NCBI GenBank assembly: GCA_051294375.1 | Contig: CM119265.1 | Span: 18,958,631 to 19,022,630 of the forward strand | Origin: Paraspadella gotoi | Taxonomy: Eukaryota; Animalia; Chaetognatha | Reading direction: 5' to 3' | Length of the DNA stretch: 64,000 bases | Notes under the pieces: model-generated | The model's database searches: none | Seen by the model: only the letters and a program-made list of their open reading frames with translations | What the model was told of the DNA's origin: nothing | In this document: in pieces, positions 1 to 64,000 of the stretch | Position numbering within the stretch: position 1 is the stretch's first letter | Layout: each line of letters begins with the position of its first letter | Made by a program: the position numbers and the translations under genes

Positions 1-898
1 TAGGGACCACTCCCTTATATTTAACATCTCGCCCTGACAATTTTTAGGAATTTCCTGTTGTTTTGTTCAAAAAATTTATCCATCAAACGAAACTAATGAT
101 AAAACCAATTGACGACACATGAGGTCCTTTTATTGTCTACGACTAAAAAGTTTTTTATCCCCATTAAAAGTTGAATTAACAGTCATTAAAGTTGTTTTTA
201 CTTCTCCATTCGCCTTTAACTTTAAGTATATACTATATAGCAGCATTGTACCTCAGTACTAGTTGGTGTTAATCATTGATGTTACGTTCCCTTTTGGTAA
301 ATAAGATTGTGAGATTCTAATTTAATTTATAAAAGATGGTATATTAACTTCTAGATGTCATACTAGCTTTTTAATGTTCCTTCCGAACGACTAAAAAATT
401 CTTGGTTAATTGGCCAAACGAATTTTTTTTTTAAAGAAAAAAATAAATTCATTAACAGATTAAGTAACAAGGTTGGTTTATTAACTATCTGATTATCTAA
501 TGACGGTTAGAAAAAGTCTGTAAATAAAATGAAATAAATGTTTTTCGCCGATGTCGCGGCCGATGTCGGATTCTCCATATTCTCCCTCATTTACCATAAC
601 TCGATTCTGGCCTTTGTGCCCATTTTCATCGATCCAATTTCGTCAAGACACTGGGTGGGCTCGTATCTGATTTCAGATTGATTAGATAAATAAACAATAA
701 AAAAAACTTTTCTTTTGTGTAGAAAAGGAGAAAAAAAAAACGGTCCGCCGTTTGGAATACTATTACAATTTGATATCTATTTCTATAAAATAAGTAAAAT
801 AAAATCAATAAACTTAAATAAATAACTTTTCCAAGGGCTCGTGACAGTTGTGGCTTCTTTCCTTATTTTGAATATTCATACACTATTACCACTCAAAT

Positions 899-964
<66 letters not shown>

Positions 965-1117
965 GCTCTATCTCGGGATGGAAAATCCTGTCAAACCTCA
1001 ATATGAATTCTCTTAAAACGAGTTTTCGTAATCCTATTCTGTTCATCATTCCTTAGAACGAATATCAATTTTTTTTCCTCGCGTTTTCACTTTACGTCCG
1101 TAGAGCATCGACGAACC

Positions 1118-2548
1118 ATGAAAACGAGGACTTCCCAACCCAGAGTAGTCATCGTTGGCGCCGGTATGGCAGGATGCGCTGCCGCATGGACCCTCAAAGA
1201 CGCCGATGTGGAGGTGCTTCTCCTGGAGGGTCAGGATCGCGTCGGCGGTCGCATCCACACGATCGCCGCAGGTGCTTCCTCCGCCAAGGTGGAGCTCGGA
1301 GCAAACTGGATTCACGGCCTCGTCAACAACCCCGTCTACGAATTTTGCCTTCGCCAGGGGATTTTCAAGAAGAAGGAGCCTTTCGGCACGGGCGTCACCT
1401 TCGTCTCGGAGGGAGGAAAGATGATTTCGCCGGTTCTCGGGAAGAAGGCGGAGAAAGTCTGGAAAAAGCTGGTAGTCGAGTGCAGCACCTTTTACCAAGA
1501 GGGCATCGAAACGCCGGCCGAATTCGAGGACAGCCTCGAGAAATTCATGGACAGTCGACTGAAGCGCTCCTTGTTGGACGGAGCGGTGGACGAGGCCGAG
1601 CGGCGAGATTTGGAAGGCCTTTCCCGACAAATTAAAGGACTGGAGAGAGAAGCGTGGGGTTCGGATCAATTGAGCGAAATCTCGTTGTCTAGATTTGGAA
1701 TGTATCAAGAGCTCGAAGGCGGGGAAACGTTGATTAGAGACGGATGGTCAAGCTTGGTGGACTATCTCGTCGAAGGCTCCGGAGCGAAAGTGACTTTGGG
1801 CGCCGTAGTCGAGTCTATTGTCCTTGGCGCTTCCGATCCTCCCGTAAGGGTCCTCTTGTCGGACGGCACAGAGGTATCGGCGGACACTGTCATCGTCACC
1901 GTGTCCATTGGATGCCTGAAGGCCGGATCAATCCGCTTCATACCCGATCTCCCAGAGGCCAAGAGGGAGGCCATTTACCGAATCCCATTCGGCGTTGTGG
2001 AGAAGATCATTCTCGAATTGACCGAGGATCAATCGAGTGAATTAAGGCTGCGAACCGGTGACGTCAGCGCAGTTCGCTTTGGTTGGAACTCCGACGCGGA
2101 TGTGGACGACTTAAAGCATACCTGGACGCGCAGCCTCTACGGATTCGACTTTGTCAACGTTGACGTAGTGCTGTTGTGGGTCATAGGACCGGAGGCTCGT
2201 TACGTGCACGGACTTGATGATGTGACTCTGCTTCAGAATCTCGCCGATGCCTTTGCTACCTTTTTAAAACTACCGCTGCCTTGGATTTTTCAGCCGAAGC
2301 GGCTTCTGCGGACGAGATGGTTCCAGAATGAATTTACGAGGGGATCCTACAGTATTTTGACTGGTAGGGACGCGCGAGTCTGCGACGCGTCGGATTTGGG
2401 CAGCCCAGTTATCGGGGAAGGGGGAGCTCCGAGGCTCCTTTTTGCCGGCGAAGCCACACACCGAAAGTGGTTCGGCTCCGTGCACGGAGCGTTCGAGACG
2501 GGCGTCAGAGAGGCCAACAGAATTATAAATCATTTGAACACGTTGTAA
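1118..2548 (+). CDS. Flavin-containing amine oxidase, spermine oxidase / N1-acetylpolyamine oxidase-like; single coding exon, 476 aa
   Basis: Motifs seen: FAD-binding VVIVGAGMAG (GxGxxG), LEGQDRVGGRIHT, ELGANWIHG, RGSYS, LLFAGEATH and GSVHGAFETGVREA, all typical of the PAO/SMOX family. GC-rich uninterrupted ORF in AT-rich flanks. A polypyrimidine tract plus AG at 1102-1103 suggests a 5'UTR intron. Confidence 0.93.
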   Translation: MKTRTSQPRVVIVGAGMAGCAAAWTLKDADVEVLLLEGQDRVGGRIHTIAAGASSAKVELGANWIHGLVNNPVYEFCLRQGIFKKKEPFGTGVTFVSEGGKMISPVLGKKAEKVWKKLVVECSTFYQEGIETPAEFEDSLEKFMDSRLKRSLLDGAVDEAERRDLEGLSRQIKGLEREAWGSDQLSEISLSRFGMYQELEGGETLIRDGWSSLVDYLVEGSGAKVTLGAVVESIVLGASDPPVRVLLSDGTEVSADTVIVTVSIGCLKAGSIRFIPDLPEAKREAIYRIPFGVVEKIILELTEDQSSELRLRTGDVSAVRFGWNSDADVDDLKHTWTRSLYGFDFVNVDVVLLWVIGPEARYVHGLDDVTLLQNLADAFATFLKLPLPWIFQPKRLLRTRWFQNEFTRGSYSILTGRDARVCDASDLGSPVIGEGGAPRLLFAGEATHRKWFGSVHGAFETGVREANRIINHLNTL

Positions 2549-4846
2549 AGACTGAAAAATCGAAATTTTTCATTAATGCACTTTTTTATTGGTGATTAAA
2601 GCTTGGTTTTGTAATGTCGGGGATCGAGCCGCGAGGCAAATGACCAGAAGGTGTTAGCGGCTTGGGACCCGCAGTACTGGCTCTGTAAACTATTACTGTG
2701 AATTGGTTGTATGTAGTGGGTAGTGACGCGCCTTTAGTCTGCGCCGCCTTGACTCAAGGCTTGAGTAAAAAGGCTTTTAATTAAATACTGCGGCGCAAAA
2801 AAAGTAGCCATTTTTTTCACATCGAAAAAACCGTATTGGATGGCTGAATTTTATAAAAATATAAAAATATAAGTTAAAGCGTATTAAAAGATAAAGCGAT
2901 TGGCCCAAATCCCATTAAAATCGAGCAAAGCGTTCAAAAGTTATAAGACGTCAAACTCGATTGGTACAAAAAATCTGAAGTTAATCGATGATTTTTCCTT
3001 ATTATAAAATGAAAAAATTCAGCATAAAATATTTGTAAAGGCAAACCATTTTGAACCTATACGTATCATATTGAAATAAATGAGCAAATTATATAGAAAA
3101 ACAACCTTGTAAAAGTTGAGTGACAACTTACCCAAGGTTACTTTCAAAGGTTTTTCACCTAATTTTTTCCCCCTTATGGCATCTCGAATTTAAACGAATT
3201 AAAATAAACTCTCACAATGATATTAAAACTAAATTATTTATTGTTTGTTATAAAATTACATTTCTCATTTTATTATATTTAAAAAAAATAATTGTTTTTA
3301 ATATTTATTATCAAAATATCAAATTATTAATTAAAATTTTTTTTATAAAAAAGTAAAGCAAATTTATTGCTAACCTTTTTCATGTTTAATTACATTATGA
3401 TTATGTCAATTCTATATATAATAAACATCAGTCAGAAAAAGAAGTGTTATTAACACTAACCTATAGAAATAACTTTCCCCCAATTTCATTTTGAAACTAA
3501 CTTTAAAGTATTGCCATATAATTCAACCAATTTAAAAACTTTTTTGCACCAATCGCTAGCTCTTTAAAAAAGTTATACTTCATATATTTTTTTCAAAATT
3601 AAAAAAAGGGGTATTTAAAGCTAACAATTTACTTATTATACAATCTACTTATTTTTGTGCCGAAGTGTATATTAAATCTATAATTAAAATTATTTAGATA
3701 TCACAATTCAAGGGAGTAGGTTATTTTTTGGTTTAAAACCAACTCATTTGTATTGGACTCATGTTCCGGCATAATGGCATAATTAATGCTATTAATGCAT
3801 TATTAAAGCTAAATGATTTATAAATAGTTTAATTGTTTAATAGTTTGTTTAATTTGGTTCAAAGCGCTACCGTTAGAGGTCCTTATCAATGTCCCTGTAA
3901 AACATGTCAACCGAACAAAATAAAAGGCTTCTCTGTCCAGTGGCAGTGTCAATACAATTAGAAAGGGCTAAGTAACGACTATTATAGTAACGAATGTTTC
4001 GTTTACTCAACTGAGCGTTGGTCATTGGTCTCTAGAATGAGGTGCGAAGGGTCCGCTCAAAAGCTCGTCAGGCAGAAAACGTGCATTTGGTATGAAATGA
4101 AAAAAGGAAGTGTACTAATAAAAAAATACTAACGTTATATTCTGTTTAAAAAACGGTAAGCTTAACACGAAAAGCGAAACAAATTTTTTTCCCTTTGGTT
4201 TTGAAGCGTAATTTATTCAAGCTGCTCCCTAAAAGCGATAATTTCGCTCAACAGATCCATAATAAAAGAAACGCATAAAATTGAAAAAAATGTTTATTTT
4301 TATTCATTAAACTGCATTTTTAAAAAAATTTCAAATGAACTTTGGGAATCGATCAGATTTACCGACACGATATGGTTCAAAAAAGGTTATTTATTATATG
4401 TTCTTCGTTTATATTTTGACAAAAATACATTTAATGCTGCTGCCTACTAAATAAATAACATTTTAGCTCTATGAACAGCATCAATTACGAGCAGAATTTT
4501 ACTTGTATGAGTCTGAAATATTGAGAGGCTCTTCTGTTAGACAATAAAAATCTTGTGCAATTAACTGTAATTAAAAACTGAAAAATCTGAGACCGAACGC
4601 TTTCACACGATTGTTATTTTCTGTTTATAACTAAAGGGGAGGGGGAAAAATACAAAGGGGAAAAAATATAAATGCTGGATAAGCTTATAAGAGGTTTCAC
4701 TTCAGTAAAACCAGTCAACGTTTAATGAGGTCGAACCGTCGGGGGGTGGGAAGGGGGGAGTCTCGGAATTGATACACTGTCAATAAAAAAACATGTCTAC
4801 TGCACCTAAGAGCTGTTTACTAAAACCGACACAAAATAAGAACAGA

Positions 4847-9278
<4,432 letters not shown>

Positions 9279-10581
9279 TGTCAAGAGCGGACGAATCGAG
9301 AAGTAAGAGTTTTCTTTTTTTAATTTGCCTCGTAATCCAGAAAAAAAAGAAGTTTTTTTTAAGAGTGAATCATTACTTCGTCCGTATCTTCGGGAGCGTA
9401 AATAGAGGGCACCGGAGAGAGAGAGAGAGAGAGAGCGAGACGAAAAAATCGAAGGGTACTGGAAGATAATTGAGGTTCGGCGGCGGGGGTCGTCCCACCG
9501 AGCGGGGAGTCGGCGACGGGATCGACGACGACGAGAACGACGACGAGCCTTCCAAACCAGAGACGAAACGAGAGAGAGAGAGAGAAGGAAAATAAAAATC
9601 CAGGATCGTTTAACGAAGCGGATTTCGAGTTTATCGATTCGAGTTTATTCCTCGATTCATTAACGATAGATCGTCTGATCTTTGTTCATTTCTTTCTAGT
9701 GGGTCGGTATTTCCGAGGGGCGGTGGGCGAGTTTAGTTTTTTCCTATTTTTTTTTTTTAAGGACGACTCGAGGTTTTTTTTTTTTATTGCGAGACTTAAC
9801 CGATTTCCAACAGAAGAAGAAAAAAAAAGGGACGTAAAAACTACCTTTTTTCCCGGTCGATTGTGACGAACTGGAAAACGAAAAGGCGAGAGAGAGAGAG
9901 AGTGGCGACCGCGGGTATCGCGCAGGAGAGAGGGAGCGAGTAAGAGACAGAGAGATAGAGAACGAGAGAGAAGGGGATCCACTGGTTGAGAGCAGGAGAG
10001 GCTGAGGATGAGGAAGAGGAAGTGGGGGAGGAGGAGGAGTAGCTGGGGCGGGCGGGGTGTGGAGAGAGAGAGGAGAGAGAGAGAGAGAGAGAGTGCTTGA
10101 AGCGACGACGAGCGAGAGATAGGCGAGATCCAGCAGTAACTTTAATTGCGCAAAAAAAAAGTGAGTATATTTTTTTCAATAATAAAAAATAAATTATTTG
10201 GTTATTTTTTTTTTTTATTAATTCTTACTCATCCTGATGAATAAAACTGAAACCGCATTTCAAATTTGTGTTCAAGGATACAGTTGACGGACATCGAATG
10301 TGAATGGCAATAAATTCGGCGAAATCTACAACTTGTTGAACTCTCGAACAGATTCACTTTTTTTCGGCTCTATGGTTCTCCCTTCCTCTTCCTCTTCCTC
10401 CTCCTATTGGCGGTAGCCCGTCGAGCGCTCTTCCTCATCATAAACCCCACCTCCTCGGGTGGAGAGAACGACTCGAGGGGGAGAGAGACAGAAAGAGAGA
10501 GAACGAGAGAGAGAGAGAGAGAGAGTGCGGAGGAGGCGGCTCCGAGTCTCCAGCTCCCTCCCGAAGAGTTGACAACCGGAC

Positions 10582-10634
<53 letters not shown>

Positions 10635-13600
10635 GAGGAGGAGGTGGAGGTTGACAAAAGACTCTGATCTGGGGCTGAGAATCGGAGAAGAAATGCGGAT
10701 TAAAATGCAGAGCGAGAGAGAGAGAGAGAGAGGGAGGGGAGGAAGCGGACGCAACAGTTGAATCCCGACCATGCGGAGAACCACGAGGGAAGAGGGGGGC
10801 GACGAATTGGGGTCTTCGAACCTCCCCCTTCTTTTTTTTTAGAAACGGAATATAAAAAAAAAATCTATTTTTCTTTGTTATGCGGTTTGCGTGTTCATTC
10901 GTTTAAAAGAGTCTCGATCGTCATAAGCATTTTCTTAGTTTTAAAATATACATACAAAACTTTACGAATTTAGGGAAAAGGAAAAAAAGGGAATCGAATA
11001 ACAAATAACCCGATTTGAAAACGGAGAAAGGGCTGCGAGTTGAAAGAGAGAATTCTGTCGCTCCTGGGAAAGTTAAGTGGGCGAGGGGTAAGGCAGAGCG
11101 GAGAATGAGTAAAAGCGATTTAAGTGGGTTCAATCGGTAGATCCTACTGGATTTGGAGTTTCTTTCTCTCCCTCTGTCTCTCTCTATCTCACTCTCTTTT
11201 TTTTCTCTCTCTCTATCTCTCTCTCTCTTTCTCTCCCCCAGCGAACGGGCGTCAGGGGTGGGAACGAGATAAAAGTCGTTAAAAAAGGTAAGGGCGTTTT
11301 TTGGGTCATGGAAGTCGGGTGAGGAGCGACGAAAGACAAATCTTCCGCCCGAAAAACAGACAATTAAATGATACTTTTTTAGCGAATGACCGGTGGCGGT
11401 CCCCATTTATAAAAATACAACATACTTCATATCTTCCTGTATTTTTTAAATTGATGTCTGGTTCGTTTAGCGACTCACGCATCGGCTGAAACTGATCAAA
11501 ATGTAGTTATATGTTAGTTATGTGCGAAAAAAAAACGTTTCCGCGCTGCTGCGGAGGGGGGGGCGGTGCTGAGAGGGTCCGGGGGTGGACTTTAAACTTT
11601 TTCCAACGTTCTATCCGCGGAGATCGACGGCGATAAGATAAACGACGAAAGAGAAATTACTCCCCCGGTTATTTTGTCACACACAAGACAAGCGCGCACG
11701 AATTCAACAAAACATTCTGTGATTTAAACTCTGCCAAAGAGTCGTTTAAAAGTCGTTGCGTTTCTGTTTCGCGAAATGACAGTGTCTCTGATTCTCACAT
11801 CGTCGTTCGTGAAAACGTTGTGAAATACGCCGTGTGTGTTCCACGAACGGTTTGAGCGATGGTTGGGGGTCATCGTTTTGTCCTGGGGCCAGAGTCGAGT
11901 TATTCGGTTGGTTATGTTTTTCTTGGAGAAGAGGAAAATCAATAGAGAAAGAGCAGTAGTATTTTTTTTGAGGGGTGAGGGTGAACGCCACGTGAGATGT
12001 GTCTTTTTTGTTTTTTGTGTTCTCCAAACGATCCCCCTCCAACCGGGCCCTTCTCTCACCACCCCCCGGTTCTCTCCGTCGTCTCTCTCCTCATCTCATT
12101 TCTCTACCTCCTTCTCTTCTCGTCTCATCTCTCTCCTCTCCTCCTCTCTTATCTCCCTTCACTCACGTTGCTCCGGTTCATCGTCTAGCTCTCGGGCTCT
12201 TCTCGTCTCTCATATTCTGCTTCCCTCACTCCAACTCCTCTCTTCCCCTCATCTCCTCTCCCTCCGCTCTTCCATTCTCTCTCCCATAGTCATCCATTCT
12301 CGCCACACCTCCTCCCTCTCTCTCTCCTCTCCCGCAGTCTCCCTCGGGCTCGAGGTCACCCGATCTCCAGTCATTCAGCCGCTGTCATCTTGTCTCAATC
12401 TCTCTCCTTTCATAGCTCTCTCTCTCTCCTCTCTCGCTCTCGCCCCCTTCATTTCTTAATAGATCGCCTCTCCCTATCTCTTTGTTCTCTGCGTTTCTAC
12501 CGCAAATCGCGAATAGTGAACCGTGTGCGCTCCGGAAATTTATAACATTAACAGGAGTCGTTATTTGACGTAGAGGGATTATAGTTCTCAGTGGGACTGG
12601 CATACTTCTACGGGATTCGGTTTCGCCGACGAAGCGAAGATGAAGTGGCGCAGAAATTGTCTGTCGCGTGGCAGACCCGCTGTGGGGTGGCTCATCGGGT
12701 GCCATTGTGCGCCGCTGTCGGGGGGTACCTTTTGATTAATTAACATGCGGCGGTCGAGAGGGCTCTCTTTCTCATGCGTCCCCTCTCCTCGTCAAGTCCG
12801 TCCTCTCTCTTCTTCTCTCAACTCTTTTCTGCATCTCTCATCTCTCTTCCTTACTCTCTCTCTCTCTCTAACGCGCCTCTCCCACGAAAGGGGAAAAACC
12901 GGTCCTTGAAATAGGCGGAGGGTAAGAGAGAGAGAGAGAGAGAGAGAAGGAGCGAGAGAGAGAGAGGAGAGAGAGAGAGAAGAGAAGAGAGAGGCGCTTT
13001 GTGCGTCAGAAAAAATAGGTCTTCGTGAATGGGGGGGGATAAAGGGGGGTGGTGGGTGGAAAGGGCGCGGGAATCGAGGGGGTTTTGGGCTGAGTCACCA
13101 ACGGCAAAAATTCGTTTAGGGAGAGTTTTTGGCCAACCTAATTCCGGAGTCTTCATAAAAAGGGCAAAAACTTGGGGGGAAGGCTATTTCCAAAGAGGAT
13201 TCGTGAATTCGGAAGCGTAAGAAAAGTAGGGGATAGAAGAGAGAGAAGGTAGCAGAGAAAGGGGAAAGTTCCGGGGCGAAGTGAAAAGACTAACCTCGAT
13301 TAAAAAGTTAGGTTCAACCCATTCGAGAAAAAAAATAGTAAATTGAGAATATAGGTATATATATATAGTAAAAAAAAAAACGGGAGAATAATTTTTGTGT
13401 GTGAGTTTTAACGCGAGTTTGAGTAAAAAGGGAAAAAAAAAGATAGTCGCTTATAGAAATAGAGAAGGGATAGAAATTAGAATTGAACTGGTAGCGGGGG
13501 AAATTGTGGGAAGGGGATGCGTCGGGCATAAACGCGGCGCTAGGGTTCAAGATTAATCGAGTAACTCGATTTAAGTTAATTGGAAAAGAGAGTGACGGAC

Positions 13601-13885
13601 TCTGAAAACTATTTTTTTTTTTGTGGGTCGAAAACGAAGTTTCGTTTTTCAAAAGTTTTAATGACGAATAATACTACCGGTCGAGAAAGAAAAGAGAAAG
13701 TTCAACGTCCCCGATTTGAACTAAGTATGAAGCGCGGTTTTTCGGAGACCTCGCCTCGCCCAAAGAATTATATGTACATCGTTGACCAAAAAAAAAAANN
13801 NNNNNNNNNNNNNNNNNNNNNNNAGGGAAAAAAAAAAAGAATGAGAGGAAAAAGAGATGTAAATTAATGTTTTTTTCTTCTTTAA

Positions 13886-14797
13886 GGGGACCAGTGATTA
13901 AAAATGATATCATAAGCTTAAGGTCTATCATCAAAGGAATTTGAATGGTGATAGTCATTAATTTTTCTTTGCACGGGAAAGTGGCAAAAAAATTCCTATC
14001 TCTTATATGTAGCGAAACAACATTTAATAATATGAAAAAAAAAAAATTAGTTGACCTACAATATGTAATATAAAAATTTAAAAATCTATTATTTTATTTT
14101 TGCTTAGAAAGTAATTTTATTATCTCAATATTCCAATTTTTTATTTTTTATTGCTACAAAGCTATAATTTTAGGTTTAAGCCTCATTGAACAAAGGCTTT
14201 ACAAGACTAATATTTTTATTTTTATATTTACTTAAAAGCAGACAAATCAAACCTAAATTCATTATCTTACAGAAACAAAACTGTAATAATTATTAATTAA
14301 TATTCATATTCATCCACTTAAATGTATTAAACTATATTGATTCCTAATTATAGGAATTAAAAATCTTAGCAAAGTACAAATCTTTCTTTATGCTTTTTTT
14401 ATATTCATTATTACTTCAAAAGTTCTTAATTTTCAGTCAATTAACAGAAATCATTTTGAAAAGAAAGTTTAAATAAAATCAGCTCGATACCTTAAATTTT
14501 TACTTCATTCCTAGTTTTTTCTTATAATTTTTATGTAATAAGAAGCTTAGAAAATCTTTTTAAAATTAGGATCCTACCCTTTTTTGCGAAAAAAAAAAAT
14601 TTTTAAACTTGAAAAAAGATTTTCTTCTTATCGAATTTTTTAAAGAAAATAAGCTCGTGATTTTATCGAATTTTTTTACTACTTTCCCAAATGAATTAGT
14701 AGAAAAAACAATCTATATCGATCAGAACCAGCTTAAGTTAAAGAGGTACAAACGTTGATGTTTCAGCTTTTTACCCCCCTTGTTCCACTGGTCCCCC
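13886..14797. mobile_element. Non-autonomous DNA transposon (MITE) with TTAA target-site duplication; Kolobok-like termini
   Basis: Left end TTAA(13882-13885)-GGGGACCAGTG; right end CACTGGTCCCC(C)-TTAA(14798-14801); AT-rich non-coding interior. A TTAA TSD with purine 5' termini fits Kolobok better than piggyBac (CCC termini). The family assignment is inference. Confidence 0.6.
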
Positions 14798-17700
14798 TTA
14801 AAGAAGACGCGGGGTAATATAATATCAAGCCTCTGATCAAGGAGTCAGAGGGGGCAACGCGAATAATGCAAATAACATTAACAACCTGAAGTTTCTCGAA
14901 ACTGGGAAAAGGGAGGAAAAAAAGAGGAGGCGATCATGATATAAGAACAACGAAGACTACGCTAGTAACTTCTGTATTGAGTTGTATTCACAATGACCAA
15001 ATAACTGAAAATTAAATTTAGTCATAAAATTGTAACATGGTCGATAGGTATTCGAACACGCCAAAGAAGACGTAAGTGATTGATTCAGTTCTTTGCGTAT
15101 GATAGGTAGGAAGGGGAAAAAACGCACCCACTTTACAAAAAAATCTTATGAGTTGCCGCATAGCCGTGGTTTTTTCTTTTGTGGTTTTTTTTTGTCCACT
15201 GCCAGGTCAAGGAATTAAGAAAAGACCTGCAATCTATTCTTTCTAGATAGTGGAAAACAAAGGACTCTCCGTTTTCATACGATTAAAATCCTGACGTTTG
15301 TAACGAATATGAGGTTTTTTGTTTTTTGGAAAAAGAATGTCACTGAACGGGGGGGGAGACACGGTAGAAAATGAACTTTGTCTATTCGATGGTGTCCTAT
15401 TGGATTCAAATGAGGCGCTCATCAGCCAGTGGCCTCATACTCACTAACGAATCCTTCCCTCTCACGAAGATAAGATATCGGAATTATACCTAATGTATCC
15501 GTTCGATCACGGTATGGCCGTCCTCTCAATGATTTCCTTCTTTTTTTTTTTTTTTTTCTAACTGTACATATTAAAACTGCGAAGTTTTTGGGACTATTTT
15601 TTGGGAGGAGGAGTACGGAGATGAAAGAAGACGCATGATGAGGAAGTGGAGAGGAGTAGCGTCGAGGAGAGGACGAGGAGGGGGCAGAAAATGTTGTCCC
15701 AGGCAACCTCCTTCCGAGGGGAGCGCGAGAGGAGAGAGGAGAGAGCGAGAGACCGATGAGAGAGAGAAGGAGACGCAGGCGGCGGTTTCGATGAGAGAAT
15801 TTCGTAATACGAAAAGTTCACACATTTTCAACGGGCGACGGCCGAGGGGCGAGAGGAGAGAGAGAAGGAGGAGAAGGTGAGGCGATGAAGAAGAGAGGAG
15901 AGAAGGAATAAGAGTTGGGAAAGGTCAGCAGATAATTTTTTTCTTTTATTCTTTGGAGGACACAACTTCGATTCAGAGATTTTTTATTTTCACCGATCTC
16001 TAGGGGCGACAAAAACGGCCGAGAGCGGGCTTGTGGCTCTTCTCTCTCAGTCTCGCTCCTCTCCTCTCTCTCTCTCTCTGCGCTCTGCTCATTTTCGAGG
16101 GCTGCCACGATGATAGCGAACCACTTTTGCATGAGGCGAATTGACGACGACGACAACGACGACGTTTTTTGGGAAAATTTTGGGACAAAAGCCGAAACCG
16201 AAAAGACTTTGAGGCGGGAATGGGGCCAGAGGAGGTAGAAGTCGGGGGGCGGTTAAAGGAGAGCTGAAGGAAATTAAGAGGGCGACAAGCGGGTGGAGTA
16301 AGACTCTAGGCAGATGCACCTATAACAGATATGAGAATGAGCGGTCAGAAGTATTAGGACGACAGTAGAAGGAAAGAAGCTCGTTACTGATGTGACGGGA
16401 ACCGAAATTTCTCCAGAGCTGCCTTGAGATTGCTATGATTAGTATTGTGGGCAGCAATGAGATGAAGTGTAAGCCAATTAGATTCCTGAATTGACTTGAC
16501 AGAATTTATAAAAATTTTATTATTTTTCTTTTTTTTTGGTACTGGTTACAAGAATTAAATTCTAATACAGAATCAATCATCCTGTTACAAGTTAAACGGC
16601 AAAACGTTCTATTTACCAACGATGAGGCACGAGTCTAATTTTGTTACAGTATCGCACTTACCCAACCACCCCGACCGACTTGAGGAGGTTTATCCCCACT
16701 TTGCCCTTGCAGTCTCACCGAGAAGTGGGTTTTATCTACTATATTATCTATGACGCGTGGAGACGACGACGACAAATGGCCACCGAGCGCCGCTACTAAC
16801 CGAAGCTCTCCCCCTATATTTTTCAACCCTCAAACACGCCCAGAGCAGGATTTTGGGAAAATGAACGGGACAACTCCAGAACGTCCTCTTGGTTGTCGCC
16901 TATAAAAAACAAAACCCCACCAGGTTCAATTGGACAAAAACGAAGAAACAATTGTTGATATACCTGCAAAGGATATCGCGTAAACATGTTTATAAATATA
17001 TTGATTATTACTGCTACCTACGTCGTAGTTGTCTGTTTTCAATTAAAATTTGTGAAAAGCTTTTTACCATAAAAATATTCTCTTTTTTAATCCAATTGCC
17101 ATATTTACCTTTTCACATACAGAAACTTCTTACATATATAATTTTACAAATTTTTTCTACATGGTATCACTGCATATTTTCAATAAAAGTTAAAGCAATC
17201 TCTTGGAAAGCCCATCGTAGCGTCGAAAAGCTTGTTCGGTTGTCGAGTCGTAATTAAGTAAAACAGTAAGTGAAGTTAAAACAAACTTTTCCCGAGCCAA
17301 AAATCGACTACTTTAAGCAACTTTGACCCTTCTTTTCATTTCATAATTTACCATTTGGTTCTTATTATATAGCTCCTTTTCACACACTGGCATTATCGCC
17401 TCTGCACGAGACAGCCGCGCCCTAAACCAGTTATCATGAATCATGCGTACATCTGGTAACCACGTCGATCAAAACTTCCAGAACCCCATTCCTCAACCCT
17501 TTCTCTCATCCCCAAATGCCCCGCCCCCTCCCGGTCCTGACCACCAGCCTTGATTCTCCCCCTCCTATCTCTATTAGTTCCCTGAACAAAATTACTGTGC
17601 CCATTACCCCGAGTTGATTCCGACTCACCTAATGCACCGTCGACTCACCTTCAAAAATTCTGCGAATTGCTCACCTCGAACCACTGATCAAAATCAGCTG

Positions 17701-20700
17701 CCACCGCCGCCGCCTCCGCCGCCGACTCCGCCGCGCAGCCCTCATAAGACAATTAACCCCGAACCTCTGTCACCACGCCTTCCTCGCCACCATCGCACAC
17801 TGCCTTATTTTCTAAAAAGACCTCCAGCGTTAACACCCTGCTCCTTCCTCTCCCGGCCTCTCATACACACGCCTGATTTTCTAAAAAACCTCCAGGCGTT
17901 AACGCGCCTGCCCGTCCTCTCGCCTGCCTATCTCATACACGACTGCTGACTTTCTAAAAAGACCTACCAGCCGTTAAACGCCGCTCTCCTTCCGCGTCCC
18001 TGCCTACATCTCATACACTACTGCCTGATTTTCTTAAAAACTACCTCAGAGCGTTAACGCCCTGCTCGCTTCCTGCTCCCTGCCTATATCTCATACACAC
18101 CTGCTGAATTATTCTAAAATACCTCAGAGGTTAACCGCCATAAAAATCCCATTAACCTGGACATCAAGTAACACAATGCTAACCGTATCACCCAGCAATA
18201 AATTCTTAAGATAAGATAAACCTGGGTGTAAACAATACATCAAAGTCAGATAAGGAAACTCATAAAACCTATTTGTCTCTCTTTATTTATTTTTTGCATG
18301 TTTGACTTATGTTCACTTGGTAAAGCCATATTTCTCCCTTAAAAACTCAAACCGCAAAAAAACCACGAACACGACCATATTAGTTCATAATAAGCCAAAA
18401 TCGAATTACTAACTTAATAAACCATTATCACTTTCATAAATATAATTAAACCTGTTATTAACAGTACACGTAGTTAATTTCTTATTTATATTTTGGCAAA
18501 TTTCTTTCTGTCTTGCAATACTCATGGAAAAATCAGTCTCTGCTATCAATTTGAAAAAATCGCAGATGAATCGCATCAAACACAGAACCTAAAGTAAACC
18601 TTTTTCTTATTATCTAATAAACCTTAGATAATATCTATTTAAGTAATACCAGCAGAATAAAACATGGTTAAACGAGTGACATAAGTAAAAAAAATACTAT
18701 TGGTAAAATTTTTAAAATGTAAAATACATGAAGTATGTTAGAGAAAAAACATGATCTTTATACATTATGAAAAATATAACATTTAGTCCTTATGCAGCTA
18801 AAGGCGTAGTGAATATAGCAGTACATACGAAAATTTTAAAAATCAATTATGAAAGCAACATACCATCAGTGAACATTAATTTATCAATAAAAATTAATTT
18901 TAACAAAAATTTTCGCACGTAGGCTCATGTTATTATATAGTACTACCTATAAAATCAAAAAATTTCAAAATTAGGCTTTTCCTAATTTGCTTTTTACCCC
19001 CCCTGTTCACTTGGTCCCCTTAAGAAGACGCGGGGTAAATAATACAAGCCTCTAGAGCAGGAAGTGAGAGGGGGGCAACGCGAATATGCAAATAACATTA
19101 ACAACCTGAAGTTTCTCGAAACTGGAAAAGGGGGAAAAAAAAGGGGGCGATGAATAAGAAAACGAAGATACCGCTTAGTAACTCTAGTATTGAGTTTGTT
19201 ATTCAATGACCAATAACTGAAATTAAATTTAGTCATAAAATTTATACATGGTGATGGTAATTCGAACACGCCAAAGAAGTGTAAGGATGATTCAGTTCTA
19301 TTGCGTGATAGGAGGAGGGGAAAAACGACCCAACTTTACAAAAAAAATCTTTATGAATAGCCGTGGTTTTTTTTTTGGTTTTTTTTTGTCCCACTGCCAG
19401 TCAAGGAATAAGAAAAGACCTGCATCTATTCTTCTAGATAGGGAAAACAAAGACTCTCCGTTTTCTACGATTAAAATCCTAACGGTTTGTTAACCGAAAT
19501 GAGGGTTTTTTGTTTTTTTTTGGAAAAAGAATTGTCACTGAACGGGGGGGGGGAGAACCGGTGAAAATGAATTTTCGTATCGAGGTGGTCCTATGGATTC
19601 AAATGAGGCTCATCAGGCCAGTGGCCTCATCTCACTAACGAATCCCTTCCCTCTCACGAAGATAGATATCGGAATTATACCTAATTTATCCGTTCGATCA
19701 CGGTTGGCCGTCTCTTAATGTTTCCTTCTTTTTTTTTCTTTTTTTTTTTCTAACTGTACATATAAAACTGCGAAGTTTTTGGGGACTTATTTTGAGGAGG
19801 AGGAGGAGGAGGAGGATGAAGAAGACGATGATGAGGAAGTGGAGAGGGAGTAGGTCGAGGGAGGACGAGGAGGGGGCAGAAAATGTTGTCAGGCAACCTC
19901 CTTCCAGGGGAGCGGAGAGAGNNNNNNNNNNNNNNNNNNNNNNNNNNNNNNNNNNNNNNNNNNNNNNNNNNNNNNNNNNNNNNNNNNNNNNNNNNNNNNN
20001 NNNNNNNNNNNNNNNNNNNNNNNNNNNNNNNNNNNNNNNNNNNNNNNNNNNNNNNNNNNNNNNNNNNNNNNNNNNNNNNNNNNNNNNNNNNNNNNNNNNN
20101 NNNNNNNNNNNNNNNNNNNNNNNNNNNNNNNNNNNNNNNNNNNNNNNNNNNNNNNNNNNNNNNNNNNNNNNNNNNNNNNNNNNNNNNNNNNNNNNNNNNN
20201 NNNNNNNNNNNNNNNNNNNNNNNNNNNNNNNNNNNNNNNNNNNNNNNNNNNNNNNNNNNNNNNNNNNNNNNNNNNNNNNNNNNNNNNNNNNNNNNNNNNN
20301 NNNNNNNNNNNNNNNNNNNNNNNNNNNNNNNNNNNNNNNNNNNNNNNNNNNNNNNNNNNNNNNNNNNNNNNNNNNNNNNNNNNNNNNNNNNNNNNNNNNN
20401 NNNNNNNNNNNNNNNNNNNNNNNNNNNNNNNNNNNNNNNNNNNNNNNNNNNNNNNNNNNNNNNNNNNNNNNNNNNNNNNNNNNNNNNNNNNNNNNNNNNN
20501 NNNNNNNNNNNNNNNNNNNNNNNNNNNNNNNNNNNNNNNNNNNNNNNNNNNNNNNNNGGGGGGGGGTTAAAGAAGGAGCTGAAGGGAAATGAGAAGGGCG
20601 ACGAAGCGGTGGAGTAAGGACTTAGGAGTGCGATAACAGATGAGAAGAGCGTCGAAGAAAGTTATTAGGACGACAGTGGAAGAAAGAAGTCGTTAACGAT

Positions 20701-23024
20701 TGTGAGGGAACGAAATTTTCTCCAGAGCTGCTTGAGATCTGCTTGATTTAGTATTTGTGGGGCAGCAATGAGATGAAGTGTAAGCCAATTAGATTCCTGA
20801 ATTGACTTGACAATTTATAAAATTTTATTATTTTTCTTTTTTTTTACTGTTTTACAAGACATTAAAATCTATACAGAATCAATCACTTTTTACAAGTTAA
20901 ACGGCAAACGTTTCTATTTACGCAACGAGATGGCACGAGGTCTTATTTTTACAGTTTCGCACTTACCCAACCACCCCGACCGTTGAGGGGTTAGTCCTCA
21001 CTTTGCCCTGCGAGTCTCACCTCAGAGAAGTGGGTTTCTTATCTACTTTTATATTATCGCTAGTGGACGACGATGACGACGACGACGACAAGGACCGGCG
21101 CCCACTTAACGAAGCTCTCCCCCTTATTTTTCAACCCTCCAACCAGCCCGAGCAGGATTTTGGGAAAATGAACGGGACAACTCCAAACGCCCTCTTGGGT
21201 GTCGCCTATAAAAACAAAACCCGCACAGGTTCAATTGGAAAAACGAAAAGGAAACAATTGTTGTATACCTGCAAATATATGGTAAACATGTTTTAAAGTT
21301 ATTGATTATTGCGTTACCTATTCGTAGTTGTTGTGTTTCAATTAAAATTTGTGAAAAGCTTTTTACCATAAAAAATATTCTTTTTTTTAATCCAATTAGC
21401 CTATTTACCTTTTACATACGAAACTTTTACATATAATTTTACAATTTTTTTACATGTATCATGCATTTTTCAATAAAAGTTAAAGAATCTCTTGGAGCCC
21501 TTCGTAGCGTCGTAAAATCTTGGTTGTCGAGGTCGTAATTAAGTAAAACAGTAGTGAAAGTAAAACAAACTTTTTCCCGAGCCAAAAATCGACGACTTTA
21601 AGGCAACTTGTGACCCTTCTTTTCATTTCATAATTTCACCATTTGGTTCTTTTATTAGCTCCTTTTCACACCTGGCCATTACGCTCTCACGAGACAGCCG
21701 CGCCCCTAAAACACAGTATCATGAATCATGGTACTCGGGTAACCACGTCGATCAAAACTTTTCCAGAACCCCATTCTCGAACCCTTTCTCTCATNNNNNN
21801 NNNNNNNNNNNNNNNNNNNNNNNNNNNNNNNNNNNNNNNNNNNNNNNNNNNNNNNNNNNNNNNNNNNNNNNNNNNNNNNNNNNNNNNNNNNNNNNNNNNN
21901 NNNNNNNNNNNNNNNNNNNNNNNNNNNNNNNNNNNNNNNNNNNNNNNNNNNNNNNNNNNNNNNNNNNNNNNNNNNNNNNNNNNNNNNNNNNNNNNNNNNN
22001 NNNNNNNNNNNNNNNNNNNNNNNNNNNNNNNNNNNNNNNNNCGCCGCCGACTCCGCCGCAGCCGCTCATAAGACAATTAACCCGAACCTCTGTCACCACC
22101 GCCTTCCTCGCCACCATCGCACACTGCCTGATTTTCTAAAAAGACCTCCAGGTTAACGCCCTGCTCCTTCCTCTCCCTGCCTATCTCATACACACTGCCT
22201 GATTTTCTAAAAATACCTCGAGGTTAACGCTAAAATCCCCATTAACCTGACATCAATGTAACCAAATGCTAACTGTTCAACCAGAATATAATTCTTAATT
22301 AAGATAAACCTGGGTAAACCAATACATCAAAGTCAGATAGGAAAATTCATAAAACCTAGTTCTCTCTTTATTATTTTTGATGTTTGACTTGTTCACTGGT
22401 AAAGCATATTTCTCCCTTAAAACTCAAAACCGCAAAAAACCAGAACAGACCATATTAGTTATAATAGCCAAAACCGATTACTAACTTATAAAACTTATCA
22501 CTTTTTAAATATAATAAACCTGTTTAAACCAGTAACGTAGTTAATTTCTTATATATTTTGGCAAATTTCTTTGTTTGAATACCTCATTGGAAAAATCAAT
22601 TCTCTCTTAATTTGAAAAATCGCAATGAATCGCATCAAACACAGACTAAGTAAACCTTTCTTTATCTAATAAAACCTATAGATATTATCTATTAGATAAT
22701 ACCAGCAGAGATAAACCTGGTTAAACGAGTGACATAAAGTAAAAAAAATATATTTGTAAAATTTTTAAATGTAAAATACATGAAGTATGTTAAGAAAAAA
22801 ATATTTTATACATATGAAAATATAACATTTGTCCTTATGCACTAAGGCGTAGTGAAAGTTACATACGAAAATTTTAAAAATCAATTATGAACAACATACC
22901 ATCAGTGAACATTAATTTATAATAAAAATTAATTTTTAAAAAAAATTTTCGCAGTAGGCTATATTTATATATAGTACTATCCTTATAAAATCAAAAAATT
23001 TCAAAATAGGCTTTTCCTAATTTT
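14766..23024 (+). repeat. About 4.2-kb direct tandem duplication (copy 1 14766-18988, copy 2 18989-about 23024)
   Basis: Both copies begin gctttttacccccc..tggtcccc.ttaa.gaagacgcggggtaa and end aaatttcaaaa(t)taggcttttcctaattt. They are colinear throughout but differ by many 1-nt indels. Copy 2 contains two N gaps. Confidence 0.9.
17800..18137 (+). repeat. About 70-bp minisatellite (ctgcctgattttctaaaaagacctccaggttaacgccctgctccttcctctccctgcctatctcatacaca)
   Basis: About 4.5 noisy units here versus about 1.5 units at 22125-22230 in the duplicate copy. Confidence 0.8.
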
Positions 23025-23439
23025 GATTGCAGATTTGAATTTCTCGTCAAAAGTTGATAAAAAAAAGTATAAATCATTTTTAAAAATTCTTTCATTAAGT
23101 GGGTTAAAAATTAAAAAAAACTATATTTAATACATATAAAAAATTAATTTTCAGCTTAAAATATATCTTTTTCTAATTTTTGACCCACTTAATGAAGGAA
23201 TTTTTCTTTTTATCAACTTTTTATGACGAATCCAAATCTGCCATAATTTTTTTATAAAAAACTGTTTTGAAATTTTAACATTTATTGGTTTAGTATTAGT
23301 ATAAATATGGCCTACTGCGTAAATTGTAAAATATATTATAAATTTTTTTATTACATAAATGTTAATTAGTATAATGTTGTTCGTTCCTTACTTTTAGAAT
23401 TTTAATTAAAGTTAAATTTAGAAATTTTACTACGCCTTA
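22843..23439. mobile_element. Diverged foldback/palindromic element (MITE-like), arms about 290 bp, centre about 23141
   Basis: Nested inverted matches: taaggcgtagt/actacgcctta; cgcagtaggc.atatttata/tataaatatggcctactgcg; gcagatttg/caaatctgc; aaaagttgataaaaa/tttttatcaactttt; ttcattaagtgggt/acccacttaatgaa. Confidence 0.75.
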
Positions 23440-24794
23440 TTATGCACATATCCAAGGTGAGACAATCAGCTTTCAAACGCCTTATCATTTTATGCAATTG
23501 ACCAAAGTATAAGAAAATGGCAGTTGGACAAATAAAAAAAAAATATTTTAGAGGAGTAAAAGAAAAGTGAAAAGAAAAGAAAGCCCGTAAGACCATCTAC
23601 TTATCAGTTAACCTATAAAAATCGAAATCGATGAACACGACTTTTTTCGCTCGAATTTTTAATTTTTTTTTTCCTGGAGGTCTGAGGCACCGTGCATCGC
23701 AACGACTTCGCTTTCATTTTCATTCAATTTCAATTCATTTTCCAGTTTAAATTTCGCTATCACGTTTTTTTTAACATTTAAACCTCGATAACTGCAACGA
23801 AGATTCCTTTACAACTGATAGAATCAAAATTATCAGTATTCAATCTCGGGTAATACACAGAAGATAGTAGATTAATAAGTACGAACTCAAATATCACTTG
23901 TATTGATAAGTATTAAGTAGTAATTATAAAGTATTGATATAGCTACCTTATATTGTTTTCTCTTTTTCCAAACTTGTACAATGTGCAAGTACGATGTACA
24001 TATTCTTTCTCGTTCCCCCCCTCGTTTCCGCTTTCATAGGAACGAAGTCCCCCCCCCCGCAGCCCCCGGTCGTGTCCTGAGCTTTTAATTATCAAGCCTC
24101 CTGAGTTCGCTTGAAGACAAAACCCCCAGCCGCTCTTGTCTTGAGTCAAATGCTATGTTTTGTTTTGTTTTTTTTCGCTTTGTTTCGGTTTTTCTGACGA
24201 CAAAAATTCCAAGTGCGCAAATTGCACCAATAATCAAAATAAAAATGGGTAACTAATTCAATATAAGGTTTCCTTAATCTTAAAACAAATCCATCTCAAC
24301 ATTATCAATATTATCGTTCTACAATTTTTATAACACTTTATTACATCTTTCCCCAACCCTCTTTAACTCACCCAAAAAACCATTCCCGGCTTTTCTATCG
24401 TCTCCCCCCTACGTCCCCTTTTTCCCCACATGTCCTTACCTTTCGTGGTCGGGGAGATTTTATTGTTTCCTCGCAGGTGAGGACGCGTCGAGTGGCGACC
24501 GCTGCGCAGCGTGAAGCCGACGACCGAGTTACTGACCCACCCGCCTCTCACCGACTCGACCAGCCCACAGAAACTCACCACTCTTTACCTGTCCCTGAGC
24601 TCTCTCTCCCTGCAAACTTTGTCCTCAAACCTCCACTGATTATAGAAAGTAAACTTTTAATTACGATATATATACAATATATCATGACATTTGAAAAATT
24701 CCTCGGTTGTTAAACAAAGATTGCCATTTGGTATTCGTGATTATATGAATCAACTTAAAAACATTCGTATATTCAAAATCGGGTGTATATTTAG

Positions 24795-25099
24795 AAAGCA
24801 TACTGTATGAAACTTTACATATACTAGCTCACTTGCTATACATTTCAATTTCACAGTGTGTTATTAAAGTAGAGAAACGAAGTTTTCGAATTCTGCTAAA
24901 CTGAATATATGTATGTAATTTTATTTCAGTTAAATATAATACATTTTTTATAAAGCATATTGTATGAAACTTTACATATACTAGCTCTCTTGCTTTACAT
25001 TTCAATTTCTCAGCGTGTTATTAAAGTAGAGAAACGAAGTTTTCAAATTCCGCTAAACAGAAAATATGTATTTTTATTTCAGTTAAATGTAATACATTT
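24795..25099 (+). repeat. Two-copy direct tandem repeat, unit about 157 bp
   Basis: aaagcata(c/t)tgtatgaaactttacatatactagctc...ttattaaagtagagaaacgaagttttc...ttatttcagttaaat occurs at about 24795 and about 24952. Confidence 0.85.
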
Positions 25100-26170
25100 A
25101 AAAAAAAATATCCAGTAGGTGTACATAAATTGACCTCACCCTTGACATTGTTTAATAATTACATCATAACATATTCCCGTTTCTAACTAGAAAAGTTTTT
25201 GTGATCTCGCTTAAATTACTTTATCTTATCTTTCTCTGCCTCTGACTATTAATAAAACTCTCCCCCGACTTCCAAACATTCCGGAAAAACGAAGTCGGTC
25301 GTTAAGGATTTTCGGTTTTTTTTGTGTTTTGACCACCGTCGTCGTCGTCGTCGTCGTCCTTGTCCCAGTGGTCGAATTTGTCGTCGTCATCGTCGTCCCC
25401 GTCGAAAATGGTGATTCCTCTTTAGGGGGAGAAAGATTGGGAGGAGGGTAAGGGGAGGAGACCCGCCTTCTATCCGAACGGGAGGAGGAAGAGGAAGAGG
25501 ATCGACGAGTAATGAATGGCTCCATCTTGGAAATAAAGAGAAAAAAAAAGGGAAAGGGTTTTGGCGGGGTCACGTACTCCAGGGCTCACGCGGTTGAGGT
25601 CATGGGGATTTAAAGGAAAAAAAAGGGGGGGGGAAGTCGGACGGAATTAGGATCAAAAGTGGGGGTTGGGGTAGAGGGGAAAATGATAGCGATGAAGGGA
25701 GCAAGGAGAGAAGGTTGAACGAACAGCTTGAGAATCCTCGCGGATCCTCGTTGGAACAGTTTGGTATTTGGAGTCTTAGATTCGGGGTTCGATCGACGGA
25801 AGAGATTTGGAAACCTCAAGCCGAAGATTCGATCTTCATTAATTCCGAATTAGACGTCGTTTGACAAAAGCCGCGCAACTGCTGACGTTCCCTACCCACC
25901 GAATGCCAAAAGAAAAAAAACAAAAAATAACTATATGATTCGCTTGAAAAATAAATAATCATTCGAAATTAAGTCACGACTCTATGACATATGACATAAG
26001 ACATATTAGCTATGACGACTCCGTTGGGATCTCTTTTTTTTTTATTCAAACTACGGTTCTAAGTTATCATTTTTGCTTTATTGTCTTTTTACCAACCGCT
26101 TTCTCAAACTCTCACCTCTATTTCTCCCTACTCTCTTTGTTGACTCCTTAGTCTTCTCTTCGTGGCCCAG

Positions 26171-26219
<49 letters not shown>

Positions 26220-26610
26220 CTCTCATTGTCTCCTTCTCTCCTTTTCTCCTTCTCTCCTTTTCTCCTTCTCCAGCCTCAACGCCGCGACCGGTGAAACAGA
26301 TTCTCTGAAACAAAAATTCCCTTCCATTTTTTTCTCTCTTTCAGTTTTTGTCACAAGTTTTCTTTGACACCTACACCTTTCGGGAGTCCTCCTCCTCATC
26401 CTCCTCTTCCTTATTTTCCTCTGACACCTCATCTCCTCTTAACTTCTTGGCATTCGGTCTCCCCTTCCTCTTGGCACCTTTCGCCACGAGGCCCCTTACC
26501 ACTGGTAAGTTCCCAGTCAACTTACCTTTTTTATAGGACGACGACGACTATCGAACCTGACGTCCAAAAGCCACAATAACTCGGATTCGTCACGTTGCAA
26601 CGGAAAAAGT

Positions 26611-26656
<46 letters not shown>

Positions 26657-27082
26657 ACCGATGTTTCGAAAGTTCCAGGTTTATTTTTGGGGAATTTCAC
26701 AGTTAGTTGTTTGATTGAAAAGAGTATTCAAGGGCTTAAGTAATGAATTACGTATTATGAATACATAAATTTTTAAAATAAAGTTTGGAAAAAAAATTAT
26801 GTTCCTTTTTTAAAGAACCTAATCCAAACCTCGATCTTTTTCTTCTATTATTTTTTTTCGTCTTTCTTCAAATTTTAGAAAGGAGAATTTTTTACGGAAA
26901 TCTTTTCAGCATTATTCTAATTTTCCACTCACATCACGTTCCAATAGGAAGTTTTTCATATATTGTGGTCTTAAACTTAGACTTCTTGATAATTTTTTTT
27001 TTTCATTTACCTTTCCTCAACCCTTGTTAATTTTATTTGGTCTTTCTTCGATTTGAGTTTCTTCGTAATCATGTTAACTGAT

Positions 27083-27432
27083 TCCCACTTGCCAGTTCCC
27101 ACCCTCTCCTCGCCCTCTCTCTTTCCCAGTTCACACCCTCTCCTCGCCCTCTCTCTCCAGTTCCACCCTCTTCCTCACTTTCCTCTCTCTTTCCAGTTCA
27201 CACCTCGCCTCACCCTCTCTCTTTCCCAGTTCACACCCTCTCCTCACACTCTCTTCTTTCCCAGTTCACACCCTCTCCTCACACTCTTTCTTTCCCAGTT
27301 CCCACCCTCACCTCGCCCTCTCTCTTTCCCAGTTCCCACCCTCGCCTCACCCTCTCTCTTTCCCAGTTCACACCCTCTCCTCACACTCTTTCTTTCCCAG
27401 TTCCCACCCTCGCCTCACCCTCTATCTTTCCC
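27083..27432 (+). repeat. About 31-bp pyrimidine-rich minisatellite (ttcccagttcacaccctctcctcacactctttct-like)
   Basis: About 11 recurrences of ccagttc at roughly 31-bp spacing. Confidence 0.85.
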
Positions 27433-28124
27433 CGACAGCATCAGCCCAGTCAAAATGAATTCGGTTCTTCAACTTACTTTTTTTTTTAAACTTTCGATGC
27501 GTTGGAGATCAACGTTCCGATTTCTTTCTTTTTTTAAGGGGGCCGGGGGGGGGGGTTAAGAAATGAACTTTTCAGATTTTGTTTTAGATTCATAAAGGGG
27601 GAAAGGAAAGACGGGTCAACCGTCTGGAAATAAGAGGCGAAGACCCCAACGTTCGGGGGGCAGGGCATCCAGTCTGGAAAGAAACCTGAAGTTTAGGATA
27701 TATATAATTGGTTTGGTTGTACCAGTTATATATATAGCACGAACCCGTACGTAGCAGAATATTAATGTTCAGAATTCTACGTAAAGTGAATATAAATTTT
27801 GATATTTCTTTTTAAAGATTATTTACAAATCATAATTTTATGGCGCTTTCATTCAATTTTAAGCAAGGATATTTGTAATAATCAAAATGATTCGATATCT
27901 AATTAAAAAAAACTTTGAAAGAAGAAAAGAAGTTTCTGGCAACCCTGAGTCATGTTATCTCTTTCCACAGGATAAAGATTCAAACATAATTGCCTTACCA
28001 ACGAACCGCATCCCCACCTCTTTTCTCGCTCCAGGTAAGTTATTCAGGCATGACGTCAAAGCGTTTTCAATCTGGAGAGAGGGAGAAAGAAAAATAGGCA
28101 GAGCGAGAGAGAGAGAGAGAGAGG

Positions 28125-28220
<96 letters not shown>

Positions 28221-29679
28221 ACGAAAGAGAGAGGGCAAGAGAGAGAGAGAAAAAAGCCCCCGACGGTATTTTCGATATTAAAACCCGCAGAAAAAGTACT
28301 CATCGAACTCCGAACTGGTAGCGCTCCCCTCCGACTGAGAAAGAGAGTGAGTGAGAGAGAGAGAGAGAGAACGAGAGAGCGAGAGCGAGAACAAAACTAA
28401 ATCTATCAATAAAAAATACATTACACAATAAACATTAAACGTATCGAATATGCGAATTCATAAGCGAATGAATTCTCGAATTCGTTTTCTTTCCCAAAGT
28501 TGAAATATTTTTCGTGCTTAACTCACGAAACATACACGGTGGTTTCAACATTTTCAGACTATTTGCCCTCGCCCTTTTCAAGTCCCCCCGAGCTCTAGTC
28601 CCCTATCTACCCCTCCCTCCTTCCCCTCTCTCTTCTTGTTTGCTCTCTCTCTCTCTCTCTCTTCCTTCTGGTTCACATATAAAGAAAAATAGAGTTCCCC
28701 TGCTTTTCTTGCGAAGTTTTTTTTTTCTCGAACTCGAGGCTGAGGGAAGAAGCGGGTTGGGGGAAAATCGGCATGAATAGCCGATCGCTTATTGGTTTGG
28801 ATCTTTTGTAGTCTGGATTCTGATTGGTCCGTTTATTAAAAGATTCTCCGACTCCCGAGATCTTTTTCTCGTTTTNNNNNNNNNNNNNNNNNNNNNNNNN
28901 NNNNNNNNNNNNNNNNNNNNNNNNNNNNNNNNNNNNNNNNNNNNNNNNNNNNNNNNNNNNNNNNNNNNNNNNNNNTTTTCTTGCGCCTCATTTGATGAAA
29001 AAAAAAAGTTTTCTTTCCCAATTGGCTTAAAGCTAAAATAAACTTATTCCATTCATGGCCAATTCATGAAAAATCAGGAGTTTTGAATGAGGGACTGAGT
29101 AAATACTGTGTATGATTTATTTAGCTATTTTATTGTAAAATAGATAAATTAGTTCAAATAATGTATTTGTTAATACGTTTATATGTAAACGTCATTCACA
29201 TCAAGGGTTAGGTTTTTGTTTCAAATCGTTTGCAAGTTAAGGACGTTAGAGGCAGCAGTGCATGAGAATTGTGCCTCTTGTTTGTTTCATTGTATCGCCG
29301 AACATGATGATTTTAATAATTATTAACGTGTGGCCCACACGTTAATATTTGTAATATTTGTAATATTTATAATATATGTAATATTTGTAATCACCTCGTA
29401 AAGTAGGGGTTTATTAATTTATTATAATTGTCTAAAGTATACATACTACCTTATTTCCTTATTTGCAGCAACTTAAAAGAAATTGAGAACAGAAAAATTG
29501 AGGACAGAAAAATTGAGGACAGAAAAATTCAAAAATTGACGTTACACGTATTTAAACTTTTATAGAAATAGAATAATTAAGAAAGAAAGAAATAAATGAA
29601 GACAGAAAAATCACAAAAAAGTAAAAATAACTTCATTCATTGTGTTAAAGAGTTTATAATGATTTTTATCTGAATTGAG

Positions 29680-32600
29680 ACACTCTCTTACACACTCTCT
29701 CTCTCTTACTCTCTTACACACTCTCTCTCTCTTACACTCTTTTCTCTCTCTACACCTCTCTCTCTTCACTCTCTTACATCTCTCTTCACACTCTCTCTTT
29801 CTCTACACACTCTCTACTCTCTTCATCTCTTACACTCTCTTACACTTCTCTCTCTTACACTCTCTCTACACTCTCCTCTTACACTCTCTACACTTACACT
29901 CTCTCTCTTCTTCTTACACTCTCTCTCTCTCTTTTACACTCTCTTACACTCTCTCTCTCTCTTACACTCTCTTACACTCCTCTCTTACAGCTCTCTCTCT
30001 CTTGACCACTCTCTCTCTCTTCACTCATCTCTCTCTCTCTCTTACACTCTTCTCTCTCTCTTACACTCTCTCCTCTCTCTTACACTCTCTTCACTCTCCT
30101 CTCTAACTCTCTAACACTCTCTCTCTCTTACACTCTTACACACTCTCTCTCTCTTACACTCTCTTCCTCTCTCTCTCTTACACTCTCTCTCTCTCTTACA
30201 CTCTCTTACACTCTCTCTCTCTCTTACACTCTCTAAACACTCTCTCTCTCACACTCTCTCTCTCTCTTTGATTCATACGACTCTCTCTCTCTCTTACACT
30301 CTCTTACACTCTCTCTCTCTCTTACACTCTCTCTCTCTATACACCCTCTCTTACAGCTCTCGTCTCTACACTCTCTTACAGCTCTCTCTCTCTCACTACT
30401 CTCTCTCTCTTACACTCTCTCTCTCTCTTACACTCTCTCTCTTCTCTTACTCTCTCTCTTACACTCTCTCATCTCTCTTACACTCTCCATCTCCTCTTAC
30501 ATCTCTTACATCTCTCTCTCTCTTACACCTCTCTTACATCTCGTCTCTCTCTCTTACACTCTCGTACACTCTCTTCTTACACTCTCTCTCTCTCTTACAC
30601 TCTTCTCTCTCTCTTACACTCTCTTAACTCTCTCTCTCTCTTACACTCTCTTACACTCTCTCTCTTCTCTTACACTCTCTCTCTCTCTTACACTCTCTAC
30701 ATCTCTCTCTCTCTTTACATCTTTACTTCTTCTCTTACACTCTCTTACTCTCTCTGCTTACACTCTCTCTCTCTCTCTTACACACTCTCTCTCTTACACT
30801 CTCTCTCTCTTACACTTCTTACATCTCTCTCTCTCTTCACTCTCTTACACTCCTCTCTCTCTACCTCTCTCTCTCTACACTCTGCTCTCTCTACACTCTT
30901 CTCTCTCTCACTCTCTCCTCTCTTACACTCTCTCTTCTCTCTTACACTCTCTCTCTCTTACACTCTCTCTCTCTCTTACACTCTTCCTCTCTTATCCTCT
31001 CTACACTCTCTCTCTCTCTACACTCTCTTCTTTCACTCTCTTCTCTCTTACCACTCTCTTACACTCTCTCTCTCTTACACTCTCTTACATTCTCTCTCTT
31101 CATCTCTTACACTCTCTTACACTCTCTCTCTCTTACACTCTCTCTCTCTCTTACACTCTCTTACACTCTCTCTCTCTCTTACACTCTCTTACACTCTCTC
31201 TCTTCTTACACTCTCTTACACTCTCTCTCTCTCTTACAACTCTCTCTCTCTCTCTTACCATCTCTCTCTCTCTTACACTCTCTCTCTCTCTTACACTCTC
31301 TTACACTCTCTCTCTCTCTTAACTCTCTTACACTCTCTCTCTTACACTCTCTCTCTCTCACTCTCTCTCTCTCTCTTACTCTCTCTCCTCTCTCTTACAC
31401 TCTCTCTCTCCTTACACTCTCTTCTCTTTACACTCTCTCTCTCTCTTACACTCTTTCTCCTTACTCTCTCTACACTCTCTCCTCTCTCTCTCTCTTCTCA
31501 CTCTCTCTCTCTCTCTCTCTTACACTCTCTCTCTCTCTCTCTACACTCTCTCTCTCTCTTACACTCTCTCTCTCTCTTACACTCTCTTACACTCTACTCT
31601 CTCTCTTACACTCTACTCTCTCTCTTACACTCTCTCTCTCTCTTACACTCTCTCTCTCTTACACTCTCTTACATCTCTCTCTCTCTACACTCTCTCTCTC
31701 TACACTCTCTCTCTCTCTTACACTCTCTTACACTCTCTCTCTCTTCACTCTCTTACACTCTCTACACTCTCTCTCTCTCTACCTCTTACACTCTCTCTTT
31801 ACACTCTCTCTCTCTCTTACACTCTCCTCTCTCTCTCTTCACCTCTCTCTCTCTCTTACACTCTCTTACACTCCTCTCTCTCTTCACTCTCTACACACTC
31901 TTCTCTCTTACACTCTCTCTCTCTTCTTACACTCTCTCTCTCTCTTACACTCTCTCACTCTCTCTCTCACACTCTCTCTTCCTCTTACACACTCTCTCTC
32001 TCTACACTCTCTACACCTCTCTCTCTACACTCTCTCTCTCTACACTCTCTTACACTCTCTCTTACACTCTCTTACACTCTCTCTCTCTCTTACACCTCTC
32101 ACACTCTCTCTCACACTCTCTCTCTCTCTTACACTCTCTCTCTCTCTTACACTCTCTCTCTCTCTTACACTCTCTTACACTCTTCTCTCTCTTACACTCT
32201 CTTACACTCTCTCTCTCTCTTACACTCTCTTACACTCTCTCTCTCTCTTACACTCTCTTCCTCCTCTCTCTCTCTTACACTCTCTTACACTCTCTCTCTC
32301 TCTTACACTCTCTTACATCTCTCTCTCTCTTCACACTCTCTCTCTCTCTTACACTCTCTCTCTCTCTTACACACTCTCTCTCTCTCTTACACGCCTTCAC
32401 TCTCTCTCTACTACACTCTCTTACACTCTCTCTCTCTCTTACACTCTCTTACACTCTCTCTCTCTCTTACACTCTCTTACACTCTCTCTCTCTCTTACAC
32501 TCTCTTACACTCTCTCTCTCTCTTACACTTCTTACACTCTCTCTCTCTTACACTCTCTCTCTCTCTCTTACACTCTCTTACACTCTCTCTCTCTCTTACA

Positions 32601-35600
32601 CTCCTCTTACACTCTCTCTCTCTTACCTCTCTTACACTCTCTCTCTCTTACACTCTCTCTCTCCTCTTACACATCTCTCTCTCTTACACTCTCTCTCTCT
32701 CTTACACTCTCTACACTCTCTCTCTCTTACACTCTCTTACACTCTCTCTCTTACACTCTCTCTCTTACACTCTCTCTCTCTCTTTACCTCTCTCTCTCTC
32801 TTACACTCTCTCTCTCTCTTACACTCTCTCTCTCTCTTACACTCTCTCTTCTCTTACACTCTCTTCTCTTACACTCTCTCTCTCTCACTCTCTCTCTTCT
32901 CTTACTCTCTCTCTCTCTCTCTCTCTTACACTCTCTCTCTCTCTTACACTCTCTCTCTCTCTTACACTCTCTCTCTCTTTACACTCTCTAACTCTCTCTC
33001 TCTCTTACACCTCTCTCTCTCCTTACACTCTCTCTCTCTTACACTCTCTCTCTCTCTCTCACACTCTCACCTCTCTCTCTCTACACTCTCTCTCTCTCTT
33101 ACACTCTCTCTCTCTCTTACACTCTCTTACACTCCATCTCTCTTACACTCTCTTACATCTCTCTTACACTCTCTCTCTCTCTTACACTCTCTACACTCTC
33201 TCTCTTACACTCTCTCTCTCTCTTACACTCTCTCTCTCTCTCTTACACTCCTCTCTCTCTCTTACACTCTCTTACACTCACTCTCTCTCTCTTTACACTC
33301 TCTTACACATCTCTCTCTCTTACACTCTCTTACACACTCTCTCTCTCTTCACTCTCTTACACACTCTCTCTCTCTACACTCTCTCTCTCTCTTACACTCT
33401 CTCTCTCTCTTACACTCTTTACACTCTCTCTCTCACACTCTCCTCTTTCTCTTACACACTCTCCCTCTCTTACACTCTCTTACACTCTCTCTTCTCTTAC
33501 ACTCTCTTCTCTTACATTCTACTCTCTTACACTCTCTTACACTCTCTCTCTCTCTTACACTCTCCTTACACTTCCTCTCTCACACCTCTCTCTCTTCACT
33601 CTCTCTCTCTCTTACACTCTCTCTCTCTCTTACACTCTCTTCTACACTCTCTCTCTCTCTTACACTCTCTTACATCTCTCTCTCTCTTACACTCTCTTAC
33701 ACTCTCTCTCTCTCTACACTCTCTTACGACTCTCTCTCTCTCTACATCTCTCTTCTCTCTTACATCTCTCTCTCTCTTACACCTCTCTCATCTCTTACAC
33801 TCCTCTCTCTCTTACTACACTCTCTCTCTCTTACACTCTCTTACACTCTCTCCTTTACACTCTCTTACACTCTCTCTCTTACACTCTCTACACTCTCTCT
33901 CTCTCTTACACTCTCTTACACTCTCTCTCTCTCTTACACTCTCTCTTCACTCTCTCTCTTCTTACACTCTTAACACTCTCCTCTCTCTTACACTCTCTCT
34001 CTCTTACACTCTCTCTTACTCTCTCGTCTACTTCTCCTCCTCCTCTTACACCTCTCTTACACTCTCTTTACACTCTCCTCTCTTACACTCCTCTCTCTTA
34101 CACCTTTCTCTCTCACTCTCTCTCTCTCTTACACTCTCTTACACTCTCTCTCTCTTACACTCTCTTACACTCTCTCTCTCTCACTCTCTCTTCTCTCTCT
34201 ATTCCTCTCTCTCTCTCTCTCTTACACTCTCTCTCTCTCTACACTCTCTCTCTCTCTAACTCTCTCTCTCTCTTACACTCCTCTCTCTCTTACACTCTCT
34301 CTCTTACACTCTCTCTCTCTCACTCTCTCTCTTTCTCTTACTCTCTCTCTCTCTCTCTCTCTTACACTCTTCTCTCTCTCTTACACTCTCTCTCTCTCTA
34401 CACTCTCTCTCTACACTCTCTTACAACTCTCTCTCTCTTACACTCTCTTACACTCTCTCTCTCTCTTACAGCTCTCCTTACACTCTCTCTCTCTCTCACA
34501 CTCTCTCTTACATCTCTCTCTCTTACATCTCTCTCTCTCTCTTACACTCTCTTACACTCTCTCTCTCTCTTACACTCTCCTACACTCTCTCTCTCTCTTA
34601 CACTCTTTTACACTCTCTCTCTCTTACACTCTCTTACACTCTCTCTCTCTCTTACACTCCTCTCTCTCTTACACTCTCTCTCTCTCTCTTACACCTCTCT
34701 CTCTCTCTTACACTCTCTTACACTCTCTCTCTCTCTACACTCTCTTACTACACTCTCTACTCTTACACTCTCTACTTACACTCTCTCTCTCTTACACTCT
34801 CTCCTCTCTTAACTCTCTACACTCTCTCTCTCTCTTACACTCTCTACACTCTCTCTCTCACATCTCTCTCTCTCTTACACACTCTCTCTCTCTCACCTCT
34901 TACACTCTCTCTCTCTCTTACACCTCTCTTCTCTTACACTCTCTTACACTCTCTCTCTCTTACACTCTCTTACACTCTCTCTCTCTACACTCTCTCTCTC
35001 TCTTACACTCTCTCTCTCTCTCTTACACTCCTCTCTTCTTACACTCTCTTACACTCTCTCTCTTCTACATCTCTCTTACACTCTCTCTCTCTCTTACACT
35101 TCTCCTCTCTCTACACTCTCTCCTCTCTCTCCTTACACTCTCTACACTCTCTCTCTCTCTTACACTCTCTCTCTCTCTTACTCTCTCTCTGCTCTCTTAC
35201 ATTTCCTCTTCCTCTTACACTCTCTCTCTTCTACACTCTCTTACATCTCTCTCTCTCTTACACTCTCTTACACTCTTCTCTCTTCTTACACTCTCTTACA
35301 CTCTCTCTCTTACACTCTCTCTCTCTCTACCTCTCTTACACTCTCTTACACCTCTCTCTCTCTCTTACACTCTCTCTCTCTTACACTCTCTCTCTCTCTT
35401 ACACTCCTTTACACTCTCTCTCTCTTACACCTCTCTTACACTCTCTCTCTCTTACACTCTCTCTCTCTCTTTAACACTCTCTCTCTCTTACACTCTCTCT
35501 CTCTCTTACACTCCTCTTACACATCATCTCTCTCTTACACTCTGTACACTCTCTCTCTCTCTTACACTTCTCTCTCACTTCTCTCTTCTTCCTCTCTCTC

Positions 35601-38580
35601 TCTCTCTTACACTCTCTCTCTCTCTCTTACACTCTCTCTCTCTCTCTTACACTCTCTCTCTCTCTTACACTCTCTCTCTCTACACTCTCTCTCTCTTACC
35701 TCTCCTCTTACACTCTCTCTTCTCACCTCTCCCCACCTCTTCTCTACTCTTCTCTCTCTTCTTACACTCTCTCTCTCTCTCTTACACCTCTCTCTCTCTT
35801 ACACTCTCTCTCTCTCTTACACTCTCTCTCTACACTCTCTTACACTCTCTCTTCTTACACTCTCTTACACCTCTCTCTCTCTTACATCTCTCTCTCTACA
35901 CTCTCTCTCTCTCTCACACTCTCTTACACTCTCTCTCTCTCTTACACTCTCTTACACTCTCTCTCTCTCTTACACTCTCTCTCTTACACTCTCTTACACT
36001 CTCTCTCTCTCTTACACTCTCTCTACTCTCTACTCTCTCTCTACACTCTCTTACACACTTTCTCTCTCTTACACTCTCTCTCTCGTACACTCTCTCTCTC
36101 TCTTACACTCTCTCTCTCTCACACTCTCTTCTCTCTCTTACACTCTCTCTCTCTCTACACTCTCTCTTCTCTCTTACACTCTCTCTCTCTCTTACACTCT
36201 CATCTCTCTTAAACTCTCTCTCTCTTACACTCTCTCTCTCTCTTACACCCTCTCTCTCTCTCCTCTCTACACTCTCTTACACTCTCCTCTCTCTCTTACA
36301 CTCTCTTACACTCTCTCTCTCTTACACTCTCTTACACTCTCTCTCTCTCTTACACTCTCTTACACTCTCTCTCCTCTCTTACACTCTCTCTCTTTCTTAC
36401 ACCTCTTACACTCTCTCTTCTCTCTTACACTCTCCTACACTCTCTCTCTCTCTTACACTTCTCCTACACTCTCTCTCTCTTTACATCTCTCCTACACTCT
36501 CTCTCTCTCTACACTCTCTTACACTCTCTCTCTCTCTTACACTCTCTTACCACTCTCTCTCTTCTTACACCTCTCTCTTACACTCTCTCTCTCTCTTACA
36601 CTCTCCTTACACCTCTTACACACTCTCTCTCTCTTACACTTCTACACTCTCTCTCTCTTTCACTCTCTCTCTCTCTACACTCTCTTAACTACCCTCTCTC
36701 TCTACACTCTCTCTTACACTCTCTTCTCTTACACTCTCTTACATCTCTCTCTCTACACTCTCTCTCGTCTTAACTCTCTCCTAACTCCTCTCTCTCTTAC
36801 ACTCTTCTCTTTACACTCTCTTACACTCCTCTCTCTCTACTCTCTTACACTCTCTTACACTCTCTCTCTCTCTTACACTCTCTCTCTTCTTACACTCTCT
36901 CTCTCTACACTCTCTTACACTCCTCTCTCTTACACTCTCCTCTCTCTCTTACACTCTCTCTCTCTCTCTTACACACTCTCTTCTCTTCTACACTCTCTCT
37001 CTCCTCTTACCTCTCTCTCTTACACTCTCTCTCTATCTACACTCCTTACACCTTCTTCTCGTCTTACACTCTCTCTCTCTTACACATTCCTCTCTCTAAA
37101 CTCTCTCTTTCTCTCACTCTCTCTCTCTCTACACTCTCTTACACTCTCTCTCTCTATACACTCTCTTCTCTCTTACACTCTCTCTCTCTTACACTCTCTC
37201 TCTCTCTTACAACTCTCTCTCTCTCTTACACACTAATCTCTCTCTTACACACTCTCTCTCTCTCTTACACACTTCTCTCTCTCTCTTACACACGCTCTCT
37301 CTCTCTTCACACTCTCTCTCTTACACACTTCTTCACTCTCTCCTCTCTTGTCACTATCTTACTATCTTCTTACACACTCTCTCTCTCTCCTCTTACCTCT
37401 CATTTCTCACTCTCTCGACTCTCTATGCACACTCTCTCTCTCTTACACTCTCTGACTCTCTCATCTCTTACACTCTCTCATACTCTCTATCCCTCACTCT
37501 CTCCTCTTTACACTTCTTACACTCTCTTCTCTCTTACACTCTCTTACACTCTCTCTCTCTCCTCTCTCTCTATGATACACTCTCTCTCTCCTCTTACACA
37601 CTCTTTCTCTCTTTACACACTCTCTCTCTTTTTACACACTCTCTCTCTCTTACACACTCTTCTCTCTTACACACTCTCTCTCTCTACACACTCTCTCTCT
37701 CTTACACACTCTCTCTCTCTTACACTCTCTTTACACTCTCTCGCTCTCTACACACTCTCTCTTCTCTTCACTTCTCTCTCTCTCTACTTACTCTCTCTCT
37801 CTCTTACATCTCTCTCTCTCTTACACTTTCTCTTACACTCTCTCTCTCTTACTCTCTCTCTCTTACACTCTCTCTCTTTCTTACACACTCTCTCTCTCTA
37901 CACCTTTCTCTCTCTTACACACTCTCCTTCTCTACACACTCTCTCTCTCTCTTACACTCTCTTTACACTCTCTCACTCTTACACACTCTCTCTCTCTTAC
38001 ACTCTCTTAACTCTCTCTCTCTTACACTCTCTCTCTCTCTTTACCACTCTCTCTCTCTCTTTACACCACTCTCTCTCTCTTACTCTCTTTACACTCTCTC
38101 TCTCTTACACTCTCTACACTCTTCTCTTTCTCTTACACTCTCTTACACTCTCTTACACTCTCTTACATCTCTTACACTCTTCTCTTCTTACACTCTCTCT
38201 CTCTCTTACACTCTCTTACACTACTCTCTCTCTTACACACTCTCTCTCTCTTACACACCTCTCTCTCTTACACACTCTCTTTCTCTTCACACTCTCTCTC
38301 TTACACTCTCACTCTCTCTCTTACACTCTCTTTTCTCTCTTACACTCTCTCTCTCTCTTACACTCTCTCTCCTTACCACTCTCTCTCTTACACACTCTCT
38401 CTCTCTTACACACTCTCTCTCTCTTACACTTTCTCTCTCTCTCTTACACTCTCTACACTCTCTCACTATTACACACTCTCTTTGTCTTCTTACACACTCT
38501 CTCTCTCTTACAACTTCTCTTACACTCCTCTCTCTGCTTAACTCTTTTCTCCTCTACACTCTCTTACACTCTTCTCTCTG
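29680..38580 (+). repeat. (CT)n-TTACA satellite array, about 8.9 kb
   Basis: Units TTACACTCTC (10 nt) and TTACACTCTCTCTCTCTC (about 16-18 nt), often alternating. Many random indels. Confidence 0.97.
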
Positions 38581-38877
38581 TCAACCATATGAAGAGGGAA
38601 TTCAATTTTTAAGAATAAGATCAAAACATCTACTTAGTTATTAACCAATGAGAGACCAGATAGTTCAAATTCAGGTATAAAATTTAACCAATTAGAGACA
38701 TTAAACAGAGATATGGAGTCATTCAATTAAAACTTAAAACTCAGATATTTGAGCCCATTAAAAAATAAAGGTCAGGGNNNNNNNNNNNNNNNNNNNNNNN
38801 NNNNNNNNNNNNNNNNNNNNNNNNNNNNNNNNNNNNNNNNNNNNNNNNNNNNNNNNNNNNNNNNNNNNNNNNNNNNN

Positions 38878-41800
38878 AGGAGAGAGAAGTGTAAGAGGGT
38901 GTTGAGAGGAGAGAGAGTATGAGTGTAAGAGAGTGTAAAGCGAAGAGAGAGTAGAGTGTAAGAGAGTGTACTAGAGAGAGAGAGCTCGCTGTAAAAGAAG
39001 AGTGAGAGAGTGTTTAAGAGAGTGTAAAAGAGAGAGAGAGAGAGTGTAAGAGAGAGAGAGAGTGGTAAGAGAGAGAGGAGAGTGTGTAAGAGAGTGAGAG
39101 ATGTAAGAGTTAAAGAGAGAGAGGAGTAAGTAAGAGGACACGAGAGAGTGTAAATGAGGAGGGACTTGTGAAGAAGTGGTAGAGAGGCAGAGTAAGAGAG
39201 AGAGATGTCGTAGAGGAGGAGAGTGTAGAGAGAGAGAGAGTGTAAGAGAGAGAGTTGTTAGGTGATTGAGTAGAAAAGAGAGAGAGAGTTTGTGTAAAAG
39301 AGAGGATGGTTATAGAGACAGAGCTGTAAGAGAGAGAGTGTGTTGAAGAGAGAGAGAGTATGTTAGAGAGAGAGGAGTCGTGTGTGAAGAGAGGTAAGAG
39401 AGGGTTGTTGTAAGAGAGTTAAGAGAGAAATGTGCTAAGAGAGTGTAAGAGAGAGAGAGAGTGTAAGAGAGTGTAGAGAAGGAGAGTGAGATGGGAGAGA
39501 AGGCCAAGAGTGTAGAGAGAGATAGTGGTAAGAGAGAGAGAGAGAGTTGTGTATAGAGAGAGAGATGAGAGAGAGAGATGTTAAAGCAGTAGTGTAAGAG
39601 AGAGCAGAGAAGTGCTAAGAGAGTGTAAGAGAGAGATGAGAGAGCAAGAGGAGGTAGAGAGAGTGTAAGATATGTAAGAGAGATGAGAGTGTAAGAGAAG
39701 TTGGTGAGACGAGAGAGTGTATAAGAGAGTGTAAGAGAGAGAGAGAGTGTAAGAGAGTGTAAGCAGAGAGAGAGTGTAAGAGAGAGTGTAAGAGAGGTGT
39801 AGAGAGCAGAGTAGTTGAGAGAGTGTAGAGAGAGAGTAGCAGTAGTAGAGAAGAGTGCTAAGGAGAGGACTTAAGAGAGGTAGAGAGAGGTGTGAGAGAA
39901 AGAGAAGAGTGTAAGAGAGTGTAAGAAGAGAGAGAGAGTGTAGAGAGTTGTAAGAGAGGAAGAGAGTTTAAGTTGTAGAGAGAGGTGTAAGAGAGAGAGA
40001 AGGAGAGTGTAAGAGAGAGAGAGTGTGTAAGAGAGAGAGAAGTGTCCAGAGGTAGCAGTTGTAAGAGAAGAGAGAGAGTGTAAGAGAGTGTAAGAGAGAG
40101 AGAGAGAGTGTAAAGAGAAGTGTAATGAGAGAGAGAGAGAGAGTTGTAAGGAGAAGAGAGAGTTTAAGAGAGTGTAAGATGAGAGAGTGTAAGAGAGTTG
40201 TAAGAGAGAGAGAGTGTAAGAGAGAGAGAGAGAGGTAAGAGAGTGTAAGAGAGAGAAGAGAGTGATAAGCAGAGAGAGAGAGAGTGTAAGACGAGAGAGA
40301 GAGTGTAAAGAGAGTGAGAGTGATAAGAGAGGAAGGAGATGTAGAGAGAGTAGAGCAGTGTAAGAGAGGGTGTAAAGAGGAGAGAGAGAGTGTTAAGAGA
40401 GTGTAAGAGAGAGAGAGTGTGAATGGAAGAGTAAGAGAGTGTTAAGAGAGGTAAGTGAGAGAATGTGTAAGAGAGTGTTAAGAAGAGAGACGAGTGTGTG
40501 TCAATTAGAGTGCTTTGTAAGAAGAGACGAGATGTGTAGTGTAGTAGAAAGAGTGTGTAAGAGAGAGTGGTAAGAGAGAGAGTGTGTATGAGTAAGAAGA
40601 GTGGTGTAAAGAGAGAGGAAGAGAAGTGTAAGAGAGAGGTGTTAAGAGAAGAGAGAGAGTGTAAAGAGTGTAAGAAGAGAGAGTGATGGAGTAGAGGTTA
40701 GGAGAGAGAAGAGTGTGTAGAGAGAGAGAGGTGTAAAGAGAAGAGAGAGAGTGTTGTAAGAGAGAAGAGGATAGTAGAGAGGGGTGTAGAGAGAGAGAGA
40801 GTGTAAGAGGAGAGGCAGTGTAAGGAGTGTTAAGAGAGAGAGAGAGTGTAAAGAGAGTGTAAGAAGAGAGGAGAGTGTAGAGAGTGTAAGAGGAGAGAGA
40901 AGAGAGAGTGATAAGAGAGAGAGAGTGTAAGAGAGAGAGAGAGTGTAGAGAGAGAGGGAGGAGAGTGTGTCAGAGAGAGAGAGTGTGTAAGAGAGAGAGA
41001 GAGTGTAAGAGAGAGAGAGAGTGTAAGAGAGAGAGAGAGTGTAAAGAGAGTGTAAGAGAGAAGACAGAGAGTGTAAGAGAGTGTAAGAGAGAGAGAGAGT
41101 GTAAAGAGAGAGTGTAAGAGAGAGAGAGAGAGAGTGTAAGAGAGAAGAGAGAGTGTAGAGAGAGAGAGAGAGTGTGTAAGAGAGAGAGAGAGTGTGTAAG
41201 AGAGAGAGTGTAGGAAGAGGTAGGAGGTGTAAGAGAGTGTAAGAGAGAGAGAGAGTGTAAGAGAGTGTAAGAGAGAGATGAGAGTATGTAAGAGAGAGAG
41301 AGAGTTATAGAGAGAGAGAGGAGTGGTCAAGAGGAGAGAGAAGTGAGAGAGAGAAGAGTGTAGGAAGAAGAGAAGAGTGAAAGAGGGAGAGAGAGAGTGT
41401 AAGAGAGAAGAGAGGTGTGTAAGGAAGAGAGAGTGTCGTAAAGAGAGAGAGAGTGTGTAAGATTGAGAGAGAGTGGTGTAAGAAAGAGAGAGTGAGTTGT
41501 GTAAGAGAGTGTTAAGTAGAGAGTGTAAAGAGAGGTCAGATGGAGAGAGAGAGTGTGAGAGAGGGAGAGTGGAGAGAGAGAGAGAGGATAGTGAGAGAGA
41601 AGAAGTGTAAGAGAGAGAGAGATGAGATTGTAAGAGGAGAAGAGAGTGTGTAAGAGAGAGAGAGTGTGTAAGAGAGAGAGAGAGTGGTGTAAGAGAGAGA
41701 GAGTGTGTAAGAGCAGTGTAAGAGAGAGAGTGTAAGATGAGAGAGAGAGTGTAAGAGAGTGTAAGAGAGAGAGAGTGTAAGAGAGAGAGTGTCGTGTAAT

Positions 41801-44800
41801 GAAGAGTGTAAGAGAGAGAGAGAAGAGTGTAAGAGAGAGAGCAGGTGTTTTGTAGAGAGAGAAGAGAGAGTGTGTAAGAGAGAAAGAGATGTGTGTACGA
41901 GAAGAGAGAGAGTGCTGTGTAAGAGAGAGAGAGAGATGTGTAAGAGAGAGAGAGAGTGTAAGAGAAGAGAGAGTGATGTTAAGAGAGAGAGAGAGAAGTG
42001 TGTAGACGAGAAGAGAGGTAGTGTTAAGAGAGAGAGAGAGTGTGTAAGAGAGTGTTAAGAAGAGTGTATCGAGAGAAGTGGTAGAGAGAGTGTAAGAGAG
42101 AGAGAGAACAGATGTGAGAGAGAGAGAGTGGTTGTAGAGAGAGAGAAGAGAGATTGTGAGAGAGGAGAGTGAGAAAGAGAGAGAGTGTCATAGAGAGAGA
42201 GAGAGAGATTGTTAAGAGAGAGAGAGTGTAAAGAGAGAGAGAGAGGTGTAAGAGCAAGAGAGATGAAGGAGTGTGGAGATAGAGAGAGTGTAAGTAGAGA
42301 GAGAAGTTTAAGAGAGAGAAGTCTAAGAGAGAGAGAGTGTAAGAGAGAGAAAGAGTGTTAAGAGATGAGAAGGGTGGGGAGAGTGTGTAAGAGAGAGAGG
42401 AGAGGAGAAGAGAGTGGGTGTAAGAGAGAGACGAGAGTGTTGTAAGAGAGAGAGAGAGTGTGTAGGAGGAAAGAAGAGAGTGTGTAAGAGAGAGAAGAGA
42501 GAGTGTGGTAGAGAGAGGTGTGTAGAGAGAGGGTAAGAGAGAGAGGTAATGAGAGGAGAGAGAGGCGTATGTGAGTAGAGAGAGAGAGAGTGTGAAGAGG
42601 AGAGAGAGCTTGTGAAGTAAGAGAGAGGTTAACAGCAGGTTAAGAGAGATGTGTAAGAGACGAGGTAGTTAAGAGTGAAGAGAGAGTGTAAGAGAGAGTA
42701 GATTGTAAGAGAGAGAAGAGGTGTAAGAGAAGAGAGAGTGTAAGAGAGAGAGAGAGTCATGTAGAGAGAGGAAGAGAGAGAGATGTATGAGAGAGACGGA
42801 GAAGTGAAGGAGAGAGTGGTGTGAAGACGAGAAGAGTGTGTAAGAGGAGAGAGATGTGATGTAAGAGAGAGAGAGTGTGTAAGAGATAGAGAGAGTGTGG
42901 TAGAGAGAGAGAGTGTGTAAGGGATGTGTGCAGAGAGAGGCTGTGTTAAGTGAGAGAAGTGAGTGGAGAGAGTCGGATAGAGAGTGTGTAAGAAGAGAGG
43001 TGAGAGTGTGTTAAGAGAGAATGAGTAAGAGAGAGTTTGTGTAAAGAGAGAGAGGTGTTAAGAGAGAGAGAGTGTGTAAGAGAGAGAGAGTGAAGAGAGA
43101 GAGTGTAAGAGAGAGAGAGTGTTACGAGAGAGGATGTGTGAGCGGGGTAGAAGAGGAGAGAGAGAGAGAGTGGGTAAGGAGAGAGTGTGAGAGAGTGTGA
43201 GAGAGTGTAAGAGAGAGAGTGTAAGAGAGAGAGGAGTGTGTAAGAGAGAGAGAGTGTAGAAGAGAGAGAGTGTAAGAGAGAGAGAGTGTAGAGAAGAGTG
43301 TAAGAAGAAGAGAGAGATGTAGAGAGAGAGAGATGTGTAAGAGAGAAGAGTGTAAGAGAGAGAGTTGTAAGAGAGAGTGAGAGTGTAAGAGAGAGTGAGA
43401 GTGTAAGAGAGAGAGAGAGTGTGAGAGAGAGAGAGTGGTGTAAGAGAGAGAGAGTGTGTAAGAGAGAGAAGAGTGTGAAGAAGAGAGTGTGTAAGAGAGA
43501 GAGAGGTGGTAGGAGAGAGTGTAGAGAGAGAGCTGTGTAAGAGAGAGTGTAAGAGAGAGAGAGTGTAAGAGAGAGAAGAGAGTGTTGAAGATGAAGAGAG
43601 AGAGAGGTGTAAGAGAGTGTAAGAGAGAGAGAGAGTGTAAGAGAGTGTAGAGAGAGAGAGAGTGTAAGAGAGAGAGAGATGTGTAAGAGAGAGAGAGTGT
43701 GTAAGAGAGAGAGAGAGTGTGTAAGAGAGAGAGAGTGTAGTAAGAGAGTGTGTAAGAGAGAGAGAGGTGTGTAAGAGACGAGAGAGAAGATGTGTAAGAG
43801 AGAGAGAGTGTGTAAAGAGAGAGAGTGTGTAAAGAGAGAGAGAGAGAGTGTGTAAGAGAGAGAGAGAGAGTGTAGAGAGGAGAGAGTTGAGAGAAGAGAG
43901 AGTGTAAGAGAGAGAGAGAGTTGTAAGAGAGAAAGAGTGTGTAAGAGAGAGAGAGTGTGTAAGAGAAGAGAGAGTGTTGTAAGAGAGAGAGAGTAGATGA
44001 GTAGAGTGAGAGAGAGAGAGTGTAAAGAGAGAGATGTAAGAGAGAAGAGAGAGTGTAAGAAGAGAGAGTAGAAGAGAGTGTAAGAGAGAGAGAGAGAGTG
44101 TAAGAGAGAGAGGAGTGTAAGAGAGAGAGAGAGTGTAAAGAGAGAGAGAGTGTAAGAGAGAGAGAGTGTAAGAGAGAGAGAGTGTAAGACAGAAGAGAGT
44201 GTGTAAGAGAGAGAGAGTGGTGTAAGAGAGAGAGAGAGTGTAAAGAGAGAGTGTAAGAGAGGAAGAGAGGTGTTAAGAGAGAGAGAGAGTGTAAGAGAGA
44301 GAGAGATGTAAGAGAGAGAGAGTGTATAGAGAGAGAGAGTGTAAGAACAGAGAGAGTGTAAGAGCAGAGAGAGTGTAAGAGAGGAGGAGTGTGGAGAGAG
44401 AGGTGTAAGAAGAGAGAGTGTAAGAGAGAGTAGAGTGTGAAGAGAGAGAGAGTGTGAGAGAGGTGTTGAGAGAGAGAGAGCTGGAAGAGAGTAAGAGAGA
44501 AGTGTGTAAGAGAGAGAGTGTGTAAGAGAGAGAGTGTGATTAGAGAGAGAGAGGTGTAAGAGTAGAGAGAGAGCAGAGTGTCGTGAGAGAGAGTGATGTG
44601 GAGAGAGAGTGTCTGTATAGAGAGAGTGTGTAAGAGAGAGTGTGTAAGAGAGAGTTTGTAACAGAGAGATTGTAAGAGATGGAGAGTGTGAGAGAGAGAA
44701 AGAGTGTGAGAGAGAGAGAGAGTGTGAGAGAGAGAGAGTGTGTGAGAGGAGTGGTGAGAAGAGAGAGAGTGTGACGAGAGAGAGAGTGTTAGAGAGAGAG

Positions 44801-45948
44801 AGAGAGTAGATGAGAGAGAGAAGAGAGAGAGTGGTAGAGAGAGATGAGAGTGTGAAGAGAGAGGTAGAAGAGTTGTAAGAGAGTGAAGAGAGGAAGTGTA
44901 GAGAGAGAGTGTAAGAGAGTAGAGAGAGTGTAGAGAGAGAGAGTGAGAGAGAGGAGAGAGCGTGTGAGAGATGAGAGAGAGTGAAGTAGAGAGGAGTTAG
45001 AGAGAGAGAGTGTATAGTGAGAGAGTTAGAGAGAGAGAGAGGTAAGAGAGAAAGAGAGAGATGAGTGTAAGAGAGAGAGAGTGTAAGAGAGAGGAGAGAG
45101 TGTGTAAGAGAGAGAGAGAGAGTGTAAGAGAGAGTGTAGGAGAGTGGTAAGAAGAGTGTGAGAGTGAAGAGATGAGTGGAGAGTGTAAGAGAGAGTGTGA
45201 GAGTGTAAGAGAGAGAAGAGTGGTAAAGAGAGACGGAGAGTGTGTAGGAGAGAGTGTAGAGAGAGAGAGTGTAAGAGAGAGAGAGAGTGTAAGAGAGAGA
45301 GAGTGTAAGAGGAGAGAGTAGTGAGTGTAAGAGAGAGTGTAAGGAGAGAGTGTAAGAGAGAGTGTAGAGAGAGAGTGTGAGAGGTGTGTAGAGAGAGAGT
45401 GGTAAGAGAGAGAGAGAGAGTGTAAGGGTCGATAGGTATGAGAGAGAGTGTAAGAGAGAGTGTGAGAGAGAGAGAGTGTAAGAGAGAGGAGAGGTGGTGA
45501 GAGAGAAGAGAGAGAGAGAGAGAGTGTAAGAGAGAGAGTAGAGAGATGTAAGAAGAGAGAGTGTAAGAAGAGAAGAGAGTGTGAGGAGAGTGTAAGAGAG
45601 AGTGTAAGAGAGAGAGAGACTGTGAGAGAGAGATGTAGAGAGAGAGTGAAGAGAGTAGTGAGAGTAAGAGAGTGTAAGAGAGAGAGATGTGAGAGAGTGT
45701 AAAGAGGGATGATAAGAGAGAGAGTGTAAGTAGAGAGTGGGAGAGAGAGAAGTGGTAAGAGAAGAGTGTAAAGAGAAGAGAGTGTAGAGTAGGTGTAAAG
45801 AGAGGGTGTGGGGTGTGAGAAGGGGGTGTAGAGAGAGTGTAAGGAGGAGAGAGAGAGAGTGTAGGAAGAGAGCAGTGATAAGAGAGAGTGGAGAGAGAGT
45901 GTAAGAGAGAGAGAGAGAGTGTAAGAGAGAGAGAGTGTAAGAGAGAGA
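38878..45948 (-). repeat. Same (CT)n-TTACA satellite in the opposite orientation (GAGAGTGTAA on +), about 7 kb
   Basis: Reverse complement of the previous array. It starts right after a 100-N gap and is noisier. Confidence 0.97.
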
Positions 45949-46919
45949 TAATCATACTTTTTTTTGTTTTTCGGTGTAATGCTACATTATTTAACATTAT
46001 AATTTAGCTATAAAAGATATAAAGAAGAATAATTGCTTTTTAATAGAGTCAGCACGAACCTTTGGAATGATACGTTTTTTTAAAAAATACCGTCTTCGAT
46101 ACAAATGTTTTGACCAATTATTATTAATTTTGCAAAACATCTTGATCATTTGAGTGAAAAAAGGTCACGATACAATCATGGTGCGATTATGATGCGATCA
46201 CATTCGGCCTCGAAGGAATCATGGGGATTTTTTTTCTCGCCGAGATAGTGAACCCTGGGGAAACTAAAAGGAAAGGAATGATGTGAGAGAAAAGCCTCCG
46301 GATCAACGGAGCGCGTGAATTATGAATGAGGGAGTCGCAATGATTGGCCAGAAGAGAGGGAAGTGATTGATATCAGTTGGAAGCAATGATTGGAGGGTGT
46401 TAGGGCCAATGATTGACGAGAAAGGATTACAATCACTAAGGAAAAATTATTGACGACAGTCAGGCGCATTGAATGGTCAAGAGGGATTACGATCATCGGT
46501 GAATTTGGCAAAGAATAGGGAAGCGCGTGTTAACTGCTCCGTTAATTGTTCGTCTGTGGGAAAAAGAGATTTATGAATTATGATGATTGAGCGAAAAAAA
46601 TATAAAAAAAAAAAAACTCGGGGGGAAAGAACCGCGGTAGAAAGAGATTAGCGAATGTAATTTCCTCGTCAAAATCGGGAAAAGGTGGTGGGGGTTAATG
46701 TTGTTAGAAAGATGGGTAGATGGGGAGACGGGGTGTTGGTTATTTAACTGAAGGCAATCAACAGCAACGAGAAGCTTGGGAATGAGAAAAAAAAGAAGTC
46801 GGAAGACAATCAAGAAAGGAGGCGGAAATGTTAAAGGTCGTGAGGTCGTAACTCGTCAAGAAAGTCTAGCGAAGCGAAGATAACGAGGTGAGAGACTCGG
46901 AGAGAAAAAGAATTGCAAA

Positions 46920-47120
46920 GCACACTGACGCGAGTACATTTACGCGTACAGTGACGCGCACGTAATGGACGCACGCGCTTTGACGCGGCAAAATTTGACA
47001 CGGTCATTGCCCACTGGGCACTGGGCACTGGGCCCACGCGGCGATCGCCTCTGCTGTCCTCGTCAACTTGGGACATTCAATCACGCCTGAACATATCGGG
47101 TGCGTCATAAGACCAATCAG
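46920..47120. promoter_or_regulatory. CpG-rich promoter-like island with repeated TGACGC motifs and a CCAAT box
   Basis: TGACGCG three times, GCGTCA at about 47102, GACCAATCAG at 47111-47120 and (cactggg)x3. No associated CDS found. Confidence 0.35.
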
Positions 47121-48229
47121 CGAATTCAACGTGAAAAAAATAGTTCGCGAAAACTGTAGTCTCTCTCTCTCTGACCATTTATACTACTAAATACATGTCG
47201 CTTATCAATTATTAGGGTAACTTTAACTATTCGACGTCTGCAACCAACTTTAGCTACCACCGGTTGTGCTTTGTTTATCCATTTTATGTTTCAGGTAGAA
47301 AATGAATTGCTTATGTACGAGTTTTATAAAGAAACAATGTTTAAGTTGCCTCTGCTTTCAGACTTATTTTACAAATGGCGACGTTCGAGGTTTCAAAAGT
47401 TGTTTATTATTGAAGTTAAAAACAGATAAAAGCATTTCCAAGATCTTTGTAAACAATCCAATTAAAAAATAAAATTTCGGTTGAATGGTAAATAAACGGT
47501 CTTAAATCCGTTTCGACGTCGTAATCTTGGAGGCAACTGAAGAATTTACAAAATTCCAAATCAAATGTTATCTAAAATAACCCAGATTGCCTCGGCCAAC
47601 CCTTTTCCCCTCTTCTTCAATTATCCATCGTCGCGACTCCCGATCGCGAATTTGGGAAACTTGAACAAAGATATTTTCATTCCCAATCGTCGGACGTTGA
47701 GCCGTCTCCTCCTATGGCGACGCTCGCCACCGCCAATACACATAAATTTCGGACATGTTTCAGCTTTAATGTAAGCTTTCATCAGCGCAAAAACGAATTT
47801 CTCTCTTTCTCTCTCTCTCTCTCTCTTCAAATTTCAAAGTCTGTGAAAATATTTGTTTTACAAGGAAACAAGGAAAAGAAAGGAAAGGAATAACATTGTT
47901 ATATTTTTAAACGGTTAGCAATTGGGTTAAGGTTGGTTAGTTAAGGATTTATAATAAAAAGTTTTTTTACCCTTACCAGTATATTTTTCGATTTCTTTAC
48001 GTCGCTCATAAGAAGCGAAAAAAAAATGACCACAAAATCCCGGTCGACGAATGTAAAAATAAGCCAATTATTTTGTGTTTTTAATTGTTTTGACATATTT
48101 GCTTGTTACCTTATTGCATTTTTTTCTGTCAAATAATAATATAGATCTGAAATACACTTTTGCACATGATTACCTGATTAATTATATTTAACTACTACCG
48201 AGTATGGATCAAGAAAAGAAAATTGGTAT

Positions 48230-48256
48230 GTCACGTGACCTCTTTCAGCCAATCAG
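48230..48256 (+). promoter_or_regulatory. E-box (GTCACGTGAC; USF/MiT-type) plus CCAAT box composite
   Basis: GTCACGTGACctctttcaGCCAATCAG: a perfect 10-bp palindrome followed by an NF-Y consensus, about 1.1 kb upstream of the first Ly6 gene. Confidence 0.4.
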
Positions 48257-49339
48257 AATGCGAGAAAATTGTGATTTGAAAAGTTTCGTTATTTGGACAA
48301 AGAAATGTCTCCGTGTGTGATACTGAAAAATATTTCAAAATTTTTTTTAGGCAGATGAGAAGATTGTATCATGGGTCATTGAAATATATTGCGGAATCGT
48401 CCCTATTATAAATTTAAGTTAATTTTGGCCCGCCTTATTGCCCAGAGCCCGGGGATGCTTGGCCCGTGACACACAAAGCGTGCGGACTTTGTCGAATCAC
48501 GAAGGACGGGGGACGGAGCTTCTCAGCCTGAGGGCGTGGGCGTTCGACTGCGCTCAGAAAAGATCGATCTGCCAACGAGGAGTTTACGACCCTAATCGTT
48601 AGACGTCGTCGTCGTTGTCGTCGTCGTCGGTTATCCCGGTCGTCGCTTTAGCCGTCGTCGTTCTCTTGACGTTCTTTTTCCAGCCACGCTGCGGCGTCTT
48701 TGGGCGTCGTCTCCGTTGTCGAGTTAGAATGTCGTAAACGACGCTGAACCGATCGGTGTCGAAAATCGCGTCCATTTCCACCAATGAGCGGCCTTCGCCG
48801 GGGAAAAAACGACGTCGCGTGGAGCGATGACGTCATTTGAGGTTCAAGGACCGACGAGAGACGAAAATCGACTTACGTTCGACCAATCAGAGAGCGAGGA
48901 AGAGGTCGAAACGACGCCGCCGCCGGGCGCGATGACGTCACGAAGCACGGTTTCTCCCTCTCCCCCTTCTTTCCTGGATCGGTGTCTCAGTCTGTAATCG
49001 CTCTCTCTTTCTCTCTCTCTCTCTCGCGTTCTCTATCGTCGGTTTTGAGTCCTTGACGCTGTCGTTGTAGTCGAATATCAGGTTCCGGACATACGCACTG
49101 GTTTTCTCTCCCTTCCGCGGCATAATAAACAATCTCCTGTAATTAAGCAGCTATTTTTTTTATTTTACTAAAAAGAAATTACTAAAAAAAATTATTTAAG
49201 TTGTTTTTTTCGTTGAAAATTTAACAAAATATAAGTTTTTTAATAAATAAAAACAAAAGGTTTGTAAGTCATCAAATTCTCATTTTGTTCAAGGATACTT
49301 CAGTAAATTTTAAAATATGTTTTTTCTTCAATCAGCGCG

Positions 49340-49559
49340 ATGGACAACCGTTTACTTTTCGTAGTCTTTATTCTTCTTGGAATACAATCGGGTAGGTCAC
49401 GCCAAAAAAAATTTACGGACTCTTAGTCGAAAATAAACTGATTTGAAATTTTAAACTCTTTCTATGCAGTTTCGGTCCTTGGAATCAAATGTTTCGTTTG
49501 CAATTCGGGCGACGACGAAAATTGCTTGGGTAATTAAATAAGCTCTCTCTCTCTTCTCG

Positions 49560-49626
<67 letters not shown>

Positions 49627-51059
49627 CCCTCTCTCCTCTCTCCATTCGCAATAGTGGTTCTCAGAATCAACAACAATTCCCTCAGACCCGTTCGATAAGG
49701 CGACTGCGAAGGTGGAGAAGAAACTCAAGAACTGCGACGAGTACTCTAAGTTGGAAGACCTCAGGGACTCCAATGGAAAGCCCCTCAACTTCACTCACTG
49801 CCGGAAATTGGTCACCACAAGTAATATTTTTACTATTACTAACAGGCGGACTTTGGTTTGTGGTGGAGCTGTAGCCGAACATTGCGCCAAGTTCCCCCCG
49901 CTAATAAATATTACCCGGTGACTCATTGAGTAAACCAATCGACCCGTGACCGTGACGTACCGGGAGCGATCCCTATGGTACCTGCTACCTACTCTACGGG
50001 AAGCGTGAAGAAGACCCTATTACGCCGTTGGGGCCGATAAATCCCAGGACCCGCTCCATTGCTGGATAGTAATTATCAGCACACTTAAGAACTTTTGGCT
50101 ATTGATTCTTTGATAAGCAACGTGTTCAGCTCGCCGTAGTAAAACTACAAATCGATATTTCAACATTATTTTAAGGTTGTTCAGAAATTTTTTTTTTAAA
50201 AGCATCCTTGACAACATAATTAATAAATTAAAATTTATTTTCATACAACTCGGTTTATTGAAAATCTTTCGCTTCGCAAAAATTACTAAAATTTGAACGA
50301 TAATCTATATTTCTTGATGTCGTCGTGTACAAAGTTTCGATCTTTACATCAAACATCAATAAATTAACCAATCAAGCATGGATAGTGGCGTGGTGGCCAT
50401 ACATATTGCATACCACTTCACTAATCAGTAATCACTACCAATGCAATATAGGTATTATAGGCATTAAACTTTGCCCGACGAAATTGCGCAACGGTTTGAT
50501 TGGTGAATCTGCTGCGTCATGATTTAAAATGTCATTGAGAGAATTCGCTCACAAAGCAGAAAGACAACAATTTTGCGTTGGCTGTCGATATTCTGTTTCT
50601 CTTTCCAAAAAATAACCGATATTTATAAAATCATGTCCTTTTGTTTTCAGTCGATGACACCTTCCGAGTTTCTCGCAGTTGCGCCACGTTGAAGCCCGGA
50701 TCTAACAAAAGAGTTTACTCGGCCACGGATTACTATCAAAAAATGGACATAAGCTGCAAGGTGGGAAACTCCTCTTTTAAAACGTTACGCGTAAAAATTA
50801 ATGTAAGCATTGAAAAAAATAAAACGATATCGTGTTTAGAAAAAGTAGTAAAAATTACTATTTTTTTAGTTTTTTACGATCTTCAATTTTCCATTTTATG
50901 ATAGGATTTCGCGGTAGCTAGTCGTAATTAGGTTTATATTAAAATTAACAGGGCGACGAATGCAACGCAGCGACCACGACGACGGCGCCCGGAAAGGCGT
51001 TTAGTCTTCTCGCTTCCTTCATTATTTTTGTTTTGATTTTTAACGACGTCATGAACTAA
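49340..51059 (+). CDS. GPI-anchored Ly6/three-finger (quiver/sleepless-like) protein, 154 aa, 5 exons
   Basis: join(49340..49391,49470..49529,49686..49820,50651..50760,50952..51059) = 465 nt, phase-consistent. Signal peptide MDNRLLFVVFILLGIQSVSVLG; IKCFVCNS..NCLDPF; HCRK; RSCA; CKGDECN; hydrophobic C-terminal GPI signal. Confidence 0.9.
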
Positions 51060-52741
51060 ACGTCAGCGAAACAATTAAATAGAAAAAACCAAATAAAAAT
51101 TGGGTAAAAAACATCAGTGGGAAGTAAAGGTATCTATTATGCGATACCGCGGATGCGGCATTAAGCTAATTTTTTTTATCGCAACTAGACTTGCGAATTT
51201 AGCGGCTATTTCGTTAGTCATTTCCAGTGATTGCAGTATTTATCCCTGTTTTGAGAAGCGATTTTAGGGTGCTGTTTTTGCTATATAGAAATATAAATCG
51301 TTCTGTTTTTGTGTTTGTCTTTACAAAGTTGTTATACCTTATAAACTAATCATGGTGCCTGAAGATATTGTCTTGCTCAAATTGGCATTCAGTAACAACA
51401 AGAATACGGCTGTTTTGTTTTTTTTTTTATTTCTTTTTTTTTCTGATTGCGCTAAGTCCGCTAAGTTGATCAATTCCAACCAGATTCGAGATCTTGCCAT
51501 AACGTTATGTCAGATTTGAGAAAAAGATCAAATTAAATCAAGGAGCATATATATATTTATAAGGATTTATTTCTTTCGATAAATGATTTTGCGTTATCAC
51601 AATTGCGTATATTTGCCACTCGCTTACCTAAAAAAAAATTCTAATTAAACTAGACTTACTTAATCTTAAAGGTTCTCCGGCTAAATATCATGGCCTTTTG
51701 AAATCGTAGTCTTTTCCAACGTTGCGTATTTATAACTAAATTCACATCTAGGAACTAATGATCACCTAGCTGCTTGAGCGAGCACGAGTTAACGAAACAC
51801 GAATTATATTCTTCACTTTTTAAAGAATATTCTCGATATTTCGGGAAATAACTCTTCCAGCATTCCACACCGACAAACATTTTACGTCATTTTATAATTT
51901 TTGCACCGGAATTTTGGAAGAGAAATAGGAGGGAATATCGATGACGGTGATCTTCACGATCAAATTGGGGGGGGGGGCTGAGGGGGAAATCGTTTAAAAA
52001 ATGTTGAACAAATAACGTAACCTTTTTGTCGCTGATTCCAATCTGATTCCATTTTTTTTTCTTTAGTAATCAATTCCCGCGACGGTTTAACTGTTCTTGG
52101 CTCTTGTAAACCCTATCAGCTTTACTGTACGTGTAACAGAGGAATAAGAGTAGCTACAGAAAACCCCCATGTGTTTCACGTGTCTTGTAAACAAGAACAG
52201 GTTTGGTCCTATTGTATTCGGAAGTTTTACTTATACATGTTGCTTATCGAAGAATATCACGAAACATATCTAAAAATATACTTGGTTTTTTTTTTCTCTC
52301 TTGAAACTTGGCTACCGTCAAAGTGATTTCGAAAGTGAAAGTGAAAGCTAGAGCGAAAGACCGAGGTATTTTACCTCCGCAATTGGTCTAAATAATTATT
52401 ATTTGAAATTACGATTAAACAAGTCCCAAATCAATTCTTAATTCGAATCCCGGCGTCAGGATTCGACATTGGCCATCCTGTAGACAATCTCTTCAAAGAC
52501 GCCGATGCCATCGAGAAAAACTTTTTCCTCGATAAACTCGTCGTGGTCGTGCAAAAGGATCGGGGTTCGAGGCATGTAGGAAAATCCCAACGCGGGGTAT
52601 CCCTTTTCTCTGGAAAAACCAAAAGTCAAAGATTCGGAATGAAAATCAGAGAAATTCGTTGAGAGCGGAAATTGGAGTTGAGAGTTTTCGAAAATATTAG
52701 TATTGCTTGAGAGTCATCGTATATGCGGTATGAGTACATAC

Positions 52742-53481
52742 TATTGGTGATTAACATCGTTTTATGAGGAAAACGCATATTATTTTTTGTATTGGCGTTC
52801 GCGGTGGCCAACGCGGGCGTCGCCGTTGGGGGAGAACGGCTCGACGTCCGACGGCAGAGAATTACGACATCCGAGTCCCAAGTTTCCCGATTCGCGACCA
52901 AGAGTCGCGACGACGACGACGAAGAAGAAAGGGCAATATCTGGCTTATTTTTAATGTTTGAAACCTAGCAAAAGTCAGAGGCAGTTGCCTCGTAAAGTCG
53001 CGACGTCGAACGTTTTCACGTTGCTTTTAAGGTGTTGTTTTTAAAGTGTTTTTAACGTTTTTAAACTTTGAACTGTTTTTATACATCGTCGCCAATTATT
53101 TCAATATCAATAAACATTTTTAAAACATTGTTGAATTCTCGGTCGTCTCATAAAGTCAGAAAAATTAGAGGCAGCTCAAACATTTTTATTAGAGTAATAT
53201 ATTTCGGTTAACATCGCTTAGCCATAGTTCATTTGCGAAGTAAATGCGAAAAAAGATATTTTGGTTAAAAGAGAGAGAAAGGGAGAGAATAAGAGTGAAG
53301 AGGAAAAGAATCATGAGGTCAAAGTTAAGGACAAAGTATTTTTTACTTTTTTGTGACTGTTTTTCTCGCATTTACATCGCAAATTAACTATGGATATGGT
53401 TAAGCGATGTTAACTGAAATATATTTCTAAAATAAAAATAATATTCGTTTTCCTCATAAAACGATGTTAATCACCAAAATA
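52742..53481. mobile_element. MITE-like element with about 45-bp terminal inverted repeats and an internal palindrome, in the last ACY1 intron
   Basis: tattggtgattaacatcgttttatgaggaaaacgcatattattt (from 52742) is inverted at about 53436-53481. A second inverted pair lies at about 53189-53245 versus about 53360-53430 (atatttcggttaacatcgctta / taagcgatgttaactgaaatat). Confidence 0.65.
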
Positions 53482-53853
53482 TTAGTATAGATTTAGTTGA
53501 GGGTAAAGAATTAGGTTAGGGTCGGGGGTTAGGGCTTAGGGTTAGGGAAGGGGTTATTGGGTTTGTTGACAGATTATGATTAAAGGTTACAGTAAAATTA
53601 AATTTTAAGATCTGGGATTAAACCTAAGATAAGTCGAATCGGTTGCGGCGGGAAAGACTTCCGATTTAAAGAGAACGTTTTTCGCTTCTAACGCATCGGC
53701 AAAGGCGGACCACCATTTTGAATCCGGAGAAACGTCAGTCTTTTACTGGAGTAAAAAAAAAAGTTTTGGATTAGGATTAGGATTAGACGCTATTCAAGTC
53801 TGTGAAGAAACAGTAATTATTGTTATGTGTTAGTGACAGAACCGTTAAATGTA

Positions 53854-53929
53854 AGCAGTCCCTGAGCTTCGGATCAGGCTGTAACACCGTGTTACAGGCG
53901 GGTTAAGCGTCCCGTCCCTCTTAACTGCT
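53854..53929 (-). ncRNA. Twister ribozyme-like motif, circular permutation type P5, P1 nearly absent
   Basis: Minus strand: AGCAGUU aa GAGG GACGG G acgcu UAA CCC GC CUGUAACA cgg UGUUACAG CCUGA UCCG AAGC UCAGG GACUGCU. P5 7 bp, P3 8 bp, P4 5 bp, conserved UAA / GA / AAGC; pseudoknots GC:GC and CCG:CGG. Confidence 0.75.
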
Positions 53930-54300
53930 AGGCGGCCACCGGGCTAGAACCCGCTGATGAACGGTTGGTGGATTTTAGTCCACCATATCTGAGTATTTCC
54001 TACCTGATCCATGTGTTTAAAGAGGTACGTGGCCTTGATACCTGAGTAAAGAAGCTGCCGCTTATTATTTGAAACTGACTGATATCACAATAAATTCAAA
54101 CTTCATTATTCTCAGTCGCGCACCTTCGCCTGCGTCGACGATCCACTCGTTGATGCGCCGCTCGAGTTCCTCCAAGTCTTCGTGAGGCGAAACCCGGATG
54201 TCGAAGATCGCCACCAACTCGGCCGGGACGACGTTGACTTGAACTCCGCCTCGAATGAAGGGGAGAGGACAGATAGAGAGAAAGAGAAAGAAAGAAAGAT

Positions 54301-54331
<31 letters not shown>

Positions 54332-54362
54332 GAAAGGGAAAAAAGGAAAATAAGATGAATGA

Positions 54363-54402
<40 letters not shown>

Positions 54403-57273
54403 AATAGTACTAATTTTCACTTACTATTAAGAATCGTAAGGTTGACGGTTGTGACGTCTCCCAACGTCAGCGACGTATCGTCCAACAGTTTGGCTTCTTC
54501 CTCATCTCGAAAATTCCAGAATCGATCGAGGATCTCGCGAAATTTTTCTGGAATTACAAGGAGACACACGACAACTCGCTAATTTTTATATTGTAGTATT
54601 TTTAATTATGCCATTCTTTTTATATTTTCAAGAGGTTTCAGAAGATACTTTTTTATGTAAAATTTAAAACAAGATGTTGTGTTTTTATTTCTTTCTTTTA
54701 GTTGCGTTATATATATTGGTTATATATATTGGTTGTACCAATTTCATAAATAAAAATAAAAATCGTTAAAAAAACAGATTGAAGAAAAAAAAAAAGAGTT
54801 TTAAAATGAAATACGACTTTGAAGGCAACTTTCCTCCGCTCATTGCCAAGTTAAATCAAAATCAATCAATATAAAATTAGGATATATGGACACAAGAAAA
54901 AATAACGTGCGAAACGTCTCGTGCTGATTTTTGTCCTTTAAAATCGTTTCTGCAGCCAAATTAATGATCACTACTGTTTGGTAATATGTGCGATATTACA
55001 CACTGGAACATGTCTGTATCTGACCATAACCCATTGACCATCAACAAAAAAGCTAGAGCGAAGATCAAAACAATAGTTAAAAAATGAAAGCAATATTAGC
55101 TCGAAACGCTTACAAAATTTTAGACCATTGCTTTTTTTATAATGCCCAAAAAAATATTTAATATTATTAAAACGAAAACTTTAACGATAACCTTAATAGT
55201 TAACCGAGACCAAGATGAATATTTTTACCCATCATTTTCCTTAATTTATATGAATCATTTTTGTAATTAGTCAATTAATATAAAATAACAATATGACCAG
55301 ATTCATTTTCAATTTCTTTATGAATGGGAGTTTCTCTGCTTACTCCCCTTGTGTCTAATTTATTTAATATTTTAAAGGTATGTTTCAAAACCTTATATAT
55401 TACTATATTTCACTTTTTTTCCAATTCTTTCAAACAAAAACAACATCATAAAAACATTTTAAATTATAAAAAAAAAATTGATTGAATGATTTTGCGAAAT
55501 AATATTTGAAACTTTGAGAATAATGGATTATGAGGTCAGGAAAAAAATTTTGCAATTCTTAAAAAAATCCAGCTCTAGCCTTTCAATTTTTCTAAAGGCT
55601 GATTTTTTTATTTTTTTGATATTTTTAATTTTCTATTGCAAAACATGTATTTCTCAATTGAGCATAGGTTGGATAAAATTTTTCCCAACAATTGAAAAAA
55701 TTTAACTTTTCTAATTAGGCTTTTTTTGGGGAAATAAATAATAAATTATTATACGATGGTACATCTGAAAGTGATATGTCTCTAAATGACAAAACAAATT
55801 TTTCTTTCAAGTTTTATTTTTGAAATTTTAAGTATTGGTACCACAGAAATAAGTAGATACTCCCGCTTGCCGAAAATTTTATTTAACAAAGATTTGTACT
55901 GCATAATTTTAAAAAACGTTATTTTTTTAATAACTTTTTGAAAGCAAAAGAGGTAGCAAGGTGAATGTGGTTATCAATTAAAGCCTAATCATGGGACACC
56001 TTTCTAAAGAGTTTTATTAAATTATCCATAAATTCTGTTACACAGCTTTTTGTTTAAATCAGAGTTAAAAGTAATAACAGTTTTTTGCTTTAAAAATTTC
56101 AAGAAGACATATTGAAATTTTTTCTTTTTCTTTTGTTATTTTGAAAAGGAAAGACTGAATTAATTTGTTTATTATAACTAAAATTTTTTTATTCCATAAA
56201 TTGCTTATATTTTTTCAGTTAAAGTAAAAAACAAGCAAAAATTTATGTTTAGCTTGATAAAATATTATTTTTAAATATTAAAAATGATTAAATACAAAAT
56301 TGTTTTCAGCTTGATATAAACAGTCTGGACATCTACCTTCTTGTCTGCTAAAAAAATCATCATTTCATTATCTTTAACTGCAAACTAAAAAGCTTGAATA
56401 CTGCTTGTTTATCATATTAAAGTTGTAAAAAATTATATAGCTTGGTAACATATTTGACAAAGAAAAACTTCATTGTTAATTTGTATTTGATACTTTTTTA
56501 AATATAGCAAGGAATTTTACTTCATTAAAATATTATACATCCATTTTAAATTAGAAGAATAATCATAATCTACCAATAGATACAACACCATTGGTATGAG
56601 GTCCTCTGGACTGATCTTATATGATCAAGATTCTTATTAGATTTTCATTTACTGCCCCCATTTCACAGAGATATAAAGTCATGTTATCATATCAATAAGT
56701 CCAGAATTATCTGTACCCTTTCTGCAACCTGCATTCCAAATTTTCTTTTTTCCCTTTCAAATGTATTAAAATAAAAAAATTATTTGAGGAGAACAATCCG
56801 GCGTGGAGGATGCCATTGGTAAGCCTTAGTTACCCCATTCCCTTATCGAATTTTTTAAATGAGGTTTTTTTTTTTCCATCTATTTGAGACATAACACTAA
56901 CTATTAAGTACTATTATTTTTTATTTTTTTCTATTTACAATTCAGAAAAAGAAAAGAACTTAAAAAAATTTATCATCTTTCCACCCTATATTCAGTCATC
57001 ATCAAAAAACAAAAAAAAAGATTTTGCATTTGATATTTTGATTCAGCATATGAACTATAACGCAAAAAAAAAAGAAAATTAAAATTGAAAGATTGAATAT
57101 TCAGATTTGAGGCAACTTCGGACAGCTCAATCAGTTACCAAATCTCATATTACATTAGGTCATATACAGGATTTGGGATTTTACTACAGAAAAATCTTTC
57201 AGATTAAAAAAATTTTCACAAGTTTGCAAATAACGATTTTCTAGCGGCGGGTTGTCGTGTGTCACCAATAGAT

Positions 57274-57313
<40 letters not shown>

Positions 57314-59319
57314 CTCTCTCCTCTCTCTCTCTCCTCTCTCTCTCCTCCCTCCCTCCCCTCCCTCCTCTCCCCCTCCCAACTACCAGTGGCAGTATTCCGC
57401 ACAAATTGGGATCCATGTCCGGCGTTCCCGCCTGCAACGAACTTCCAAAGTCCAACAGCTTCGCTCCGCATAGTAAACGGAGACCACTGAGTTGTCTTCG
57501 CCTGACAGAATCCGCAATCACCCATACTAATGCAATTCACAGTGTGAGAGGTCACTCTTAGGTTCTCTCGGTCTCACCAGAAGCCAGTCCTTCGTCAAGC
57601 ACGAACCCGATGTTGTACTTTATTATGGATCCGTCCTTGATGAGGGCGACCATACCTGATGGAAATGTCGATTTAAGTCCCCTTCACTCGCCAACGAACT
57701 TAATGTACATTGTACAGTTAAATATGATGTTTTACGTAATTTAATTATTAGTAATAACCTCGTTCGCCTCCCTTCTCTTCGTCGGGAACGAAGGAAATGT
57801 GGACAGTTCGAAGAAGCGTCTTTCCCTCGGACTTGAGCCGACGAACAGCTTCGAGATGCTGCATTCCGACGCACTTCATGTCCTGAAGGAAAACAGTTTG
57901 TAAGCATTTAATTATCACGCAATTGGCAATTTGTCTTCAAGTGCAAAATCAGGTTTACACTTTTATATTAAGAAAAAAAAAAGAAGAAATAATGAGAGAA
58001 ATTATTAGAAATTATTAGAAAATTTAAAAAAAACTTTTGAGCTATAAGTGATTATCACAACTGAGTATTCGATATATTCGGTATAACCTGGGTTCCTCTG
58101 CCGAAAATCTCCGAGCTCCGAAAGGATCGTGGCTCCACCGGTCGCGGAAAACTAGTTATATTAATTCAAACTTGTTCTCACTAACTTTCCTGTCGATACG
58201 AGTGTTAATTGATTAAATTTACCAGGAACGACGTCCATGTGGGAATTGAGAAACAAAGAAGGCAACGAAGGATCAGTTCCTGCCCACGTCATCACGACCA
58301 CAGGATCCCCGACTATAGAAATACAGACTTAATTTTATTGCGGAAATATTTTTATTTTATTTTCATAATATCCATCTAACTTTCTATGTACGTTTAGATG
58401 TCAGTTTTTACATCAATTGTACCCGGGTTCAAAATCTCGCACTCCAGTCCAATTTCTTCGGCTTGTTTTTTCAAAAAAGCCACGGCGCTGGTATAGTCCG
58501 GATTTGGATGCATGGTGTTGCATCGAAGATAGTCGCGAAATCGACCGGTGGCGGCGTCTTCTTCATCCATTTCCAAAGGTTTCTTAATCGTAAAATAATC
58601 ATAATGGGATTAAAATATAAATATCTTCAAAGTTTTTCTAAAAACAAGACGAAAAAGACGATACATATCAAAATTTTTAATTCTTTTCGTTCCGAAAAAG
58701 ACCCAAAAGATCAACTTGAATTAGAAACTGGCGTTACCAGATTTTTGTTCGCCGAATTATTATTTTTTTCTTCGGTCTAAAGGTAAAGCTCGAGTAAACA
58801 AAATGTACGTTCTGTTTTTAACAGAATAGTTCATTAGATAAAATAGCTTTTTTGAAAAGCTTTTTTAAAAGGCTATTTTCCTTCACACCCCTTTTAAAAT
58901 TGTAAATTATTTCCTGCAAATATTTTCTGATAACAACAAAAATACGTTTTCATCTTTTAAATTGTTAATTTTTTTTATCAAAGTTTGAAAGTTTTTGCGA
59001 TGGTTGCATTTTATGCAGGCCCTTGCTCGAACCCCCTCCCTCTCGCCATCCAGAACTGTTCACTTCGGAAAGGAACAAAACTGGGAGATCGTTCAAAGTT
59101 AAGGAATCACGATACTCGTCTCTGATTGGTCGTTCTTCCTTCGTCTCGTTAACTGATTAGTCCGAGTGACGACGTGTTTCTTTTTCACCTCATCTCATCT
59201 CAAGGATCATAAAACTTGATTACACCAGTTTTTTTTTTGTTGTTTTTTTTTTTACAGAAACACATTGTTTTTAAAAGAAAAAAATAAATATCAAAAAAGC
59301 ACATTTACCTATTTTAAAA

Positions 59320-61072
<1,753 letters not shown>

Positions 61073-64000
61073 TTGAAAAATTGTGCGGTAATTTTAGATT
61101 TTAACATTCTCAACAAATTATAATACTATACAGTTTCATTATGTAAATTACACGAATAAAATACTATAATCGAAATAATACAAATCTTCATCTTAATCTT
61201 TAGATGGCACAAGTATTGAATTTAGCAGCCTTTTAAAAATTTTGTTTACGTGTTAATGTTCCAAGGCAAATCTAAGACGATCAAATAAGAATTACAAAAA
61301 TGTAACCGTTGTACTTGTAACTTTACCGGCAAATTCTTTTCTCTTGAATGTTTGAATTTCGTTAAAAAAAGTACAGTATAAATATAAATGTCGCGTTCAT
61401 TTTATTTCTTTGCGCATTGTCTAAAATTGTTTAAAAAATCTTGCCTTCATTTTTAAATTGACTTCGTTATTTTAAGTAAGAATTTTACCTGCACTTTGTT
61501 GTGACTTTTGTTTATGCGAAAAACATTCTGTAGAGGGAACAACTCATATTGCGCGGGGAAAGTGTAAACATTTTTATGACAAATGATAAAATATTCTTCT
61601 GCCTAAAAATTTTAGTTCCTAAATTTTTACTAATAATTTTTTACTAAGATTATTTACAGTCATGTGAAAAAAAAAGTACCACTTTATATCAACCTTTAAT
61701 AATCACCCTGCATGTTAGAATTTTTGCAAAAAAATTTTAAAGTAAATTAAAATTTATTAAAATATGAGGAGTTTGGCATAAATTTTATCAAGATCGGGCT
61801 ATGTATCTGTTTGGGAGCAGTGATTTTTCAAAATAAAATACTCTACAACAAAGCTAAACGTCAAAAAAAATCTAAAAATAAAAAAAATGAAAAGGACATC
61901 CGGAGGGATAACTGAAAAATTGGAATGATACAGATCCTTAAATAATAATTTCAAAGTTATTAGAAAATAAGATGAATAACAGGCTGAAAGTTTTTGAATA
62001 ATATTCGATTTTCCCTTCTTGATTTGGAACACTCAAGTTTAAGAAATCATATCTCTTAAAGTTAAACCGCTTGACCGATTTCGATAAAACATATATATAT
62101 TGATTCATTTTTTAAGAAACTGTATTTTTCTTATATAATTTTAAAAAATATTCTTATGGAGCATCTGGAATTTAATGTTATAAAGAGGCGTGTTTTTTTT
62201 TTTTGCACATGATTGTAAATGATTAATGATGGGAAATGTAGGGCGCATTTTCAATATCTAATTTTTAATGTTCTCAACTCTGAACTGAAATTATTTGTTT
62301 GGACTAATGGACTATTGAATTGTAGAATTTTTAGCTTGATAAAAACATTTGTTCCTTAATTTTCCTATGCAATATCTTATTTTCACAGGTCGTCAAACCT
62401 CACTTAATAAACCTATGCCGCTATGCCCGTAAAATTTTGTCAAAATTTATCCTAATTAAGCAATGAGCAATTAGCAATCGGCATCGAAGACGATCTGGTT
62501 AAGGTCTCATAGAATCTTTATTCATTTCTTTTATTTAACACCAACAACAACAAAACAGAAGTACAATAAATTTAGGATTTTTGAATTTGTTTTCATCGAG
62601 ACGTTGTGGTAGGGAATGAGGGGTAAGTGGACAAAATTGGAAAATGTGAGAGACGAAACCATAAATCTCGACTATTACGAAATAAATGTAAACAAAAAAA
62701 AATACATAAATTTTTTGTTGTTTAATTGTGCAAGTTTCAAAAAGAGAAATAAGGAAAAGGGAAAAAAATCAAATAGAATTTGTTTGTAAATTTGTTTAGT
62801 TTTGTTTTTATGGCTATTATAAATTGAACTTTTATGGTAAAAGAAACACTGCAGTTAATCTCTCAAAACTCGACGATACCGTAGTTAATCAATCAGAAAT
62901 TAAAAGCGAATCTCAGGCAAAAAATACTTTTTTTTGTTGTAATCGAGATTGTATTAACTAATAAAAGAAAATAAAATACCGAGGATGAAATTTAAATAAT
63001 CCTCCCGATTGTTTTTCCCACTCAAAAGGGCGGAGATTTGGGTGGAGCAACGTTGATATGAGGCATTGATTGTCGTTGGGCTTTGAATTGATTACTAATT
63101 ATTTTAATAATTAGTCGTGAGCATTCGCTATAAATTCGGCGACAAAGATATGTGAAGGAACAAAGATGGCCAAAGGGGGAGACAGATAAAATCGGGAACG
63201 TGCCGAAACGAAAAAAAAAATGGAGGTTCTTAAACATTTTTTTTCTTCTTAGTTACGCTTTGCAGATGAAATTTAAATTTTATGTACCACTAATTAACAT
63301 CACGTCAAACAAAAGCCACTAATAGGTACCGACTATCGAATTTAGACTAGTTGCGGGTCTTGGAGGGAAGGATAACGTTTAAAAGAATATATCGATCGCT
63401 GTTAGTCGAGAAACGCTAATTCGAATAAGTGCTTTTAAATCGTGAGGGTCTGTTGCTATATAACACTAATGTATGAAGCAAATTTTTTTTTTAGGTAAAT
63501 CAATAAATTGTGCATCTAAATTAGCATTAAAAATAACAAATAAACAATCAAAAAAGAAACAAAAAACAAAAATAAAAAACACAAAATAGAATATGGAATC
63601 GTTGAAATTCGCTGCTACATTTGTTTTCTTTGGAAACGAAAAGCTATTTTGTTTTTCGTGATTAAATACGAGGTATACAACCACATGCTTTTTATCACAA
63701 TATTTTACAGATCACATCGGTCAATATATACTCAATCACAAATATTTGTACGTAGCTATTTATAATTTAAAACGATTTAAAATCATGGGAACTATATTGT
63801 ACGTATTTTTCTATGAAATTAAAAAAAAAAGTATCATGGATTCTTAATAGGGCAAAATATTTGTTTTTGGGGGGGGGGAGGGAGCAAGGGTTTTGTTATG
63901 TTTTGTTTGTTTACGCAGCTTAAACCCGCAAAAAAAAAAAGCAATTGAGCTATTATAAAAGAGTCAGCCGCGATTTTGAATTATTTCTGTTTTTATCAAT

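Follow-up and report, generated by a model that had tools for sequence, protein, structure and literature searches.

A high-copy repeat with a tRNA-like region and a predicted twister in Paraspadella gotoi, a likely solo LTR of a Helenus-like mini-retrotransposon

We present a 185-bp repeat lodged in an intron of an ACY1-like gene of the chaetognath Paraspadella gotoi, found within a 64,000-nucleotide stretch of contig CM119265.1 (hereafter the window). It is one copy, with an internal deletion, of a repeat present in many copies, and we consider it reasonably probable that it is the solo LTR of a small non-autonomous Helenus/TRIMp3-like element whose LTR unites a likely Pol III promoter with a predicted twister ribozyme. 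Directly observed are its repetitive nature, where it ends, a single 4-bp duplication, letters of tRNA-like character that include a B box, and the core bases and helices of the twister. We advance more tentatively, as a proposal that could well fail, the reading of the family as an animal LTR retrozyme, i.e., a Pol III mini-LTR element with an active twister, the transcripts of which are cut, circularized and inserted by Gypsy machinery. The coordinates of all features are collected in Table 1.

Table 1. Features of the repeat copy and its surroundings, in window coordinates
Feature	Position	Strand	Remarks
Whole repeat copy	53803..53987	minus	185 bp; termini TA...CA on minus strand; likely solo LTR
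Target-site duplication (TSD), left copy TCTG	53799..53802		exact 4-bp flank repeat
Target-site duplication (TSD), right copy TCTG	53988..53991		exact 4-bp flank repeat
5' terminal hairpin, 6 bp	53967..53984	minus	upstream of the tRNA-like part, in a U3-like position; pair probabilities 0.86-1.0
Outer stem, 5' arm	53958..53966	minus	encloses tRNA-like part and ribozyme; 7 bp in the window copy
Outer stem, 3' arm	53840..53848	minus	pairs with 53958..53966
Deletion point	53951..53952	minus	about 49 bases absent relative to most copies (47 unaligned letters plus 2-base overlap)
tRNA-like remnant	53933..53953	minus	T-arm/B-box 53951-53941 and 3' strand of acceptor-like stem 53938-53933; from sequence and fold
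Predicted P5-permuted twister	53854..53929	minus	descriptor match; match to own model; P3-P5 helices in fold
Twister P5	53929-53924/53859-53854	minus	
Twister P2	53919-53917/53902-53900	minus	one A.C mismatch
Twister GA-CGG	53916-53912	minus	GA before T1 strand
Twister P1 linker, 6 bases		minus	P1 at most one G-U pair
Twister UAA	53905-53903	minus	predicted cut between 53905 and 53904
Twister T2	53899-53898/53867-53866	minus	
Twister P3	53897-53890/53886-53879	minus	
Twister P4	53878-53874/53865-53861	minus	
Twister L4 UCCGAAGC	53873-53866	minus	
Host intron, ACY1-like gene	53746..54003	minus	258 bases, GT...AG ends

The repeat was delineated by placing public contigs from five sequencing runs (X1, X2, X4, X7 and X9), which belong to three studies of a single species and are not independent of each other, on the region 53300-54500 (X1, X2, X4 and X7) or 53600-54270 (X9). 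At 53803, loose contig ends with unrelated flanks numbered 134, 161, 89, 28 and 31 in the respective runs; at 53987 they were recovered in four of the five (165, 169, 85 and 37 in X1, X2, X4 and X9), this end being absent from the six rows listed for X7. Agreement of the flank letters beyond either end is about 0.4. Both ends of the element are thus sharp and common to runs of the three studies, and these loose ends replace the cassette of about 160 bp at 53833..53990 that had been delimited in the initial annotation. The flanking TCTG is the sole exact flank repeat among the tested lengths of 2-20 (chance about 0.008), giving a 4-bp target-site duplication in the one copy with readable flanks (1/1). 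The majority flank letters to the left of 53803 read ...ATAT in all five runs, and those to the right of 53987 read ATAT... in two of four, with AAAT and AATT in the other two. The element ends display no terminal inverted repeat, the TGT...ACA arrangement being absent. Its 3' end on the minus strand (...CTTCA) stops sharply at 53803, with no poly(A) or simple-repeat tail. We favor an LTR because the ends are fixed and lie away from the predicted cut site, because of the 4-bp duplication and the ATAT bias, and because the termini are TA...CA. The Drosophila Gypsy elements 17.6, 297, Quasimodo, rover and Transpac are likewise reported to use a 4-bp ATAT target (PMC4344482).

The summed depth over the cassette in X1 reaches 2.4 million, against about 78 on the flanks, with a like contrast in X2 and X4, i.e., a difference of four orders of magnitude between element and flank. 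Division by the single-copy depth, with and without a factor of 31 for overlapping contigs, yields rough bounds of 438 to 22,096 copies, although summed depth does not equal copy number. Hence, as had been surmised earlier, the element is a member of a dispersed family with defined ends and at least hundreds of copies, and clearly not a single-copy sequence. There is no second copy within the 64-kb window; searches with family sequence patterns returned no matches in viral contigs or in metagenomes, and a looser pattern returned two loci, both unrelated to the element. CpG sites account for 12 of the 23 transitions listed among the family variants, which points to methylated, ageing copies. 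The window copy departs from 91-99% of the family depth at 53847, 53851 and 53910, and the commonest polymorphism of the family, at 53889 (44% in X1), sits in the P3 loop of the predicted twister.

Head-to-tail joints from 53987 to 53803 were seen in three contigs of X1, four of X2 and two of X4, at approximately single-copy depth, among the 15 of 51 joints listed, which also include nested and inverted joints between copies and no joint that skips the element (an empty site). None was found in X7 or among the six joints of X9, and the filled insertion site is present in X1, X2 and X4. These head-to-tail joints could represent full elements or chance neighbors. The small number of such joints among so many copies would fit few full elements among many solo LTRs, by analogy with the retrozymes of Nicotiana benthamiana, for which nine full-length loci are reported among hundreds (PMC9695139).

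The host gene is as initially annotated: the intron has GT-AG ends and three of the four exon pieces match TIGR01880, the fourth having been given out of frame. The intron would measure 69 bases without the element and one copy of the duplication, and the element is oriented in the sense of the ACY1-like gene. The run X7, though guessed to be DNA, is very likely a spliced RNA run, because its record 25 spans exactly the exon 53624-53745 and because a single record of depth 91.1 lying on this exon and the next accounts for its bin depths (8.89, 80, 75.6 and 13.3). X9, guessed to be RNA, covers the element and not the ACY1-like gene, and hence says nothing on expression. In X7, 295 contigs match the compared stretch, the family among them, its own transcripts and parts of host RNAs being indistinguishable in contigs. 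Near the predicted cut site, the depth at 53889 is lower in X7 and X9 (0.48 and 0.68) than in the DNA runs (1.0-1.5), and weakly lower at 53910, a difference to which we attach no weight, since contigs are blind to RNA ends. We also observed that the spliced X7 record uses a CAG acceptor (53748-53746, minus strand) that places a TAA in frame in ACY1, and that a second AG six bases further on would hold the frame open (window 53739-53748). The CAG may be an unproductive acceptor, or reflect a pseudogene allele or read-through. A further ACY1 exon upstream, near 57430, looks frameshifted by eye as well. The next ACY1 intron contains a second multi-copy repeat, AT-rich and with an inverted local copy (53341-53500, 53182-53254 and 52744-52787), with summed depth up to 60,000-75,000 (X1, X2).

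Elsewhere in the window, two long TC-rich/GA-rich satellite arrays (29700-38600 and 38900-46000) lie in opposite orientation around an assembly gap and form a quasi-palindrome of roughly 16 kb. The segments 14766-18988 and 18989-23023 are a tandem duplicate with about 85% identity and many indels, and could stem from misassembly or from haplotypes that were not collapsed. Both of its copies carry CTGATGA inside a hairpin (15425 and 19616, minus strand) with no clear hammerhead fold. At 1118-2548 (plus strand) lies a spermine/polyamine oxidase-like gene without introns; its closest relatives among animals share about 30% identity with it. Protein relatives mark the host as an animal, the best of them being about 30-34% identical.

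The internal structure of the family unit is more extensive than that of the window copy. High-agreement loose ends (0.64-0.86) occur behind 53952 in all five runs and before 53951 in four of five, with a 13-letter overlap; the window copy is thus internally deleted and the family unit measures about 234 bp. Read by eye on the minus strand from the loose ends, the extra bases (about 49) make up two-thirds of a tRNA-like region, at its 5' side. They include a degenerate A-box-like motif, absent from the window copy and located about 40 bases before the B box in the family unit, as well as the 5' partner of 53938-53933 in an acceptor-like stem. The remnant in the window copy retains a B-box-like GGTTCTAGCCC (53951-53941, minus strand), the earlier-noted likeness of which to GGTTCRANNCC holds at all positions other than R. 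We take the tRNA-like region of the family to resemble tRNA-Gly; ARAGORN predicted no tRNA genes in the deleted window copy. This region, which begins about 35 bases inside the element and is preceded by a hairpin-bearing stretch common to the family, is likely to be a Pol III promoter of the tRNA type, judging from its letters.

The predicted fold recovers further elements of the initial annotation. The T-arm-like hairpin at 53940-53953 has 4 bp with a pair probability of 0.99, and the 5' terminal hairpin is present as well. AACCGTT and AACGGTT close an outer stem around the ribozyme, with five of seven pairs at probabilities of 0.91-0.98 and the other two at 0.37 and 0.73; the family majority letter at 53847, a C (97.5% of depth in X1), extends this stem to 9 bp. 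The cassette was also rightly described as GC-balanced in an AT-rich intron, with 49% GC in the element against 34% in the remaining 73 bases of the intron. Its fold stability is modestly unusual (z of -2.1 on the minus and -2.2 on the plus strand). There is no run of four Ts on the minus strand within the window copy, the first being at 53762.

These data bear directly on the label of SINE or animal retrozyme first attached to the cassette. In such a scheme, the twister would process the Pol III transcripts of a tRNA-derived SINE, or of a non-LTR retrozyme of the animal type, and the reverse transcriptase of a LINE or Penelope element would insert them. The tRNA-like region with its B box, the short length and the high copy number would all suit such an element, as would the lack of any PBS or PPT among what was seen; moreover, Schistosoma twisters are tied to non-LTR RTE/Perere-3 elements (PMC8501958) and schistosome hammerhead repeats are reported to contain tRNA (PMC4918200). 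However, SINE-type copying cannot rebuild the element, because a single Pol III transcript would miss the approximately 35 bases upstream of the tRNA-like start and would be cut midway, leaving half a template. Unlike a tRNA-derived SINE, the element does not have its 5' end at the tRNA-like start, carries no tail, and shows a 4-bp duplication with both ends fixed. Animal retrozymes are described as tandem arrays with longer duplications (PMC7229834), and the metazoan non-LTR type as arrays of type I hammerheads, whereas here we find dispersed copies with unique flanks, no hammerhead, and 2-4 head-to-tail contigs per DNA run. Furthermore, the end of Perere-3 is the cut site itself, which in the window element is internal. 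We therefore do not retain this label and consider such an origin unlikely, if still the foremost competitor of a solo LTR.

The twister call of the initial annotation holds for the core bases, both pseudoknots and the P3-P5 helices, and falters in that P1 and P2 are weak and Rfam gives no match. Relative to the Rfam consensus, the core is complete, with the UAA cut site, the GA before the T1 strand, the GC, and U...AAGC in L4. Both pseudoknots can pair (T1 as CCG/CGG at three of three positions, T2 as GC/GC), the pairs of P4 and P5 have probabilities of 0.84-1.0, and five of the eight pairs of P3 reach 1.0. P2 has two of three pairs (or three with a bulge) and P1 one G-U pair; the outer P2 pair is A.C as against G-C in all 28 controls, which had been pre-selected for a paired P2. 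For the window, Rfam returned nothing at gathering level; at E up to 10 it gave five weak matches, none of them a ribozyme or a tRNA. As controls we used natural P5 twisters from 40 scanned loci, 11 of them Rfam-positive. A descriptor written after the sequence had been seen, demanding the core bases, both pseudoknots, at least four pairs in P4 and at most one mismatch in P2, matched once in the window (53919-53861) and recovered eight of the 11 Rfam-positive control loci; it matched none of 20,000 shuffles of the element and none of 200 shuffles of the non-satellite window. With a model built from 28 natural P5 twisters (R1), the site ranks first in the window at 15.5 bits (E 0.11). We accordingly grade the motif as twister-like, below the threshold of the family model and not a member of RF02684. 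It shares with type-P5 twisters the order of parts, the core bases GA-NNN, UAA, GC and U-NNN-AAGC, and the 3-bp P2 spacing, but differs in a nearly absent P1, a long P3, the P2 mismatch and a swapped T1 pair, and it falls below the Rfam thresholds.

The T1 pseudoknot CCG/CGG in place of CCC/GGG amounts to a compensatory swap. Among 20 distinct natural matches in which P1, P2 and P4 are complete, three (L057, L058 and L061) show the same swap, as do L014 and L056 (37.6 and 40.6 bits), while the two unmatched T1 combinations are found in no locus and no structured case among the natural sequences. These natural P5 twisters with GACGG/UCCGAAGC lie at L057 146-210, L058 148-201, L061 148-202, L056 147-208 and L014 297-348; L014 is missed by the Rfam gathering threshold, and L057 is on a phage contig that carries several canonical twisters. 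In the minimum-energy fold of the window copy (-28.1 kcal/mol), the T1 strand is engaged by the P2/T2 strand; the active helices, taken without pseudoknots, reach -20.1 kcal/mol. Twister cleavage without P1 is reported to be inefficient (PMC8501958). Taken together, we read the motif as a real but atypical predicted twister, probably partly blocked. Three other configurations were considered and dropped: GAGGG (53920-53916) as the T1 strand, which leaves P2 with none of three pairs and T1 with two of three; a 6-bp hairpin masking the UAA, which has an ensemble probability of 0.0, the competing fold being another; and a plus-strand hammerhead at CTGATGA 53954, where neither GAAA nor NUH stands in register and the motif runs into an arm of the outer stem.

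We deem improbable a reading in which the repeat derives, as a solo LTR, from a Gypsy element that is autonomous and codes for protein, or from a TRIM with a decayed and inactive twister. The end features fit it equally well, P1 and P2 are weak family-wide (with no variant at 53919 among 40 of the 44 rows listed), a competing fold exists, and the CpG decay among the listed transitions implies many old copies. Against decay, GA, UAA and both pseudoknots of the core are intact and the commonest polymorphism falls in the P3 loop; against an autonomous parent, Kojima argues that autonomous partners must rely on Pol II, and that extensive LTR sharing between them and TRIMp3 elements is unlikely (PMC10886601).

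An equally improbable reading makes the repeat a non-autonomous DNA element of MITE- or Helentron-like nature, with a captured tRNA/twister piece, in which the inverted repeat of AACCGTT and the hairpin at the terminus would serve as transposase signals, with the ribozyme as a passenger. Helentron ends combine an asymmetric subterminal inverted repeat with a terminal palindrome, an arrangement that the window element recalls, and the sharp ends and the weak ribozyme score are in keeping with it; yet there is no terminal inverted repeat, the inner inverted-repeat arm stands 37 bases from its end, Helentrons are not known to make a 4-bp duplication such as that seen here, and promoter-like part and ribozyme share a strand, in an order that would work.

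The solo LTR reading finds its closest counterpart in Helenus, the TRIMp3 elements of Kojima (2024), which are defined by a tRNA-like sequence in the LTR, a PBS and a PPT; in animals they show a 4-bp duplication, leave solo LTRs and borrow Gypsy machinery (PMC10886601). The window element resembles them in its tRNA-like sequence inside a short LTR-sized unit, its GGTTC B box, its 4-bp duplication and its likely state as a solo LTR such as Helenus leaves, and several Helenus LTRs also start with TA and end with CA. It differs in bearing a twister 3' of the tRNA-like part, in having no run of four Ts after that part, and in lacking the TGT...ACA inverted repeat of most animal Helenus (PMC10886601). 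Against the LTR reading, neither a PBS nor a polypurine tract nor an internal part has come to light, and the A-box side, where Helenus has TRGCY and YGG, holds a degenerate motif and does not show TRGCY. The available text of the Helenus paper contains no use of 'twister' and reports no ribozyme in Helenus, and a search for four L4 motifs in its LTR consensus file, where line breaks can hide motifs, found none (PMC10886601).

In that consensus file (Data S1, PMC10886601), we noticed what by eye looks like a canonical type III hammerhead in the LTRs of Helenus-2_SyJa and Helenus-2_SyUm from Synergus wasps, placed 3' of the tRNA-like part. It comprises a GUC triplet, the motifs CUGAUGA and GAAA, stems I, II and III of 7, 4 and 5 bp, and loops that are complementary to each other over 12 bases; the text available to us of that paper makes no mention of it. 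These families share with the window element the order U3, tRNA-like part, ribozyme, end, as well as the want of a T4 run and the 4-bp duplication, but have an apparent hammerhead rather than a twister, and their internal parts with a PBS are known (PMC10886601). On this reading by eye, they would be animal LTR retrozymes.

The plant LTR retrozymes (Cervera et al. 2016, PMC4918200) offer a second parallel to the element as interpreted here: a self-cleaving ribozyme in an LTR-like unit, a 4-bp duplication, many solo LTRs and a ribozyme predicted in a blocked fold. They differ in that their ribozymes are hammerheads and their LTRs 300-400 bp, with no tRNA-like promoter reported, and in that their circles have been shown by experiment (PMC4918200). 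Finally, the twister variants at the 5' ends of Perere-3 (RTE) in Schistosoma mansoni (Liu et al. 2021, PMC8501958) have in common with ours the P3, a weak P1 and residence in an animal retroelement. They are of the P1 type, cut at the 5' end and belong to an autonomous non-LTR element, unlike the P5-permuted, internal motif of this non-coding element.

For the plant retrozymes, the proposed model has the RNA cut in both LTRs, circularized and copied by Gypsy enzymes (PMC4918200). We posit a comparable course for the full chaetognath element, which would consist of an internal part between two LTRs. Transcription by Pol III would begin in the first LTR, encounter no four-T run there, and continue across the primer site and the polypurine tract as far as the second LTR. 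One cut by the twister in each LTR, at its predicted site, would release a unit-length RNA, which a host RtcB-type ligase would circularize. A Gypsy-type reverse transcriptase and integrase acting in trans would then copy and insert the element with a 4-bp duplication, solo LTRs arising by LTR-LTR recombination or from short cDNAs. The window copy, having lost its A-box side, is itself likely a dead passenger in the ACY1 intron.

In the open-access literature surveyed, we found no twister-bearing LTR or TRIM element in print. Reviews place LTR retrozymes in plants only, with hammerheads, and describe animal retrozymes as being without LTR, PBS and PPT (PMC7761336, PMC7229834). Eukaryotic twisters are tied to the 5' ends of non-LTR elements (PMC8501958, PMC7761336, PMC9695139), and circular RNA from paired twisters is described as having so far been an engineers' design (PMC7229834). 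If true, a twister in a Pol III LTR would constitute a second genomic role for twisters and link TRIMp3 elements to retrozymes, and it would predict abundant natural circular RNA made by paired twisters. Together with the wasp hammerheads, it would mean that TRIMp3 elements swapped the Pol III terminator for a ribozyme more than once, with different ribozyme classes serving one step, and the wasp Helenus-2 families make the idea of a ribozyme in the LTR testable at once in named public genomes.
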